Source: Planctomycetota bacterium (GTDB lineage Bacteria > Planctomycetota > PLA2 > JAEUHO01). Taken from it: 64,000 nucleotides of DNA. The notes under the pieces are model-generated. The model ran no database searches and was not told the DNA's origin. It saw nothing but the letters and a program-made list of their open reading frames with translations. How positions within the stretch are numbered: the first letter of the stretch is position 1; every line of letters starts with the position of its first letter. The DNA is taken from assembly GCA_046350655.1 (NCBI GenBank), contig JAXMAB010000004.1:1005225-1069224 (forward strand), in the 5' to 3' direction. The translations under genes were made by a program, and so were the position numbers. Of the stretch, positions 1 through 64,000 are shown one piece after another.

Positions 1-440
1 TTGGCGCCGGCGGCGTCGCCGAGGGTGCCGAGGCCGCTGCCCTGCGAGACGCGCAGACGATAGATCGCGTCCTTGATCTGGAGGATCTCGTCGCTGTTGT
101 AGTTCCACCAGAAGATCCACTGGTCGTAGGACGTCTGGGGCTTGTTGCCGCGCGGCTTGCCCGGATCGTCACCGGTCGTCTGCGGCGGGGGCGGCGCGCC
201 CGGAGGCGTGTTCGGCGTCGTCGGCGCCGGCGGCTGCCCAGGGGTGTCCGGCGGCGTCGTGGGCGGCGTGCCCGTGGGCGGCGGGGGCGGGGGCGGCGGC
301 GTCGGGTCGGTCGGCTCGCGCAGGCCCGGCGGCACGCTGCCGCCCGGCGTGCGGTACTGACCGCCGTGGGCGAACGCCGTGGGCGCCACGATCATCGCGA
401 TCGCGCTGCCCGCGACGATTCCGTAGAGAAGACGCTTCAT
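1..440 (-). CDS. secreted proline-rich protein, partial (start at 440..438; C-terminus lies beyond the window start)
   Basis: Read from reverse complement: ATG at 440..438 preceded by GAGGAG SD. N-terminus MKRLLYGIVAGSAIAMIVAPTAFA is a signal peptide, followed by a Pro/Thr-rich low-complexity region, then ...YDQWIFWWNYNSDEILQIKDAIYRL. Absent from the ORF track because it runs off the edge. Confidence 0.5.
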   Translation of the reverse strand, partial: MKRLLYGIVAGSAIAMIVAPTAFAHGGQYRTPGGSVPPGLREPTDPTPPPPPPPPTGTPPTTPPDTPGQPPAPTTPNTPPGAPPPPQTTGDDPGKPRGNKPQTSYDQWIFWWNYNSDEILQIKDAIYRLRVSQGSGLGTLGDAAGA

Positions 441-770
441 CGGATCACTCCTCGAGTCCGACCGCGGACCGACCGGACCCAGCGTCCGGACGACCGCACT
501 CGGGCGACGTCCCCATGAAAGCACGTTCGGTGCCAGCCGTCACGTCCTCGCTTTCCATCGCTACGCGGACGCGAACGTGCCTTAACCGTCTACGAGATAA
601 CGACTTACATCCAATTTCTGGGCACGCGAGGCCCGTCCGCCCCCGGTCCTCCCCGGGGCTTCCTGCTACCGGCGGGTAGCGGGCGGTTCCCAGACGATAC
701 GCCCAGCCCGTCACCGCCGCCCACCCGCAGCCCGAACCGTACCGATCGAGTCCGTGTCGCCGCCGGCCGG

Positions 771-905
771 GCCTCGCGGTCCCCGCGGTTCGGTACCGCC
801 ATTTTGGGACCGGCACCGGATGGCGGAACCAACACGGGGGCGATCCGCCAGTCATCGACCGGCATGTATTGGCGGATCGGCCGCCGGGCCTCGCGGTCCC
901 GGGAG
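771..905. repeat. composite intergenic repeat: REP-like arms CCGGGCCTCGCGGTCCC flanking two hairpin units (GGTACCGCCATTTT-GGGACCGGCAC-CGGATGGCGGAACC; CGATCCGCCAG..GACCGGCAT..TTGGCGGATCG)
   Basis: Inverted-repeat structure visible by eye. The same units recur at 7120-7325, 20895-20955 and 25570-25790. Confidence 0.5.
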
Positions 906-916
906 ATCGAGTGGGG

Positions 917-1738
917 CTACGGCGTCGGCTGGGACCACCAGGTCTGGTCGACGATGTGGCGGTCGAGGTAGGCCGCGGCGGCCGCGGGTTCGTCGGTCAG
1001 GAGCCAGAGGTCGAGGTCGCCGGGCGAGATCGCGCCCTCCTGCAGCAGCACGTCCTGCATCCACGCGACCAGCGGCCCGAAGTACGACGTGCCCAGCAGC
1101 ACGACCGGGATGCGGCGGATCTTCCGCGTCTGGATGAGCGTCAGCGTGTCGAACATCTCGTCCATCGTGCCGAAGCCGCCCGGCGCGACGACGAGGCCCG
1201 CCGCGAACTTCGTGAACATCATCTTGCGGATGAAGAAGTAGTCGAAGTCGATCGCGACGTCGCAGAAGTCGTTGATCTCCTGCTCCATCGGCAGGTGGAT
1301 GCCGAGGCCGACGGACTTGCCGCCGCCCTCCTTCGCGCCGCGGTTCGCGGCCTCCATGATCCCGGGCCCGCCGCCCGTGATGATCGCGTAGCCCATGGTC
1401 GCGAGGAGGCGCGAGGTCTCGCGCGCGAGCAGGCACCAGCGGTTGTCCTGCTTGAAGCGCGCCGAGCCCCAGACGCTGATGGCGGGGCGGACGTCGCGCA
1501 GTCCGTCGATCGCGTCGACGTACTCGCTGATGATGCGGAAGATCCGCCACATCTCCTTGCTGTCCACGCCGCGCTCGACGTGGGGGTCCTGGCCCTTGCG
1601 GCGCAGGCGGCGGCCGTCGCGCGACGGGAGCGGGAGCCCCGCGGCGTCGAGGGGGACCCCGCCCGCCGAGGGGGCCGGGCGCGGGGCGGGCGGGACGCCG
1701 GGTCCGTGGGCGTCGGGGCGGTCGGGGGCGTCGGGCAT
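917..1738 (-). CDS. LOG family / TIGR00730 Rossmann-fold nucleotide-binding protein (cytokinin riboside 5-prime-monophosphate phosphoribohydrolase-like)
   Basis: C-terminal 273 aa of track ORF 917..3433. Motifs ITGGGPGIMEAANRGA and APGGFGTMDEMFDTLTLIQT are LOG-family hallmarks. Start is ambiguous: ATG at 1738 gives a Pro-rich 60-aa extension, and the alternative ATG at 1552 gives MWRIFRII... Confidence 0.75.
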   Translation of the reverse strand: MPDAPDRPDAHGPGVPPAPRPAPSAGGVPLDAAGLPLPSRDGRRLRRKGQDPHVERGVDSKEMWRIFRIISEYVDAIDGLRDVRPAISVWGSARFKQDNRWCLLARETSRLLATMGYAIITGGGPGIMEAANRGAKEGGGKSVGLGIHLPMEQEINDFCDVAIDFDYFFIRKMMFTKFAAGLVVAPGGFGTMDEMFDTLTLIQTRKIRRIPVVLLGTSYFGPLVAWMQDVLLQEGAISPGDLDLWLLTDEPAAAAAYLDRHIVDQTWWSQPTP

Positions 1739-1794
1739 GGGGCGGCTCCTGCCGCCCCACCCTATCCGACCGCGCGGCGCCGGCCGCGCCGCGG

Positions 1795-3621
1795 TTACGC
1801 CTGGTCCTGCGCCAGCTTCTTCGCGTTGCGGTTCTCGCGGCGCCGGTCGACCTCCTTCAGCATGCGCTTGCGCATGCGGAGGTTCTTCGGCGTGACCTCG
1901 AGGAGCTCGTCGTCCACGATGAACTCGAGGCACTCCTCGATGCTCATGCGGACCGGCGGCGGGAAGTCGGCCTTCTCGTCGGCGCCGGCGGAGCGGATGT
2001 TGGTCAGGTGCTTCTTCTTGCACGGGTTGACGAGGACGTCCTCGTCGCGCCGGTGCTCGCCGGTCACCTGGCCCTCGTAGACCATCTCGCCGGGCTCGAC
2101 GAAGAACGGCCCGCGGTCCACGAGCGCGTTGAGCGCGTACGAGGTCACGGGGTTCGTCTCGCTGCAGACCTGGCTGCCGGTCATGCGCGCCGGGAGCTCG
2201 CCGCGGTGCGGCGACCAGCCCTTCACCATGCTCGACATCACCGCGGCGCCGCGGGTGGCGTTCATGAGCTTCGTGCGGAGGCCGATGAGGCCGCGCGACG
2301 GGGCCTCGAACTCGAGGAACGCGGTGTCGCCGTGCGTCTGCATGTGCTGCAGCTCGCCGCGGCGGCGGCCCATGAGCTCGATCACCTTGCCGGCGTCCTC
2401 GGGCGGGACCTCGATCGTCACCTGCTCGATGGGCTCCTCGATGCAGTCGGGGCCCTCGCGGAACAGGACGCGCGGGCGGCCGACGGCGAACTCGTAGCCC
2501 TCGCGGCGCATCGTCTCGATGAGGATGCCGAGGTGCAGCACGCCGCGGCCGCGGACCTCCATCGAGTCCGTGCGGTCCGTGGGGAGCACCTGCAGCGCCA
2601 CGTCGGCCTTGGCCGCGCGGTCGAGCCGCTCCTTCACGTGGCGCGTCGTGACGTAGGTGCCGTCCTGGCCGGCGAACGGCGAGTCGTTGACGCGGAACTC
2701 CATCGCCAGCGTCGGCGGCTCGACCTTCATGACCTGCGGCTGCACGGGGCGCACCGGGTCGGCGATCGTGTCGCCGATCTCGACGCCCTCCATGCCCGCG
2801 ATCGCGACGACGTCGCCCGCCTCGAGGACCTTCGCCGGGATCTTCTTCATCCCGTCGAACGTGTACAGGCGGCCGGCCGTGAGCGGGCTCGACGTGAGGT
2901 CGGGGTGCAGCAGGAGGATGCGGTCGTTCTCCTTGATCGACCCGCCCTCGAGGCGGCCCACCGCGATGCGGCCCACGAACGCGTCCTGCTCGACGTGCAC
3001 GACGGGCAGGTTGATCGCGTCCTCGAGCTTCGCCTTCGGCGGCGGGATGCGCTCGAGGATCGTGTCGAGGATCGGCGCCAGCGTAGGCCCGCCCTCGGGG
3101 GTGAGGCCCGCACGGCCCTGGCGGCCCGACGCGTAGATCACCGGGAACTCGAGCTGGTGGTCGTGGGCGCCGAGCTCGATGAAGAGCCCGTACACCTGGT
3201 CGAGCACCTCCTGCGGGCGCGCGCCGTTGCGGTCGATCTTGTTGATGATCACGATCGGCTCGAGGCCGCGGTCGAACGCCTTGCGGAGCACGAACCGGGT
3301 CTGGGGCAGCGGCCCCTCGAACGCGTCGACGAGCAGGCACACGCCGTCGGCCATGCGCAGCACGCGCTCGACCTGCCCGCCGAAGTCGGCGTGACCGGGG
3401 GTGTCGATGACGTTGATCTTCGTCCCGCGCCACGTGAGCGAGCAGTTCTTCGAGAAGATCGTGATGCCGCGCTCGCGCTCGAGGTCGTTGCTGTCCATCA
3501 ACAGCGGGGCGTCGGGCGTCAGGGTCTTCACCATGCCGGCGAAGGCGAGGAGGCCGTCGACGAGCGTGGTCTTGCCATGGTCGACGTGGGCCACGATGGC
3601 GACGTTGCGGAGAGCGGGCAT
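1795..3621 (-). CDS. typA: translational GTPase TypA/BipA
   Basis: 608 aa. G-domain AHVDHGKTTLVD, DTPGHADF, NKID, then EF-G-like domains. In frame with track ORF 1795..4986, starting at MPALRNVAIVAHVDHGKTT. Confidence 0.9.
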   Translation of the reverse strand: MPALRNVAIVAHVDHGKTTLVDGLLAFAGMVKTLTPDAPLLMDSNDLERERGITIFSKNCSLTWRGTKINVIDTPGHADFGGQVERVLRMADGVCLLVDAFEGPLPQTRFVLRKAFDRGLEPIVIINKIDRNGARPQEVLDQVYGLFIELGAHDHQLEFPVIYASGRQGRAGLTPEGGPTLAPILDTILERIPPPKAKLEDAINLPVVHVEQDAFVGRIAVGRLEGGSIKENDRILLLHPDLTSSPLTAGRLYTFDGMKKIPAKVLEAGDVVAIAGMEGVEIGDTIADPVRPVQPQVMKVEPPTLAMEFRVNDSPFAGQDGTYVTTRHVKERLDRAAKADVALQVLPTDRTDSMEVRGRGVLHLGILIETMRREGYEFAVGRPRVLFREGPDCIEEPIEQVTIEVPPEDAGKVIELMGRRRGELQHMQTHGDTAFLEFEAPSRGLIGLRTKLMNATRGAAVMSSMVKGWSPHRGELPARMTGSQVCSETNPVTSYALNALVDRGPFFVEPGEMVYEGQVTGEHRRDEDVLVNPCKKKHLTNIRSAGADEKADFPPPVRMSIEECLEFIVDDELLEVTPKNLRMRKRMLKEVDRRRENRNAKKLAQDQA

Positions 3622-3720
3622 GGGGATTCCGGTCGGGAACGGGGGGTGAATCCCGGAGGGTACCAGCCTCGGACGGGACCGGCGCGGTCGGCGCACCCGG
3701 GGGGCGTAGACTCTCGGGTC

Positions 3721-5145
3721 ATGACCGAGACCCGCGCCAAGATCGTCGCCACCCTGGGCCCCGCCTCGTTCGCGCCCGCCGCCCTCGCGGCGCTCGCGAG
3801 GGCCGGGGCCGACGTCTTCCGGCTGAACGGCGCGCACACCCCGCCGGAGCGCGTCGCGGGCCTCGTCCGGCGCATCCGGGCGACGGCGCGCCGCGTCGGA
3901 CGTGACCTCGGGATCCTCCTCGACCTCCCGGGGGTCAAGGTGCGCTGTGGGGCCCTCCCCGGCGGCGCCCTGACGGTCAAACAGGGGGAGCGGCTCGACC
4001 TCGGGCCCGCGCGGGGGCCGATGCCGGGGCACGTGCCCGTCCCGCGGAGCGTCTTCGACGCCCTCGAGCCGGGGGCCGAGGTGCTGCTCTCCGACGGCAC
4101 GGTCGTGCTGCGCGTCCTCGAGGTCGGCGCGCGCACGGCCCGCGCCCGCGTCGAGGCCGGCGGCACGATCCGCGACCGCGTCGGCGTCCACGTGCGCGGC
4201 GCGCTCCACCCGGGCGCCGTCCTCACGCCGCTCGACGTCGTCCTCGCGAAGGCCGGGGCCGTCGCGGGCGTGGACGCCCTCGCCATCTCCTTCGTGCGCG
4301 GGCCGCAGGACGTGCGCCGGCTGCGCCGCCTGCTCGTGGAAGCGCGGGTCCGGATGCCGCTGCTCGTGGGCAAGCTCGAGCGCCGCGAGGCGGTGCAGAA
4401 CCTCGACGCGACGCTCGACGCCTGCGACGGCGTCATGGTCGCGCGCGGCGACCTCGGCCTCGAGTACGGCCCCGAGGAGGTGCCGGGGCTGCAGAAGCGG
4501 ATCCTCGAGGCGGCGAGCCGCCACGGCCGCTTCGCGATCACCGCCACGCAGATGCTCGAGTCGATGACGACGGCCGCCCGGCCCACGCGCGCGGAGGCCT
4601 CCGACGTCGCGAACGCGGTCTTCGACGGCACCGACGCGGTGATGCTCTCCGGCGAGACCGCCGTCGGCGCGCACCCCGCGCTGGTCGTCGAGACGATGAA
4701 CCGCATCCTCGCGGCCGCCGAGGCCGACCCGCACTGCCCGTTCGCGGGCGACCCGCGCATCCCCGGCCCCGACGCCGACGCGCGCCGCCCCGACCGGCTC
4801 GTCGTCCGCGCCGCGGTGCGGCTCGCCATGGACGCACGCGCCGCGGCCGTGGTGGTGTTCACGCGCGGCGGCCAGTCGGCGCGCCGGCTCGCGAAGGAGC
4901 GCCCGCGGGCCCCGATCTTCGCGTACGCGCGCGAGCCCGAGGTCGGCCGCGGGCTCCTCCTGTCGTGGGGCGTCCGTCCGCGTCACCTGCCCGCGCGCGG
5001 CTCGACCGACGCCGTGCTGCGCAGCGTCATGTCGAGCCTGAAGCGCGAACAGCGCCTGCGGCGGGGCGACCGCGTGGTGCTCGTGATGGGCGGCGCCGAG
5101 GACCCGGCCGGGACCACGTCGCTCGTGAAGCTCGTCTCGCTCTGA
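3721..5145 (+). CDS. pyk: pyruvate kinase
   Basis: 474 aa from ATG 3721 within track ORF 2008..5145: MTETRAKIVATLGPAS..., MVARGDLGLE, and a C-terminal allosteric domain. Confidence 0.9.
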   Translation: MTETRAKIVATLGPASFAPAALAALARAGADVFRLNGAHTPPERVAGLVRRIRATARRVGRDLGILLDLPGVKVRCGALPGGALTVKQGERLDLGPARGPMPGHVPVPRSVFDALEPGAEVLLSDGTVVLRVLEVGARTARARVEAGGTIRDRVGVHVRGALHPGAVLTPLDVVLAKAGAVAGVDALAISFVRGPQDVRRLRRLLVEARVRMPLLVGKLERREAVQNLDATLDACDGVMVARGDLGLEYGPEEVPGLQKRILEAASRHGRFAITATQMLESMTTAARPTRAEASDVANAVFDGTDAVMLSGETAVGAHPALVVETMNRILAAAEADPHCPFAGDPRIPGPDADARRPDRLVVRAAVRLAMDARAAAVVVFTRGGQSARRLAKERPRAPIFAYAREPEVGRGLLLSWGVRPRHLPARGSTDAVLRSVMSSLKREQRLRRGDRVVLVMGGAEDPAGTTSLVKLVSL

Positions 5146-5175
5146 CGCGCGTCCGCGAGGACGCGGTCGGTGCCC

Positions 5176-5215
5176 GGGACCGCGAGGCCCGGCGGCCGGC
5201 GGGCCTCGCGGTCCC
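5176..5215. repeat. REP-like palindromic element (GGGACCGCGAGGCCC ggcggccggc GGGCCTCGCGGTCCC) in the convergent 3-prime region after pyk
   Basis: Perfect 15-bp inverted arms around a 10-nt loop. Member of a family seen at least 12 times in the window. Confidence 0.6.
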
Positions 5216-5248
5216 GAGCCCTCGACCGCGCGGCGACGGACCGCGCGC

Positions 5249-5461
5249 CTACAACGCGCCGGTCAGCCAGAGCCCGGCGGCCATCAGCGCCGCGCCGAGG
5301 ATCGCGGCCGTGGCGCCCTTCTGGACGCTCTTGTCGGCCAGCGCGATCACCCCGACCAGCAGGACCGCCATGCCCGTGAGCCCGAGGACGACGCCCATGA
5401 CGGTCTTGAGCGTGTCGCCGATCGAGGCCAGGACGAGGAGCGTGCTCAGGACGGCGGTCAT
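5249..5461 (-). CDS. small hydrophobic membrane protein (70 aa, two predicted TM helices)
   Basis: MTAVLSTLLVLASIGDTLKTVMGVVLGLTGMAVLLVGVIALADKSVQKGATAAILGAALMAAGLWLTGAL. Its ATG overlaps the stop of the upstream AI-2E gene (ATGA), so the two are translationally coupled. Strong GC3 bias. Confidence 0.5.
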   Translation of the reverse strand: MTAVLSTLLVLASIGDTLKTVMGVVLGLTGMAVLLVGVIALADKSVQKGATAAILGAALMAAGLWLTGAL

Positions 5462-6957
5462 GTCGATCCTCCCGGGGCGGCGGTCCCCGCGCGCCCCTTC
5501 CACTTGGCCAGCAGCTTCCGCATCCACGCGCCGTGGCCCGCGTGGGCCGACGGCGGCTCCTTCAGCACCTGCTCGCGGAACCACCGGAACGTCGAGAGGA
5601 CGAGGCTCGCGGTGGGCACGGCGAGCAGCGCGCCCCAGATCCCGAAGGCGTGCTCGCCGGCGAGCAGCGCGAAGATGATGAGCACCGGGTGCATCTCGGC
5701 GCTCGTGCCCATGATGAGCGGGTTGAACAGGTTGGCCTCGAGCAGGTGGATCAGCGAGATCCAGCCGAGCGCGAGGACGGCGTCCTTGAGGCCGCCGGTG
5801 GCGAGCGCCACGAGGACGATCGGGATGCTTGAGGCGATCGTGCCGAAGACGGGGATCAGGCTGAACACGCCCGCGACGAAGCCGAGGAGCGTCGCGTAGG
5901 GGACGCCGAGGAACAGCAGGCCCAGCCACGTGAGGATGCCGTTCACGACGCAGATGACGAGCTGGCCGCGGATCACGCCCGACAGCCCGCGGTCGACGTA
6001 GCCCATCAGCGAGCGGTAGCCGGGGCGCAGGTGGGGGGGCGGCAACGACTCGAAGAACGCGGCGATGCCCTTGCGGTCGGTCACGATGAACGCGGTGAGC
6101 ATCAGGACGAGCAGCAGCTCGTACAGCGAGCCCACGATCGTCACGGGGATCCTCTGGCTCCACGCGACGATCCGGCTGCCGAGGTTGGGCCCGTACTCGT
6201 CGCTGCGCTCCTTCACGAAGTCGCGGACGAGGCCCGGGTCGAAGTGCGAGCCGCTGATGCGCTCGATCTGGCGGGCGACGGGGGCGATGACCCACTTCTC
6301 CGACGTCAGCTCGAGGCCCTTCGCCTCGCGGTCGCCCACGGCCTCGACGGTGACGTCGGGGGTGAGGCGCAGCGGCTTCGGGTCGACGATCCGCAGCGGC
6401 TCGTCGGGCGCGGGGTACGTCGTCGCGGCCGGACCGGACGCGTCGAGGAGGACGCGGGCGTCGGGCAGGTCCTCGCCGATCTGCTCGGGGAACATCGTGC
6501 GGAAGCGCCGGCCGTCGGCCGTCTCGAGCTCGAGGCCCTCCGGGATCCAGATCCGCGCGTGCTGCTTCGGGTGGATCCGCAGGCGCGCGGCCGGCGCCGA
6601 CTTGTCGAGCTCGGCCTTCAGCTGCTGCGCGGCGCCCTTGGCGGTGTCGGACAGCTTCTGCACGCCGCACGAGACGCCCATCACGCACAGGCCGATCACG
6701 ACGACGTAGAGCGAGACGAGCACCGGGCCGCGGCCCCACTTGAGCCCGAACAGCTTGCCGCGCGTGGCCCAGTTGATCACCGGCTCGACGAGGTACGCGA
6801 CGTAGACCGCCATCAGGAACGGGAACAGCACCGACCGGAAGACGATCAGCAGCGTCACGAACGCGAGGACGAACGCGAGCATCGTGCGCGCGTACGCACG
6901 CGGCCACCGCCCCGGGGACGGGTCCGACGCGGGCGCGGTGGGGGCCGACGACGACAT
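5458..6957 (-). CDS. AI-2E family transporter (PerM/UPF0118-like permease)
   Basis: About 499 aa starting MSSSAPTAPAS (M113 of track ORF 5458..7293). Multiple TM helices and a conserved GQLVICVVNGILTWLGLLFLGVPYATLLGFVAGVFSLIPVFG block. The alternative start MLAFVLAF lies 25 codons downstream. Confidence 0.75.
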   Translation of the reverse strand: MSSSAPTAPASDPSPGRWPRAYARTMLAFVLAFVTLLIVFRSVLFPFLMAVYVAYLVEPVINWATRGKLFGLKWGRGPVLVSLYVVVIGLCVMGVSCGVQKLSDTAKGAAQQLKAELDKSAPAARLRIHPKQHARIWIPEGLELETADGRRFRTMFPEQIGEDLPDARVLLDASGPAATTYPAPDEPLRIVDPKPLRLTPDVTVEAVGDREAKGLELTSEKWVIAPVARQIERISGSHFDPGLVRDFVKERSDEYGPNLGSRIVAWSQRIPVTIVGSLYELLLVLMLTAFIVTDRKGIAAFFESLPPPHLRPGYRSLMGYVDRGLSGVIRGQLVICVVNGILTWLGLLFLGVPYATLLGFVAGVFSLIPVFGTIASSIPIVLVALATGGLKDAVLALGWISLIHLLEANLFNPLIMGTSAEMHPVLIIFALLAGEHAFGIWGALLAVPTASLVLSTFRWFREQVLKEPPSAHAGHGAWMRKLLAKWKGRAGTAAPGGST

Positions 6958-7014
6958 GCGGTCTACGCTACCCGGGGTCGCCCCCGGCGGCGAGGGGACC
7001 GGACGGCGCCGGCA

Positions 7015-7400
7015 CGCGCGAGGCCCCGGGCGGCGGTCAGGGGTTCGGGGACGCGAGGCCCGGTGGCCCGCGCGTCCCGGGGCCACGTCCGCGACCGGGC
7101 CTCGCGGTCCCGGACATCGTCCGGTTCCGCCCAACGGGGACCGGCACCCAATGGCGGAACCGGCGCGGGCGGCGATCCGCCAATAAACGACCGGCACGTA
7201 TTGGCGGGGACCGGCACCGAATGGCGGAACCAGCACGGGGGGTGTCCATCGACGGACGACCGGCGTCGATGGGCACGGGGGGCGATCCGCCAATCAACGA
7301 CCGGCACGTAGTGGCGGATGCGGTCGGCGGCGGTCGTCGAGAGGGGCGCCGGCCAGCGGGCCTCGCGTACCGGAGGCTCGGGGATCGCGCCCAGAGCGAA
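7015..7400. repeat. cluster of REP-like palindromes and GACCGGCAC-loop hairpin units between the AI-2E gene and the 3-prime end of the giant gene
   Basis: CGCGAGGCCCGG / CCGGGCCTCGCGGTCCC arms at 7061-7106. Units GGTTCCGCCCAACGGGGACCGGCACCCAATGGCGGAACC, GGCGATCCGCCAATAAACGACCGGCACGTATTGGCGG, GGGACCGGCACCGAATGGCGGAACC and GGCGATCCGCCAATCAACGACCGGCACGTAGTGGCGGATGCGG. Confidence 0.5.
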
Positions 7401-7684
7401 CGCCGGCGGCGGGGCCCGGCTCGGGCGAGTGGTGGCCAGGCCGCCTGCGGCCCGGCCTCCCTGCGACGTGCGCCTGCCGAGACTTCTCGCGCGCTACGTC
7501 GGGTCGATGTTGGTGCCGGCCGCCGTGAGATCGAGCAGCGTCCCGAGATCGACCAGCGTCGGGGGCTCGTAGGGCGCGGTGGCGGGGCGGGAATCGACGT
7601 GGGCCATGGCGAGGGAATGAAACACCAAAGGGGTCCGAGGGTCAACCGGGGAATCAGGCTCGGCCGGGGGCGGGGCCCCCGGGG

Positions 7685-10600
7685 TCAGCGGCGGTCGCCG
7701 CCCTTGGGGCGGTCCTTGCCCGCTTCGGGCGCGCGGGGGGTGGCGGAGCGGTCGTTCTTGTCGTTGCGGTCGTCCTTCTTGTCGTTGCCCCGCTCCTTGC
7801 CCTTGTCCTTGCCGTCGCCGCCGTCCTTGCCGCCGCGATCGCCGGGGACCGGGCAGACGTCCGGCTTCGGGGGCGGCGGGCAGGTGGGGACGGCGTCCGG
7901 GCAGGCCGCGGGGCCGTTCGTGCCGCGGTTGAAGGCCTTGAGGGTGCGGTGGAGGAGGACGGCGCGCTCCTCGGCGAGGCCGCAGAAGCCGCGGCAGCCC
8001 TGGACGAGCAGGCAGCCCGCCTCGTCGATCGCGTCGGCGACCTTCCGGGACGGGGTGTTGCCCGCGGCGACGTTGAGCTGTGCGGCGATGTAGGCCTGGG
8101 CGAGGGCGACCCACGCGTCGTCCTTGGCGGAGGCGTCGAGGATGGAGCGCCAGGTGCGGCCGCAGAGGCGGCGCGACTCGGCGCCGTCGAGCGGCCACGG
8201 GACGCGCGTGGCGGCGCAGGCGCCGTCGCGGTGGACGGCGCGCCACCAGCCGACGTCGCGGACGCAGGTGGTCGGGGGCGGCGGCGGCTCCCAGCACGCG
8301 AACGGGACGACCGAGGCGACGGCGAAGTCGGGGACGTCGTCGCACCAGAGCGGGGTCCAGTTGCGGGGGAACGTGGCGCCGGGCACGAGGGACGCGCGGG
8401 TGAACGTGTCGGCGGCGGCCTCGCCGACGCCGTTGACGACGACCTCGAGGCGGAACGGGCCGTCGAAGAAGCCGCCGTCGATCGTGCCCGGGTCGGCGGT
8501 CACGCAGACGCGGACCTTGGCGTAGCCGTCGACGACCGTGAGGCCTTCGACGCGGAGGACGCCGTTGGCGCCGACGGCGGTGCCGGGGAACGCGCCGGTG
8601 TAGCCGAGGCAGACGAGGTCGCGGATGTCGCCGGCGCGCGTGCCGCGGTCGACGCGGACGTACACGTCGAAGTCGCGGGTGTGCGGGTCGGCGAGCCAGA
8701 CGCTGGCTTCGAAGCAGGCTTCGTGGACGCGCGGGTCGGTGCCCGGGTCGCACGTCGGCGGCGCGGCGCGGTAGCCGAAGTCCTTCGTGAGGTCGGTGGA
8801 GCCGCCGGTGACGGCCGCCGGGACCGTCGCGGTCGCCGGGAACGTGCGGGTGAGGCCGGTGGGCAGCGTGCTCTCGACGACGCGGAGCCGGTAGGCGCCG
8901 TCGAGGAGGCCGGGGAAGAGGTAGGAGCCGCCGGGGCCGGTCAGCTGCGAGCCGACGACGCGCCCGGCGGCGTCGAGCAGCTCGACGGTGACGCCGGCGA
9001 GGCCCGGCTCGCCGGTGGGGTCCTGGAGGCCGTCGCCGTCGGCGTCGAGCCACACGCGGCCGCCGAGCGCGACGCGCGGGGCGCCGAAGCCGAAGTCCTT
9101 CGTGCGGTCCGTGGAGGCGTTCGTGACGGTCGCGGACTGCTGCAGGCCGCCCGTGGTGGACACGAGGCCCGGCGGCAGCGACGCCGCGACGACGCGGACG
9201 GTGTAGGCCCCGTTCGCGAGGCCGTCGAAGAGGTAGGCGCCGTCGGGGCCGGTGACCTTCGACGCGACGGGCTGGCCCGCGGCGTTCAGCAGTTCGAGCG
9301 TCACGCCCGGCAGCCCGGGCTCGCCGGGATCCTGGAGGCCGTCGCCGTCCGTGTCGGCCCAGACACGGTCGCCGATCGCGCCCGTGGGCGGGGGCGGCGG
9401 CGGGGGCGTCGAGGTGTGGAAGCCGAACTCGAGGCCGGTGACGTCGTTGCCGTTCGTGATCGTCGCGGGGCGGGAGGTGGGCGTGGTGGCGTTGTAGTCC
9501 GCGGGGACCGAGCCCGGCTGGACGCGCACCGTGTACGAGCCGTCGGGCAGGTGATCGAAGGTGTACGTGCCGTCGGGGCCGGTGGTGGTGGTCGCGACGA
9601 CATTGCCGTTGCGGTCGACGAGCTCGACCACCGCGCCCGGGATGCCGGGCTCGCCCGCGTCGGTCGTGCCGTCGCCGTCGGTGTCGTTGAACACGCGGCC
9701 GGTGATCGTGCCCGAGGGCTGGTAGCCGAAGTCCTTCGAGAGATCGGTCGAGGCGTTGAGCACCGTCGCGGCCTGCTGCGTGCCTCCGAACGTGTTCGTG
9801 AGGCCCGTGGGCAGCGTCGCCGGCACGACGCGCACCGTGTAGGTGCCGTCGGCGAGCCCGTCGAACAGGTAGCCACCCGCCGAGTTCGTGACCTCGGTCG
9901 CGATGACCTGGCCCGCCGCATTCAGCAGTTCGAGCGTCACGCGGGAGATGCCGTCTTCACCGGCGTCCTGGACGCCGTCGCCGTCGACGTCGAACCACAC
10001 GCGATCGCCGATCGCACCCGTGGGCGAGTCGAAGCCGAAGTTGAGGCCGGTGACGTCGCTGCCGCCCGTGATCACGGCCGGGAGCGACGTCGGCGTCGTG
10101 GCGTTGAGGCCGGCCGGAACGCTGCCGGGCTGGACCCGCACCGTGTAGGCGCCGTCGGGCAGGTGATCGAAGGTGTAGGTGCCGTCGGGGCCGGTCGTGG
10201 TGGTCGTGACGACGTTGCCGTTCGCATCGACCAGCTCGACCACCGCACCCGGGATGCCGGGCTCGCCGGCGTCGGTCGTGCCGTCGCCGTCGGTGTCGTT
10301 GAAAACGCGCCCGGTGATCGTGCCCGAGGGCTGGTAGCCGAAGTCCTTCGAGAGATCGGTCGAGGCGTTCGTGACCGTGGCGCTCTGCTGCGCGCCGCCG
10401 AACGTGTTCGTCAGGCCCGCCGGGAGCGTGGCCGGCACGACGCGCACGGTGTAGGTGCCGTCCGCGAGGCCGTCGAACAGGTAGCCGCCCGCCGAGTTCG
10501 TGACCTCGGTCGCGATGACCTGGCCCGCCGCGTTGACGAGCTCGAGCGTCACGCCGGAGATGCCGTCCTCGCCGGAGTCCTGGACGCCGTCGCCATCGAC

Positions 10601-13600
10601 GTCGAACCACACGCGATCGCCGATCGCACCCGTGGGCGAGTCGTAGCCGAAGTTGAGGCCGGTGACGTCGTTGCCGTTTGCAACGACCGCCGGGAGCGAG
10701 GTCGGCGTGGTGGCGTTGAGGCCGGCGGGCACGCTGCCGGGCTGGACGCGCACCGTGTAGGCGCCGTCCGGCAGGTGGTCGAACGTGTACGTGCCGTCGG
10801 GGCCGGTCGTCCTCGTGGCGACGACGTTGCCGTTCGCATCGACCAGCTCGACGATCGTGCCGGGGATGCCGGGCTCGCCCGCGTCGGTCGTGCCGTCGCC
10901 GTCGGTGTCGTTGAACACGCGACCGGTAATCGTGCCGGACGGCTGGTAGCCGAAGTCCTTCGAGAGGTCGGTGGACGCGTTCGTGACCGTGGCGCTCTGC
11001 TGCGCGCCGCCGAACGTGTTCGTCAGGCCCGCCGGGAGCGTGGCCGGCACGACGCGCACGGTGTACGTGCCGTCGGCGAGGCCGTCGAAGAGGTAGCCCC
11101 CGGCCGAGTTCGTGACCTCGGTCGCGATGACCTGGCCCGCCGCGTTGACCAGCTCGAGCGTCACGCCGGAGATGCCGTCCTCGCCGGCGTCCTGGACGCC
11201 GTCGCCGTCGACGTCGAACCACACGCGGTCGCCGATGGCGCCCGTCGGCGAGTCGTAGCCGAAGTTGAGGCCGGTCACGTCGTTGCCGCCTGCAACGACC
11301 GCCGGGAGCGACGTCGGCGTGGTGGCGTTGAGGCCCGCCGGGACGCTGCCCGGCTGGACGCGCACCGTGTACGAGCCGTCGGGCAGGTGATCGAAGGTGT
11401 ACGACCCGTCGGGGCCGGTCGTGGTGGTCGTGACGACTGTGCCGTTGCTGTCCACCAACTCGACGATCGCGCCGGGGATGCCCGGCTCGCCGGCGTCGGT
11501 GGTTCCGTCGCCGTCAATGTCGTTGAAGACGCGGCCGGTGATCGTGCCCGAGGGCTGGTAGCCGAAGTCCTTCGAGAGATCGGTCGACGCGCTCGTGACC
11601 GTGGCGCTCTGCTGCGTGCCGCCGAACGTGTTCGTGAGGCCCGCCGGGAGCGTGGCCGGCACGACGCGCACCACGTAGGTGCCGTCCGCGAGGCCGTCGA
11701 AGAGGTAGCCACCGGCCGAGTTCGTGACCTCGGTCGCGATGACCTGGCCCGCCGCGTTGCGCAGTTCGAGCGTCACGCCGGAGATGCCGTCCTCGCCGGC
11801 GTCCTGGACACCGTCGCCATCGACATCGAACCACACGCGATCGCCGAGCGCGCCCGTGGGCGAGTCGTAGCCGAAGTTCAGACCGGTGACGTCGCTGCCG
11901 CCGACGATGTCCGCGGGCAGCGACGCGGGCGTCGTCGCGTTGAGGCCGGCCGGGACGCTGCCGGGCTGGACGCGCACCGTGTACGCGCCGTCGGGCAGGT
12001 GATCGAAGGTGTAGGTGCCGTCGGGGCCGGTCGTGGTGGTCGCGACGACGTTGCCGTTGCTGTCGACGAGCTCGACCACCGCACCCGGGATGCCCGGCTC
12101 GCCGGCGTCGGTCGTGCCGTCGCCGTCGGTGTCGTTGAACACGCGGCCGGTGATCGTGCCCGAGGGCTGGTAGCCGAAGTCTCTCGAGAGATCGGTCGAG
12201 GCGTTGAGCACCGTCGCGGCCTGCTGCGTGCCGCCGAACGTGTTCGTGAGGCCCGCCGGGAGCGTGGCCTGCACGACGCGCACGGTGTAGGTGCCGTCGG
12301 CGAGGCCGTCGAACAGGTAGCCACCCGCCGAGTTCGTGACCTCGGTCGCGATGACCTGGCCCGCCGCGTTGCGCAGTTCGAGCGTCACGCCGGAGATGCC
12401 GTCCTCGCCGGCGTCCTGGACGCCGTCGCCATCGACGTCGAACCACACGCGATCGCCGAGGGCGCCGGTGGGCGAGTCGTAGCCGAAGTTGAGGCCGGTG
12501 ACGTCGTTGCCGTTCGTGATCGTCGCGGGGAGCGAGGTCGGCGTGGTGGCGTTGAGGCCGGCCGGCACGCTGCCGGGCTGGACGCGCACGGTGTACGCGC
12601 CGTCGGGCAGGTGATCGAAGGTGTAGGTGCCGTCGGGGCCGGTCGTGGTGGTACCGACGACGTTGCCGTTCGCGTCCACCAGTTCGACGATCGCGCCGGG
12701 GATGCCGGGCTCGCCGGCGTCGGTCGTGCCGTCGGCGTCGACGTCGTTGAAGACGCGCCCGGTGATGGTGCCCGAGGGCTGGTAGCCGAAGTCTTTCGAG
12801 AGGTCGGTGGACGCGTTCGTGACGGTGGCCGACTGTTGCGTGCCGCCGAACGTGTTCGTCAGGCCCGCCGGGAGGGTCGCCGGCACGACGCGCACCACGT
12901 AGGTGCCGTCGGCGAGGCCGTCGAAGAGGTAGCCACCGGCCGAGTTCGTGACCTCGGTCGCGATGACCTGGCCCGCGGCGTTGCGCAGTTCGAGCATCAC
13001 GCCGGAGATGCCGTCCTCGCCGGCGTCCTGGACGCCGTCGCCATCGACGTCGAACCACACGCGGTCGCCGATGGCGCCCGTGGGGGAGTCGTAGCCGAAG
13101 TTGAGGCCCGTGACGTCGCTGCCGCCCGTGATCGTCGCAGGGAGCGAGGTCGGCGTCGTGGCGTTGAGGCCGGCCGGGACGCTGCCGGGCTGGACGCGCA
13201 CGGTGTAGGCGCCGTCGGGCAGGTGATCGAAGGTGTAGGTGCCGTCGGGGCCGGTCGTGGTGGTCGCGACGACGTCGCCGTTGCTGTCGACGAGCTCGAC
13301 CACCGCGCCCGGGATGCCCGGCTCGCCGGCGTCGGTCGTGCCGTCGCCGTCGGTGTCGTTGAACACGCGACCGGTGATCGTGCCGGACGGCTGGTAGCCG
13401 AAGTCCTTCGAGAGATCGGTCGAGGCGTTCGTGACCGTGGCGCTCTGCTGCGCGCCGCCGAACGTGTTCGTCAGGCCCGCCGGGAGCGTGGCCGGCACGA
13501 CGCGCACCGTGTAGGTGCCGTCGGCGAGGCCGTCGAACAGGTAGCCGCCCGCCGAGTTCGTGACCTCGGTGGCGACCACCTGACCCGAGGCGTTGACGAG

Positions 13601-16600
13601 CTCGAGCGTCACGCCGGAGATGCCGTCCTCGCCGGCGTCCTGGACGCCGTCGCCGTCGACGTCGAACCACACGCGGTCGCCGATGGCGCCCGTGGGGGAG
13701 TCGTAGCCGAAGTTGAGACCGGTGATGTCGTTGCCGCTGACGATGTTCGCGGGCAGCGACGTCGGCGTCGTGGCGTTGAGGCCGGCCGGGACGCTGCCCG
13801 GCTGGACGCGCACCGTGTACGCGCCGTCGGGCAGGTGATCGAACGTGTACGTGCCGTCGGGGCCGGTGGTAGTGGTCGCGACGACGTTGCCGTTGCTGTC
13901 GACGAGCTCGACCACCGCACCCGGGATGCCGGGCTCGCCGGCGTCGGTCGTGCCGTCGCCGTCGGTGTCGTTGAACACGCGGCCGGCGATCGTGCCCGAG
14001 GGCTGGTAGCCGAAGTCCTTCGAGAGGTCGGTCGAGGCGTTGAGCACCGTCGCGGCCTGCTGCGCGCCGCCGAACGTGTTCGTCAGGCCCGCCGGGAGCG
14101 TGGCCGGGACGACGCGCACCGTGTAGGTGTCGTCGGCGAGACCGTCGAACAGGTAGCCGCCCGCCGAGTTCGTGACCTCGGTCGCGACCACCTGACCCGA
14201 GGCGTTGACGAGCTCGAGGCTGACACCCGAGATGCCGTCCTCGCCGGCGTCCTGGACGCCGTCGCCATCGACGTCGAACCACACGCGGTCGCCGATCGCG
14301 CCGGTGGGCGAGTCGTAGCCGAAGTTGAGGCCGGTGACGTCGTTGCCGCCGACGATGTTCGCGGGCAGGGACGAAGGCGTCGTCGCGTTGAGGCCGGCCG
14401 GAACGCTGCCGGGCTGGACGCGCACCGTGTACGCGCCGTCGGGCAGGTGGTCGAACGTGTAGGACCCGTCGGGGCCGGTCGTGGTGGTCGCGACGACGTT
14501 GCCCTTCGCGTCCACCAGTTCGACGATCGCGCCGGGGATGCCGGGCTCGCCGGCGTCGGTCGTGCCGTTGCCGTCGGTGTCGTTGAACACGCGACCGGTG
14601 ATCGTTCCCGAGGGCTGGTAGCCGAAGTCCTTCGAGAGATCGGTCGACGCGCTCGTCACGGTGGCCGACTGCTGCGCACCGCCGAACGTGTTCGTCAGGC
14701 CCGCCGGGAGCGTGGCCGGCACGACGCGCACCACGTAGGTGCCGTCCGCGAGGCCGTCGAAGAGGTAACCGCCCGCCGAGTTCGTGACCTCGGTCGCGAT
14801 GACCTGGCCCGCCGCGTTGACGAGCTCGAGCGTCACGCCGGAGATGCCCGCCTCGCCGGCGTCCTGGACACCGTCTCCGTCGACGTCGAACCACACGCGG
14901 TCGCCGATCGCGCCCGTGGGCGAGTCGTAGCCGAAGTCGAGGCCGGTGACGTCGTTGCCGCCCGAGATCGTCGCGGGGAGCGAGGTCGGCGTCGTCGCGT
15001 TGAGGCCGGCCGGCACGCTGCCCGGCTGGACCCGCACCGTGTAGGCGCCGTCGGGCAGGTGGTCGAACGTGTACGTGCCGTCGGGGCCGGTCGTGGTGGT
15101 CGTGACGACGTTGCCGTTGCTGTCCACCAACTCGACGACCGCGCCGGGGATGCCGGGCTCGCCGACGTCGGTGGTGCCGTCGCCGTCGGTGTCGTTGAAC
15201 ACGCGGCCGGTGATGGTGCCCGAGGGCTGGTAGCCGAAGTCCTTCGAGAGATCGGTCGAGGCGTTGAGCACCGTCGCGGCCTGCTGCGTGCCGCCGAACG
15301 TGTTGGTCAGGCCCGCCGGGAGCGTGGCCGGCACGACGCGCACCGTGTAGGTGCCGTCGGCGAGACCGTCGAACAGGTACCCTCCCGCCGAGTTCGTGAC
15401 CTCGGTCGCGATGACCTGGCCCGCCGCGTTGACGAGCTCGAGGGTGACACCCGAGATGCCGTCCTCGCCGGCGTCCTGGACGCCGTCGCCGTCGACGTCG
15501 AACCACACGCGGTCGCCGACCGCGCCCGTGGGCGAGTCGTAGCCGAAGTTGAGGCCGGTGACGTCGTTGCCGTTTGCAACGACCGCCGGGAGTGAGGTCG
15601 GCGTGGTGGCGTTGAGGCCGGCCGGGACGCTGCCGGGCTGGACGCGCACCGTGTACGCGCCATCGGGCAGGTGATCGAAGGTGTAGGTGCCGTCGGGGCC
15701 GGTCGTGGTGGTCGCGACGTCATTGCCGTTCGCATCGACCAGCTCGACCACCGCGCCCGGGATGCCGGGCTCGCCGGCGTCCGTCGTGCCGTCGCCGTCC
15801 ACGTCGTTGAAGACGCGACCGGTGATCGTGCCCGAGGGCTGGTAGCCGAAGTCCTTCGAGAGATCGGTGGACGCGTTGAGGATCGTCGCCGTCGAAGGCG
15901 AGCCGTCGGGGAACGTGCGCACGACGCCGGCCGGGAGCGTGGCCGGCACGACGCGCACCGTGTAGGTGCCGTCGGCGAGGCCGTCGAAGAGATAGCCGCC
16001 GTCGAAGTCGGTGACGTCGGTCCCGATCACCGCGCCGTTCACGTCGAGCAGTTCCAGCGTCACGCCCGGGATGCCCCGCTCGTTCGCGTCCTGCACGCCG
16101 TCGCCGTCGACGTCGAACCACACGCGGTCGCCGACCGCGCCGCCCGGCCGGCGATAGCCGTAGTCGTTGTCGAGGTCGCTGCCGCCGCCCGTCAACGTGA
16201 CCGGCGTCGTCGTCTGCCCCGGGAACGTCCGCACCGAGCCCGTCGGCAGCGTCGTCTCGTCGATCCGGACGACGTACGCGCCGTCGGGCAGCCCGAAGAA
16301 CCGGTACGTGCCGTCGGGCAGGGTCGTCGTCGTCGCGAGCACGTTCCCGTTCGCGTCGAGGAGGTCGATGCGCACGCCCTCTAGCCCCGGCTCGCCGGCC
16401 GGCGCCACGAGCCCGTTGCCGTCGCCGTCGCGCCACACGAGCCCGCCGAGAACGCCCTCGGGCCGATAGCCGAAGTCCTTCGTCAGGTCTGTCGACGCGT
16501 CGAGCACCGCCGCGGGCACCGTCGCGCCCGCCGGGAACGTCCGCACGAGCCCCGCCGGCACCGTCGCCTCGACGACGCGCACGCCGTACGCGCCGTCCGG

Positions 16601-19600
16601 CAGGCGGTCGAAGAGGTAGCGGCCGTCCGCCACGGTCTGCGTCGTCCGCAGCAGGCCGCCCGCGCCGTCGAGCAGCTCGACCGTCACGCCGACGAGACCC
16701 GGTTCGCCGAACGCGTCCTGCACGCCGTCGCCGTCGACGTCGAGCCACACGCGATCGCCGATCGCGCCCCGCGGGTCGCCCGAGCCACCGGGCCTCGCGT
16801 ACCCGAAGTCACGACCGCTCACCTCGTTCCCGCCCGCCACCGTCGCGGGCCGCGACGTGACCGTGGTCGCGTCGTACCCCGCGGGCGCGGTGCCGGGCTG
16901 GACCCGCACCGTGTACGCGCCGTCGGGGAGGTGCTCGAACGCGTACGTGCCGTCCGCCGCCGTCGTCGTCGTCGCGACGACGTTCCCGCCGCCGTCCACG
17001 AGCTCGACGCCGACGCCGGGCAGGCCGGGCTCGCCGACGTCCGCCGCGCCGTCGCGGTCCGTGTCGTCGAAGACGGTGCCGCGGACCGCGCCCGTCGGAC
17101 GGTAGCCGAAGTCCTTCGTGAGGTCCGTCGCGCCGTTCGTGACGGTGGCGGGCTGCTGCGCGCCGCCGAACGTGTTCTCGAGGCCCGACGGGAGCGTGGC
17201 CGCGACGACGCGCACCGTGTACGCGCCGTCGGGGAGCCCGCCGAAGAGGTACGTGCCGTCGCCCGCGGTCGTCGTCGTGCGGAGCACCGCGCCGCCGGCG
17301 TCGAGCAGCTCGATACCGACGCCGCCGAGGCCGGGCTCGCCCGCGTCCTGCGCGCCGTCGCCGTCCGCGTCGCGCCACACGCGGTCGCCGAGCGCGCCGG
17401 TGAAGCGGTACCCGACGTCGAGCGTCAGGTTCTGCCCGCCGATCGCGACCGCGCCGACGGGCGACGCCGTCGCCGACGTGCGGACGACGGTCTTCGGCAG
17501 CGTGGTCGCGTCCACCACGAGGCGGTACGTGCCCGCGGGCAGGCCGTCGACGAGGTAGAGGCCGTCCGTGCCCGTCGTGCGCCGGCCGAACGGGGCCGAC
17601 GTGAGGTCGTCGACGACGTCCACCACGACGCCCGGGATGCCCGGCTCGTCGGCGTCCTGCTGCGTGTCGCCGTCGAGGTCGAGCCAGATGCGGTCGCCGA
17701 CCGCGGCCGAGCCGCGGTAGCCGAAGTCGACGTTCGTCGTGGCGGCGGCCTCGACGACGGTGATGGGACGCGCGGCCGGCGGCGTCGTCGACGCGAGGCC
17801 CGGCGGCAGGCTCGAGCCCACCACGCGGACGGTCCAGGCCCCGACGGGCACGTCCTCGAAGAGGTACGCGCCGTCGTTGGCGGTGGTGCGGAACGCGCGC
17901 ACGACGCCGTTCGGGTCGACGAGCTCGAGCGACACGTTGCGCAGGCCCGGCTCCTCCGGGTCCTGCACGCCGTCGCCGTCGCGGTCGAGCCACACGCGGC
18001 CCGAGACGTCCTGCGACGGGCGGTAGCCGAAGTCCACGGGCGGCGTCGGCACGCCCGCCGTCACCGTCACGGGCACCGGCTGGCCGGGCGTCGTGCGCGT
18101 GAGCCCGTCGAGGAGCGGGTTGCCCTCGACGACGTTCACGAGGTAGTCGCCCACGGGCACCGACGTGAACTCGTACGTGCCGTCGGCGCGCGTCGTCGTC
18201 GTCGCGACGACGAGGCCGTCGCGCGTGAGGAGGCGGAGCTCGACGCCGCCGATGGGCGGCTCGCCCGCGTCGTGGACGCCGTCGCCGTCGCTGTCGCGGA
18301 ACACGGTCCCCGTCACCGAGCCGGTGGGGCGGTACCCGAAGTCGAGCGTCACGTCGGCGCCGCCCGCGGGGATCGTCGCGTTCTTGACGTCCGTCGGCGT
18401 CGTGCGGAGCGAGCCGGCGGGGGCCGTCGCGTCGAGGACCTTCACGCGGTACGTGCCCGCGTCGAGGCCGGAGAAGAGGTAGCGGCCGTCGGCGACCGTC
18501 TGCTGCGTCGAGAGCAGCACGTCCGTCTCGGACCGCAGCTCGACCGTCACGCCCGGCAGGCCCGGCTCGCCGTCGTCCTGGACGTCGTCGCCGTCGTCGT
18601 CGCGCCAGACGCGGTCGCCGACGCTGCCCGCGGGGCGGTACCCGAAGTCCGCGGTGCCGATCGCGCCGCCGGCCGGCAGCACGAGGTCGAGCGACGCCGG
18701 CGTCGTCGGCCCGTACCCGGCCGGGACGGTGGCCGTGACCACGCGGACCGTGAAGCTCCCCGCGGCCAGGTTGTCGAAGCGGTACGCGCCGTCGGCGTCC
18801 GTCGTCGTCGTGCGGAGGAACTGGCCCGCGCCGTCGAGCAACTCGAGGCCGACGCCCGGCAGGCCCGGCTCGTCGGCGGACTGCTGCCCGTCGCCGTCGC
18901 GGTCGTACCACACGCGGTCGCCGATCGTGCCGATGGGGCAGAAGCCCACGTCGAGGCCGAAGAGATTCTGGCGCGGCGCGAGCGTCCGCAGGATCGGCAG
19001 CGTCGTCGACGTCGTGCGCCCCGCGAGCGCGGGCTGGCCGGGGACCACCGACACGCTCCACGCGCCGGCCGGGACCGGGTCGAACCGCCACGCGCCGAGC
19101 GCGTCCGTCACGGCGAACAGCGGCGCCGCGCCGGGCACGTCGGTCCGCAGCGCCTGCACGCGCACGCCCGCGAGCGGCGGGTCCACGCGCACGTCGTCGT
19201 CGCCGTCGCAGTCGAGGTCCTCGAAGACGCGGCCCGACAGGCTCTGGCCGTCCACCGGCCGCACCTCGAGGTTCGTCCGCAGGAACCACGAGTTGCGGGC
19301 GTCGAGGTTGTGCATGACGACGACCCAGTCGCCCGGCAGGCCGTCGGCCGGGATCGGGATCGCCTCGAAGCCGGTCTCGGTGCCCGTCTCCTGCGAGACG
19401 TTGCCCGAGAGGTCGAACAGGACGACGCGCAGCGTGCCCGCCGGGTCGTACAGCTCGAGCCACGGGCTGCCGTCGACGCTCGGCTCCGTGGACGTCGGCA
19501 GCCGGTAGCCGGAGTTGTCGCGCGCGACGCCGTTCACCGTGTACGGCCGGCCGTCGTCGGGCGGCACGCCGGGCGCCGACGGGCTCACGGTGCCGTTGCG

Positions 19601-20596
19601 CGCGACGCCGCCGGCGTCGTCCACGTCGTCCGCGTCGCCCTCCTCGAGCACCACCCGCGTCAGGAACTGCGCCCAGCTCTCGCCGCGGCGCGGCACCATC
19701 CGCACGCGCACCGAGAACGACCCCGCGTACCGGTTCACGTACGGGTCGCCCGCCGGGTACCGCACCGCCGGCGCCACGTCGCCCTGCAGCGCGAGCGCGC
19801 CGTTCCAGCTCGGCGGCGGCTCGAGCACGTCCGGGTAGTGGTCGCGCGAGACCGAGTACGGGAACTGGGTGCCGTCCTCGCGCGCGAACAGGAGGTTGCG
19901 CGCGTCCACGACGCCGCCGATGAACCCCGCCAGCAGGATCTGGTCGGCGCCCGGGTCCTGGGCGAGCACGCCGTTCGCCGCGACCTTGTAGCCGTTGATG
20001 GGGGCTCGCCCGCCGCCCGTCGGCACCGGCAGCCGGTACGACACGACGAGCCGATACGCGTACTCCTCGGTCTCCGTGACCCGGGCGTTCGGGTGGTGCG
20101 GGGCGTCGACCAGGAACTCCCACCGGCTGTCGATCGCGTTCGCGAACACCTTCGTCACGTCCGCGCTCTGCGCGCCGGGCGCCTCGGACTCGCCGACGGC
20201 GACCACCGTCGCCGGGTGGTCGGGCGAGTTCGTCGTCACGACGTACCGGACCACCGACCCGTCCGGCAGCGGCGCGCCGTCGGGGCCGTTCGAGAGGAGG
20301 TTCTGGTCCCAGAGCCCGGCCGCGTTGCCGTCGAAGATCGCGAGCCGCAGGCGGTCGGTGTTCAGGCTGCAGGTGACGCCGAACTGCGCCGGCTGCGACA
20401 GCGACGAGTTGCCGTCGGCGATCAGGTCGTGGAAGACGCCGCTGTGGCTGTCGCGGTCCGGCAGGCCCTGGAACTCCGCCCCCGCGACGAGTTCGTCGTT
20501 GTCGAACGGCTCGGCGGCCTGGGTCGACAGCGGCAGGAACGCGAGGAGGGCCGGGGCGGCGGCCGCCGCCCATCGGCGGAGCTTCGGGAAGCGCAT
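7685..20596 (-). CDS. giant secreted repeat protein (4,303 aa): signal peptide, ~560-aa N-terminal module, roughly 30 or more SdrD-B/Cna-B-like Ca-binding repeat domains (DxDGDG motifs), Cys-rich C-terminal module and a K/D-rich tail
   Basis: Track ORF 7685..20629. Start chosen at M12 (ATG 20596, with GGAGG 8 nt upstream), giving MRFPKLRRWAAAAAPALLAFLPLSTQAAEP. Repeated units ...AIGDRVWFDVDGDGVQDAGEDGISGVTLELVNAAGQVIATEVTNSAGGYLFDGLADGTYTVRVVPATLPAGLTNTFGG... and ...GTITGRVFNDTDGDGTTDAGEPGIPGAVVELVDSNGNVVATTTTGPDGTYTFDHLPDGAYTVRVQPGSVPAGLNATTP... Codons have almost uniformly G/C third positions. Confidence 0.85.
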   Translation of the reverse strand: MRFPKLRRWAAAAAPALLAFLPLSTQAAEPFDNDELVAGAEFQGLPDRDSHSGVFHDLIADGNSSLSQPAQFGVTCSLNTDRLRLAIFDGNAAGLWDQNLLSNGPDGAPLPDGSVVRYVVTTNSPDHPATVVAVGESEAPGAQSADVTKVFANAIDSRWEFLVDAPHHPNARVTETEEYAYRLVVSYRLPVPTGGGRAPINGYKVAANGVLAQDPGADQILLAGFIGGVVDARNLLFAREDGTQFPYSVSRDHYPDVLEPPPSWNGALALQGDVAPAVRYPAGDPYVNRYAGSFSVRVRMVPRRGESWAQFLTRVVLEEGDADDVDDAGGVARNGTVSPSAPGVPPDDGRPYTVNGVARDNSGYRLPTSTEPSVDGSPWLELYDPAGTLRVVLFDLSGNVSQETGTETGFEAIPIPADGLPGDWVVVMHNLDARNSWFLRTNLEVRPVDGQSLSGRVFEDLDCDGDDDVRVDPPLAGVRVQALRTDVPGAAPLFAVTDALGAWRFDPVPAGAWSVSVVPGQPALAGRTTSTTLPILRTLAPRQNLFGLDVGFCPIGTIGDRVWYDRDGDGQQSADEPGLPGVGLELLDGAGQFLRTTTTDADGAYRFDNLAAGSFTVRVVTATVPAGYGPTTPASLDLVLPAGGAIGTADFGYRPAGSVGDRVWRDDDGDDVQDDGEPGLPGVTVELRSETDVLLSTQQTVADGRYLFSGLDAGTYRVKVLDATAPAGSLRTTPTDVKNATIPAGGADVTLDFGYRPTGSVTGTVFRDSDGDGVHDAGEPPIGGVELRLLTRDGLVVATTTTRADGTYEFTSVPVGDYLVNVVEGNPLLDGLTRTTPGQPVPVTVTAGVPTPPVDFGYRPSQDVSGRVWLDRDGDGVQDPEEPGLRNVSLELVDPNGVVRAFRTTANDGAYLFEDVPVGAWTVRVVGSSLPPGLASTTPPAARPITVVEAAATTNVDFGYRGSAAVGDRIWLDLDGDTQQDADEPGIPGVVVDVVDDLTSAPFGRRTTGTDGLYLVDGLPAGTYRLVVDATTLPKTVVRTSATASPVGAVAIGGQNLTLDVGYRFTGALGDRVWRDADGDGAQDAGEPGLGGVGIELLDAGGAVLRTTTTAGDGTYLFGGLPDGAYTVRVVAATLPSGLENTFGGAQQPATVTNGATDLTKDFGYRPTGAVRGTVFDDTDRDGAADVGEPGLPGVGVELVDGGGNVVATTTTAADGTYAFEHLPDGAYTVRVQPGTAPAGYDATTVTSRPATVAGGNEVSGRDFGYARPGGSGDPRGAIGDRVWLDVDGDGVQDAFGEPGLVGVTVELLDGAGGLLRTTQTVADGRYLFDRLPDGAYGVRVVEATVPAGLVRTFPAGATVPAAVLDASTDLTKDFGYRPEGVLGGLVWRDGDGNGLVAPAGEPGLEGVRIDLLDANGNVLATTTTLPDGTYRFFGLPDGAYVVRIDETTLPTGSVRTFPGQTTTPVTLTGGGSDLDNDYGYRRPGGAVGDRVWFDVDGDGVQDANERGIPGVTLELLDVNGAVIGTDVTDFDGGYLFDGLADGTYTVRVVPATLPAGVVRTFPDGSPSTATILNASTDLSKDFGYQPSGTITGRVFNDVDGDGTTDAGEPGIPGAVVELVDANGNDVATTTTGPDGTYTFDHLPDGAYTVRVQPGSVPAGLNATTPTSLPAVVANGNDVTGLNFGYDSPTGAVGDRVWFDVDGDGVQDAGEDGISGVTLELVNAAGQVIATEVTNSAGGYLFDGLADGTYTVRVVPATLPAGLTNTFGGTQQAATVLNASTDLSKDFGYQPSGTITGRVFNDTDGDGTTDVGEPGIPGAVVELVDSNGNVVTTTTTGPDGTYTFDHLPDGAYTVRVQPGSVPAGLNATTPTSLPATISGGNDVTGLDFGYDSPTGAIGDRVWFDVDGDGVQDAGEAGISGVTLELVNAAGQVIATEVTNSAGGYLFDGLADGTYVVRVVPATLPAGLTNTFGGAQQSATVTSASTDLSKDFGYQPSGTITGRVFNDTDGNGTTDAGEPGIPGAIVELVDAKGNVVATTTTGPDGSYTFDHLPDGAYTVRVQPGSVPAGLNATTPSSLPANIVGGNDVTGLNFGYDSPTGAIGDRVWFDVDGDGVQDAGEDGISGVSLELVNASGQVVATEVTNSAGGYLFDGLADDTYTVRVVPATLPAGLTNTFGGAQQAATVLNASTDLSKDFGYQPSGTIAGRVFNDTDGDGTTDAGEPGIPGAVVELVDSNGNVVATTTTGPDGTYTFDHLPDGAYTVRVQPGSVPAGLNATTPTSLPANIVSGNDITGLNFGYDSPTGAIGDRVWFDVDGDGVQDAGEDGISGVTLELVNASGQVVATEVTNSAGGYLFDGLADGTYTVRVVPATLPAGLTNTFGGAQQSATVTNASTDLSKDFGYQPSGTITGRVFNDTDGDGTTDAGEPGIPGAVVELVDSNGDVVATTTTGPDGTYTFDHLPDGAYTVRVQPGSVPAGLNATTPTSLPATITGGSDVTGLNFGYDSPTGAIGDRVWFDVDGDGVQDAGEDGISGVMLELRNAAGQVIATEVTNSAGGYLFDGLADGTYVVRVVPATLPAGLTNTFGGTQQSATVTNASTDLSKDFGYQPSGTITGRVFNDVDADGTTDAGEPGIPGAIVELVDANGNVVGTTTTGPDGTYTFDHLPDGAYTVRVQPGSVPAGLNATTPTSLPATITNGNDVTGLNFGYDSPTGALGDRVWFDVDGDGVQDAGEDGISGVTLELRNAAGQVIATEVTNSAGGYLFDGLADGTYTVRVVQATLPAGLTNTFGGTQQAATVLNASTDLSRDFGYQPSGTITGRVFNDTDGDGTTDAGEPGIPGAVVELVDSNGNVVATTTTGPDGTYTFDHLPDGAYTVRVQPGSVPAGLNATTPASLPADIVGGSDVTGLNFGYDSPTGALGDRVWFDVDGDGVQDAGEDGISGVTLELRNAAGQVIATEVTNSAGGYLFDGLADGTYVVRVVPATLPAGLTNTFGGTQQSATVTSASTDLSKDFGYQPSGTITGRVFNDIDGDGTTDAGEPGIPGAIVELVDSNGTVVTTTTTGPDGSYTFDHLPDGSYTVRVQPGSVPAGLNATTPTSLPAVVAGGNDVTGLNFGYDSPTGAIGDRVWFDVDGDGVQDAGEDGISGVTLELVNAAGQVIATEVTNSAGGYLFDGLADGTYTVRVVPATLPAGLTNTFGGAQQSATVTNASTDLSKDFGYQPSGTITGRVFNDTDGDGTTDAGEPGIPGTIVELVDANGNVVATRTTGPDGTYTFDHLPDGAYTVRVQPGSVPAGLNATTPTSLPAVVANGNDVTGLNFGYDSPTGAIGDRVWFDVDGDGVQDSGEDGISGVTLELVNAAGQVIATEVTNSAGGYLFDGLADGTYTVRVVPATLPAGLTNTFGGAQQSATVTNASTDLSKDFGYQPSGTITGRVFNDTDGDGTTDAGEPGIPGAVVELVDANGNVVTTTTTGPDGTYTFDHLPDGAYTVRVQPGSVPAGLNATTPTSLPAVITGGSDVTGLNFGFDSPTGAIGDRVWFDVDGDGVQDAGEDGISRVTLELLNAAGQVIATEVTNSAGGYLFDGLADGTYTVRVVPATLPTGLTNTFGGTQQAATVLNASTDLSKDFGYQPSGTITGRVFNDTDGDGTTDAGEPGIPGAVVELVDRNGNVVATTTTGPDGTYTFDHLPDGSYTVRVQPGSVPADYNATTPTSRPATITNGNDVTGLEFGFHTSTPPPPPPPTGAIGDRVWADTDGDGLQDPGEPGLPGVTLELLNAAGQPVASKVTGPDGAYLFDGLANGAYTVRVVAASLPPGLVSTTGGLQQSATVTNASTDRTKDFGFGAPRVALGGRVWLDADGDGLQDPTGEPGLAGVTVELLDAAGRVVGSQLTGPGGSYLFPGLLDGAYRLRVVESTLPTGLTRTFPATATVPAAVTGGSTDLTKDFGYRAAPPTCDPGTDPRVHEACFEASVWLADPHTRDFDVYVRVDRGTRAGDIRDLVCLGYTGAFPGTAVGANGVLRVEGLTVVDGYAKVRVCVTADPGTIDGGFFDGPFRLEVVVNGVGEAAADTFTRASLVPGATFPRNWTPLWCDDVPDFAVASVVPFACWEPPPPPTTCVRDVGWWRAVHRDGACAATRVPWPLDGAESRRLCGRTWRSILDASAKDDAWVALAQAYIAAQLNVAAGNTPSRKVADAIDEAGCLLVQGCRGFCGLAEERAVLLHRTLKAFNRGTNGPAACPDAVPTCPPPPKPDVCPVPGDRGGKDGGDGKDKGKERGNDKKDDRNDKNDRSATPRAPEAGKDRPKGGDRR
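9400..15600. repeat. intragenic near-identical tandem DNA repeats (period alternating about 600/630 bp, about 10 copies; more diverged copies on both sides)
   Basis: The string CCGAAGTTGAGGCCGGTGACGTCG(T/C)TGCCG recurs at about 9421, 10021, 10651, 11251, 11881, 12481, 13081, 13711, 14311 and 15541. Each period encodes two ~100-aa SdrD-B-like domains. Confidence 0.7.
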
Positions 20597-20839
20597 ACAG
20601 ACCTCCTGCGGGGAGAGGACCGGAGGCAACTCCGGTGCCGGGCCCTCATCCGGCCTTCATAACGACGGGGAGGGACGCGCCGGGCGCACCTCAAGTCGCC
20701 ATGGATCAAGGACTTACGTCGGCGCGCAACCGACCCGTTGCCGGTCGATTCCGCGACGTCGAGCGGGCGGGGTGCTGCGGAATTCGGACAAGTCCCCCGG
20801 CGCCGATGTCGCACCGCCGCGACACGGACCGTGCGGCCT

Positions 20840-21060
20840 CGCGGGGACCGCGTCCCCGGTCCCGGGACGCAAGGCCCGGCGGCCGGCGTGACCCGCCGAT
20901 CGACGGCCGGTTCCGCCATTCTGGGACCGGCACGAAATGGCGGAACCGACCCGCGGGACCGCGAGGCCCGGTCGCCGATCTCGCCCCCGTCGACGAACGG
21001 CATGGGCGGGGGGGGCGGCGCGGGCCACCGGGCCTCGCGGTCCTGGGAGGAACGCCGCGT
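20840..21060. repeat. composite intergenic repeat between the giant gene and its paralog: REP-like arms plus the unit CCGGTTCCGCCATTCTGGGACCGGCACGAAATGGCGGAACC
   Basis: GCGGCCTCGCGGGGACC, GGACCGCGAGGCCCGG and CCGGGCCTCGCGGTCC arms. The central hairpin has a 12-bp stem GGTTCCGCCATT/AATGGCGGAACC. Confidence 0.5.
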
Positions 21061-21081
21061 CGCCGTGCTCCCCGGGAAACG

Positions 21082-21110
21082 AAAAACGGCCGGCCCTCGC
21101 GGGCCGGCCG
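21082..21110 (-). terminator. intrinsic terminator of the 981-aa paralog gene
   Basis: On the minus strand, a 10-bp GC stem (CGGCCGGCCC gcga GGGCCGGCCG) is followed by TTTTT, shortly after the TAA stop. Adjacent is a perfect 20-bp palindrome GCGGCGCGCATGCGCGCCGC at 21121-21140. Confidence 0.6.
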
Positions 21111-21155
21111 TCCAGGAGGCGCGGCGCGCATGCGCGCCGCAACCGATGGGTTCGC

Positions 21156-24101
21156 TTACTTCTTGCCGCCCTTGTTGCCCGGCTTGCCCGGAGCGGTGCC
21201 GACGCCGTCGTTCACCGGCGGGTTGCCCGGGGGCTGGGGATCGAGGCCGTTGCCGACGCCGTTGTTGCCCTTCGGCTTGTCGTCGCACTTGTCCTTGGGC
21301 TTCTCGCACTTGGACTTGTCGTCGTCGCACTTGTCCTTGGGCTTCTCGCACTTGGACTTGTCGTCGTCGCAGCGGTCCTTGGGCTTGTCGCACTTGGACT
21401 TGTCGTCGTCGCAACGGTCCTTGGGCTTGTCGCACTTGGACTTGTCGTCGTCGCACTTGTCCTTGGGCTTGTCGCCCTTCGGCTTGTCGTCGCAGCGGTC
21501 CTTCGGCTCGTCGCACTTCGGCTTCGGATCGCACTTCGGCTTCGGGTCGCACTTCGGCGGCGGGGGCGGGCAGCAGGGCACCTTCACGATGCACGCCACC
21601 GGGCCGGCCTTGCCGTCGTTGTAGCCCTTCAGCACCAGGTAGACGATCCGGGCGCGCTCCTCGGCGAGGCCGCAGAGCCCGCCGCAGTTCTGCTCGAGCA
21701 GCGCCGCAGCCTCCTCAAGGGCGGCCGCGACCGTCTTCGGGGTGCAGGCCCCGCCGGCGGCGTTGAGCTTCGCGACGATCCACTGCTGGGCGAGGGCCAC
21801 CCACGCGTCGCACTTGGCGCTGGCCTTGAGGATCGACAGCCACGACTTGCCGCAGAGGACCTTGTCCTCGCCGCCGTCGACCGGCCACGCGATCTTCGTC
21901 GCCTCGCAGGTGCCGTACTTGTTGACCGTCTTCCACCAGGCCAGGCCCTTGACGCAGCCGTCCGTGCACGGCTTGTCCGGCCAGCACTCCCAGGCGAGGT
22001 ACGACTTCAGGAAGAAGTCGGGGACGTCATCGCACCAGAGCGGCTTCCAGTCGGCCGGGAACGTCCCGCCGATCTTGAGCGACTTGCAGGAGAACTCGCC
22101 GCAGGCCGCCTCGCCGACGCAGTTGACGACGACCGTCAGCTTCATCGTGCCGTCGAAGTAGCCCATCGGGAACCACGCCGGGTCGGCCGTGGCGCACACG
22201 AGGACCTTGGCGTAGCCGTCGACGACCTTGATGTCCTTGACCTTCAGGACGCCGTTGCGGCCGGTCTGCTCGCCGGGGAAGGCCCCGTCGTAGCCGAAGC
22301 AGGCGAGGTCCACCATCGGCGGGTCGCACTCGCAGCCCTTGTCGAGCCGGACGTAGACGTCGAAGGACGTCGTGGTCGGGTCGGCGAGCCACACGCTCGA
22401 CTCGAAGCACACCTCGTGGAGGCGGCCCGTCTCGCCGCAGTCGCAGGTCTTCTCGCAGTAGCCGATGTCGGCGTCCTTGAGGTTGACCGACGGGACGACC
22501 GTCTTCGACAGCGGCTGGACGATCGCCGACGTCATGTTCGGCACGTCCGAGTCGACCGAGATGTTGTACGTCCCGGCCGGGATCGGGTTGACCGAGTAGA
22601 AGCCGTTCGCGTCCGTCACGCGGAAGATCGGCGCCGCGGGGGCGTCGGTGCGCTGGATGCGGACCGTCAGGCCGGAGAGGGCCGGCTCGACGTCGGCCTC
22701 GTCGTCACCGTCGCAATTCAGGTCGCGGTAGACGCGGCCCTCGAGCGACTGCGTGAGCGGGTTGAACTCGACGTTCGCGCGGAGGAACCACGAGTTGCGC
22801 GCGTCGAGGTTGTGCATCCGCAGCGTCCAGAGGCCCGGGATGCCGTCGAGCGGCACCGGGATCTTCTCGAACGCGGCGCCGGTGTTGTCCTCCTGGGCCA
22901 CGTTGCCCGAGAGGTCGAGCAGCGTCACGCGGACCACGCCGTTCGGGTCCACGAGCTCGAGCCACGGGCTGCCCGCGTCGCTCGGCTGGGCCGCGAACGG
23001 GAGGCGGTAGCCGGAGTTGTCGTGCGCGATGCCGCGCTGGTCGACGTAGGCGCGGCCGTCGTCCGGCGGGATGCCGGCGTTGCTCGGGCTGGGCATGCCC
23101 TCGGGGCTGATGCCCGAGAGGTCGTCCACGTCGTCGGCGTCACCCTCCTCGAGGATGAGGTTCTCGACGAAGTTCACCCAGCTCTGGCCGGGGCTCGGGA
23201 CGAGGCGGATGCCGAGCTCGAAGTCGCCCTTGTACTTGTTCACGAACGGGTCGGGGCTCGGGAACCGGACGGCCGGGAGCGCGGCGGCCGGGCCGTTCAG
23301 GATCGAGTTCAGGTTCGCGCTGGGCTCGAGCACGTCCGGGTAGTGGTCGCGCGAGACCGAGTACTCGTCCCCGTTCACCGGCGAGCCGGGGAACTTGAAG
23401 AGCATGTTGCGCGAGTCGACGACGCCGCCGATGAACCCGCCGGTCAGCAGCTGGCCGACCTGGACGGGGATCAGGCCGAAGGGCGCGTTGATCGCGACCT
23501 TGTAGCCGTTGATCGGGGCGATGTTGCTGCCCGACGGCGTCGGCTGGCGGTACTTCACCAGCAGGCGGTAGACGTGGCGGCCGTCCGGGAGCAGCGCGTT
23601 CGGGTGGTGCGGGCCGTCGTAGAGGAACTGCCAGCGGCCGTCCACGGCGTACGTGAAGATCGCCGCGCCCGGACGGGGCGCCGCGCTCTCCGAGTCGGCG
23701 ATGGCGACCACCGTCTCCGGGGCCGTCGGCGACGCGGTGACGAGGTCGTACTCGACGACCGAGCCGTCCGGCACCGGGTTGCCGTTCGCGTCGTTGTCGA
23801 TCTTGTTCTGGTCCCAGAGGCCGCCCGCGTTGCCGTCGAAGATGGCGACGCGGAGCGAGGTGCTCTCGGCCGGGGCCGCGATCCCGAAGACGTTCGGGCC
23901 GGTCACCGAGCTCGAGCCGACCGCGATGAGGTCCAGGAACACGCCGCTGTGCGTGTCCTTGTCCGGGAGGGCGAGGAACTCCGAGCCGGCGACCAGCTCG
24001 TCGTTGTCGAAAGGCTCGGCGGCGAAGGCCGGCGCCGTCAAGAAGCACGCCGCGGCCGAGAGGCCGAGCAGCGCGCGCGAGAACCACGTCATGCGACCCA
24101 T
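21156..24101 (-). CDS. 981-aa secreted paralog of the giant protein (shared N-terminal module and Cys-rich C-terminal module; no SdrD-B array; K/D/C-rich tandem-repeat tail)
   Basis: Signal peptide MGRMTWFSRALLGLSAAACFLTAPAFAAEPFDNDELVAG. Aligns residue-by-residue with the giant protein N-terminus (AAEPFDNDELVAG.., PINGYKV.., SVSRDHYPDVLEP.., LEEGDADDVDD.., NLDARNSWFLR..) and with its C-terminal module (HEVCFESSVWLADP.., WCDDVPDF.., DAWVALAQ.., CGGLCGLAEERA..). Confidence 0.85.
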   Translation of the reverse strand: MGRMTWFSRALLGLSAAACFLTAPAFAAEPFDNDELVAGSEFLALPDKDTHSGVFLDLIAVGSSSVTGPNVFGIAAPAESTSLRVAIFDGNAGGLWDQNKIDNDANGNPVPDGSVVEYDLVTASPTAPETVVAIADSESAAPRPGAAIFTYAVDGRWQFLYDGPHHPNALLPDGRHVYRLLVKYRQPTPSGSNIAPINGYKVAINAPFGLIPVQVGQLLTGGFIGGVVDSRNMLFKFPGSPVNGDEYSVSRDHYPDVLEPSANLNSILNGPAAALPAVRFPSPDPFVNKYKGDFELGIRLVPSPGQSWVNFVENLILEEGDADDVDDLSGISPEGMPSPSNAGIPPDDGRAYVDQRGIAHDNSGYRLPFAAQPSDAGSPWLELVDPNGVVRVTLLDLSGNVAQEDNTGAAFEKIPVPLDGIPGLWTLRMHNLDARNSWFLRANVEFNPLTQSLEGRVYRDLNCDGDDEADVEPALSGLTVRIQRTDAPAAPIFRVTDANGFYSVNPIPAGTYNISVDSDVPNMTSAIVQPLSKTVVPSVNLKDADIGYCEKTCDCGETGRLHEVCFESSVWLADPTTTSFDVYVRLDKGCECDPPMVDLACFGYDGAFPGEQTGRNGVLKVKDIKVVDGYAKVLVCATADPAWFPMGYFDGTMKLTVVVNCVGEAACGEFSCKSLKIGGTFPADWKPLWCDDVPDFFLKSYLAWECWPDKPCTDGCVKGLAWWKTVNKYGTCEATKIAWPVDGGEDKVLCGKSWLSILKASAKCDAWVALAQQWIVAKLNAAGGACTPKTVAAALEEAAALLEQNCGGLCGLAEERARIVYLVLKGYNDGKAGPVACIVKVPCCPPPPPKCDPKPKCDPKPKCDEPKDRCDDKPKGDKPKDKCDDDKSKCDKPKDRCDDDKSKCDKPKDRCDDDKSKCEKPKDKCDDDKSKCEKPKDKCDDKPKGNNGVGNGLDPQPPGNPPVNDGVGTAPGKPGNKGGKK

Positions 24102-24382
24102 GTGCTTTGCAATCCCTTCCTGGGGAGGGGGACCGGCGTCGGCCGGTCGGACGCGGGACAGTAGCAGAATCCGAGCCGAATGCGGTCCCAGGGTGGATTG
24201 TTTCGTAACTATTTTTCCAGTAACGAGTTACGAGTTTTGGCGTCGTGGGGGGGCGGACGGCCGCCGTTCATCGCGCGCGACGGACGTTCATTTCGCACGA
24301 CATCCCCCTCGCCGCCCGGGATTCCTCCCACCGCGGGCCGCTCTGCCTACAGAATCCCCCCGTCCCCCAGGGGGACCTCCCC

Positions 24383-25493
<1,111 letters not shown>

Positions 25494-25534
25494 CGACGGC
25501 GCCCCCGCCCGCTCGGGGCGCGGTCAGGGGGTCG

Positions 25535-25800
25535 AGGACCGCGAGGCCCGGCCTGCCGGGCGACCAAACGCGCCAAACGGTGTCCGGCACCGGATGGCGG
25601 GATTGACCTCGATGGGCGGATACGAGCGGTTGCGGTCGCCGGCGGGGGACCGCGACGCCCGGCGGCCGTCGCGTCCCAACGCGCCAGATGGTGTCCGGCA
25701 CCCAATGGCGCGAATGGCGCCGGGGACGGCCTGCCGGGCGACCAAACGCGCCAAACGGTGTCCGGCACCGGATGGCGGGATTGCCCCCGGCCGGCGGGCC
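25535..25800. repeat. intergenic repeat cluster between prfB and purH: REP-like arms plus three variant hairpin units of the GACCGGCAC family (..CCAAACGCGCCAAACGGTGTCCGGCACCGGATGGCGGGATTG.. duplicated, ..CCAACGCGCCAGATGGTGTCCGGCACCCAATGGCGCGAATGGCGCC..)
   Basis: Direct duplication of a ~45-nt unit at 25573 and 25740. Conserved CCGGCAC core and ATGGCG(G) arm. Confidence 0.5.
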
Positions 25801-25884
25801 TCGCGTCCCCCGGAAGCACGACCGCGGCCCGGTCCCGCGCCGCGCCTCCCGCCGCGCGGGGGCCCGCGCTACGCTCTCCGCCCC

Positions 25885-27471
25885 ATGCCCCCGACCCCCG
25901 TCCGCCGCGCCCTCCTCTCCGTCCACGACAAGACGGGCCTCGTCGACTTCGCGTCGGCGCTCGTCGCGCGCGGCGTCGAGCTCCTCTCGACCGGCGGGAC
26001 CGCCAAGGCCCTCCGCGCGGCGGGCCTCGCGGTCAAGGACGTGTCCGACGAGACCGGGTTCCCCGAGATGCTCGACGGCCGGGTGAAGACGCTCCACCCC
26101 CGCGTCCACGGCGCGCTCCTCGGCCTCCGCGACGACGACAAGCACCGCGCGCAGATGGCCGAGCACGGCATCGGCGCGATCGACCTGCTGGTCGTCAACC
26201 TCTACCCGTTCGAGGCCACGGTGATGAAGCCGCGGGTGACCCTCGAGGAGGCGATCGAGCAGATCGACATCGGCGGGCCCGCGATGCTGCGGAGCGCGGC
26301 GAAGAACCACCGGAGCGTCGGCGTCGTCACCGACCCGTCGCAGTACGCGACGGTGCTCGAGGACCTGAAGGCCAACGGCGGCGCGCTGTCCGAGGAGCTC
26401 AAGGCGCAGCTGGCGCGGGTCGTGTTCGCGCGGACGAGCGCGTACGACGCCGCGATCCACCAGTTCCTCGCGGGCCGCGGCCTCGACCCGATGCCGCTCG
26501 CGCTCGGCAGCGCGTGGCGCGCGACGACCCTCCGCTACGGCGAGAACCCGCACCAGGCGGCCGCGCTCTACGTCGACCCCCGCGCCCCGCGCGGCTCGCT
26601 GGCGAAGGCCCTCTTCCGCAACGGCAAGGAGCTCTCGTTCAACAACTACCTCGACGCCGACGCGGCGTGGGGGCTCGCGCGCGGCCTCGAGGCGCCCGCG
26701 GCGGTCGTCGTGAAGCACAACAACCCGTGCGGCGTCGCGACGGCGGCCGACCCGGCGGCGGCCTTCGAGGCCGCGCTCGCGTGCGACCCGCGCAGCGCGT
26801 TCGGCGGCATCGTCGCGTTCAACCGCCCGCTCACCGAGGCGCTGGCCCGGCGGCTGGCCTCGGGCGACACGTTCCTCGAGGTCGTCGTGGCGCCCGGCGT
26901 CGAGGCGGCGGCGGTGCAGGCCCTCGTCGAGGGGCCGCGGTGGGGGAAGAACCTCCGCATCCTCGACGTCGAGACGACGACGCCGACCCCGTTCGGCTTC
27001 GACGTCCGCGCCATCGACGGCGGGCTCCTCGTGCAGCAGCGCGACACCGAGCTCGTCGACCCGAAGGGCGTCGAGGTCGCGACGAAGCGCGCGCCGACGG
27101 AGGCCGAGAAGGCCGCGCTGTTCTTCGCCTACCGCGTCGTCCAGCACGTGCGCAGCAACGCGATCGTCGTCGGCGTCGGCACGCAGGCCGTGGGCGTCGG
27201 CGCGGGCCAGATGAGCCGCGTCGAGGCGACCGAGCTGGCGATCCACCGCGCGAAGCGCTGGGCCGCGGAGGGCGCCCGCTCGCTCGACGGGGCGGTGCTC
27301 GCGTCGGACGCGTTCTTCCCGTTCAACGACGCGCTCGAGACGGCGATCTCCGCCGGGGTGCGCGCGGTGATCCAGCCCGGCGGCAGCAAGAACGACGAGG
27401 CCGCCGTCGCGCTCTGCAACGCGCACGGCGTCGCGATGATCCTCGCGGGCCATCGCCACTTCCGCCACTGA
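25885..27471 (+). CDS. purH: bifunctional AICAR transformylase / IMP cyclohydrolase
   Basis: 528 aa from M98 of track ORF 25594..27471: MPPTPVRRALLSVHDKTGLVDFA.., DLLVVNLYPF, MLRSAAKNH, a C-terminal AICARFT domain. Confidence 0.9.
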   Translation: MPPTPVRRALLSVHDKTGLVDFASALVARGVELLSTGGTAKALRAAGLAVKDVSDETGFPEMLDGRVKTLHPRVHGALLGLRDDDKHRAQMAEHGIGAIDLLVVNLYPFEATVMKPRVTLEEAIEQIDIGGPAMLRSAAKNHRSVGVVTDPSQYATVLEDLKANGGALSEELKAQLARVVFARTSAYDAAIHQFLAGRGLDPMPLALGSAWRATTLRYGENPHQAAALYVDPRAPRGSLAKALFRNGKELSFNNYLDADAAWGLARGLEAPAAVVVKHNNPCGVATAADPAAAFEAALACDPRSAFGGIVAFNRPLTEALARRLASGDTFLEVVVAPGVEAAAVQALVEGPRWGKNLRILDVETTTPTPFGFDVRAIDGGLLVQQRDTELVDPKGVEVATKRAPTEAEKAALFFAYRVVQHVRSNAIVVGVGTQAVGVGAGQMSRVEATELAIHRAKRWAAEGARSLDGAVLASDAFFPFNDALETAISAGVRAVIQPGGSKNDEAAVALCNAHGVAMILAGHRHFRH

Positions 27472-27637
27472 CGGGCCCTTCCGGCACGGGCGAGCGCTCC
27501 CGGCGCGGACGGCGCCTTTCGGCACGGCCACGCCCACACAGCGGCCGGCGGAGCGCACCGCCCCGCCCCGTGCGCCGCCGGCGGTGCGACGGCACCCGCC
27601 CGTCGAGCCCCCGGCGCCCGGCCCCGTCCCGTCCTAT

Positions 27638-27652
27638 TTAGACACTGTCTAA
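27638..27652. promoter_or_regulatory. AT-rich perfect palindrome TTAGACACTGTCTAA 44 nt upstream of dps (candidate operator)
   Basis: 7-bp arms around one central base, the only AT-rich stretch in a GC-rich intergenic region. Further upstream is the direct repeat CCTT(C/T)CGGCACGG x2 at 27478 and 27524, and a GCCCCtgacGGGGC hairpin at 27662-27676. Confidence 0.35.
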
Positions 27653-27695
27653 AGAAAGCGCCGACGGCCCCTGACGGGGGCGTAGCATCCTGTCC

Positions 27696-28178
27696 ATGCA
27701 CCCCACCCGCAACGACCTCCCCGCCGCCACCCGCGAGAAGACCGTCAAGCTGCTCAACGGGCGCCTTGCCGACGCGCTCGACCTCTACCACCAGGCCAAA
27801 CAGGCCCACTGGAACGTGAAGGGCCCCAACTTCCAGGCGCTCCACGCGTTCTTCGACGAGCTCTCGGCCCACGCGCTCGCGCACGCCGACGAGCTCGCCG
27901 AACGAGCGGTGGCGCTCGGCGGCATCGCCGAGGGCCGCACCCCGCAGGTCGCGAAGGCCTCGACGATCCCCGGTTTCCCGGCCTCGGCCGTCTCCGGCCC
28001 CGAGCACCTGAAGGCCGTGATCGCGGGCCTCGCGACCTTCGCCGAGGCCTGCCGCAAGGCCATCGACACCACCGACGGGTGGGGCGACGCCGTCACGGCC
28101 GACCTCCTCACCGGCATCGTCGCTGCGGTGGACAAGGACCTGTGGATGGCCGAGGCGAACCTCCAGGCGAAGGCCTGA
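27696..28178 (+). CDS. dps: Dps (DNA-binding ferritin-like protein)
   Basis: 160 aa. QAKQAHWNVKGPNFQALHAFFDE ferroxidase-site motifs, about 40% identical in character to Dps-family proteins. Confidence 0.85.
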   Translation: MHPTRNDLPAATREKTVKLLNGRLADALDLYHQAKQAHWNVKGPNFQALHAFFDELSAHALAHADELAERAVALGGIAEGRTPQVAKASTIPGFPASAVSGPEHLKAVIAGLATFAEACRKAIDTTDGWGDAVTADLLTGIVAAVDKDLWMAEANLQAKA

Positions 28179-28234
28179 CCGACGCCCCGGACCCGCCGCG
28201 TGGCGGGCGTTCGCCCCGGGATCCGAGGCTCGCG

Positions 28235-28273
28235 GGGACGCGAGGCCCGCCGTGCGCCGGGCCTCGCGGTCCC
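28235..28273. repeat. REP-like palindrome GGGACGCGAGGCCCG ccgtgcg CCGGGCCTCGCGGTCCC downstream of dps
   Basis: Inverted arms seen directly, in the position of a 3-prime hairpin. Confidence 0.6.
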
Positions 28274-28671
28274 TCGCCGGGGGGGCCGCGATCGCGGGAT
28301 TCGGGAGTGCGGGAGCGGTGGGGGCGTCGTCGGCGGGGCGGTCCTCGTCGGGTTGCGGCGCTGCGGGGAAGGCCGCTCGCGCCCTCCTCTTCTTCCTCGC
28401 GCGAGCGCGGCCGCGGTCACGCGGATTTCCCCGCGTCGGTAGCCGGGGGTGCCCCCGGTCTCGCGACGATCCCGACGGTTTCCTTCGGTCGCCGGGGGGG
28501 GCGTGATAGCGTCGAGACCTTCCAGGTGCCCCTCGCGCGGCCCCGGGATCGCCCCGCTGCTACGGATCCGAGTGCTTCAGCTCGGGGGTGATCGGCCGGC
28601 CCCCGCGCGAGGTTCCCCTGGCTTGCGACCGGGTCGTAGGCCCCTCGCGCCACGTAACGGAACCCATTCGA

Positions 28672-30477
28672 ATGTTGAAGAGGCTGGCGGAATGCCAGCG
28701 GGTCATCGGGTACGCCTTCGCCGACCCGAATCTGCTCGAGATCGCGCTCACGCACTCGTCCGTCCGCACCCCGGACCGCGAGTGCAACGAGCGTCAGGAG
28801 TTCCTCGGGGACAGCGTCCTCGGGCTCGCGATCACCGAGGAGCTGTACAAGCGTCTTCCTGACCAACAGGAAGGCGAGCTCACCCGCATCAAGTCGGCGG
28901 TCGTCTCCCGCGGCGCGCTCTATCGCGTCTCGACGAAGCTGGGCCTCACCCGCTTCATCGAGGTGGCGAAGGGCGTCGCCCGACGCGAGGAGCTGCCCGT
29001 CTCGCTCACGGCGAACCTCGTCGAGAGCATCATCGGCGCCGTCTACCTGGACGGCGGCTTCTACCCGGCGCGCGAGTTCATCCTCCGCCACCTCGGTCCC
29101 GAGATCGAGGACGTCTTCAACGACCGGGTCCCGAAGAACTTCAAGAGCCTCCTCCAGCACGAGGCGCAGCAGCTCCTCGGCTGCACGCCCGTCTACCGGA
29201 GCGTCGAGGAGGAGGGGCCGGACCACCGCAAGGCGTTCACGGTCGCCGCGATCCTCAAGGGCACGGAGTACGGCCGCGCCACGGGGATCAACAAGAAGGA
29301 AGCCGAGCAGGAGGCCGCGCGTCACGCCCTCGAGGCGCTGAAGTACCGCGGTCGCCGGCGCCGCCGCCGCCTGCCCGAGCTCCGCGAGCGCGACCCGCGC
29401 GAGACCCGCGACACGCGGGACCGCGACGCCCGCGACGCCCGCGACCCGCGCGACCGCGATCGCGACCGCGTCCGCACCATCGTCAAGCAGAGCAGCGACG
29501 CCGACGACTGGCGCGAGTGGGCGGAGGCGGCCGCGAAGCCGGCCGGCCCGACGAACTACGCGATCGCGCCCGAGGCCGACGAGGGCTTCGTGGACGACGG
29601 CGGCGCTCCGCGGCCCGCCGCGCTCGCGCCCGAGTTCGACGCCGACGCGCCGCCCGCCGAGGCGACGCCGTCCGACGCGCCGGCCGAGACGTCCGCGCGT
29701 GACGAGGCCCCGCGCGAGGGCGACGCGCCCGCCGCCGGCCGCGAGCCGGCCGAGGGCGATGCGGAGGGCGACGGACGTCGTCGGCGTGGCCGCCGCGGCG
29801 GTCGTGGCCGCGGTCGCGGTCGTCGCGACGACGAGGGCGCGCCGCCCGCGCCGGGCATCGCCCCGGAAGCGGACGCGATGCCGCCCGAGGACGCCGCTCC
29901 GGCGGTGCCGCCGGAGGCCGACGCGTCCGGCGACGTGCCCGCGGCGTTCGTGGACGGGCCCGAGCCGTCCTCTTGGCCGGACGGCCCGAGCGAGCCCGTG
30001 CCGGCGCCGCGTGAGCGCCGCCCCCGTGGCGGACGTGGACGCGGTCGCCGTCCGGCCGCCGACGCGGCCCCGGCGGGCGACGAGGCCACGCCGGCTGCGG
30101 ATCCCTCCGCGCGCGGCGGCGACTTCGCGTTGAGCGACGCGCCGCCGTCCGAGGCTCCGGCACCGCCGCCGGCCCGACGGGGTGGCGGTCGTCGCGCGGC
30201 CGCGCCGAAGCCGGAAACGGCACCGGCGGCGGATCCCGCGCCGGTCGTGCGCGAACCCGCGCCCTCGATGCCGGCTCCGAAGCCGGCTCCCAAGCCGGCG
30301 CCCACAGGCCCCGCGTTCGGCGCGGGCGTGATCGGCAGCGAGACGCCGCCGCCGCCGGCGCCGAAGTCGTCGGTCGCGCCCGAGGTGAAGCCGACGGTCG
30401 AGGTCGAGGGCCGCCGCAAGGCGCCCGTGACGCCGAAGAAGCCGCCCGCCGACGGCGGGTTCGGTGTCGGGCTGTAG
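28672..30477 (+). CDS. rnc: ribonuclease III with a ~370-aa low-complexity C-terminal extension (RD repeats, RGG/RGR tract, Pro/Ala-rich)
   Basis: N-terminal 230 aa: ERQEFLGDSVLGLAITEELY (RNase III signature), a dsRBD (KSLLQHEAQQ...KKEAEQEAARHALEAL). Then RGRRRRRRLPELRERDPRETRDTRDRDARDARDPRDRDRDRVRT, GRRRRGRRGGRGRGRGRRDD, RGGRGRGRR and PAPKPAPKPAP. Confidence 0.8.
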   Translation: MLKRLAECQRVIGYAFADPNLLEIALTHSSVRTPDRECNERQEFLGDSVLGLAITEELYKRLPDQQEGELTRIKSAVVSRGALYRVSTKLGLTRFIEVAKGVARREELPVSLTANLVESIIGAVYLDGGFYPAREFILRHLGPEIEDVFNDRVPKNFKSLLQHEAQQLLGCTPVYRSVEEEGPDHRKAFTVAAILKGTEYGRATGINKKEAEQEAARHALEALKYRGRRRRRRLPELRERDPRETRDTRDRDARDARDPRDRDRDRVRTIVKQSSDADDWREWAEAAAKPAGPTNYAIAPEADEGFVDDGGAPRPAALAPEFDADAPPAEATPSDAPAETSARDEAPREGDAPAAGREPAEGDAEGDGRRRRGRRGGRGRGRGRRDDEGAPPAPGIAPEADAMPPEDAAPAVPPEADASGDVPAAFVDGPEPSSWPDGPSEPVPAPRERRPRGGRGRGRRPAADAAPAGDEATPAADPSARGGDFALSDAPPSEAPAPPPARRGGGRRAAAPKPETAPAADPAPVVREPAPSMPAPKPAPKPAPTGPAFGAGVIGSETPPPPAPKSSVAPEVKPTVEVEGRRKAPVTPKKPPADGGFGVGL

Positions 30478-30525
30478 GCCTTCCGCCCGCATCCCACGAC
30501 CCCACGGTCGACGATCCCCTGTTCC

Positions 30526-30561
30526 GACACGCGAGGCCCGGTGCGAACCGGGCCTCGCGTC
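30526..30561. repeat. REP-like palindrome GACACGCGAGGCCCGG tgcgaa CCGGGCCTCGCGTC between convergent rnc and the 30560..33004 gene (overlaps the latter's stop codon)
   Basis: Inverted arms seen directly. Confidence 0.6.
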
Positions 30562-33004
30562 ATTTCGGGGCGTCCGCGGGCCAGACGATCTTCACGTCGC
30601 GGGTCTCGCCGTCGGTGATCGTGAAGGTCTGGAGCGCGGGCGAGGTCTCGGCCTCGTCGTCGTCGGTGCGCACGGCCCACGTCCCCGGCTCGACGGGGTG
30701 CTCGAAGCGGCCGTCGGGCCCCGACACCACGGCCTGCCACGGGTCGTCGTGGTCCACGTCGGGGTCGGTCTTCTCCTCCGCGGCCGCGTCGGCGCCGACG
30801 CGCCGCAGGTAGAAGAGCCGTTCGACGGCGGGCGTCCCGTCGGCGTCCACGACCTGCCCGCGCACGCGCCCGCGGCGCGTGACCACGAGTCGCAGCCCGC
30901 CCGCGGGCACTTCCGTGACGCGGATGAGAGCCCTGAGGAACTCCATGCCGCCCACCTGGAGGTCGAACGGCGGCGGCGGGAAGTCCTCGAGCAGGAATCG
31001 CCCGTGGACGTCGGACGTGTCGGAACCCCACAGGCAGTCGGCGGCATCGACCCTGGCCTCCGGAATCGGGGCGCCTCGGCGGTCCACCACCGTCCCCGGG
31101 ATCCGGCGCCCGCGCTCGAGGCGTACCGTCCCGAGATCGACGGTCTCCGCCCCGCGGACCGACGTCCTCCGCCAGGCCCACGCCCACCCATCGGCGTGGA
31201 CGAGCAGCGCGACCTCGCCGCGGTCGAGTCCGCGGAACTCGACGGACCCGTGCCGGAAGTGTCCCCTTTCGATGCTGTCCCCGTCCAACAACAACTCGGC
31301 GTGGACCGTGCCTTCGGGGACGGCGCCGTCCGTCGTGAGCACTTGGGCGAGTACGGACGCGCGGGGCGTAACGACGATGCGTACCGGCGGCGCACCCGCG
31401 AGGACCCGAAGCGGCTGGTCCAACGCACGGCCGCGGTCGGGCGTCCAGACGTCTAGCCACCGTGCCGTCGCGTCGAGTCCGGAGAATCGGAACCTGCCTT
31501 CCGGGTCGGTCCTCGCCTCGCGGACGCCCGGTCGGTCGCGGTCCCAGAAATGCGTCCACCAGCGCCGTTTGGGGATCGAGTCGTCGAAGTCCGACGCGGG
31601 CGCGGCGATGACGCTGGCGGCCGCGACCGCTTGGCCCCCTTCGTCCACGACCAGTCCTTCGATCATCCGCCCTGCGTCGAGCGAGACGGTGACCCGGGTC
31701 GTAGTGCCTGCCACGGGCACGATCCGACGGACGACCGATCGGAGTCCGTCACTTCCTACGAGAAGCCACGCCGGTTCGTCCGACAGGTTGTCGAAACTTG
31801 CGAGTGCTCCGCGCGTGGCGAACTTCGACCCGGCCTGCACCAACTGCGAGAATGCGCCGTCGCAGGGCCCGCCGGGGCCGACGACCTCGATCTCCAGACG
31901 CGCGGCCCGCTGCAGCCGAAGCTCGATGGGCCTCGCGGCGCTGGCGACGTCCACGCGCGTCACCGGGGAGGGGCCAAACCCGTCCTTCACAGCCCGTACC
32001 CACGCGGTCGAGCGGCCGGGGGGGAGCGGGTGCGAGAAGGACCCGTCGGCCGCGGTCCGGGTGGACTCGCTGTCGGGCGGCGAGTACGCGGCGACATCCC
32101 GTGCGAGGGCCACGTCCTCTTCCTGCGTCCGTGGTGACGCGTCGATCACGGATCGCAGGCGGGCGCCGGGTTCGCCGCCGGTGACGTAGACCCGTGCGTC
32201 CGCCGCGACATTCCCATCGGCGTCGCGCACGATCCCGGAGATCACCGTGCAGCGCTCGAGTGCGAGCTCCAACGGGGGTTCCACGACGTCGGGCGGTGCC
32301 GCACGGACCCGGAGGGTCCGCTCGAAGAATCCGACGTGGTCCGCGACGATCTCGGTGGCAACCCCGGGCTCGACTCCCGAGAGCCGGAAGCGACCGTCGG
32401 CGTCCGTCGGGCCGATCTCCACCTCGTTCACGAGGACGCTCGCGCCCGCCACCGGCGCGCCGGACGCAGCGTCGATCACGCGGCCGACGACCTCGCGTCC
32501 GGGGCGCATCTCGAGTCGGACGACGTTCGTGTCGCGCTCGAGCTCCGTGTTCCCGGCTCCGCACGGGCACAATCCCGCGGCCCAGGCCTCGACTTCGACG
32601 ACCCGGAGGTCGGTCGAGGGGAACTCGCACGCTCCCTGCGCGTCCGTCTCCTTCGTCGCGAGCACGTCGAGGCTGTTCCAGCGCCGGACGCGGACGGTGA
32701 CGCCGGCGCGGGGCACGTCGTTCACGGTCACGAACACACGCAGGGTCGTGGGGCGCGCGGCGGCGGCCGCGCCCGCGGGCCGGTCGGCGTCTCGGGTCGA
32801 GGTGCGTCGGCCGGCGGCGGCGAGTGCGGCGTCGGTCGGTTGCGTCCCGCCGGTGACGTGGCCCGGTGCCTTGGCGCCGGGCGCGGCGGCCGCGTCGTCC
32901 TGCGTCGGGGCGAACGGGCCCACACCGCGGGACCACGCGAGCGCCACCGCGCCGCCGATCACGAGCAGCAGGCCGGCCAGCGCACCGAGTCCGCGACGCG
33001 TCAC
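30560..33004 (-). CDS. membrane-anchored protein with repeated carboxypeptidase-regulatory-like / Cna-B-like beta-sandwich domains
   Basis: 814 aa. N-terminal TM segment LGALAGLLLVIGGAVALAW. At least 6 repeats of the pattern G.V.D..G.PV.GA.V......TDA.GRF.. (e.g. GRVIDAASGAPVAGASVLVNEVEIGPTDADGRFRLSGVEPG). Confidence 0.7.
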   Translation of the reverse strand: MTRRGLGALAGLLLVIGGAVALAWSRGVGPFAPTQDDAAAAPGAKAPGHVTGGTQPTDAALAAAGRRTSTRDADRPAGAAAAARPTTLRVFVTVNDVPRAGVTVRVRRWNSLDVLATKETDAQGACEFPSTDLRVVEVEAWAAGLCPCGAGNTELERDTNVVRLEMRPGREVVGRVIDAASGAPVAGASVLVNEVEIGPTDADGRFRLSGVEPGVATEIVADHVGFFERTLRVRAAPPDVVEPPLELALERCTVISGIVRDADGNVAADARVYVTGGEPGARLRSVIDASPRTQEEDVALARDVAAYSPPDSESTRTAADGSFSHPLPPGRSTAWVRAVKDGFGPSPVTRVDVASAARPIELRLQRAARLEIEVVGPGGPCDGAFSQLVQAGSKFATRGALASFDNLSDEPAWLLVGSDGLRSVVRRIVPVAGTTTRVTVSLDAGRMIEGLVVDEGGQAVAAASVIAAPASDFDDSIPKRRWWTHFWDRDRPGVREARTDPEGRFRFSGLDATARWLDVWTPDRGRALDQPLRVLAGAPPVRIVVTPRASVLAQVLTTDGAVPEGTVHAELLLDGDSIERGHFRHGSVEFRGLDRGEVALLVHADGWAWAWRRTSVRGAETVDLGTVRLERGRRIPGTVVDRRGAPIPEARVDAADCLWGSDTSDVHGRFLLEDFPPPPFDLQVGGMEFLRALIRVTEVPAGGLRLVVTRRGRVRGQVVDADGTPAVERLFYLRRVGADAAAEEKTDPDVDHDDPWQAVVSGPDGRFEHPVEPGTWAVRTDDDEAETSPALQTFTITDGETRDVKIVWPADAPK

Positions 33005-33050
33005 GACACCCTCCGCGAGCAGCGTACCCGGGCGCGGTCCGTCGTGCCGG

Positions 33051-33212
33051 TCAGTACGGCAACTTGTGCGAGCGCCCGGGCTTCAGGGCGTTCAGGCACC
33101 CGAAGCCGTTGTTCTCCCGGCGGAGGGCGCGCCAGACCACCCAGCCCATGAGCACCGGGAACGCGATCGCGATGCCCAGGCGAATCCATATCGCGACGCC
33201 GAGCGTGATCAT
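33051..33212 (-). CDS. possible small membrane protein (53 aa)
   Basis: MITLGVAIWIRLGIAIAFPVLMGWVVWRALRRENNGFGCLNALKPGRSHKLPY, one TM helix. Lies between two co-directional genes. Support is weak because it is only the tail of a longer spurious track ORF. Confidence 0.3.
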   Translation of the reverse strand: MITLGVAIWIRLGIAIAFPVLMGWVVWRALRRENNGFGCLNALKPGRSHKLPY

Positions 33213-33400
33213 GCGTCGCGCGCTCCGTGCCCGGGGCCGACCTCGCTCCGCCGACGTCGGACGGCCGCGATCCAGGTGAGGTTCGGGGTCGTCCGCTCCA
33301 TCCCGGCATTGTGCCACGCGACTCTCCGTCGGCGGCCGCCGGGCCTCGCGTCCCGGGGAGGGGGATGCGGACAGGACGGTGGGGCAAGGGTCGCGGGGCG

Positions 33401-35533
33401 TCAGCGAAGCGCGCTGCGTCGGAGAAGGCGCACCTCGATCGGCGACGCGGCCGACGGGTCCACCGTGCGCTCCATGTACCGGTCGTCGGTCTCGAAGACC
33501 AGCCGCACGGCCGTGCGTGGCACGTGTTCCATCGTGAAGCGACCGTCCGTGTCGGTGCGCGTCCAACGGAAGTCCTCGACCTCGGGGCACCGGACCGTCG
33601 CGCCCGCGATCGGATGCCCGGCCGGGTCGAGCGCGCGGCCGGTGATCGTCGCGCCGACGTCGAGCACGACGTCGTCGAGGTCCACCGCGGCGCCGCCGCG
33701 GACCGAGAACGTGCGCCGTACCCACGCCGCGTCCGACGGGCACACGACCCAGACGTAGTCGCCGTCGGACAGGCCGTCGTGGGAGAGGACGCCGTCGTCG
33801 GGTTCGCGCGTGCCACCCTTGCCGCCACCGTCGGTCGAGAGCATGACCTCGACGCGACGCGTGTAGGGGCGCCGTTCGGCGTCCAGGAGCCGCATTCGGA
33901 CGCGGCCCTCGGGCGCGAGGACGACCCGCAGGTCGCGCGCGGGCGCGGTGGCGGGTACGCGGAAGGCGCCCGCAGCGTGGCCACGTTCGTCTTTCCATTT
34001 GACGTGCAGGTGGATGGGGCCCGGCCACACGCCCGAAACGGAGAATCGCCCCGACCCGTCCGTGCGCGTTCGGATCGACGGCGCGCCGGGCAGGCCATCG
34101 ACGCTCCAACGGTCGATCACGACGGACGCGTCCGCGAGCGGCAAGCCGCCGACGTCCACGACCGTGCCCGCGACGGTCGCGCCCGTGGACAGCGGCAGGT
34201 CGAGCTCGATCGTCGCGCCCTCCTCGACGTCCACGAACGTCGCGGCCGGCAGGAAGCCCTCGGTCTCCGCGAACACGAGCACGCGCCCGGGCACGACGTC
34301 CACCAGGCGCACGCGGCCGTCCGCTTCGGCTCGCGCGGGTCGCCTGGGGAACGAGGGCGGCGACGTGGCCCAGGCAATCCGCACGTCGTGGGGCGAGTTG
34401 GCCCCGTCCGGCACGGTGCAGCGCACGAGCAACACGGCCGGCCGACGGATCCGCAACTCGACGTCCCGTCCCGGCGCCGCGTCGGTCGTCGGCAACACGT
34501 CGGCCACGTCCGCCGCCGCGGCGTGCCCGAACACGCTCGCAGAGACACCGTACGCCGCGCCGAGCTCGAGCCCGTCGAACACGAACCTGCCGTTGCGGTC
34601 GCTGATCTGGAAGGCCGGATTGCTGCGCGCGACCAGCCGCCGACCCCACAGGAACTGCGCGACGTCGGCCGGCACGGCGGCGGGCCACGCCTCCGCGGCG
34701 TCCTCGGCGAGCTCGGCGACGGTGCGCGCCCGCACCGTCACCTCGGGCATCGGGCGGCCGTCCGGGCCCAGGACGACCCCGCGGATCGTGCCCCCGCGCT
34801 CGAGGCGGACGACCGTCGGATCGCGCTCGGGCCGCCCGCCGTCGGCGCGGAGCTTCACGGCCGACGTGCGGAACCCCGCCGCGCTCACGACGAACGTCGT
34901 CTCGTCGTTGTCCGCGAGGCCCGGGAGGGCCATCGTGCCGGTCGCGTCGGTCGCGCCCACCGGAAGCGGGATGCCCCAGCCTTCGACGGCGACCCTCGCA
35001 CCCGCGATGCCCGCCTCGCCGTCGGCCGCGACGACCCGAAGGCTGGCGGCGACGCCCGCGAGGAGCGGGATCGGGACGGGCGCCCCGTCCTCCGGCGGGC
35101 CGTGCCCGAGCTGACCGAAGTAGACGCGGTACCCGGGCGCCACCGCGTGGAAGTACCGCTCGCCCCGGGGCACGCCGTCGACGGACGCAAGGCCCGCCGC
35201 GTCACTGGCCACGGGCGCGAGCCAGTCCACGCCGTTCGGGTCGTGGACCCAGATGCGGGCCCCGGCGATCGGCGTGCCGGCGGGGTCCGCGACGCGGAAC
35301 GTGAGCCACGGCGCCGCCTCGGCCGGCGCCGGACCCTGCGATGCTCGAGGTTTCGGGGCCTCGCCGCGCGGCGAGGCCGCGAGGTCGCGCGGCGCGGGCG
35401 TCTCGGTGGGTGCCGGTCCGGCCGCGGGACTGTCGGCCGCGGGACCGCCCTTCTGCCGCAGCCCGATCCACGCGACGACGGCCAGCAATCCGGCCGCGAG
35501 GCACGCGAGGCCCGCTGCATTCCGTCGGTTCAC
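33401..35533 (-). CDS. second membrane-anchored carboxypeptidase-regulatory-like repeat protein (710 aa, GTG start)
   Basis: C-terminal 710 aa of track ORF 33401..38737. GTG start with GGGAGGGAGG 5 nt upstream. TM segment AAGLACLAAGLLAVVAWIGL, then repeats GARIWVHDPNG..., GTIRGVVLGPDGRPMPEVTV, GATVAGTVVDVGGLPLADASV, ATITGRALDPAGHPIAGATV..TDTDGRF. The upstream 1,068 codons of the track ORF are antisense to mfd and were rejected. Confidence 0.7.
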   Translation of the reverse strand: MNRRNAAGLACLAAGLLAVVAWIGLRQKGGPAADSPAAGPAPTETPAPRDLAASPRGEAPKPRASQGPAPAEAAPWLTFRVADPAGTPIAGARIWVHDPNGVDWLAPVASDAAGLASVDGVPRGERYFHAVAPGYRVYFGQLGHGPPEDGAPVPIPLLAGVAASLRVVAADGEAGIAGARVAVEGWGIPLPVGATDATGTMALPGLADNDETTFVVSAAGFRTSAVKLRADGGRPERDPTVVRLERGGTIRGVVLGPDGRPMPEVTVRARTVAELAEDAAEAWPAAVPADVAQFLWGRRLVARSNPAFQISDRNGRFVFDGLELGAAYGVSASVFGHAAAADVADVLPTTDAAPGRDVELRIRRPAVLLVRCTVPDGANSPHDVRIAWATSPPSFPRRPARAEADGRVRLVDVVPGRVLVFAETEGFLPAATFVDVEEGATIELDLPLSTGATVAGTVVDVGGLPLADASVVIDRWSVDGLPGAPSIRTRTDGSGRFSVSGVWPGPIHLHVKWKDERGHAAGAFRVPATAPARDLRVVLAPEGRVRMRLLDAERRPYTRRVEVMLSTDGGGKGGTREPDDGVLSHDGLSDGDYVWVVCPSDAAWVRRTFSVRGGAAVDLDDVVLDVGATITGRALDPAGHPIAGATVRCPEVEDFRWTRTDTDGRFTMEHVPRTAVRLVFETDDRYMERTVDPSAASPIEVRLLRRSALR

Positions 35534-35614
35534 GACGTCCTCCCTCCCCAGCGTACCCGCCCGGCCGGAGCGGGTGGGGGCGCCCGCGCGCGCGCGGGTA
35601 CCATCGGCCCTTTC

Positions 35615-38600
35615 GTGACCGCCGACCGCTCGGCTGCGCCCTACCCTGACCCCGCCCACGTGGCGGCCCCCGTCGCGGGCCTCCTCGCCCGGAAGAAGTC
35701 CGTCCGCGTGGGGGGCGTCCACGGCGGCGCCGTCGGCCTCCTCGTCGCGGGCCTGCGCGCGCACGCGCCCGCGATCCTCGTCGTCACGAGCGACGCGCGC
35801 GCGGCCGACGCCGCCGTCCTCGACGTCGCGACCTTCGCCCACGACGACGCGCTGTCGTTCCCGACGTGGCCCCACGGCGCCGGCCAGGGGCCGCCGGACC
35901 CCGACGTCCTCTCCGCGCGCGTCGCGGTGCTCGATGCCGCCCGCGCGGCACGCGAGGCCCGGTCCGCGCCGGCGAGCGGGCCTCGCGTCCCGGGAGAGGG
36001 GCCGCCGTCCCCGCGCGCCGGGTCGCGGGCGTCGGCCGCGGCGGCGCCGGGCCCGCTCGCGCCCGTGTTCGTCGCGCCCGTGGGGGCGCTCGTGCAGGAC
36101 GTGCCGTCGCCCGTCGTCGTCGAGCGGGCCGGCCTCGTGCTCGCGCTCGGCGAGACGCACGCGCCGGGGTCGCTCCTCGAGCACCTCGCGTTGTCGGGGT
36201 ACGTGCGCGTCGGCGCCGTCGAGACGCCCGGCGAGTTCGCGGGCCGCGGCGGCGTGGTCGACGTCTTCCCGTACGGCGCGAAGGCGCCCGTGCGCCTCGA
36301 CTTCTTCGGCGACGTGCTCGAGTCGGTGCGCGTGCTCGACCCCGCGACGAACCGCGTCGGGGCGGGCCTCGCGTCGGTGCGGTTGCTCTGCCTGCCCCCC
36401 GAGCGCGTGCGCGACCCCGCGGCCGACTCGGGGCCGTGCACGATCCTCGAGCACCTGCCGCCGGACGCGCTCGTGGTGCTCGTCGAGCCGTCGGTCGTCG
36501 CGGGGCGGCTGGCGGTGGGCAAGGGCGTGGCGATCGTGGGCGACCGCGTGCGGTGGAAGCGGCTCGACGGGGGCCTCGCGGCCGCGCGGCGCCTCGACCT
36601 CGCCGCGCTGCGGCTCGGCCCCGACGGCGATCTCGACCTCGAGGTGGGCACGCTGGAGGAGGTGCGCGGGATCGCGGAGCGGGCGGAGCGCGCGAGCGCC
36701 GCGCGCAAGGGCCCGACGCGCGCCGACCCGCAGGCCCTCGTCGCGGAGGCGCTGCGGCGGCTGACGACGCGCGCGGACCGCATCGTCGTGTTCCGGCGCG
36801 CGCCGGGCGAGGAGGAGCGGCTCAAGGAGCTGATGCCCGACGCGCCGCTCGTGTTCGCGGAGGGGTCGCTCTCGGCGTCGTTCCTCCTGGCGAAGGAGCG
36901 CGTCGCGTTCCTCGCGTACGACGACCTCGCCGACCTCTCCCTGCGCGAGCGGCGGCCCCGCGGCATCGCCGGGGCCTCGCGGCCGCTGCAGGACTTCCTC
37001 GAGCTCGAGGTCGGCGAGCCCGTCGTGCACCTGCACCACGGCATCGGCGTGTTCCGCGGGCTCGCGCCGCTCGACGGCGGCGCGCAGGCGATGAAGCTCG
37101 AGTTCGCGGAGGGCACGACGCTGTTCGTGCCCGTCGCGCGCATCGACCTCGTGCAGCGGTACGTCGGCACGGGGCGGCGCCCGCGGCTCTCGAAGGTCGG
37201 CGGGTCGGAGTGGGCGGCGAAGAAGGCGAAGGTCGAGGACGCGGTGCTCGAGTTCGCCGAGGGGCTGCTCGAGGTGCAGGCCCAGCGCACGCGGCGCGCG
37301 GGCCCGCCGATGAAGCCGCACCCGCACTGGCAGGACGAGTTCGAGCGCTCGTTCCCCTGGAAGGACACGCCGGACCAGGCGGCGACGACGCTCGCGCTGC
37401 GGGCCGACCTCGCGGGCCCGCGGCCCATGGACCGCCTGCTGTGCGGCGACGTCGGCTACGGCAAGACCGAGCTCGCCCTGCGCGCCGCGTTCCTCGTCGC
37501 GACGGCGGGGCGGCAGGTGGCCGTGCTCGTGCCGACCACCGTGCTGTGCGAGCAGCACCGCCGCACGTTCGAGGCGCGGCTCGCGTCGTACCCCGTCGTG
37601 GTGCGCGCGCTGTCGCGGTTCCGCACGCCGGCCGAGCAGCGCGAGATCGTCGCGGGCCTCGCGGACGGCTCCGTGGACGTCGTCGTCGGCACGCACCGCC
37701 TGCTGTCGAAGGACGTGAAGTTCAAGGACCTCGCCATGGTCGTCGTGGACGAGGAGCAGCGGTTCGGCGTCGAGCACAAGGAGAAGCTGAAGGCGCTCAA
37801 GGCCGACGTGGACGTGCTCACGCTGACCGCGACGCCGATCCCGCGCACGCTGCACATGGCCCTGCTCGGCATCAAGGACATCAGCAACCTCACGACGCCG
37901 CCGCCGGGCCGCCGGCCCATCGAGACGAAGCTCGCGCGCTTCGACGAGGCGCTCATCCGCGAGGCGATCGTGCGCGAGCTCGACCGCGGCGGGCAGGTCT
38001 ACTACCTCCACAACCGCGTCTACGACCTGCCGGTGGTCGTCGGCCGCGTCCTGCGGCTCGTGCCCGACGCGCGCGTCACCTCCATCCACGGCCAGATGGA
38101 CCGCGACCTCGTCGAGGAGCGCATGCTCCAGTTCGTCCGGGGCGACGTGGACGTGCTCGTGTCCACGACCATCGTCGAGTCGGGCCTCGACATCCCCAAC
38201 GCCAACACGATGGTCATCGAGGACGCCGAGCGGTACGGCCTCGCCGAGCTGCACCAGCTGCGCGGCCGCGTCGGGCGCGAGCAGCGCCACGCCCACTGCC
38301 TCCTCCTCGTCGACAAGGACCGCTCGCTGTCGGAGGAGGCCGCGCGCCGCCTCACCGCGCTCGAGGAGTACAGCGAGCTCGGCGCGGGCTTCCGCATCGC
38401 CATGCGCGACCTCGAGCTCCGCGGCGCCGGCAACCTCCTCGGCGCGCAGCAGTCGGGCCACATCGCCGCGGTCGGGTACGAGCTCTACTGCAAGATGCTC
38501 GCCGACGCCGTCCACCGCGTCCGCAAGGACCCGCCGCGGACCGGCGACCCCGCCACGGTGGACGTGGACGTCCCGTGCGGCCTGCCGCCGGCCTACGTCG

Positions 38601-39106
38601 CGGACGCGCGCGAGACGTTCCGCCTCTTCCGCCGCGTCTCGACCGCGCCCACCGCCGAGGTGCTCGCCGACCTCCGCGACGAGCTCGTCGCGCGGTTCGG
38701 CCCGCTGCCCCCCGACACGCAGCGGCTGTTCCTCCACCAGGGCGTGCGCCTCGCGGCGGGGGCGCTCGGGATCGGCCGCGTCGGCGCCGCCGAGGCCGGC
38801 GGGCTCGTCGTCGAGGCGCGGCCGGGCACCGACGCCATCGACCGGCTCGCGGCGCGCGGGGTCCGCATCCGTCGCCTCGCGACGCCCGGGACCGCCTACG
38901 TCCCGCCGCCCGAGGGGCCGCCGGGCCGCACGCTCGTGGCGCTCCTCGAGGCCTCGCTCGTCGCGTTGCTCGCGCGCCTGGGGCCGGATCGGCCGGGGCC
39001 GGGCCCCGGGACCCCGGGCGGTCCCGGCGGGGGACCGCGAGGCCCGGCGGCGGGCGGGGACGGCGCGTCGCGCGGGGCTCCCTCGCGGGTATCTTCGCGA
39101 CGATGA
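35615..39106 (+). CDS. mfd: transcription-repair coupling factor Mfd
   Basis: About 1,163 aa from GTG 35615 within track ORF 33227..39106. N-terminal UvrB-homology region, DEAD/DEAH motor (CGDVGYGKTE.., VVDEEQRFGV, LTLTATPIPRTL, HQLRGRVGR) and TRCF C-terminal domain. Start codon uncertain (no ATG nearby). Confidence 0.85.
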   Translation: MTADRSAAPYPDPAHVAAPVAGLLARKKSVRVGGVHGGAVGLLVAGLRAHAPAILVVTSDARAADAAVLDVATFAHDDALSFPTWPHGAGQGPPDPDVLSARVAVLDAARAAREARSAPASGPRVPGEGPPSPRAGSRASAAAAPGPLAPVFVAPVGALVQDVPSPVVVERAGLVLALGETHAPGSLLEHLALSGYVRVGAVETPGEFAGRGGVVDVFPYGAKAPVRLDFFGDVLESVRVLDPATNRVGAGLASVRLLCLPPERVRDPAADSGPCTILEHLPPDALVVLVEPSVVAGRLAVGKGVAIVGDRVRWKRLDGGLAAARRLDLAALRLGPDGDLDLEVGTLEEVRGIAERAERASAARKGPTRADPQALVAEALRRLTTRADRIVVFRRAPGEEERLKELMPDAPLVFAEGSLSASFLLAKERVAFLAYDDLADLSLRERRPRGIAGASRPLQDFLELEVGEPVVHLHHGIGVFRGLAPLDGGAQAMKLEFAEGTTLFVPVARIDLVQRYVGTGRRPRLSKVGGSEWAAKKAKVEDAVLEFAEGLLEVQAQRTRRAGPPMKPHPHWQDEFERSFPWKDTPDQAATTLALRADLAGPRPMDRLLCGDVGYGKTELALRAAFLVATAGRQVAVLVPTTVLCEQHRRTFEARLASYPVVVRALSRFRTPAEQREIVAGLADGSVDVVVGTHRLLSKDVKFKDLAMVVVDEEQRFGVEHKEKLKALKADVDVLTLTATPIPRTLHMALLGIKDISNLTTPPPGRRPIETKLARFDEALIREAIVRELDRGGQVYYLHNRVYDLPVVVGRVLRLVPDARVTSIHGQMDRDLVEERMLQFVRGDVDVLVSTTIVESGLDIPNANTMVIEDAERYGLAELHQLRGRVGREQRHAHCLLLVDKDRSLSEEAARRLTALEEYSELGAGFRIAMRDLELRGAGNLLGAQQSGHIAAVGYELYCKMLADAVHRVRKDPPRTGDPATVDVDVPCGLPPAYVADARETFRLFRRVSTAPTAEVLADLRDELVARFGPLPPDTQRLFLHQGVRLAAGALGIGRVGAAEAGGLVVEARPGTDAIDRLAARGVRIRRLATPGTAYVPPPEGPPGRTLVALLEASLVALLARLGPDRPGPGPGTPGGPGGGPRGPAAGGDGASRGAPSRVSSRR
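35949..35995. repeat. REP-like palindrome (CACGCGAGGCCCGG tccgcgccggcgag CGGGCCTCGCGTCCCGGG) lying inside the mfd reading frame
   Basis: Encodes ..REARSAPASGPRVPGEG.. within a ~30-aa insertion relative to E. coli Mfd, between the conserved segments corresponding to ..LSTLYQL and PTMQRGVLIVPV... Confidence 0.55.
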
Positions 39107-40287
39107 CCCCGTCCCGCCCGCGTGCGCGCACCCTGCCCGTGCTGATGCTGTCGGCGATCGCGGCGGCGGTCACGCCGACGCTCGCGCCGTCCCCGGCCGT
39201 CGCCGAGGACCTCCCGAGCGGCGCGCCCGCCCCGTCGGGCGGCGACGGCCGCACGCTGGACCAGTGGCTCGCCAACGTCTGCGGCGAGACCGTCACGCGG
39301 CGCATGCTCGTCCGCGAGATCGGGCCGCAGGAGCCGGACGAGCCCGAGGTCGCGTACGAGCGCCGGCTGCGCGACCGCCTCGTGATGCGCACGATCAACG
39401 GCGTGATGGCGTGGAAGGCGAAGCTGTTCGGCCTCGACCCGCGTCCGTCCGTCGTCGACGAGATCGTGCAGAAGGAGGCCGACGAGGCCGTGAAGGCCGC
39501 GCGCGAGCGCGACCCGGGCATCACGTTCGAGGGGCTCCTGCGCAAGCGGGGCCAGAGCCTCGACGAGTTCAAGGCGATCCTCGCCCGCGAGCTGGTCGTG
39601 CAGAACTACCGCGCGATCCTGTTCAACGGCACGCCCGGCAAACGCGCGCAGATCGACGTCGAGCCCGCGCCCGCCGAGTGCCGCCGGCTCTACGACAACC
39701 ACCGCGCCTCGTTCGACCAGGCCGCGGGCGTGCGCGTCGCCACGTTCGCCGCGTCCCCCGAGACCTACCTCGAGGCGTCCGGCGACCGCTACGACGTCGC
39801 GGTCGAGAGCGCGCGCAAGAAGGTCGAGTCGCTGGCCGCGCAGGTCGCGTCCGGTCGCACCCCCGCGGACGTCGCGAAGGCGAACAAGCTCGAGCAGGGC
39901 TCGTGGAGCGCGTCGGCGGCGGACGCGTGGGTCGAGAAGGGCCGCGGCGGCACGTCGCTCGAGGAGGTCGACGCGTGGGCGTTCGACCCCGCGCGTCGCG
40001 TCGGCGAGACGAAGGTCGTGGACGGGCCGCGCGGCATGGTGATCGCCTACGTGATCCTCGCGGTGCGGCCGTCGCGGACGAAGTCCTACGACGAGGCGCT
40101 CCCGGACGTCATGAACCGCATCCGCTCGACGCGCCAGCGGCGGTTCTGGATGCACCACATGCTCGAGGTGATGGCGTCCGCGCCCGTGAAGCCGCCCATG
40201 CTCGTCGAGGAGATCTCGGACCAGCTGCGGACGCAGCTCCAGCGGCTCGACGAGGACCCGATCGACCGCGAGATCCGGCTGCGGTGA
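39103..40287 (+). CDS. SurA-like periplasmic chaperone / peptidyl-prolyl isomerase family protein
   Basis: 394 aa. Signal peptide MTPSRPRARTLPVLMLSAIAAAVTPTLAPSPAVA. SurA N-terminal-domain-like region (LVREIG.., RRLRDRLVMRTINGVM, VQNYRAILFNG). ATG overlaps the mfd stop (ATGA). Confidence 0.65.
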   Translation: MTPSRPRARTLPVLMLSAIAAAVTPTLAPSPAVAEDLPSGAPAPSGGDGRTLDQWLANVCGETVTRRMLVREIGPQEPDEPEVAYERRLRDRLVMRTINGVMAWKAKLFGLDPRPSVVDEIVQKEADEAVKAARERDPGITFEGLLRKRGQSLDEFKAILARELVVQNYRAILFNGTPGKRAQIDVEPAPAECRRLYDNHRASFDQAAGVRVATFAASPETYLEASGDRYDVAVESARKKVESLAAQVASGRTPADVAKANKLEQGSWSASAADAWVEKGRGGTSLEEVDAWAFDPARRVGETKVVDGPRGMVIAYVILAVRPSRTKSYDEALPDVMNRIRSTRQRRFWMHHMLEVMASAPVKPPMLVEEISDQLRTQLQRLDEDPIDREIRLR

Positions 40288-40315
40288 GCGGGCCCGGGGC
40301 GAGCTCGGGCCCGGC

Positions 40316-40356
40316 GGGGACGCGAGGCCCGGCGGCCGACCGGGCCTCGCGTCCCC
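40316..40356. repeat. REP-like palindrome GGGGACGCGAGGCCCGG cggccga CCGGGCCTCGCGTCCCC immediately after the SurA-like gene, preceded by a second hairpin GGGCCCG gggcgagct CGGGCCC (40291-40313)
   Basis: Inverted arms seen directly. Confidence 0.6.
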
Positions 40357-40381
40357 GGGGAGCCCGACCGCGCCCCCGACC

Positions 40382-41419
40382 GTGCTGCGGCCCGTGGCCC
40401 GACGCCGGCGCGGCCCCTTCGACGTCGCGATCCTCGCGGTCGCGGTCGCGCTCGCGCTGGTGCCCGCCGGGGCCTTCGTCGCGCGACTCGCGCGGGGCAC
40501 GCCGGCGACGACGCAGCCGTTCCTGTTCCCTGCGGGCGAGCGGGCGGCGTTCGAGGCGCTGCGGGACCGCGCGGCGAAGGGGCTCCTGTCGCTGCAGCAG
40601 CCCGGCGGCGGGTTCCTGCCGCGCGTCGACGCGGTGGACGTGGATCCGTTGGACCGCGCCGAGGCGACGGCGATGGGCCTCGCGGGCCTCGCGGTCGCGT
40701 CGCGGCTCGGGTCGCGGGTGGCCGGGCTCGAGGACGGGCTCGCGCGCGCGCGGCGGACGCTGACGCAGCTGCAGTCGCAGTCGGGGCAGTTCGGCGTGAG
40801 TCGCCGGCCGCGGCGCGGGGTGGGGGTGAGCGCGGTCGCGTGCGGCGTGATCGGGCTGTGCGTCGTCGGCGATCCGGGGGACGTCACGTACCTCGAAGCG
40901 GCGGGCCGGGCCCTGGTCGCGCAGGCGCAGATGGGGACGCTGCCGAGCGGGTGGGTGCAGGCGGTCGCCGCGCGCGGCCTGGCGCAGCTGGTCGAGAGCG
41001 GGTACGGGGCGTGGCTCGGCGACGACCCGGTGTCCGTGCTGCCGACGCAGCGGATCGAGCTGGCTCGGCGGGTGACGGACAGCCACGTCGCGCAGGCGCT
41101 CGTGCTGCAGATCGAGACGGCGCTCGGGGCGCCGCCCGTGGACCTGCCGAAGGCCGTGCTGCGGAGGATCCTCGACGATCCGCCGACGTGGACGGGGCTC
41201 GAGAGCGACATGGGGTCGTGGGTCCAGCAGGCGTGGCTCGCGGCGCGGCTCCCGGAGGGGCCCGCGTGGTTCGCGAACGCGCTGTCGGAGCTCGCGAAGG
41301 CACCGGGGGAGACCGGGGTGGTCGAGGGCGACTACTACGGGTATCCGGTCGCGCGGACGGCGGGGCTCCTGCTGGTCCTGTGGGAGGGCGGCGGGCGGCG
41401 GCGGATCGGAGCGCCGTAA
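40382..41419 (+). CDS. hypothetical membrane protein with a prenyltransferase/squalene-cyclase-type repeat (QxxxGGF)
   Basis: 345 aa (GTG start). N-terminal TM segment FDVAILAVAVALALVPAGAFVA. Motif LLSLQQPGGGFLP. Otherwise not recognised. Confidence 0.5.
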   Translation: MLRPVARRRRGPFDVAILAVAVALALVPAGAFVARLARGTPATTQPFLFPAGERAAFEALRDRAAKGLLSLQQPGGGFLPRVDAVDVDPLDRAEATAMGLAGLAVASRLGSRVAGLEDGLARARRTLTQLQSQSGQFGVSRRPRRGVGVSAVACGVIGLCVVGDPGDVTYLEAAGRALVAQAQMGTLPSGWVQAVAARGLAQLVESGYGAWLGDDPVSVLPTQRIELARRVTDSHVAQALVLQIETALGAPPVDLPKAVLRRILDDPPTWTGLESDMGSWVQQAWLAARLPEGPAWFANALSELAKAPGETGVVEGDYYGYPVARTAGLLLVLWEGGGRRRIGAP

Positions 41420-41610
41420 GTCCGCCGGGCGACGGGGCTTACAGGCGTCGAACCGCGGGCAGGCTCGTCCGTTTACTCCGGGGAAGCCGGACTCTAGAAT
41501 GCGCCGCTCGGACGGTCCGAAGGCGCATCCTCGGCCGGCCCCCATGTTCTCGGCGACCGGCCTTCCCGGGCGACTTGCCCGGGGGGGAACCGAACGGAGA
41601 CTCTCGACCG

Positions 41611-43221
41611 ATGGCTCGCACCGAACGGATCGAACACCAGCCGCAGTTCCTGGAGCAGGGCGGCGACTTCAACGACCAGCTCTACAAGGCGCTGCGCGCC
41701 AGCCCGTGGTGGATGATCTCCATCGCGTTCCACGTCCTCCTGGGCGTGATCTCGAGCCTGATGACGTCGGACGCCCCGCCGCCGCAGAAGAACCTCCAGA
41801 TGGTGGCGAGCATGAACGCGGCCGAGCCGCCGGCCGTCGAGGAGCCGCCGCCGACGCCGGAGGAGACCGAGCAGATCCACCAGTCGGACGTCGTGGCGAA
41901 GGAGCCGACGGTCAAGGACGCCGAGCTCAGCGACCACAACGAGACCGACAACGACCTCCCGACCGAGGAGTCGCTCGGCGAGAGCGGCATCTCCGACGCC
42001 CCGTTCGAGGGCCCGGCGAACAACGGCCTCATCGGCATCGGCGGCAGCGCCGGCGGCGCCTTCAAGGGCCGCGGCGGTCACCGCAACCTGCGCGCGGGCG
42101 GCGGCGGCAAGAAGGCCGACGACGCGGTCGAGGACGCGCTGAAGTGGCTCGCCGCGCACCAGTCGGCCGACGGCGGCTGGGAGTGCGAGGGCTTCCGCAA
42201 GTGGTGCGACGGCAAGACGATCTCGGGCGAGGGCCCGGACGGCGCCGGCAAGGCCCAGTACGACGTGGGCGTGACGGGCATGGCCCTGCTCGCGTTCCTC
42301 GGCGCGGGCTACACGAACCGCTCGGAGGGCCCGTTCGGCAAGGTGGTCGGCAACGGCCTCAAGTACCTGCGCAACGTGCAGGACGCCGAGGGCTGCTTCG
42401 GCAGCCGTTCGTCCGGTCACTTCGTCTACAACCACGCGATCGCCGCGCTCGCCATGGTCGAGGCGTTCGGCATGACGGGTTCGACGAACTTCAAGAACCC
42501 CGCCCAGAAGGCGCTCGACTTCATCGCGATCTCGCGCAACCCGTACTTCGCCTGGCGCTACGGCATCAAGCCGGGCGACAACGACACCTCGGTGACGGGC
42601 TGGATGATGATGGCGCTCAAGAGCGCGAAGCTCATCAACCAGGCCGACGTCAAGGCCGGCAAGCCCGTCTCGCTGCAGTACGACGAGGAGGCCTTCGAGG
42701 GCATCAAGGCCTGGATCGAGAAGATGACGGACCCGGACTACGGCCGCGTCGGCTACCAGCAGCGCGGCACGGGCCCGGCGCGTCCGACCGAGCTCGTCGA
42801 CAAGTTCCCCGCCGACAAGTCGGAGTCGATGACCGGCGTCGGCATGCTGGCCCGCATCTTCCTCGGTGAGAACCCGAAGACGAGCGACCCGATCAAGAAG
42901 GGCGCCGAGCTCTGCTCGAAGGTCGCCCCGAAGTGGGACCCGAACGACGGCTCGATCGACATGTACTACTGGTACTACGCGACCCTCGCGATGTTCCAGG
43001 TCGGCGGCCCGACGTGGGACGCGTGGCAGAAGGCCATGAAGACGGCCATCATCGACACGCAGCGGAAGGACACCGACTTCTGCATGTACAAGGGTTCGTG
43101 GGACCCGATCGACCCGTGGGGCCCGGACGGCGGCCGCGTCTACTCGACGGCGTGCCTCGCGCTCTGCCTCGAGGTCTGGTACCGCTACGACAAGGTGTTC
43201 GGCGCGGCGGGCGAGAAGTAG
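41611..43221 (+). CDS. membrane-anchored alpha/alpha-toroid protein with prenyltransferase / squalene-hopene-cyclase-type repeats
   Basis: 536 aa from ATG 41611 (M258 of track ORF 40840..43221, with GGAGA upstream). TM segment WWMISIAFHVLLGVISSLM, Pro/Glu-rich linker, then KWLAAHQSADGGWECEG, GMALLAFLGAGYT, LRNVQDAEGCFGS, LDFIAISRNPYFAWRYG: the QxxDGGW/terpenoid-cyclase repeat pattern. Confidence 0.75.
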   Translation: MARTERIEHQPQFLEQGGDFNDQLYKALRASPWWMISIAFHVLLGVISSLMTSDAPPPQKNLQMVASMNAAEPPAVEEPPPTPEETEQIHQSDVVAKEPTVKDAELSDHNETDNDLPTEESLGESGISDAPFEGPANNGLIGIGGSAGGAFKGRGGHRNLRAGGGGKKADDAVEDALKWLAAHQSADGGWECEGFRKWCDGKTISGEGPDGAGKAQYDVGVTGMALLAFLGAGYTNRSEGPFGKVVGNGLKYLRNVQDAEGCFGSRSSGHFVYNHAIAALAMVEAFGMTGSTNFKNPAQKALDFIAISRNPYFAWRYGIKPGDNDTSVTGWMMMALKSAKLINQADVKAGKPVSLQYDEEAFEGIKAWIEKMTDPDYGRVGYQQRGTGPARPTELVDKFPADKSESMTGVGMLARIFLGENPKTSDPIKKGAELCSKVAPKWDPNDGSIDMYYWYYATLAMFQVGGPTWDAWQKAMKTAIIDTQRKDTDFCMYKGSWDPIDPWGPDGGRVYSTACLALCLEVWYRYDKVFGAAGEK

Positions 43222-43255
43222 GCGTCCTCCCGCAACGAACGTCCTGAGTCTCTCC

Positions 43256-43294
43256 GCGCGCCCGCCGGCACCCGCCGGCGGGCGCGCGCATTTC
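43256..43294 (+). terminator. intrinsic terminator after the 41611..43221 gene
   Basis: 13-bp perfect stem GCGCGCCCGCCGG cacccg CCGGCGGGCGCGC followed by cATTTCT. Confidence 0.55.
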
Positions 43295-43321
43295 TACGCG
43301 GGCTGCGCTGCGCCTGCGGGC

Positions 43322-43540
43322 CCGCGGGACGGCGGAACAACGGGGTCGTAGCCCTCCGTTTCGCGGTCGGCGTCCGGGCCTCGCGTCCCCGGGGGATCGG
43401 CCGCGAAGTTGGAACAACGGGGTCGTAGCCCTTTGTTCCACGTCGACGTCGGGCGACGCCGAAACAACGGGGTCGTAGCCCTTCGTTTCGCTGTCGACCG
43501 GGGGGAAGTTGGAACAACGGGGTCGTAGCCCCTTGTTCCA
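43322..43540. repeat. tandem array of four ~30-nt hairpin repeats (GGAACAACGGGGTCGTAGCCC(T/C)TTGTTCCA and GRAACAACGGGGTCGTAGCCCTYCGTTTCG variants alternating), spacers 50/20/20 nt, in a convergent 3-prime intergenic region
   Basis: Repeats at 43331, 43411, 43461 and 43511. Each folds as GGAACAA-C-GGGG tcgtag CCC(C)-TTGTTCC. The first spacer contains a REP-like half site CCGGGCCTCGCGTCCCC. Confidence 0.6.
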
Positions 43541-43542
43541 GA

Positions 43543-44835
43543 TCAGGGGTCCAGGCGCGTGCGGTCGCGGGGGTAGAGGCACGCCTCGCGGACGTTCGCC
43601 AGGCCCGCGAGCTGGGCGGTGAGCCGCTCGAGGCCGATCGCGAGCCCGCCGTGGGGCGGCATGCCGACGTCGAACATGCGGAGGTGGCCCGCGAAGGCCG
43701 CCGGGTCGATGCCGCGGGAGCGGATCGAGGCCTCGAGGTCCGAGCGGAGGTGACGGCGCTTGCCGCCCGTCGTGATCTCGAGCCCCCGATAGAGGAGGTC
43801 GAACGACTCGGCGGCCCCCGCGGTGCCGCGCGGATGCGTGTAGAACGGCCGCGCGGCGATCGGGAACCCGACCACGAAGACCGCCGCGACGCCGTGCTGC
43901 CGCTCGGCGAGCGCGCAGAGCTGCCGCTCGCCCTCGGGGTCGAGGTCGTCCACGAGGTCGGCGCGGCCCGCGTCGCGCCGGAGGCGCCCGAGGCACTCGC
44001 CGAACTCCCAGACCGGCGCGCGCTCGATCGTCGGCGGGGGCGCGACCCCCAGCGGCTTCCAGAGCGCGGCGTGCTCCGCCGCGAGGCCCGCGAACATCTC
44101 GCAGAGCACCTCGCGCTCCAGCTCGATCACGTCCTCGGCGGCGTCCACGAACGCCATCTCGAGGTCGAGGGAGAGGTACTCGGTGAGGTGCCGCGACGTC
44201 GCGTGCGGCTCCGCCCGGTAGACGTGCCCGGTCTCGAACACGCGCTCGAGGCCCGCGGTCCCGTGCTCCTTGAAGAACTGCGGGCTCTGCGCCAGGTAGG
44301 CCACGCGGTCGAAGTAGGTGACCGGGAAGAGGTTGGCGCCGCCCTCCGTGCCCCCGGACACGAGCTTCGACGTCACGATCTCGGTGAACCGCCGCCGACG
44401 GAGCGCGGCCCGGAAGCCCTCGAGGAGGGCCGCCTGCAGGCGGAACACCGCGCCGACGCGCTCGTTGCGCAGCGAGAGGGGGCGGTGCGCGAGGACCGTC
44501 TCCGCGCCCACGGCCGACAGGTCGGCGCTCGCGTGGAACGGGAGGTCCTGCGCCGCCCGGGCGAGCACCTTGGCCTCGAGGATGTCCACCTCGACGCCCC
44601 CGTAGCGGGAGCGCGGGTCGGGGCGCACCTTGCCCCGGAACTCGACCACGTCGTCGAGGGAGAGGGCGAGCGGCGCCAGGGCCGGCGTGGCCGCGACGCA
44701 CTGCATCTGCCCGGAGGCGTCCTGCAGCACCACGAAGGTCGTGTGCGACAGCACGCGGAGCCGGTGGACCCAGCCCGCGAGGACGACCTCGGTGCCGCTA
44801 CGCTGCGCAAGCTCCGCGAGGAAGGTCTTGCGCAC
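43543..44835 (-). CDS. class IIb aminoacyl-tRNA synthetase, archaeal-type (short) AspRS or AsnRS
   Basis: 430 aa, GTG start. N-terminal OB anticodon-binding domain. Class II motif 2 YRAEPHATSRHLTEYLSLDLE, motif 3 GGLAIGLERL. The length fits archaeal-type AspRS better than AsnRS, but sequence alone does not decide. Confidence 0.8.
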   Translation of the reverse strand: MRKTFLAELAQRSGTEVVLAGWVHRLRVLSHTTFVVLQDASGQMQCVAATPALAPLALSLDDVVEFRGKVRPDPRSRYGGVEVDILEAKVLARAAQDLPFHASADLSAVGAETVLAHRPLSLRNERVGAVFRLQAALLEGFRAALRRRRFTEIVTSKLVSGGTEGGANLFPVTYFDRVAYLAQSPQFFKEHGTAGLERVFETGHVYRAEPHATSRHLTEYLSLDLEMAFVDAAEDVIELEREVLCEMFAGLAAEHAALWKPLGVAPPPTIERAPVWEFGECLGRLRRDAGRADLVDDLDPEGERQLCALAERQHGVAAVFVVGFPIAARPFYTHPRGTAGAAESFDLLYRGLEITTGGKRRHLRSDLEASIRSRGIDPAAFAGHLRMFDVGMPPHGGLAIGLERLTAQLAGLANVREACLYPRDRTRLDP

Positions 44836-44911
44836 GATCTGGCCTGCCGACGTAGGACGGGACGCGGATCATGGGGGGGACCTCCTCGCGGAGCGCCGGA
44901 CCTGCGTCCGG

Positions 44912-45187
44912 TTACTTCGCCTTCTTGACCGCCGAGGCGACCGCCTTGGCGAGCTTGCTCTTGTGGTTCGACGCCGTGTTCCGGTGGATCACGTGGCGCT
45001 TCGCGGCCTTGTCGAGCTTCTTGAACGTGTGGGGGAGGAGGGCCTCCGCCTCCTTCGCCTTGCCGGCCGCGAGGAGGGCGCGGAGGTCCTTCTCGGCGGC
45101 GCGCATCGCGCCCTTCGTGGCGAGGTTGGCGACGCGACGGCGCTCGTTCTGGCGGACGCGCTTCTTGGATGAACGGCTGTGGGGCAT
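44912..45187 (-). CDS. rpsT: 30S ribosomal protein S20
   Basis: 91 aa: MPHSRSSKKRVRQNERRRVANLATKGAMRAA...KRHVIHRNTASNHKSKLAK. A CCGGAC ctgc GTCCGG hairpin follows the stop. Confidence 0.9.
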   Translation of the reverse strand: MPHSRSSKKRVRQNERRRVANLATKGAMRAAEKDLRALLAAGKAKEAEALLPHTFKKLDKAAKRHVIHRNTASNHKSKLAKAVASAVKKAK

Positions 45188-45288
45188 CGGGAGAGTCTTT
45201 CCAGGTCAGGTTCGTTCGGGACGCTTGGGAACGGTCAGGGACAAGGGACGGACGACGGGGGCGGCCGGGGCGGGGGATGACCGGGAGG

Positions 45289-46626
45289 TCAGCTCCCCAG
45301 ACCCTCGAGCTTGGCACCCACGTCGCGGTACGAGATGTCCACCTCGTAGATCTTGGTGAACTCGCGGCGCGCGTCCTCCTTCGCGCCGCGCTTCTCGTGG
45401 AGCTCGCCGAGGCGGAAGGTGATCTCCTTCGCGCGGTCGGAGTTGAGCTGGGGGAAGTCCTCCGCGGCCTTGGCGACCTGCTTGACCGCCAGGTCGAGGA
45501 GGTTCTTCTTCTCGAAGCAGTCCGCGAGCCGCATGAGGCTGTCGGTCTTCTTGCGCGGGTCCTGCACGGTCTTCTGGAACTCGCCGATGGCCTCGTCGAG
45601 GCGGTTGGCCATCAGCAGCACGAGGCCCAGGCGGAACCGCTCGCCGAGGTCGGTCGGGTGCTCGCGGACGCGGCGGCCGTACTCGGCCAGCCGCGCCTCG
45701 ACCAGCGCCGTCCGCGCGGCCTGGAACGCCGCGAGGTTCTCGTCGGTCTCGGACACGGCGTAGCGCCGGCGGGCCTCGTCGTACGGGACCTGCAGCTTCT
45801 GCAGCTTCATGTCGCCGATGCGGATCGACAGGTCGTAGTTGCCCGGGTCGGTCTTGAGCACCAGCTCGAGCTGCTCGAGCGCGGCGTCCGTGTTGCCCTG
45901 CTGCTGCAGGACGTCGGCCAGGCGGAGGCGCGTGCGCGCCGCCGTCGCCGGGTTCTTCTCGATGTCGGCGCGCAGGCGCGCGGCCTCGTCGGTCGCGTCC
46001 TGGTCGGTCAGCTGGAGGCGCGTGTCGCGCTCGAGGCGCCCCGCGACCTCCTTGTCCTTGATCAGCTCGCGCGACGACTTCGCGGTCTCGTAGCCGCCCT
46101 GCTTGAGGGCGCCCTCGGCGGCCAGGTTCTTGCGCATCTTCAGCGCTTCCTGGTCCTTCGGGTCGATGCGGGCCGCCTCGCCGTAGGCGTCGGAGGCCTC
46201 CTTGATCTTGCCCTGGCGGTACAACGCCGCCCCGAGCGACTTCCACGCCGTGTTGTCCTCGGGGTCGAGCTTCGCGGCCATCTTGAAGCCGAACTGCGCG
46301 GCGTTCAGGAAGTTGCCCGCCTCGCCGGCCTCGCCGAGCGTCATCCAGGCGTCCTTGTCGTCCGGGTTCTTCGCGAGGTGGCGCGCGGCCGCCGCGATCT
46401 TCTTCTGCGGGTCGCGGACCGACGCGATGCCGAGGCGGCCCATGCCGCCGAACAGCGACTTCCCCTTGCCCTCGCGGCGCTTCTCGGCCGCCTGGTGCAG
46501 CCCCTCGAGCGCCTCGATGTCGTTCGGGTCGAGCTGGATGACCTCGAGGTACATCTCGACGGCGAGGTCGTAGTTCTTCCGCTTGAACGAATCGCGAGCC
46601 TTGGACTTGAGGTCGGCGACGCCCAT
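45289..46626 (-). CDS. tetratricopeptide (TPR) repeat protein
   Basis: 445 aa from M41 of track ORF 45289..46746 (AGGA upstream). Repeated A..YLEV.QLDPND.EAL / W..LG.AL...G...EA...Y..A..IDPKD 34-residue TPR pattern. Confidence 0.75.
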   Translation of the reverse strand: MGVADLKSKARDSFKRKNYDLAVEMYLEVIQLDPNDIEALEGLHQAAEKRREGKGKSLFGGMGRLGIASVRDPQKKIAAAARHLAKNPDDKDAWMTLGEAGEAGNFLNAAQFGFKMAAKLDPEDNTAWKSLGAALYRQGKIKEASDAYGEAARIDPKDQEALKMRKNLAAEGALKQGGYETAKSSRELIKDKEVAGRLERDTRLQLTDQDATDEAARLRADIEKNPATAARTRLRLADVLQQQGNTDAALEQLELVLKTDPGNYDLSIRIGDMKLQKLQVPYDEARRRYAVSETDENLAAFQAARTALVEARLAEYGRRVREHPTDLGERFRLGLVLLMANRLDEAIGEFQKTVQDPRKKTDSLMRLADCFEKKNLLDLAVKQVAKAAEDFPQLNSDRAKEITFRLGELHEKRGAKEDARREFTKIYEVDISYRDVGAKLEGLGS

Positions 46627-46768
46627 GGAGGTCCTGTGGGGAGCGCTGGGGGAGGCCCGGCGCGAACGACGCAGGGTAGTCCGGCCGCCCCCCGGGGACA
46701 ACCTCCGCGGGGGGTGGCCGGAGCGCCGGTGGCCCCTCCCTCCCACCCCCGGCTACAATCGCCCGGCG

Positions 46769-47287
46769 ATGCACGTCGAGATCGTCCACTGGCCGAACCC
46801 CATCCTCACCCGGGGGACGTCCCCGGTCACCCCGGCGGATCTGACGGACGACTTCCGTGACACGGTCGCCCAGATGACCCGCCTCATGATCGACCTCCGG
46901 GGCGTCGGCCTGGCGGCCCCCCAGGCCGGCATCGGCAAGCGGTTCATGCTCGTCTGCCCGACGGGCGAGGCCGGCGACGAACGGGTCGTCATCAACCCCG
47001 AGATCGTGGCCCGCGAGGGCGACGAGGAGATGGAGGAGGGCTGCCTCTCCTTCCCCAAGATCTACGGGACCATCCGCCGCGCCGCCAAGGTGAAGGTCCG
47101 CTGGCGCGACCTCGACTGGAAGGAGCACGAGGAGGTCCTCGACGGCTTCATCGCCCGCATCTTCCAGCACGAGCTCGACCACCTCAACGGCGTCGTCTTC
47201 ATCGACCGCATGGACGACACCGACCTCTCGGCCGCCAAGCCCCGCCTCGCCGAGCTCAAGAAGGCCTTCGCCGCGACGCCGCGGTGA
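46769..47287 (+). CDS. def: peptide deformylase
   Basis: 172 aa: GVGLAAPQ, EGCLSFP, HELDHLNG motifs. A -10-like TACAAT lies at 46754-46759. Confidence 0.9.
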   Translation: MHVEIVHWPNPILTRGTSPVTPADLTDDFRDTVAQMTRLMIDLRGVGLAAPQAGIGKRFMLVCPTGEAGDERVVINPEIVAREGDEEMEEGCLSFPKIYGTIRRAAKVKVRWRDLDWKEHEEVLDGFIARIFQHELDHLNGVVFIDRMDDTDLSAAKPRLAELKKAFAATPR

Positions 47288-47291
47288 CCCC

Positions 47292-48251
47292 GTGCGCGTC
47301 GTCACCGGCCGCGACGCGCTGACCCAGGCCTCGTTCCGCCGCCCGGTCGTCGCCATCGGAGTCTTCGACGGCGTCCACCGCGGCCACCGCCACGTCCTCG
47401 AGAGCCTCCGCGCCTTCGCCGACGAAGCCGACGGCGAGGCCGTCGTCGTCACCTTCGACACCCACCCGCGCGCCCTCCTCGACGGCCGGGCCCCGCGCCC
47501 GCTCGTCTCCCTCGCGCACCGCCTCCTCCTGCTCTCGCGCCTCGGCCTCGACGCCGTCGTCGTCCTCCCCTTCGACGCCGCCATGCGCGACACGCCCTTC
47601 GACGCCTTCGTCGCCGACGTCCTGGTCGGCCGCATCGGCGTCCGCGGCCTCCTCTTCGGCTACGACACCTGCTTCGGCCGCGACGGCCTCGGCACCTTCG
47701 ACACCGTCGCGCCCCTCGCGCTCCGCCACGGCTTTGCGGTCCGCCGCGCGCCGCCCATCGCCGTCGGCGGCCGCCCCATCTCCGCCACCCGCATCCGCGA
47801 AGCCCTCGAGCGCGGCGACCTCGAGGCCGCCGCCGAGCTCCTCGGCCGCCCGCCCACGCTCTACGGCCCCGTCGTCCACGGCGACGGCCGCGGCCGCACC
47901 CTCGGCTTCCCGACCGCCAACGTCGACCTCGAGGGCGAGTCGCTCCCGCCCGCCGGCGTCTACCAGGTCGTCGCCACGCTCCGCGGCCGCCGCTACGCCG
48001 CGGTCGCCAACATCGGGACGCGACCCACCTTCCCGGACGCGAGGCCCGCCCGCCCGCTGCTCGAGGTCCACGTCCCCGGCGTCGACTTCGCCTTCTACGG
48101 CGAGCCCCTCGAGGTCGAGCTGGTCCGCAAGATCCGCGACGAGCAGCGCTTCCCGAACCGCGACGCGCTCGTCGCGCAGATCCGCCGCGACGTCGCGTCG
48201 CTCGCCCTCCCCGCCGCCGACGATCCGGCCGGCGGGCCGACCGATCGCTGA
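47292..48251 (+). CDS. ribF: bifunctional riboflavin kinase / FMN adenylyltransferase
   Basis: 319 aa, GTG start 5 nt after the def stop. GVFDGVHRGH N-terminal FAD-synthetase motif and a C-terminal riboflavin kinase domain (GRTLGFPTANV, PTFPD). Confidence 0.85.
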   Translation: MRVVTGRDALTQASFRRPVVAIGVFDGVHRGHRHVLESLRAFADEADGEAVVVTFDTHPRALLDGRAPRPLVSLAHRLLLLSRLGLDAVVVLPFDAAMRDTPFDAFVADVLVGRIGVRGLLFGYDTCFGRDGLGTFDTVAPLALRHGFAVRRAPPIAVGGRPISATRIREALERGDLEAAAELLGRPPTLYGPVVHGDGRGRTLGFPTANVDLEGESLPPAGVYQVVATLRGRRYAAVANIGTRPTFPDARPARPLLEVHVPGVDFAFYGEPLEVELVRKIRDEQRFPNRDALVAQIRRDVASLALPAADDPAGGPTDR

Positions 48252-48295
48252 CCCGCCGCGGTACGCTCTCCGCCTCCCTTCCTCGGAGCCCCGCC

Positions 48296-48520
48296 ATGGC
48301 CGATCCCGCCCCGAACGTCACCGTCACCGTCAAGCCGAACGGCCCGCTCCTCGTCGCCGGGCCCATCACCCTCGTCGACCCCACGGGCCAGACGGTCGCG
48401 TTGCCGGCCGGCCGTCCCACCGCGCTCTGCCGCTGCGGCCACTCGACGATGAAGCCGTTCTGCGACGGCTCCCACGGCCCCAAGGGCTTCCACGCGGCCG
48501 AGGCGGCGCCGAAGCGCTGA
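48296..48520 (+). CDS. CDGSH-type iron-sulfur domain protein
   Basis: 74 aa with CRCGHSTMKPFCDGSHGPKGF, which matches the C-X-C-X2-(S/T)-X3-P-X-C-D-G-(S/A/T)-H signature. Confidence 0.75.
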   Translation: MADPAPNVTVTVKPNGPLLVAGPITLVDPTGQTVALPAGRPTALCRCGHSTMKPFCDGSHGPKGFHAAEAAPKR

Positions 48521-48538
48521 CGCCCGGTCGTGCGCCCC

Positions 48539-48593
48539 GGGACGCGAGGCCCGGTCGCCGTCCCTCCGGACGGCGCGCGGGCCTCGCGGTCCC
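48539..48593. repeat. REP-like palindrome GGGACGCGAGGCCCGG ..(nested GCCGTCCctcCGGACGGC hairpin).. CGGGCCTCGCGGTCCC after the CDGSH gene
   Basis: Inverted arms with a nested inner hairpin in the loop. Confidence 0.6.
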
Positions 48594-48761
48594 GAACCGC
48601 GTCCTTCCCCTCACGCGTCGCGCGCCGCGCGACGTGGACCGCCGTGCGTCCCGGGGCCGCCCACGGGCCTCGTGGTCCCGTGCGCCGGACCGTTTCCCCC
48701 GGGGCGCCGGTCTGCGAGGATCGTCGGGCGCACGCGAGGTCGCGTGCTCGGAGGCGAAGCG

Positions 48762-49856
48762 ATGGCCGACGTCCCCCCGACCCGTCCGGGCGCGTGCCCG
48801 TCGTCGGAGACGCTCGACGCGTTCGTCGCGGGGTCGCTCGACGCCGGCGCGCGGGACGGCGTCGCGCGCCACCTCGCGACGTGTTTCATGTGCCGCGCCG
48901 TCGCGGTGGGGCTCGCGAAGGCGGCCGGGAAGTCGCCGGACGCCGCGGGGATCCCCGCGCGTGACGGCGGCGCGTCGTCGCGGCCCGCGGCGACGTCGGC
49001 GCCTGCACCGTCGGGGAACGGGCCGTCGGGCGGCGCGCCGTCGGGCAACGCGCCGGCGTCGCGGCCTTCGCCGACCGGAGCCCCGTCGCCGACCGGCGGC
49101 GACGCAGGCAACCGTCGCGGGCCGGGCCTCGCGGTCCCGAAAGTCGTCGGGGTCGTGGTCCTGGTCGTCGTGGCGATCGGGCTGTACCTGGCGTTGAAGT
49201 CGTGCGGCGGCGGTGGGGGTGCGTCGGCGGGGAAGGACGGCGAGGCCGTGCTGGCGGCGGTGGCGGGCGACCTCGCGGCGAAGTCGCCGGACCTGTTCGC
49301 GGGGTTCGCGCCGGTGCCGCGCGGCGAGCGCGTGGCGGCGCAGGCGATGGTGCGCGACGGCGAGATCGAGGTGCACGGGCCGACGGAGGTGGTGCTCGGC
49401 GGGCGGCCGCGGTTCGCGTGGGTGCAGAGCGGGCGCGTGCGGAACTACGACCTCGTGCTGAAGGGCGCGGACGGGAAGACGGCGTGGAAGAAGCGCATCG
49501 AGGGCTTCGCGGCGCCATTCCCGGCGGACGAGGCGCCGCTGCCGGCGGGGTCGGCGTGGACGTGGGAGGTGTCGGGCAAGCGTTCGACGGGGACGGTGCG
49601 GGGCGTGCGGACGTTCCGCGTGGCGACGGACGACGAGCGCAAGCGGTACGAGGCGGCGGTGGCGGTGGTGCGCGCGCGGCCGGCGTCGGACCGGCCGAAC
49701 CTGGTGGTGGCGCACCTGGCGCTGCGGGCGGGGCTGCTCGAGGAGGCGGAGGCCGCGGCGGCGGCCGACGTGCGGGCGTTCCCGGGCGACGACGCGGGCC
49801 GGACAACGCTTGCGTGCGTCCGCGCGCGGCTGGGGATCGTGCCCGACGGGCCGTGA
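48762..49856 (+). CDS. putative zinc-finger anti-sigma factor-like membrane protein (no adjacent ECF sigma gene)
   Basis: 364 aa from M31 of track ORF 48672..49856. H-x3-C-x2-C motif (HLATCFMCR) near the N-terminus, a Pro/Ser/Gly-rich linker, TM segment VVGVVVLVVVAIGLYLAL, and a C-terminal extracytoplasmic domain. Confidence 0.5.
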   Translation: MADVPPTRPGACPSSETLDAFVAGSLDAGARDGVARHLATCFMCRAVAVGLAKAAGKSPDAAGIPARDGGASSRPAATSAPAPSGNGPSGGAPSGNAPASRPSPTGAPSPTGGDAGNRRGPGLAVPKVVGVVVLVVVAIGLYLALKSCGGGGGASAGKDGEAVLAAVAGDLAAKSPDLFAGFAPVPRGERVAAQAMVRDGEIEVHGPTEVVLGGRPRFAWVQSGRVRNYDLVLKGADGKTAWKKRIEGFAAPFPADEAPLPAGSAWTWEVSGKRSTGTVRGVRTFRVATDDERKRYEAAVAVVRARPASDRPNLVVAHLALRAGLLEEAEAAAAADVRAFPGDDAGRTTLACVRARLGIVPDGP

Positions 49857-50076
49857 CGCGGTCGGGCGCGTGGTCCGGTCGCGGGTGGGGGGGACGCGAG
49901 GCCCGTGCGGGGGGCGGCCGCGCGGTGGGGCCGCCGGGCCGGTGCGGGCGGGCTTCGTCGGCGGTGCGAGCCCTGCTGGGGGGGCGGTCGCGGCCGGGCC
50001 TCCCCCCCTAGAATGGGGCGTGGCGGGCGGGGTGTGCTACCCCTTCTCCCTCCGATCGGGTGTCCGCGGCCCGAGT

Positions 50077-50152
50077 GGGCAGGTAGCTCAGCTGGTAGAG
50101 CGTCGGACTGAAAATCCGAAGGTCACCGGTTCAATCCCGGTCCTGCCCACCA
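50077..50152 (+). tRNA. tRNA-Phe (anticodon GAA)
   Basis: GGGCAGGTAGCTCAGCTGGTAGAGCGTCGGACTGAAAATCCGAAGGTCACCGGTTCAATCCCGGTCCTGCCCACCA: 7-bp acceptor stem, anticodon loop cT-GAA-aa, T-arm GGTTCAATCC, encoded CCA. Confidence 0.9.
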
Positions 50153-50293
50153 CTCTCTCCTCGTCGGCGTTTCGTCGGCCTCTCCTCGTCGGCCGCCCCG
50201 CGACCCCGTCCCGCGCGTGCCGCCCCCCGAACGCCCCCCGGGCGGTCCTCCGCGTGCGCCGGTAGACTGCCGCCGTCTTCGGAGGAACGGGCG

Positions 50294-50491
50294 ATGTCCG
50301 CGACACGCAAGTCGGTTTGGATCCTCTCGGCGCTCGCGTTCATCGGTGGCTGTTGGGCGATCGACATGGCCGATAGTCTCAAGCGCGGGCACGAGGTCTA
50401 CGCGATCGCGCTCATCGCGGACAGCATCTTCGTCTCTTCATGCGTCTGCACGGCCGCCGTGCTCGCCTCGCGTCCCGACCGCCAGGCGTAG
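50294..50491 (+). CDS. small membrane protein (65 aa)
   Basis: GGAGGA SD 8 nt upstream of the ATG. MSATRKSVWILSALAFIGGCWAI... No recognised family. Confidence 0.4.
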   Translation: MSATRKSVWILSALAFIGGCWAIDMADSLKRGHEVYAIALIADSIFVSSCVCTAAVLASRPDRQA

Positions 50492-50541
50492 CCGAGCGCG
50501 CGTCGCCGCTTCCCCGTCGCGATGCGACGGCAGGCTCGGCA

Positions 50542-51483
50542 TCAGTTCGTCCGAACGGACGCGGCGACGCGGAACCCGACGTACTCGCGGGTCTCCCCCT
50601 CGCCCTGCACCCCGATGCGGAACGCGGCGCGGAGCATGTAGGCGTTCTCGCCGCCATAGGCGCCGCCGCGCCGGAGGTGAGAGCCGCTCGGCGGGGGCCC
50701 GAGCGGGTCGATCGCGGGACCCGGCGGGTAGTCCCGATCGTCGTACCCGTCCGAGCACCACTCGCTCGCGTTGCCGTGCACCTCGTGCAGGCCGAAGGGG
50801 TTCGCGGGCAGCGAGCCCACGGGGACCGTCGTGCCGCGGGCCTCGCGCTTGTGGTCCTCGTCGTACGGCGTGACGTTCCCGTCGTAGTTCGCCATGTCCG
50901 ACGAGAGCCAGTTGCCCCACCAGAAGGCGGTGGACGTGCCGGCGCGGCAGGCCCGCTCCCACTCCGCCTCCGTCGGGAGCCGGTACGTCAGGCGCCGGTC
51001 CCCGTGGCCGGGTTCCTGGGCGTTCAGCCAGCCGACGTAGTCGAGCGCGTCCTGGAACGACACCTGCACGACCGGTTGGTCGTCGCCGTCGAGGGAGCCC
51101 TTGGCCGTGCCCGTGCTCCGGTGCCCGGGCCGGAACCGTCGGAACTGCGCGTTCGTGACCTCGGTCGTCTGGAGGTAGTACGCGCGCGTCAACCGGACCT
51201 CGTGCTGCGTCTCGGTCGCCTCCTCGTGGCCGGGTTCGTCGGGCGGCGATCCCATCAGGAACGTCCCCGACGGGACAAGGACGAAGCGCATCCCCTGCGG
51301 GTTCTCGAACGCGACGGGGACGCCGAGCCGTCGCGCCTCGGCGCGTTGCACGTCGGCGACGTGGGCCCAAGCCGGGACGGCGTCCGACGCGGGGCCCGGG
51401 GCTGGGCCTCCGTCCGGTCCGCCGCAGCCCGCGAGGAGCAGGCCGGTCAGGGAGAGGACGACGCGTCGATACATCCCGCGCAC
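50542..51483 (-). CDS. formylglycine-generating-enzyme (SUMF1/FGE-sulfatase) family lipoprotein
   Basis: 313 aa. Lipobox LLLAGC. FLMGSP, VTNAQFRRF, EAEWERACRAG, GLHEVHGNASEWCSD, GFRVA are FGE-domain hallmarks. Confidence 0.8.
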   Translation of the reverse strand: MRGMYRRVVLSLTGLLLAGCGGPDGGPAPGPASDAVPAWAHVADVQRAEARRLGVPVAFENPQGMRFVLVPSGTFLMGSPPDEPGHEEATETQHEVRLTRAYYLQTTEVTNAQFRRFRPGHRSTGTAKGSLDGDDQPVVQVSFQDALDYVGWLNAQEPGHGDRRLTYRLPTEAEWERACRAGTSTAFWWGNWLSSDMANYDGNVTPYDEDHKREARGTTVPVGSLPANPFGLHEVHGNASEWCSDGYDDRDYPPGPAIDPLGPPPSGSHLRRGGAYGGENAYMLRAAFRIGVQGEGETREYVGFRVAASVRTN

Positions 51484-51849
51484 TCTATCGGGGCGCGGGG
51501 CCGATCGCTCCGGAGTCCGTCCGGAAGGTCGAGCGGCGGACCACCGCCCGATCCCCGGGACGATCGCACGGTCGCGCTCCGCGCGAGACTCCCGGGTCGC
51601 GTTGCTGCCCGATGCCGAGGCGAGCCCGGTCGGGGTCGGTCAGGCGCGTCGCTTCCGGCGCCCGCGCAGCCGGCGCCAGAGCGACCGCAGTCCGTGGATC
51701 AGGACGGGCAGGCCCCACGACGACGGTCGCGTCGTCATGTCGCGGACGTCGGGACGGTCGTCGTCGGACGGCCGCCGCGCGGAGTGGGAACGTCGAGGCC
51801 GGTTAGCCACGGCGCCCTCGCGCCGCGGGCGGGAAGGACCTGCCGCGTG

Positions 51850-52113
51850 TCACTTCGCCTCCGCGCGTTGGCGCGGCCAGAAGCCGGAAACGGCGCAGGT
51901 GATCCCGGCAGCGAGCAACAGCGCCGTCCCGCGCGAACGGTCCGGCGTGTTCGGCGCGACGTCTCGACGGGCGCCCGCGGGTCCGACGTCGAAGCTCCCG
52001 AAGTGGATCGCGGCCAACTCGTCGTCGACGCTCCCTTCGATGGGTTCGGGTCGGCGCCACGGCGGCATTCCGAGCCAGCCACCCGTCAGGCTCGAGATCG
52101 CGTAGACCGCCAT
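51850..52113 (-). CDS. hypothetical protein (87 aa; the start could extend to 52329)
   Basis: Good GC3 bias in this frame. No family recognised. Confidence 0.3.
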   Translation of the reverse strand: MAVYAISSLTGGWLGMPPWRRPEPIEGSVDDELAAIHFGSFDVGPAGARRDVAPNTPDRSRGTALLLAAGITCAVSGFWPRQRAEAK

Positions 52114-52258
52114 CGTGGCCCCCAGGACGACCCACACGGTCCGCACGGCTCGACCCACCCGAGTAGCGTAACAACGATCCCGTGCGCGAGCGCCGCCACC
52201 CGGCTCGGGTTGCGCGGTCCGGAGGGGGGCGCGACGCCGTCGCGCTGCGCCGGCGCGC

Positions 52259-52870
52259 GTGACACGACGCGGAAGGGCGGCCGGCCCCGTGGCGTCGAAG
52301 CCGCGGATGGAACCGCCGACCGTGAGCACGCCGTGGCGCCGGAGGTGGCGTGTGGTCCGGTGGGCCCTCGTGGCGCTCGGCTGCGTGGTCGTCGCCTACG
52401 GTGTCGCGGTGCGGACGGGCGTGGGGTGGGGCACGCCGTGCTGGGAACCCGCGCGGGTCACGGAGGCGAACGGCCTCGAGGTCCGGGCACGACGTCGCTG
52501 GGCGCCCGCGGTCGTCGCCGGCGCGGGCGCCGCGATCGCCTTCGTCGCATGGCCCCGTCGGCCGCGCGCCGCGGGCAGGTTCGATGGACGGCGCTGGCTG
52601 TGGATCCCGTGCCTCGAGGTCGTGTTCGGGCTGCATGCGCCGTGCGCCGCGGACTGGGGCGAGGCGTTCCGCGCGCTGGCGGGTCCGTTCGCGTGGGTCC
52701 TGGCGAGACCGTTCTCCGCCGACCTCGTGGGCGCCTTCGTCGCGCTCGGCGTCGTCGTCTGGATGACCGCCCGCAGCGTGGCCCGCCCGTCGTTCACCAC
52801 GATGCTGTGGTTGCTCCCGTGGTACGTGCTGTGGTTCGTGCTGTCGGCGCCGTTCGAGTGGCGCGCCTGA
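52259..52870 (+). CDS. hypothetical integral membrane protein (about 4 TM helices)
   Basis: 203 aa. Hydrophobic segments WALVALGCVVVAYGVAV, AVVAGAGAAIAFVAW, FVALGVVVWMTA, MLWLLPWYVLWFVLSAPF. Confidence 0.45.
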   Translation: MTRRGRAAGPVASKPRMEPPTVSTPWRRRWRVVRWALVALGCVVVAYGVAVRTGVGWGTPCWEPARVTEANGLEVRARRRWAPAVVAGAGAAIAFVAWPRRPRAAGRFDGRRWLWIPCLEVVFGLHAPCAADWGEAFRALAGPFAWVLARPFSADLVGAFVALGVVVWMTARSVARPSFTTMLWLLPWYVLWFVLSAPFEWRA

Positions 52871-52945
52871 GCGTCGACGCGCGGCGAGGGCCGCCCCCGC
52901 CGGCGGCCGGGCCTCGCGTACCCGCGAGCCCGAGTGGGGACCGGG

Positions 52946-54328
<1,383 letters not shown>

Positions 54329-54510
54329 GGGGGCAGCGTATCAGAGAAAAAACCTCAGAAGTGTGAGGAAGTATCACCTGGCACGCGAGGCCCGCCCCGA
54401 CGTAACCGGCGGCAACGCGGCGGGTTACGTCGCCGGCCCGATCGGCACGGCGTGTGTTCCTGCGGGCCGGCCGCGGCGCGTTCGTGTCCGCCGGCCCGGA
54501 GGGTCCTCCC

Positions 54511-56553
54511 ATGTACGTCCCGCTCGTCGTCTCGGCGCTCGAGGCCGGGCTGCCGTGGTTCGTCGTGGCGCTGCTCTGGCTCGTCGGCACGCCGCTCGCG
54601 CTCTACCTCCTGGTCCGGCTGCTCGGCTTCCGCCGGATCCCGAACGACCGCGTCGGCGTCGTCGAGAAGCTGTGGTCGTTCGCGGGCTCCGTCGAGGGCG
54701 GGCACCTGCTCGCCCGGTCCGGCGAGGCCGGGTACCAGGCGCGGCTGCTGCGCGGCGGGCTCCACTGCCTGCTGTTCCCGTGGCAGTACCGCGTCCACGT
54801 CCTGCCGCTCGTGGCCGTCTCGCAGGGCAAGCTCGCCTACGTCTACGCCCGCGACGGCGAGCCGCTCCCGCCCGACCAGACGCTGGCGCGCGTCGTCGCA
54901 TGCAACCACTTCCAGGACGCCGAGGGGTTCCTCGCGCGGGACGCGCAGGGGCACGGCGGGCAGCGCGGACGCCAGCGCGCGATCCTGCGCGAGGGCGTCT
55001 ACGCGATCAACCTCGCGCTGTTCGTCGTCATCACGGAGGAGGCCGTGTACCGCCTCGAGCTCGGCGACGAGAGCGAGCGGCGGTCCGTGGACCGCTGGCA
55101 GCGGGAACTCGCCGGCCTCGACGCGTTCTCGCCGGTCGTGATCGGCGGGCGGCCGGGCGCGCCGGAGACGGCCTCCGACGAGATCGGCATCGTCACCACC
55201 CAGGACGGGCCGGCGCTCCCGCCGGGCGAGGTGATCGCGCCCGCGGTGGGGGGCAGCGAGGGCAGCGTGGACGTGCACAACCGCTACCAGGACGTCGAGG
55301 CGTTCCTGAAGGCGGGCGGGCTCCGCGGGCGGCAGCTGGTCCCGATCGTGGACGGGACGTACTTCCTGAACCGCTGGTTCGCGAGCCTCGAGCGCATCCC
55401 GAAGACGGTCGTCCCCATCGGGCACGTCGGGGTCGTCGTCTCGTACCACGGCAAGTCGGGCGCCGACCTCTCGGGCGCCGGCTTCCGGCACGGCGAGCGG
55501 GTGGCCGAGGGCGGGCGCGGCGTGCTCGAGCGCACGCTCGGCCCGGGCAAGTACCCGTTCAACACCTACGCCGGGCAGGTCCACCTGGTCCCGACGACGA
55601 ACTTCGTCCTGCACTGGATCACCGGGCGGTCCGAGTCGCACCGCTACGACGAGTCGCTCAAGTCCATCGACCTCGTGACCGCCGACGCGTTCGAGCCGGT
55701 CCTCCCGCTCTCGATCGTCGTGCACATCGACTACGAGCGCGCGCCGAGCGTGATCCAGCGCTTCGGCGACGTGAAGCGGCTCATCACCCAGACCCTCGAC
55801 CCGCTCCTGTCGGCCTACTTCCGCGACATCGCGCACAAGAAGACGATGCTCCAGCTGCTCCACGAGCGCGACGCGATCCAGCGGGAGGCGACCCTGGCGC
55901 TGCGGACCCGCTTCGCCGAGTTCGACATCCAGCTCGTGGACGTCCTGATCGGGAAGCCCGACAGCCAGCCCGGCGACACGAAGATCGAGACGCTGCTCGA
56001 GCAGCTGCGCCTGCGCCAGCTGTCGAAGGAGCAGGTCGAGACGTACGAGCAGCAGCGCCTCGCGGCCGAGCGGTTGAAGACGCTCCGGCTCGCGGAGGCG
56101 GTGGCGACGAAGCAGACCGAGCTGACGAACAGCCAGGTCGAGATCGAGATCGCCCAGAACCACGGCAACGCCGACCTCGCCCGCGCGAGGCTGGCCGCCG
56201 AGCAGACGGTCGTGACGTCGGAGGCCGAGGGGCGGCGGCGCGTGCTCCTCGCGGAGGCGGCCTCGCGCGAGGCGGTCGTCATGGGCGAGGGAGAGGCCCG
56301 CGCGACGGCGCTCCGCGGCGACGCCGAGGCCGGCGTGCTCCGGGCGAAGGCGGCCGCGCTCGGCGACCCGCGCCTCTACGCGCTCACGGTGCTCGCGCGG
56401 CGGATGGCGTCGAGCCGGCAGCCGCTCGTCCCCGACCGGGTGTTCCTCGGCGGCGCCGACGGCGCGGCGGGCCCGGCCGTGGGCCCGCTCGCCGCGCTCT
56501 TCGACCTCGTCCGCGACGGTGCGCCCCGCGTGCCCGACGTCGCCGCGCCCTGA
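54511..56553 (+). CDS. SPFH/band-7 (flotillin-like, YqiK-type) membrane protein
   Basis: 680 aa from ATG 54511 (GGAGGG SD). N-terminal TM segment, SPFH domain, and a long coiled-coil region rich in A/E/R/L (LEQLRLRQLSKEQVETYEQQRLAAERLKTLRLAEAVATKQTEL...). Confidence 0.8.
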   Translation: MYVPLVVSALEAGLPWFVVALLWLVGTPLALYLLVRLLGFRRIPNDRVGVVEKLWSFAGSVEGGHLLARSGEAGYQARLLRGGLHCLLFPWQYRVHVLPLVAVSQGKLAYVYARDGEPLPPDQTLARVVACNHFQDAEGFLARDAQGHGGQRGRQRAILREGVYAINLALFVVITEEAVYRLELGDESERRSVDRWQRELAGLDAFSPVVIGGRPGAPETASDEIGIVTTQDGPALPPGEVIAPAVGGSEGSVDVHNRYQDVEAFLKAGGLRGRQLVPIVDGTYFLNRWFASLERIPKTVVPIGHVGVVVSYHGKSGADLSGAGFRHGERVAEGGRGVLERTLGPGKYPFNTYAGQVHLVPTTNFVLHWITGRSESHRYDESLKSIDLVTADAFEPVLPLSIVVHIDYERAPSVIQRFGDVKRLITQTLDPLLSAYFRDIAHKKTMLQLLHERDAIQREATLALRTRFAEFDIQLVDVLIGKPDSQPGDTKIETLLEQLRLRQLSKEQVETYEQQRLAAERLKTLRLAEAVATKQTELTNSQVEIEIAQNHGNADLARARLAAEQTVVTSEAEGRRRVLLAEAASREAVVMGEGEARATALRGDAEAGVLRAKAAALGDPRLYALTVLARRMASSRQPLVPDRVFLGGADGAAGPAVGPLAALFDLVRDGAPRVPDVAAP

Positions 56554-56622
56554 TCGGGCCGCGCGACGGGGGACGTGTGCGGAGCGGGCCCGGGCCGACG
56601 TGCGCCCGGGCCCGCGAAGGCG

Positions 56623-59430
56623 TCACTGGTCGTACGTGAAGCGGACGGACCAACGGTCGAGGTAGGGGCCGGCGTCGAACGGGCCCATGGTCGAGGGCAG
56701 GAAGAACGTCACGCGGAAGCGGACGAACTCCATGCCGGCGAGCTGCGCGAAGCCGGAGGGCGACACGCCGCCCGGCAGGACGCCGCCGACGTCCGCGACG
56801 TCGAGGGCCGGCGGGGGAACGTCGGCCACCCAGGTCGGCTCCGTGACCGCGCCGGAGTCCACGAAGTGGCCGACGGCGCGCCACCCCGTGCCGACGGCGC
56901 TCGGCGTCCCGTCGGCGTTCGCGGCGAAGCCCTCGGCCTCGACGAAGATCGCCGTGCGGCCCCCGCCGCGGCTCGCGACGAGCGGGATGCCGGCGACGAA
57001 GTCCGCCGCGGTCGGCGAGAGGAAGACCGGCGCGAACGGGCCCGCGTCGATCAGCTTCGTGACGAGGGTCGGGCGCAGGCCGCCGCCCTGGAACCGCGTC
57101 GCGTCGAACACGCCGCGGTAGAAGCCCGCGCCGCCCTCGCCCGGAACCACCGTCGCGGCGCCGAGCCCGGTCACGATCGAGTCCGAGTCCTCGATCACGA
57201 TGCGGCCGAGGCCGCCCGCGCCGCCGTTGTTGGCGGGCGCGTTGTTCGCGGGGTACGCGAGGCTCGTGCCGCCCGCGCCGCCGTTGGCGGTGAGCACGGC
57301 GCCCGCGCCGAGCACCACGTCGCCCGGCGTCAGCAGCCGGATGCCGCCGCCGGAGCCGCCGCCGCCGCCCGCGCCGGAACCGACGACCGCGCCGCCCTGC
57401 GTGCCTCCGTTGCCGCCGCGGCTCCCCTGGGCGTCCACGGTCCCGGAGATGCGGATCGAGCCCTGCGCCGTGAGGTCGACGAACCCGCCGCCCGCGCCGC
57501 CGCCGCCGCCGCACCCGAAGTACGCCGTGCCGTTCGCCGGCAGGCCCTGCTGGGACCCGCCGCCGCCGCCGCCCGACCCGGCCTCCGCGGTCGGCATGCG
57601 GCTGCCGAGCGTGCCGTACGTCCCGCCGCCGGCCCCGTCGATGACGGTGCTCATCAGCGCGCGCGGGTTGCCGCCCGCGCCGTTCGCGGTGCCGGGGGCG
57701 CCGGTGGTCGCGTGCCCGCCGCCGCCGCCCGAGGCCGGGAACCGGTTGACCGCCGCGATCTGGTTCTGCAGCGTGCCGACGCCGCCGCGGCCCGCGCCCT
57801 GGAGCACCGGGTCGGTGTCGCCGCCCGAGCCGGGCGCCGTGCCCCACGCGCCGGAGCCGTAGCCCGCCTCGCCGTTGCCGCCGTACACGAGGAGGTTGCC
57901 GTTCACGTTGCGGCCCACGCCTCCGCTGCCGCCGCCCGCGACGCCGACGCCGCCCGCCGCGTCACCGCTGGACGTGCCGTTGCCGGTCTGTCCGGCGCCG
58001 GACGGCGCGCCGTTGCCGCCGTCGCCGCGGGCGAGGAGCCGCGCGCCCGCCTCGATCGTGAGGTCGCCGCGCACGAGGATGATCGCGGGGTTCACGCCCG
58101 TCAGTCGCACCGTCACGCCGCTGCGGATGCGGAACGAGCGGTACTCGAACACCACCGCGGCCGAGCCGTCCGTCGAGTTGCGGCAGGTGTTCCGCGTCGT
58201 CCCCGTCGAGAGGTTCACGTCGGTCGGCGGGTCGAAGTCGTCGAGCAGCCCGTCGTTGGCGGTGGGCGGGATCGCCGCCGAGCACGCGCCGCCGCCGTTC
58301 ACGTGGCCGTTCTCCGTGCCCGGCCCCGACGCCGAGGTCAGGTTCCCGAACGGGCCGTTGTCGCCGTCGCCCGCCACGAGCAGGAACCCGGTCACGCGGC
58401 TCGACGACCGAGCCGTGTCGAGCTCCGCCGTCGTGCTGCCGGCGTCGGCCTGCACGTCGGCCGCGAACTCGAGCGGGAGCGACCGCGTCTGCACCGGCCG
58501 GTCCTCGGTCGTGAACGCGAACGCGTACGACGGCAGCGGGTTGCCCCCGAAGTCCGTGACCGTGTTGTCGAGGCGCACCACGATCAGCGCGTTGTCGGGC
58601 CACTCGCCGAACCGCGGCACGATGCGCAGGCGCGTCGAGAGCGTGGTCTGCGTGAACTGGTAGTCGCACCGGATCGTGCGGGCCGGCGCCGTCGGCGTGC
58701 CGCTGCCCCACGTCGTCGGGTCGCCCGGGGTCTGGTCCGCGGCCGGCGAGAACGGGCCCGTCGCGACCTGCGTCACGGTGACCCCGTTCGCCGTCACGGT
58801 GCACGGGTCGAGGTTCTCGCTGAACACGATCTCCACCGCGTTCGACGGCGAGATCGGCACCCCGGCCGTCCCGTCCGCGGGCGTCACGGACAGCACCGTC
58901 GGCAGCGCACCGGGCCTCGCGTCCTCGAAGAGCTCCGGGTCGGTCTCGGGGCGCGTGTGGAACGTCAGGCCCTCGGTCACCGTCGCCGCGAGCGGCGCGC
59001 CGCCGACGCCCCGCACCGCGAAGTGCTCGGGGTGCCCGATCACCGTGACGCGGTAGTCGGTGTCCGGCTGCAGCCCGCCGTCGGAGAGGTCGCAGAGGCC
59101 GGGCAGGCGCGGCTCGAACCGCACGCGCGACCCCTGCACCACCGAGATGCCCGTGACCTGCGGCCCGAAGGCCGGGCCCTGCCGGATCTGGAACGAGTCC
59201 GGCCCCACGGAGTCCGGGTCGATCGCGTCGCTGAAGACGAACTCGAGCGTGCGGTTCAGCGGCACGTTGCCCTGACCGCGCTGGAGGAAGTCCACCAGGA
59301 CGATGCCCGTCGGCGTCGAGGGCCCTCCCGCGGACCCGCCTCCGCCGCACCCGGACGCCGCGAGCGCCAACCCCGCGGCGGCGACGATCGATCCGGGGCG
59401 CGTCCGACCACGAGGTCCGTGCCAGCGCAT
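56623..59430 (-). CDS. large glycine-rich secreted lipoprotein with Ig-like (SbsA-type) domain(s) and a Gly/Ala/Asn-rich putative beta-helical region
   Basis: About 935 aa from M63 of track ORF 56623..59616 (GGAGGG upstream). Lipobox LALAASGC. VTPADGTAGVPISPSNAVEIVFSENLDPCTVTANGVTV is an Ig-like domain pattern. Long GGGxGxGG tracts follow. Confidence 0.7.
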   Translation of the reverse strand: MRWHGPRGRTRPGSIVAAAGLALAASGCGGGGSAGGPSTPTGIVLVDFLQRGQGNVPLNRTLEFVFSDAIDPDSVGPDSFQIRQGPAFGPQVTGISVVQGSRVRFEPRLPGLCDLSDGGLQPDTDYRVTVIGHPEHFAVRGVGGAPLAATVTEGLTFHTRPETDPELFEDARPGALPTVLSVTPADGTAGVPISPSNAVEIVFSENLDPCTVTANGVTVTQVATGPFSPAADQTPGDPTTWGSGTPTAPARTIRCDYQFTQTTLSTRLRIVPRFGEWPDNALIVVRLDNTVTDFGGNPLPSYAFAFTTEDRPVQTRSLPLEFAADVQADAGSTTAELDTARSSSRVTGFLLVAGDGDNGPFGNLTSASGPGTENGHVNGGGACSAAIPPTANDGLLDDFDPPTDVNLSTGTTRNTCRNSTDGSAAVVFEYRSFRIRSGVTVRLTGVNPAIILVRGDLTIEAGARLLARGDGGNGAPSGAGQTGNGTSSGDAAGGVGVAGGGSGGVGRNVNGNLLVYGGNGEAGYGSGAWGTAPGSGGDTDPVLQGAGRGGVGTLQNQIAAVNRFPASGGGGGHATTGAPGTANGAGGNPRALMSTVIDGAGGGTYGTLGSRMPTAEAGSGGGGGGSQQGLPANGTAYFGCGGGGGAGGGFVDLTAQGSIRISGTVDAQGSRGGNGGTQGGAVVGSGAGGGGGSGGGIRLLTPGDVVLGAGAVLTANGGAGGTSLAYPANNAPANNGGAGGLGRIVIEDSDSIVTGLGAATVVPGEGGAGFYRGVFDATRFQGGGLRPTLVTKLIDAGPFAPVFLSPTAADFVAGIPLVASRGGGRTAIFVEAEGFAANADGTPSAVGTGWRAVGHFVDSGAVTEPTWVADVPPPALDVADVGGVLPGGVSPSGFAQLAGMEFVRFRVTFFLPSTMGPFDAGPYLDRWSVRFTYDQ

Positions 59431-59621
59431 GTGCATTCCCTCCACCCTCGCGCGCAGCCCGGACGCCCGCCCCTCCATGGCAACCGACGGGCCACGCGGT
59501 TGTAACGGCCGAGGGTCGCGCGCAACCGTCTGTCGTCCTTGCGGTTGCGGCGGTCGGTTGCGGGGGTACGCGAGGCCCGCCGGCCGTTCGCGACGGCACG
59601 GCGAGCGGACTCGCACGGCAA

Positions 59622-59915
59622 ATGCGGGCGGGGACCGCGCGTCCGTTACATTCCGCCGCCGTGCCGCTCAACGACCTCATCGGTTTCGTCGCCGCCGTCC
59701 TCACCACGAGCGCGTTCGTGCCCCAGGCGTGGATGACGTGGAAGACCCGCTCCGCGCACGGCGTGTCCCTCGGGATGTACGTCGTGTTCGTGCTCGGGGT
59801 CGCGCTGTGGCTCTGGTACGGCATCAACCTCGGGTCGATGCCGATCATCGTCGCGAACGCCGTGACGTTGTCGCTCGCGACGTTCATCCTCGTGATGAAG
59901 CTGCGGTTCGGTTAG
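59622..59915 (+). CDS. SemiSWEET / PQ-loop (MtN3-like) small membrane transporter
   Basis: 97 aa. PQ motif (..TSAFVPQAWMTWKTRSAHGVSLGMYVVFVLGVALWLWYG..). Three TM helices, as in bacterial SemiSWEETs. Confidence 0.55.
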   Translation: MRAGTARPLHSAAVPLNDLIGFVAAVLTTSAFVPQAWMTWKTRSAHGVSLGMYVVFVLGVALWLWYGINLGSMPIIVANAVTLSLATFILVMKLRFG

Positions 59916-60085
59916 GAGCCTTCTCCAGTGGCGTCCCTGTTGCGCCCGGTGATCCTCTCGCTGCGGCGGGCCTGCTCGCCTCGCGTCGGTCCCGCCGGGC
60001 TCGCGACGGACACCCCTGGAATCGGCTCTAGGCGCTGCTCGCGGTGCGTCGCGTGGCGAGCCCGTCGCGTACGGTTGAATGGCCG

Positions 60086-60553
60086 ATGGAGGAGCGCCCC
60101 GTGAACCTCGAGATCCACGTCGCCGTCGACGTGCTGCCGCACGCCGCCGACCTCGCGTTGCCCGCCTATGCGACGGCGGGGGCCGCGGGGCTCGACCTCG
60201 TCGCGGCGGTGCCCGCGCCCGTGACGATCGCGCCCGGCGGCCGGGCGTTGGTGCCGACGGGTCTGCGGATCGCGGTGCCCGAGGGGTTCGAGGCGCAGGT
60301 GAGACCGCGCAGCGGGTTCGCGTGGAAGCAGGGGCTCGTCGTCCCGAACAGCCCGGGCACGATCGACGCGGACTACCGCGGCGAGGTCGCCGTGATCCTC
60401 ATGAACCTCGGCGCGGAGCCGGTCGTGATCGCGCGCGGGACGCGCATCGCGCAGCTCGTGTTCGCGCCGGTCGCGCGCGCGACGTGGGTGCCGACGACGA
60501 CGCTGCCGCCGACGGCCCGCGGCGCCGGCGGGTTCGGCCACACCGGCGCCTGA
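60086..60553 (+). CDS. dut: dUTP diphosphatase
   Basis: 155 aa from M15 of track ORF 60044..60553. [45 protein letters not shown] motifs. Confidence 0.9.
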
Positions 60554-60562
60554 CGGCGCGGG

Positions 60563-61033
60563 TCAGGCCTTGCCGAAGCCGTTGCGGACGAGGATCACCG
60601 GGATCTTCCCGGACTTCACGACGTCCGTCGCGACGCTGCCCATCAGCACGCGGCCGATGCCGGTGCGGCCGTGGGTGCCCATCACCACGACGTCGGCGCC
60701 GACGCGCGTGGCCTCGCGGTGGATCGTCGCCGTCGGGTTGCCGTCCTTCACGACGTGGATCTCGTGGCGGACGTTGCTCGCGTTGTCCGGCACGAGGCGC
60801 TTCAGGTGCGCGCGCACCTTCTTCTCGTGGGCCTCGTCGGACGCCGGCGAGGCGGGCAGCAGCACCACGGGCGCGGCATCGAGCGGCGAGAGCACGTACG
60901 CGGGCTCCCAGACGTGCAGCAGGTGGACGGTCCCGCCCGGCGCCACGAGCGCGAACGCGAGCGCCACGGCTTCGTCGCCGGTGGCGGACAGGTCGGTCGG
61001 GCACAGGATGGAGGCGAAGGGGGGGCGCTTCAC
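60563..61033 (-). CDS. universal stress protein (UspA family)
   Basis: 156 aa, GTG start with AAGGGAG SD. ...VVMGTHGRTGIGRVLMGSVATDVVKSGKIPVILV is the Usp C-terminal ATP-binding motif. Confidence 0.8.
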   Translation of the reverse strand: MKRPPFASILCPTDLSATGDEAVALAFALVAPGGTVHLLHVWEPAYVLSPLDAAPVVLLPASPASDEAHEKKVRAHLKRLVPDNASNVRHEIHVVKDGNPTATIHREATRVGADVVVMGTHGRTGIGRVLMGSVATDVVKSGKIPVILVRNGFGKA

Positions 61034-61764
61034 GGGGGACTCCCTTGCGTTGGACCGGGTGCGCCGGCCTGGGCGATCACCTGCAGGACCTCGAAACTCC
61101 CGACGATGCCGGCGAAGTGACCGCCGCTCTCCACGAGCACGCGGTGGATGCGCTTCTCGACCATCGTCCGGGCGACGTCCGCGAGCGGCGCGTCGGCGGG
61201 GACGCTGAAGACCTCGGCGGTCATCACGTCCTCGGCCGTCTCCTCGGTCTCCTCGGGGAGCTCGGTCAGCTCGTAGTCGTCGTCCTCGAGCTCTTCCGAG
61301 GAGAGGTGGAAGTACCCGCGGGACCGGCGCGGCCTCGCGTCGGCGTCCTCGACGTAGCGTTCGACGAGGTCGCGGAGGGAGATGACGCCGACGATGGCGC
61401 CGGTCTCGTCGGTGACGGGCGCGCCCGAGATCTTCTGGTCGGCCATGACGCGCTCGACTTCCGACAACGGCGTGGCCCGGTCGATCGTGATGACGTCCCG
61501 TCGCATGACGTCGCGGGCGGTCAGGTGGGGCCACGGGTGCCGCGGCGCGGCGGGGGGGACGCGCCCCCCCGGGGGGAGGACCTCGGCGGTCACCGTCCGG
61601 GGCGGCGGCGCCGCCGGGCGGCGCGGGGCCGCGGGCTCGGCCGCTCGGCGGCGGTGCGCCTGCCGGCCCGAGGGGGTCTTCCCCGACGGGGCCCGGGCCT
61701 TGCGTCCGGAGGCTCCGCCTCGGCCCGACGGGCGGGAGGCGGACTTCTTCGGACGCGCGGACAT
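61030..61764 (-). CDS. CBS domain pair protein with an Arg/Pro/Ser-rich N-terminal extension
   Basis: 244 aa from M57 of track ORF 61030..61932. Two CBS domains (ARDVMRRDVITIDRATPLSEVERVMADQKISGAPVTD.., AEDVMTAEVFSVPADAPLADVARTMVEKRIHRVLVE). Its stop overlaps the uspA GTG (GTGA). Confidence 0.7.
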   Translation of the reverse strand: MSARPKKSASRPSGRGGASGRKARAPSGKTPSGRQAHRRRAAEPAAPRRPAAPPPRTVTAEVLPPGGRVPPAAPRHPWPHLTARDVMRRDVITIDRATPLSEVERVMADQKISGAPVTDETGAIVGVISLRDLVERYVEDADARPRRSRGYFHLSSEELEDDDYELTELPEETEETAEDVMTAEVFSVPADAPLADVARTMVEKRIHRVLVESGGHFAGIVGSFEVLQVIAQAGAPGPTQGSPP

Positions 61765-61991
61765 GCGACGGACTCCACCGGGCACGGCCCGACCGCCGGG
61801 CCCCGGGGGGGCTACGCCAATCCCGTGCCCAAGGCCGATTCGGGGGCGCCCCGGACGCAAGTCCGGTCGTTTTCCGGGTTCCGGCGCGAGGGGGCGTGAA
61901 TCCGTCCGGGTTCGGTGCGGAACGATCCCCATTCGGTTGGGGCGGGATCCCCGGCGTCGCGACCGAACCGACGGTGTATCGTCCGGAGACC

Positions 61992-63358
<1,367 letters not shown>

Positions 63359-63362
<4 letters not shown>

Positions 63363-64000
63363 GCCGCGCCGGCGCGGGCGACGTCTCGCCGGCCGCGACC
63401 ACGCTGATCGGCGTCGTCCGTGAGGGGCTCGCGCTGCGGCCCGAGGAGGAGGCGCGGCTGCGCACGGCGGGCCCGCGGCTCCTCGGCGAGGTCGAGGCGT
63501 GGGTCGAGCGGTTCTACGCGCGCCTGCTGCTCGACCCGACGGCCGCGCGGCTGTTCGTGGACGAGGCCTCGGTGCTGCGGCTGAAGCGGTCGCTCGCCGG
63601 CTGGGCGCACGAGATGTTCCACCTGCCGTTCGACACGGCGTACGAGGGGACCCGCGCCGAGATCGGCCGCGTGCACGTGCGGATCGGGATGCCGATCCAC
63701 CTGATGGTGACGGCGATGGGCGGGCTGCGGCGCGACGTCGTCGCGAGCGTCGAGCGGCTGTGGGGCGACGACGTCGAGGGGGCGAAGCTCGTGCGCACGG
63801 CGGTCGAGAAGGCGCTCGACCTCGAGCTGGCGCTGATGCTGACGCAGTTCGAGCGCCGCCGGCTCGAGCTCGAGCGCGACCGGTCGCGCGCGGAGGACCT
63901 GGGCCGTCTCGCGCGGCGCTTCGAGCGCATCGCGCAGGAGGCGGTGTCCGCGGCGCTGTGCCACACGCATCTGCTGCGGGACGCCGACGCGAGGCCCGAT
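63359..64000 (+). CDS. globin-coupled-sensor / protoglobin-domain protein, partial (runs off the window end)
   Basis: Read directly: GTG overlapping the RR stop (GTGA), then VSRAGAGDVSPAATTLIGVVREGLALRPEEEARLRTAGPRLLGEVEAWVERFYARLLLDPTAARLFVDEASVLRLKRSLAGWAHEMFHLPFDTAYEGTRAEIGRVHVRIGMPIHLMVTAMGGLRRDVV... This is the sensor-globin pattern (W..F...LL.D.....F.......L...L..W.......P.D..Y...R..IG..H.RIG.P). Uniform GC3 bias, no stop within 214 codons. Confidence 0.5.

Follow-up and report, generated by a model that had tools for sequence, protein, structure and literature searches.

The 64-kb window, i.e. the whole stretch of Planctomycetota DNA that was analysed, contains the gene mfd for the transcription-repair coupling factor, whose TGA stop codon shares ATGA (39103-39106) with the ATG of the following gene. 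The open reading frame encodes a full-length Mfd. All of its Pfam domains score above cut-offs, namely: UvrB_inter (174-256), CarD_TRCF_RID (463-516), DEAD (604-746), Helicase_C (784-887) and TRCF (984-1060), and it matches Mfd structures from E. coli and mycobacteria in the PDB (2eyq, 6x26 and 6aca). The product thus has the UvrB-homology module (D1a-D2-D1b), the RNAP-interaction domain, the SF2 translocase motor and the C-terminal TRCF/D7 domain of the Mfd/TRCF family. The reading frame is backed by GC3 periodicity, and the N-terminus is collinear with that of relatives. Since N-terminal homology begins ~110 codons upstream of the hairpin described below, the hairpin is internal to mfd, and a true Mfd start downstream of 35995, which the preliminary description had considered, does not fit.

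The stretch from 35949 to 35995 reads cACGCGAGGCCCGgtccgcgccggcgagCGGGCCTCGCGTcccggga. It contains a hairpin (35950-35988) made of two perfect 12-nt arms (ACGCGAGGCCCG at 35950-35961 and CGGGCCTCGCGT at 35977-35988) separated by a 15-nt loop, which is in frame with mfd and is translated as ..AAREARSAPASGPRVPGEGPPSPRAG.. (see Table 1 for all features). Both arms are exact copies of the dominant repeat word of the window. In its extended form, GGCACGCGAGGCCCG (35947-35961), the left arm recurs unchanged at 621-635 and 54380-54394, while the right arm with its outer flank is identical at 18/18 positions to an intergenic copy at 33340-33357. Furthermore, the 25 nt at 35970-35994 match 48536-48560 at 24/25 positions. 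The palindrome is thus confirmed as real and in frame inside mfd. A perfect 12-bp inverted repeat is by itself not rare at 74% GC: ten such loci are present in the window, and dinucleotide shuffles give 0-7 12-mer pairs. Five of the ten perfect-hairpin loci are made from the repeat word of the mfd arms.

Table 1. Coordinates of mfd, of the repeat copies within it and of selected dimers elsewhere in the 64-kb window.
Feature	Position	Strand	Remarks
mfd (transcription-repair coupling factor) CDS	35615..39106	+	1163 codons, GTG start at 35615
Left arm of hairpin, repeat unit core ACGCGAGGCCCG	35950..35961	+	read R-E-A-R
15-nt loop gtccgcgccggcgag	35962..35976	+	differs from the loops of other family copies
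Right arm of hairpin, full repeat unit with outer flank (minus strand CCCGGGACGCGAGGCCCG)	35977..35994	-	read G-P-R-V-P-G
Variable insertion-bearing segment, domain D1a, 35 codons (EARSAPASGPRVPGEGPPSPRAGSRASAAAAPGPL)	35954..36058	+	codon periodicity collapses
Single type-C unit GGGACCGCGAGGCCCG in Gly/Pro-rich tail (..GGGPRGPAAGG..)	39031..39046	+	in frame
Intergenic head-to-head dimer	5175..5216		perfect stem of 17 bp, loop of 8 nt; flanking genes convergent
Intergenic type A + type C dimer	28234..28273		8-nt loop, directly after Dps/ferritin-like gene
Dimer	30529..30560		8-nt loop, between convergent genes; position kept in L081/L082
A+A dimer	40315..40357		18-bp stem, after PPIase-like gene downstream of mfd
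Dimer	48539..48593		24-nt loop with nested hairpin, after ribF

For k = 10-14, the repeat word ranks first among the k-mers of the window. The arm 12-mer has 52 matches with at most one mismatch, compared with 4.99 +/- 2.19 expected, and none of 100 shuffles reaches this count. The exact 11-mer occurs 45 times (about one per 1.4 kb), at 3.0 copies per kb of non-coding vs. 0.33 per kb of coding sequence, i.e. a 9-fold difference. The flanked 16-mer has 16 of its 17 copies in non-coding DNA. The data therefore support a palindromic repeat family that is dispersed, mostly intergenic and genuine in this genome. Its unit is a non-palindromic 16-17-mer, (C)GGG(G/A)(A/C)CGCGAGGCCCG(G), and a position matrix built from 80 copies restricts conservation to ~14 nt, G-N-(A/C)-CGCGAGGCCCG. 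This 16-17-nt unit, not the loop, is what the copies have in common. Nine inverted pairs, including that in mfd, are found in the window with unrelated loops of 8-58 nt, and all close pairs of units are head-to-head. At least seven perfect singletons lie on both strands, several of them with no trace of a partner unit. In coding DNA, the family flank is absent from most of the bare 11-mers, of which 7 out of 18 correspond to Gly-Leu-Ala codons (GGC CTC GCG). The coding copies that bear the GGG-type 5′ flank are the right arm in mfd (35977), a unit in the mfd tail (39036) and a copy in a giant gene (16789). A pair at 31899/31927 in a CarboxypepD_reg gene was not counted as a second intragenic hairpin, given a mismatch in each arm and two non-pairing stem positions.

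The unit is also dense in two sister contigs, L081 and L082, and among 151 loci compared the exact 12-mer was found only in these two. At the position of the A+A dimer downstream of mfd, they carry a degenerate copy with another loop. The exact 11-mer core was not found in the related contigs L003 and L001, where only one-mismatch matches occur. GTAG is not seen in the listed family copies and their flanks, and CGTC occurs only in the paired stem of dimers. A non-palindromic 16-mer that forms head-to-head hairpins with no GTAG tag appears to be undescribed as a repeat family. A 4.9-kb indel between the RNase III gene and mfd was considered as an event bounded by repeat units and rejected, as its junctions fall elsewhere.

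The mfd hairpin coincides with a length difference between this Mfd and its relatives. At the variable segment, the window has 35 codons, L003 has 9, L081 and L082 have 25 and E. coli has 3-6. Relative to the nearest outgroups the segment has 26 extra aa, and relative to E. coli Mfd ~35. The extra sequence is absent from L003 (74% identical), L001 (71%), P0001-P0003 (50-62%) and E. coli Mfd, and codon periodicity is lost over 35851-36120. Between the Mfd of the window and that of L003, the only indels of at least 3 aa are two motif-bearing insertions and one 3-aa gap. Protein homologue searches with the Mfd N-terminal region, probably saturated by low-complexity words, returned 3-4 distant, insertion-free fragments and no close relatives.

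L081 and L082, which are independent metagenome assemblies with 85-86% DNA identity and 89% Mfd protein identity to the window, have this hairpin at the same codons in Mfd ORFs that are otherwise intact. The element is therefore inherited and tolerated, and not an assembly artefact. The extra length in common with these contigs is 16 aa, i.e. 48 nt, the size of one dimer, and the window carries 10 more codons in the segment than they do. The boundaries of the insertion are ambiguous within the low-complexity stretch, where aligners place the gap at different spots; the inverted units could act as terminal repeats, and neither a target-site duplication nor a clean empty site is seen. Adjoining the insertion point, L003 has a 10/11 match to the core (3338-3348 of that contig), because of which a partial in-situ origin or homology-guided conversion of the mfd copy is possible. 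The similarity of the insert to the upstream GQGPPDP (34 nt, 74%) is no greater than that of many GC-rich repeats arising by chance, and a local duplication of that segment was rejected, the GEGPP stretch being homologous to AKGPT of the sister contigs.

A second copy of the repeat lies in the C-terminal tail of Mfd, inside an insertion of 15+3 aa relative to L003, and L081 and L082 have a unit at the same place. Each of the three units in mfd is translated in a different frame, giving REAR, GPRVP and GPRGP. A further one-mismatch core at 36971 is coincidental, as it falls in the conserved GIAGASRPL codons with no indel.

Alignment to the solved structures places the variable segment after a helix and before a strand of domain D1a, between residues 95 and ~99-102 of the E. 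coli protein. An AlphaFold2 model, of modest quality (mean pLDDT 60, 4-sequence alignment), predicts a helix at 95-116, a coil at 117-149 and a strand at 150-154, with pLDDT below 50 at residues 120-123 and 127-144. The loop encoded by the insert, which is rich in Pro, Gly, Ala, Arg and Ser, is probably disordered. Placement at the position of the UvrB beta-hairpin was rejected, since the HMMER register and the UvrB sequence put the insertion one helix downstream. Taken together, these results bear out the preliminary description where it proposed a REP-like palindrome in frame within mfd, a low-complexity insertion between two conserved segments, and a surface loop of D1/D2 as its site. They also agree with its expectation of a lineage-specific insertion: relatives with no exact repeat word in the flanking DNA have no insertion.

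The explanation that we favour, and consider probable, is that a REP-like, lineage-specific repeat dimer was fixed in mfd as a near-neutral in-frame insertion. A head-to-head pair of ~43-48 nt would have joined mfd in the common ancestor with the L081/L082 organism, landing, with a length divisible by three, in the surface loop that leads from helix to strand in D1a, a UvrB-like domain. As the repeat unit has no stop codon in any of the six frames, such an insert would be read through. The loop may have drifted afterwards in sequence and length, and a single unit would likewise have entered the unstructured C-terminal tail. We infer that a repeat copy was inserted, either through recombination or by spread akin to transposition, and assume that this was selectively near-neutral for Mfd function. 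Although the preliminary description had treated mfd as an essential gene, it is nonessential in model bacteria.

With respect to mobility, none of the 30 ORFs scanned in the window, which covers 64 kb of a multi-Mb genome, has a Pfam match to a transposase (Y1_Tnp/RAYT or other) and no element ends are defined, which counts against the favoured explanation. So does the fact that the copies share the unit only and include perfect singletons, a pattern more in keeping with a short motif that is maintained than with hairpin transposons in decay.

We regard as unlikely the alternative that the 16-nt unit is a recognised signal and no mobile-element relic, and that biased uptake, gene conversion or the binding of a protein keeps it dense, much as for a DNA uptake sequence (DUS). 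Inverted pairs would then form where hairpins are tolerated or useful, at the 3′ ends of genes, and the mfd copies would have arisen or become fixed in an unconstrained loop, in parallel to the DUS bias towards genome-maintenance genes. The distribution of the family resembles that of the Neisseria DUS and of the Pasteurellaceae USS: a short, conserved, non-palindromic core with unconserved flanks and loops, perfect singletons on both strands beside inverted pairs downstream of genes, and a density of exact copies similar to theirs, roughly one per kb. In addition, one DNA-repair gene holds two copies, and the outgroup L003 already has its 10/11 match beside the site. However, the association with repair is that of one gene, the intergenic enrichment is equally expected for REPs, and both mfd copies come with added length, not as substitutions in existing codons. 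Intragenic uptake sequences usually arise by substitutions in pre-existing codons. For DUS, inverted pairs of terminator-like form and a bias to genes for genome maintenance have been reported (PMC2397512, PMC2346458); uptake assays define DUS function, whereas the likeness here is distributional only. A more specific version, in which GGG(G/A)(A/C)CGCGAGGCCCG would be a functional signal for DUS-like uptake or recombination, or the site of a dedicated DNA- or RNA-binding protein, and the mfd copies would stem from that same drive and not from transposon debris, seems on our analysis quite improbable.

In our view it is very improbable that the hairpin persists for a function of its RNA or DNA structure within mfd, which might tune Mfd expression as a site of pausing, attenuation, RNase action or a roadblock. 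The 45 nt centred on it fold at -35.9 kcal/mol, the most stable 45-nt structure in mfd, where the mean of such folds is -17.8 +/- 4.7; on a 5-nt sliding grid it is one of the two most stable, nearly tied with the C-terminal tail (-33.3 at start 35948 vs. -33.4 at start 38988). In the sister contigs 23 of the 24 arm positions are unchanged, whereas the loop differs at 5/15 positions. However, the fold of the surrounding 81 nt is unexceptional for its base composition (z = -1.66 vs. shuffles), no U-tract follows the stem, and an Rfam scan of the window at gathering threshold gave only a tRNA, with no family matching the hairpin. Arm conservation was rejected as a sign of selection on the stem, as it is not significant against the 85-86% background DNA identity (binomial, about P = 0.1), and the lone arm change opens the innermost pair with no compensation. 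Moreover, relatives manage without the hairpin. So far, nothing supports the regulatory role suggested in the preliminary description.

The reading that the palindrome is a chance product within a GC-rich, low-complexity stretch that slippage had expanded, with a coincidental family resemblance, is disfavoured and hardly credible. Perfect 12-bp inverted repeats do arise at a rate of about two per shuffled window, the bare 11-mer is also produced by common codons for Gly-Leu-Ala, REAR and RASR, and ~0.06 head-to-head pairs are expected, on a rough estimate, from the frequency of the motif in coding DNA. However, neither arm has a mismatch, the agreement of the right arm with the family continues into the flank, the pair sits in one of only two large lineage-specific insertions, the other of which has a flanked unit too, and the flanked 16-mer is otherwise missing from 55 kb of coding sequence.

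The insertion in mfd by itself opens no long-standing question. It provides a phylogenetically bracketed example, from a poorly studied phylum, of a genome's own intergenic palindromic repeat turned into protein sequence, which the sister species has and the outgroups do not. Such elements lengthen proteins and make low-complexity loops, which pipelines for annotation and alignment could misread, and GC-rich units that are free of stops in six frames are pre-adapted to survival inside genes.

Among known systems, the Rickettsia palindromic elements (RPEs) are likewise palindromic repeats that lie in frame in functional protein genes at fold-compatible positions. They differ from the mfd element in size (~100-150 bp vs. 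~45 nt) and in having a conserved peptide and a preferred frame, whereas the units in mfd use three frames; the organisms and sequences are unrelated. The REPINs mobilised with RAYT (Bertels & Rainey 2011, PMC3116915) share with the family over-represented ~16-mer seeds, inverted hairpin doublets with a spacer, singlets, lineage specificity and vertical inheritance. Their spacers have a characteristic length (PMC3116915), unlike the varied loops found here, and their singlets are decayed, whereas those of the mfd family are often perfect; no RAYT gene is seen among the 30 ORFs scanned in the 64-kb window. The label ‘REP-like’ used in the preliminary description therefore holds as a description, i.e. 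for copy number and extragenic location within the 64-kb window and for the inverted hairpin doublets and singlets, and is no claim of strict membership in the RAYT-mobilised, GTAG/CGTC-tagged REPs.

Close parallels are the intragenic REPs of the GTAG/CGTC-tagged super-families (Di Nocera, De Gregorio, Rocco 2013, PMC3733652), known for example from Opitutus terrae, Thauera, Thioalkalivibrio and R. conorii. Their intragenic dimers encode ~20-30 aa in several phyla and are often located in uvrA/B/C/D, recBCD, polA and dnaE2 (PMC3733652). Those units are stem-loops of 20-40 nt (stem 5-13 bp) with an unpaired GTAG/CGTC tag, whereas the present unit has neither an internal stem nor such a tag and only the dimer forms a hairpin; the host, an uncultured high-GC Planctomycetota lineage, also differs from theirs, and mfd is not found among the REP-carrying genes in the main text and five supplementary files of that study. 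As in the family described here, those REPs are high-copy and mostly intergenic, occur as singletons and predominantly head-to-head dimers, and in some cases lie wholly inside ORFs and in frame; their hosts include repair and replication genes, in which the insertions are thought to occupy linkers or loops (PMC3733652). With in-frame intragenic MITEs reviewed as well (PMC10969869), the earlier statement that such insertions are unusual outside Rickettsia was overstated. The insertion in mfd is one more case of a phenomenon known in other bacteria, and its novelty is modest, since REPs inside genes, frequently those for repair, have been described before (PMC3733652).

The hairpin in mfd is formed by two arms that are perfect complements of one another, and its reading frame is that of an ORF encoding the complete Mfd architecture (Pfam: UvrB_inter, CarD_TRCF_RID, DEAD, Helicase_C and TRCF). 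The 110 N-terminal residues upstream of the hairpin are conserved in relatives (VRVGGVHGGA.., FPTWPH..GQGPPDPDVLSARVAVL) and align weakly to E. coli Mfd residues 19-95. Thus, the hairpin is internal to mfd, a true start downstream of it is ruled out, and the in-frame repeat hairpin reported in the preliminary description is confirmed. That description had also called mfd essential, which it is not known to be in model bacteria.

Apart from its family word, the bare hairpin is only marginally beyond chance. The 81-nt fold around it has an energy of -51.5 kcal/mol vs. -46.2 +/- 3.2 in dinucleotide shuffles (z = -1.66), and perfect 12-mer inverted pairs (loops of 3-40 nt) number 0-7 per shuffled window. 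The 45-nt stretch with the hairpin at its centre reaches -35.9 kcal/mol, while the grid windows of mfd average -17.8 +/- 4.7; the best of these nearly tie, at -33.3 (hairpin) and -33.4 for the Gly/Pro-rich C-terminal tail, where folding within mfd is otherwise strongest.

The arm 12-mer, with at most one mismatch, occurs 52 times in the 64 kb, compared with 4.99 +/- 2.19 expected (maximum 12 in 100 shuffles). Outside the giant tandem-repeat gene, the arm word is by far the commonest 10-, 11-, 12- and 14-mer of the window, and five of the ten perfect-hairpin loci are made from it. A position matrix of 80 copies confines the conservation of the unit to ~14 nt, G-N-(A/C)-CGCGAGGCCCG, and on reading the copies two variants are seen, type A (GGGGACGCGAGGCCCG) and type C (GGGACCGCGAGGCCCG). 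With coding and non-coding DNA separated by a gene map based on GC3 periodicity, non-coding DNA carries the exact 11-mer core at 9 times the density of coding DNA (27 copies in 8.9 kb vs. 18 in 55.1 kb), and 16 of the 17 copies of the flanked 16-mer are non-coding. Most of the 18 bare-core coding copies lack the family flank, and 7 are merely (A/P)-G-L-A codons. All nine inverted pairs are head-to-head, in the combinations A+A, C+C and A+C, with loops of 8-58 nt that have no common sequence. They lie mostly directly past gene ends or between convergent genes, and no T-run was found 3′ of the copies inspected. At least 7 perfect units are singletons with no recognisable partner.

Features of the window and their coordinates
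Feature	Position	Strand	Details
mfd	35615-39106	+	1163 codons, GTG start
Hairpin, left arm	35950-35961		ACGCGAGGCCCG
Hairpin, right arm	35977-35988		CGGGCCTCGCGT; 15-nt loop between arms
Variable segment of mfd	35954-36058		35 codons, between conserved VLDA.R..R and APV.VAP
Gly/Pro-rich Mfd tail	38980-39106
Tail unit	39031-39046		perfect type C (GGGACCGCGAGGCCCG), in frame, read G-P-R-G-P
Copies of mfd left arm + 3 flanking bases	621-635, 54380-54394		15/15 identical
Intergenic copy of mfd right arm + outer flank	33340-33357		CGGGCCTCGCGTCCCGGG; 18/18 identical
Copy of mfd right-arm region, longer stretch	48536-48560		24/25 identical
Inverted pairs	~5180, 7052, 20960, 28239, 30530, 31899 (imperfect), 35951 (mfd), 40321, 48543
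Second repeat family	780-890, 7125-7320, 20905-20950, 25560-25790
57-nt direct repeat	25549-25605, 25727-25783		perfect
Main units around 57-nt repeat	25539, 25795	+, -	inverted
Other GC-rich hairpins	43255-43290, 46681-46725, 56584-56615, 61611-61655		-32 to -42 kcal/mol per 45 nt
Giant ORF	7685-20629	-	4314 codons
Tandem repeat in giant ORF	9820-16141, 16901-17510		306 nt (102 aa); ~21 copies, 2 more
Flanked unit in giant ORF	16789		gggtACGCGAGGCCCGgtggc, in frame
RNase III ORF	28591-30477	+	628 codons
Weak codon periodicity in RNase III ORF	29611-30450		within last ~380 codons
Core near-copies in RNase III ORF	29398, 29422, 29431
Stretch with two CarboxypepD_reg genes	30686-35551	-	~4.9 kb
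tRNA-Phe (GAA)	50077-50152	+	within long weak-coding-signal region 49741-50670
Units flanking tRNA-Phe region	49123, 49890
Region with no convincing codon periodicity	51351-52946		~1.6 kb

Of the 151 loci fetched, only L081 and L082 contain the exact 12-mer; these two metagenome contigs are sister-level relatives of the window (89% amino-acid and 85-86% nucleotide identity), and the core is again dense in them. The exact core is found in neither L003 nor L001, the nearest outgroup loci. By this distribution, the family is lineage-specific; it appears to be undescribed so far.

A second intergenic repeat family, with motifs resembling GGGACCGGCACCnnATGGCGGAACC and GGCGATCCGCCAATnAACGACCGGCACGTAnTGGCGG (CCGCCAAT / ATTGGCGG inverted), accompanies the main unit, and the two make up BIME-like mosaics in long intergenic regions. 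The release-factor/purH intergenic region holds the 57-nt direct repeat, with a weaker third copy between the two perfect ones. The other GC-rich hairpins, very stable and not made of the repeat unit, are found mostly where genes end; they may be terminator-like structures of an unrelated kind.

G+C content is 70-78% all along the window, and a Pfam scan of its ORFs reveals ordinary chromosomal housekeeping genes, such as typA/bipA, pyruvate kinase, peptide-chain release factor, purH, dps, RNase III, mfd, class II aminoacyl-tRNA synthetase, def, ribF, dut and sigma-54 activators. No transposase was found among the 30 ORFs scanned, all of which lie outside 51351-52946. The Pfam domains of the RNase III ORF stop at residue 250, and its C-terminal part may either be an extension derived from repeats or reflect an ORF called too long. 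The stretch between this gene and mfd is missing from L082 (3100-3230), where a remnant of ~130 nt, the 3′ end of the first CarboxypepD_reg gene, is left; the junctions lie off the repeat-unit positions.

The interval of the variable segment of mfd has 25 codons in L081/L082, 9 in L003, similarly few in L001 and in three more distant Mfd proteins (P0001-P0003), and 3-6 in E. coli. By parsimony, therefore, ~16 codons (48 nt) were gained in an ancestor shared by the window organism and L081/L082, compared with a size of 43-47 nt for a head-to-head dimer; a further 10 codons would have been gained later in the window lineage. The hairpin lies at identical codons in L081/L082, where the left arm has one mismatch that breaks the innermost pair and is uncompensated. 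Of the 15 loop positions in these contigs, 5 differ, and the right arm is unchanged, with the consensus CCCC flank after it. Orthologues without the repeat are also without the insertion. The closest public Mfd genes come from uncultured Planctomycetota and Planctomycetia MAGs (71-75% identity). In a full-length alignment with the L003 protein, the only indels of at least 3 aa are the hairpin insertion, a 15+3 aa tail insertion and one 3-aa gap. The tail insertion carries a unit that is present in L081/L082 and absent from L003, L002 and L001. An insertional origin is argued for most strongly by the presence of flanked units in both large lineage-specific Mfd insertions (2/2), since the 55 kb of coding DNA has no further copy of the flanked 16-mer.

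HMMER alignment to solved Mfd structures matches residues 31-105 of the window protein to E. coli 19-95, and 144/147-257 to E. coli 99/102-212. In this register the extra residues thus stand in place of the short D1a turn from the SSRLSTLYQL helix to the VLIVPV strand, upstream of the UvrA-binding D2 (Pfam UvrB_inter, 174-256). An AlphaFold2 model, of moderate confidence only (shallow 4-sequence alignment, mean pLDDT 59.9), has a helix at 95-116 that takes in REAR from the left arm, coil at 117-149 (pLDDT <50 at 120-123 and 127-144) and a strand at 150-154. The surface loop of D1/D2 predicted earlier thus maps to a helix-strand turn of D1a that is low-confidence coil in the model. Codon-position GC periodicity collapses across 35851-36120, as would be expected of sequence free from ordinary coding constraint.

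In the best-supported account, one REP-like dimer of this genome would have become fixed in a permissive mfd loop and would now be transcribed, and translated into a disordered linker. The sequence itself shows the unit to be stop-free in all six frames (GDARP, GTRGP and GREAR on one strand; PGLAS, RASRP and GPRVP on the other); therefore, to survive in a gene it requires no more than a tolerant site and a length that is a multiple of three. Each of the three units in mfd is read in a different frame, which argues against selection for one particular peptide. We retain as the main rival, though an improbable one, that the unit is a DUS-like signal or binding site, because a conserved short unit with unrelated loops and perfect singletons fits a maintained motif better than hairpin transposons (REPINs). 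A regulatory RNA role for the hairpin, also proposed earlier, is unsupported: no U-tract is present, the arms show neither covariation nor significantly raised conservation, and relatives do without the hairpin.

L003, which is without the insertion, matches the core at 10/11 positions (CGGGCCCCGCG) at 3338-3348, in AAGPAP codons that correspond to PGPLAP of the window, directly downstream of the insertion. With 7 such matches in 9.2 kb, the chance of this coincidence is ~3%; the match may reflect target preference, homology-guided conversion or coincidence. Its counterpart in the window (36045-36060) is complementary to the right-arm region (16 nt, 88%).

The preliminary interpretation of the mfd hairpin is supported, but the rarity of in-frame palindromes was overstated: Di Nocera et al. 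(2013, PMC3733652) document intragenic REPs across several phyla, with the PVC bacterium Opitutus terrae among the hosts. Dimers or groups, which encode 20-30 aa, account for over half of the inserts in that paper; uvrA/B/C/D, recBCD, polA and dnaE2 hold a conspicuous share, and the authors argue that linkers or loops are the sites of insertion. A search of the paper's text and of five of its supplementary files did not turn up mfd. REPINs are described in PMC3116915, and Rickettsia RPEs and in-frame MITEs are reviewed in PMC10969869. Unlike the GTAG/CGTC REP classes, the unit of the mfd family is not a stem-loop and has no unpaired tag, and the mfd element differs from RPEs in length and peptide features. 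In its behaviour, it is like intragenic REPs, RPEs and in-frame MITEs: a dispersed palindromic repeat co-opted in frame into a gene, of a kind already known.

Follow-up and report, generated by a model that had tools for sequence, protein, structure and literature searches.

The REP, BIME, and REPIN elements of Proteobacteria are short extragenic palindromes that carry a GTAG motif and occur at many intergenic loci, singly or in clusters. They vary in copy number between close relatives, prefer the 3′ ends of genes, and are targets of insertion sequences (IS), of which REP-specific ones have been catalogued (PMC1525189). A survey of the GTAG-tagged REP superfamily, which includes some Planctomycetes, describes an unpaired GTAG foot at the stem, a TAG that can serve as the stop codon of a gene, and head-to-tail arrangement as rare (PMC3733652). 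Class 3 TnpA-Y1 “REPtron-like” systems are found mainly in Planctomycetes and Acidobacteria, with flanking atypical hairpins that lack a GTAG foot and number up to hundreds per genome (PMC6006769).

Here, we describe an array of palindromes in a 64-kb stretch of planctomycete DNA (the window). The element shares with REP, BIME, and REPIN sequences the properties given for them above. It differs from them in having a stem of ~19 bp rather than 6 to 13 bp, GTAG in the apical loop rather than at the foot, units placed head to tail with overlapping arms rather than in alternating orientation, and a polar CCGGGGGG run. With the class 3 TnpA-Y1 systems it shares the host phylum; the class 3 hairpins are described as weaker in structure and as having a 5′ CnGA foot, which the GYCGAC flank found here fits in some copies only. 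The MIRU-VNTR loci of Mycobacterium tuberculosis also consist of direct tandem units (40 to 100 bp) at scattered intergenic sites, with strain-variable copy number and stop codons that overlap the repeat, but they have no sequence relationship to the element. MIRUs are not known to be palindromic, and they contain short reading frames that are coupled.

We read the array, with good though incomplete confidence, as one cluster of an extragenic palindromic repeat that is interspersed and clade specific, in the manner of REP, BIME, and REPIN elements. The family is a previously undescribed one of a known, REP/BIME-like kind and appears to be restricted to a narrow group of Planctomycetia. Its core sequence is absent from the text-form supplementary files of two REP/HUH surveys and from the searchable literature, where the only matches were unrelated human primers.

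Four copies in a convergent gap

The earlier note, made by eye from the letters, had placed four 30-nt repeats at 43331, 43411, 43461, and 43511 in the gap between two convergent genes, one of them encoding an aminoacyl-tRNA synthetase. All four repeats lie at those positions, and the convergent gap is as described: a plus-strand gene ends at 43221 with a hairpin of its own at 43255–43288, and the minus-strand synthetase gene is that for aspartyl-tRNA synthetase (AspRS). The features of the region are as follows.

40840–43221, plus strand: upstream convergent gene, 793-aa protein with a weak SQHop_cyclase_C domain match (Pfam)
43255–43295, plus strand: intrinsic terminator-like hairpin of that gene, with 15-bp perfect arms and a short T-rich tail
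43322–43366, plus strand: copy 1 (A type), extended palindrome around the core GGGGTCGTAGCCC (43342–43354); fold of −23.8 kcal/mol, 61.6 bits with covariance model R1
43361–43410, plus strand: 50-nt “spacer,” hairpin-forming by fold, containing CCCCGGGGG (43387–43395) and with the 3′ end AAGTT
43410–43440, plus strand: copy 2 (B type), TGGAACAAC-GGG-GTCGTAG-CCC-TTTGTTCCA; fold of −16.7 kcal/mol, z = −3.6
43454–43496, plus strand: copy 3 (A type), extended palindrome GACGCCGAAAC...GTTTCGCTGTC with the GTCGAC junction motif; folds, 70.8 bits with covariance model R1
43498–43505, plus strand: G-run CCGGGGGG after copy 3, a motif that recurs downstream of the element elsewhere
43510–43540, plus strand: copy 4 (B type); fold of −20.1 kcal/mol, z = −5.4
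43543–44835, minus strand: non-discriminating, class II aspartyl-tRNA synthetase (aspS), 430 aa, with the Pfam domains tRNA-synt_2 and tRNA_anti-codon

The 19-nt core AACAACGGGGTCGTAGCCC is present as four exact direct copies, all on the plus strand between 43331 and 43540, and nowhere else in the window; the shuffle expectation is 0.03 copies, and none of 100 shuffles contained four or more. TRF described the array as 2.8 copies of period 50 (score, 176), and a repeat search returned a four-member family with spacings of 77, 50, and 50. Covariance model R1 had no significant match in the window outside 43318–43555, leaving a single locus.

The A copies (1 and 3) have a long outer stem, CGRAAC/GTTTCG, that reaches into the “spacers,” whereas the B copies (2 and 4) have a compact stem. 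The 11- to 12-bp stem first proposed for every repeat is therefore right for the B copies and wrong for the A copies, whose outer stem extends past the 30-mer, so that the 30-nt boundaries are too narrow for copies 1 and 3. The first 50-nt “spacer” is a separate hairpin-forming stretch that, like copy 1 itself, is conserved at the orthologous locus in two relatives (L028 and L022); given that conservation, it is not a CRISPR-type spacer.

On the plus-strand side, the 793-aa gene has an orthologue at the same position in L028, where its hairpin (43255–43295) is also kept, with a longer T-tail; this hairpin is an ordinary intrinsic terminator outside the repeat family. On the other side, 2 nt separate the last repeat from the AspRS stop codon, and AspRS homologues carry the name aspartate--tRNA(Asn) ligase. 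The array lies in the 3′ flank of aspS in minus orientation, so that the aspS mRNA would carry the loop CUACGAC. The remaining genes of the window include the housekeeping genes rpsT, def, ribF, prfB-like, purH, rnc, mfd, typA, and dut, a ferritin-like (Dps-type) gene, and genes for large surface-repeat proteins. Pfam scans found no cas, transposase, HUH-Y1, or Y1-transposase gene among the window's 24 predicted genes, which bears out the initial remark that cas genes are missing. A giant 4,314-aa open reading frame (7685–20629, minus strand) has ~33 SdrD_B repeats together with CarboxypepD_reg and SpaA repeats and probably encodes a surface adhesin-like protein; the SdrD_B match of a 981-aa gene at 21156–24101 is subthreshold (27.1 bits against a 29.7-bit cutoff). 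The sole tRNA gene is tRNA-Phe (GAA), at 50077–50152 on the plus strand.

The palindromic unit and its dispersal

The earlier note proposed a search for the repeat beyond the window. Run with the 19-mer core, it placed the element at ~12 other intergenic loci, with 1 to 4 or more copies per locus. Because all related loci were retrieved by exact 19-mer match, the apparent invariance of the core is partly an ascertainment effect. Among reference genomes, the core matched a single Planctomycetia MAG (JAEUHO01), on four contigs, plus one actinobacterial sequence by evident chance, and the scan of metagenomes returned 16 further stretches, which reduce to ~10 distinct loci after removal of duplicates and of two chance matches in coding sequence. 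Within the MAG, the element is extragenic and interspersed, as REPs are, at no fewer than four distinct loci: L001, L002/L003 (which hold opposite ends of a single array), L004, and L028, the last of which is a variant array that also lies downstream of aspS. Core matches in Subtercola (L005), in the coding sequence of L012 and L015, and in the viral contigs L029 and L030 have no palindrome and were rejected as chance.

The neighbors of the elements are unrelated to one another, including genes for dnaE2, selA, a lysR-type regulator, dapA, a rhodanese, a GNAT acetyltransferase, a PAP2 phosphatase, and a SnoaL-like protein. Nearly all copies start 0 to 20 nt past a stop codon; an exception, L008, lies between divergent gene starts. 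At three loci the element itself supplies the stop codon and so encodes the last few residues of the gene: the TAG of the loop ends two genuine genes (the GNAT acetyltransferase gene of L003, at 6551–6553, and the PAP2 phosphatase gene of L016, at 30–28), and dapA of L013 stops on a TGA in the 5′ arm (~10019–10021). Relative to the adjacent upstream gene, about 10 elements are in plus orientation (GTCGTAG in the sense strand) and 2 in minus orientation, a bias that is merely suggestive because several of the loci are convergent. All copies inside an array share one loop orientation. Downstream of selA in L010, a homopolymeric run of ~30 C separates two elements (~2500–2535).

We defined the unit from an alignment of 22 copies from the window and related loci, in register i+j=62. 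It is a palindrome of 45 to 55 bp, with arms of up to 19 bp and an asymmetric 7-nt center, GTCGTAG; the consensus is GYCGAC-N3-CG-RAACAACGGG-GTCGTAG-CCCKTTGTYY-CG-N3-GTCGRC, and the pattern CAAMGGGGTCGWRGCCC can be used to search for it as an alternative to covariance model R1. An imperfect stem-loop palindrome is also the form of REPs, though these usually measure 20 to 40 bp. In the 19-pair helix, 77% of cells are paired, compared with 30 to 51% when the partners are slid by 1 to 3 columns; 11 of the pairs have changes on both sides, and none of 500 shuffles reached the observed covariation score. From this pairing, it follows that the 20-nt “spacers” are largely the outer arms (GYCGAC-N3-CG ... 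CG-N3-GTCGRC). The spacer lengths first given (50, 20, and 20 nt) are correct, but the term is not, since the 20-nt ones are conserved parts of the 45- to 55-bp palindrome.

Neighboring units of an array share the GTCGAC palindrome or abut via TGGAACAA/TTGTTCCA, and the period is 33, 41, or 50 nt depending on the locus, which such overlap would explain. The only polarity built into the element is its 7-nt center together with a frequent downstream CCGGGGGG: a CCGGGGG(G) run follows within 90 nt in 12 of 24 nonredundant copies, compared with a mirrored C-run in 3 of 24 and ~0.03 expected by chance. The run lies 13 to 74 nt downstream of the element (at 43389–43395 and 43498–43505 in the window, where the background is 20 such runs per 64 kb), and its polarity agrees with loop orientation. 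In L011 (13360–13450) and L013 (10020–10110), one arm of the palindrome has expanded into tandem subrepeats of 13 to 15 nt, as in six copies of TAGCCCGTTGTTCC, four of CGCCCGTTGTGTCAT, and, in a 5′ arm, two of GAAACAACGGGGT; these expansions look like slippage on hairpin arms.

The unpaired GTAG/CGTC foot of REPs is absent, GTAG sitting in the apical 7-nt center; only the arrays with a 33-nt period (L016, L020, and L026) can be reread as GTAG plus a 12-bp stem and a 2-nt loop, and single copies cannot. BIME units, which are separated by defined linker motifs, alternate in orientation; the arrays here are head to tail. The comparison with BIME and REP elements made at the outset holds for scattered palindromes of variable copy number and fails for orientation, since the copies are direct. 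An integron attC site was rejected, since the element lacks a GTTRRRY core, lies beside housekeeping genes, and forms cassette-free arrays. An inside-out parS, prompted by the resemblance of the arms GTGAAACA...TGTTTCAC to parS half-sites in swapped order, was rejected as well because these half-sites do not adjoin.

Turnover among relatives and an IS target site

The orthologous intergenic region was recovered from relatives through close AspRS homologues. The copy-number comparison that had been suggested for this region revealed variation in repeat number downstream of aspS, listed here as read from aspS where an order is given.

Window: 4 copies, B-A-B-hairpin-A
L028 (the JAEUHO01 MAG; AspRS clustered at 90% identity with P0001, whose identity to the window is 99%): 3 copies, B-hairpin-A-A
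L022 (AspRS identity, 99%): 1 degenerate A copy and the remnant of half a B copy
L026 (97%): 2 B-like copies
L027 (92%): 2 or more copies, oriented the opposite way
L032 (78%; rpsT-aspS synteny as in the window): no element within the 56 nt of flank up to the contig end
L031 (71%; different synteny): no element

The A-B-A-B alternation noticed at first sight is real in the window but breaks down in a relative, whose orthologous array has the order B-A-A. The loops also differ: CTTCGAC, CTCCGAC, and CTACGAC occur in L028, and CTCCGAC occurs in L022. At the 3′ end of dnaE2, L001 has two minus copies and the orthologous L007 has two plus copies, with the G-run inverted too. Several of the relatives' contigs end within the array, as expected of a multicopy repeat. 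When near-identical strains differ like this in how many copies they carry, in orientation, and in loop sequence, neither a conserved RNA gene nor a tuned regulatory site fits the pattern, which is typical of REP/BIME-type elements.

The element is also the target of an insertion sequence. A 1,462-bp IS, encoding a transposase with DDE_Tnp_1 and Nterm_IS4 domains, interrupts the palindrome at the identical site, its exact center, in L002 (142–1603) and L020 (407–1868). Both insertions are flanked by a 13-bp duplication, GGGGTCGTAGCCC, centered on the palindrome axis. The IS copies share 93% identity, are found in different genomic contexts, and have opposite orientations relative to the loop; the two insertions are independent, and the IS apparently has specificity for the repeat. 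Its ends are AATGCCRGTGACTTA, unlike the element, which is a target rather than a pair of IS ends. IS1397, ISPpu9, ISPpu10, and other REP-targeting IS likewise use one fixed position in their repeat in independent events. The present IS differs from these in belonging to the IS4 family, in its 13-bp duplication centered on the palindrome, and in inserting in either orientation.

Competing explanations

Several observations bear on whether the element acts as DNA or as RNA. Hairpins on both strands are about equally stable (−14 to −24 kcal/mol). Among the mismatches of the 19-pair helix, 19 cells are G-U, tolerated if the plus strand is the RNA, and 31 are A-C, tolerated only on the other strand; neither strand is preferred as RNA. 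The terminator scan of 42800–45200 gave no terminator-like site, and no T-run or U-tract follows any copy at any locus. A permissive E-value scan of 42800–44000 against Rfam returned subthreshold matches only, the best overlapping one scoring 15.3 bits with a microRNA model whose gathering score is 87. Taken together, both-strand folding, the mismatch counts, the missing T-runs, and the noise-level Rfam result point to a DNA-level palindrome, with transcript hairpins as a by-product.

On the reading of a REP-comparable repeat, arrays would gain and lose whole units by duplication or deletion. The four copies of the window could have arisen when a composite unit of ~100 nt, B-(C-run)-A in aspS direction, was added to an older B-hairpin-A. 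Spread and homogenization may be due to a trans-acting activity that recognizes the conserved center and inner stem, our best guess being an enzyme of the single-strand HUH/Y1 type, and on transcripts the element would be a stable 3′ stem-loop only incidentally. No RAYT or HUH-Y1 gene was found, either by Pfam among the window's 24 genes or by a crude HUH...Y motif scan of six frames of 294 kb, and we can thus only infer the mode of spread; RAYTs are single copy, so that their absence from 294 kb is weak evidence. That absence, the apical position of GTAG, the head-to-tail arrays, which are rare for REPs, and the single locus in the 64 kb of the window nevertheless count against a REP-like reading.

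A further proposal is that the element is the substrate of an undescribed Planctomycetia mobilization or maintenance system that reads GTCGTAG, the GGG/CCC inner stem, and the G-run instead of a GTAG foot. The element would be inserted preferentially at gene 3′ ends, replacing the last codons and the stop, and the use of the same gene ends in opposite orientations by sister lineages would reflect site-directed insertion. We rate this proposal as unlikely. Class 3 HUH-Y1 proteins, which are themselves poorly understood, would be its candidate enzymes and are an attractive candidate partner of the element; because no class 3 TnpA-Y1 gene was found in the 294 kb (crude HUH...Y motif scan), we offer this link as a lead only.

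On a par with that proposal, and likewise doubtful, is a selected transcript-end element: a reusable terminator module that stops or insulates convergent transcription or that protects the mRNAs of aspS and its neighbor from 3′ exonucleases. The placement 0 to 20 nt past stop codons at almost all loci favors it, as do the stability of the hairpins on both strands and the fact that aspS has no other terminator-like structure ahead of the neighbor's hairpin. REPs of Escherichia coli stabilize upstream mRNA and, within ~15 nt of a stop codon, lower translation or interfere with termination-proximal ribosomes; given this behavior, the array might plausibly also affect aspS expression secondarily, as a stem-loop at the 3′ end of the mRNA. 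The association with stop codons and the possible orientation bias could reflect a selected RNA-level role. A G+C-rich hairpin followed by a U-tract, the mark of an intrinsic terminator, is nevertheless seen at none of the copies, the terminator scan was empty, and the conserved hairpin and T-tail of the neighboring gene indicate that ordinary intrinsic terminators exist in the lineage. L008, between divergent gene starts, and the mismatch types without strand preference also argue against the idea. A dedicated bidirectional terminator or insulator, as the earlier note suggested, finds no support as the main nature of the array, given copy numbers of 1 to 4 and flipped orientation among relatives (AspRS identity of 92 to 99%), the drift of loop bases, the missing U-tracts, the lack of strand preference, and the absence of an Rfam match.

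Less probable still is a minimal MITE, in which two terminal inverted repeats of some IS (ends matching GCCGACRCCGGAACAACGGGG) stand nearly back to back and are moved in trans by its DDE transposase. Inverted arms of 19 to 20 bp around a very short center, scattered copies, and variable orientation at the same locus would suit such an element. However, no target site duplication is visible around single copies, and no IS in the sequence examined has ends that match; the one IS that turned up has AATGCCRGTGACTTA ends and uses the element as its target. Tandem head-to-tail arrays with overlapping arms and the one-arm subrepeat expansions of L011 and L013 are also atypical of MITEs.

A small structured RNA gene, which the earlier note offered as an option, is highly improbable, whether as a protein sponge with repeated hairpins or as a mimic of a tRNA anticodon arm. 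Four similar hairpins do carry an identical 7-nt loop, and the array region folds better than its shuffles (z = −4.0 on the plus strand and −2.7 on the minus strand). But there is no Rfam match, a scan of the array region gave no promoter-like site, copy number and orientation vary, and single elements turn up at numerous unrelated loci and within the terminal parts of coding regions. The mimic was rejected as a candidate: CUACGAC resembles the loop of tRNA-Arg(ACG) and GUCGUAG that of tRNA-Thr(CGU), but orthologous copies differ in their loop bases (CTTCGAC and CTCCGAC in L028; CTCCGAC in L022), and orientation relative to transcription is mixed.

A degenerate CRISPR remnant, suggested by palindromic repeats of ~30 nt at regular spacing and already discounted in the earlier note, can be dismissed, since in place of unique spacers of ~26 to 72 nt with cas genes we find 20-nt “spacers” that stay conserved from one unit to the next and form, by mutual pairing, the outer arms of the palindrome, arrays of 1 to 4 units directly behind stop codons at many loci, and no cas gene among the 24 predicted in the window.

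Reading the array as a cluster of a REP-comparable repeat removes both the CRISPR-like false lead and the speculative small-RNA locus. Interspersed palindromic repeats have barely been characterized in this phylum, and a new family is documented here in Planctomycetia. In practical terms, the repeat breaks short-read assemblies of these genomes and provides markers of variable copy number for strain typing; it also marks the sequence-specific insertion site of an IS4-family element. If a cognate enzyme is found, the REP/RAYT picture would be extended to elements that are recognized at the loop and not at the foot.
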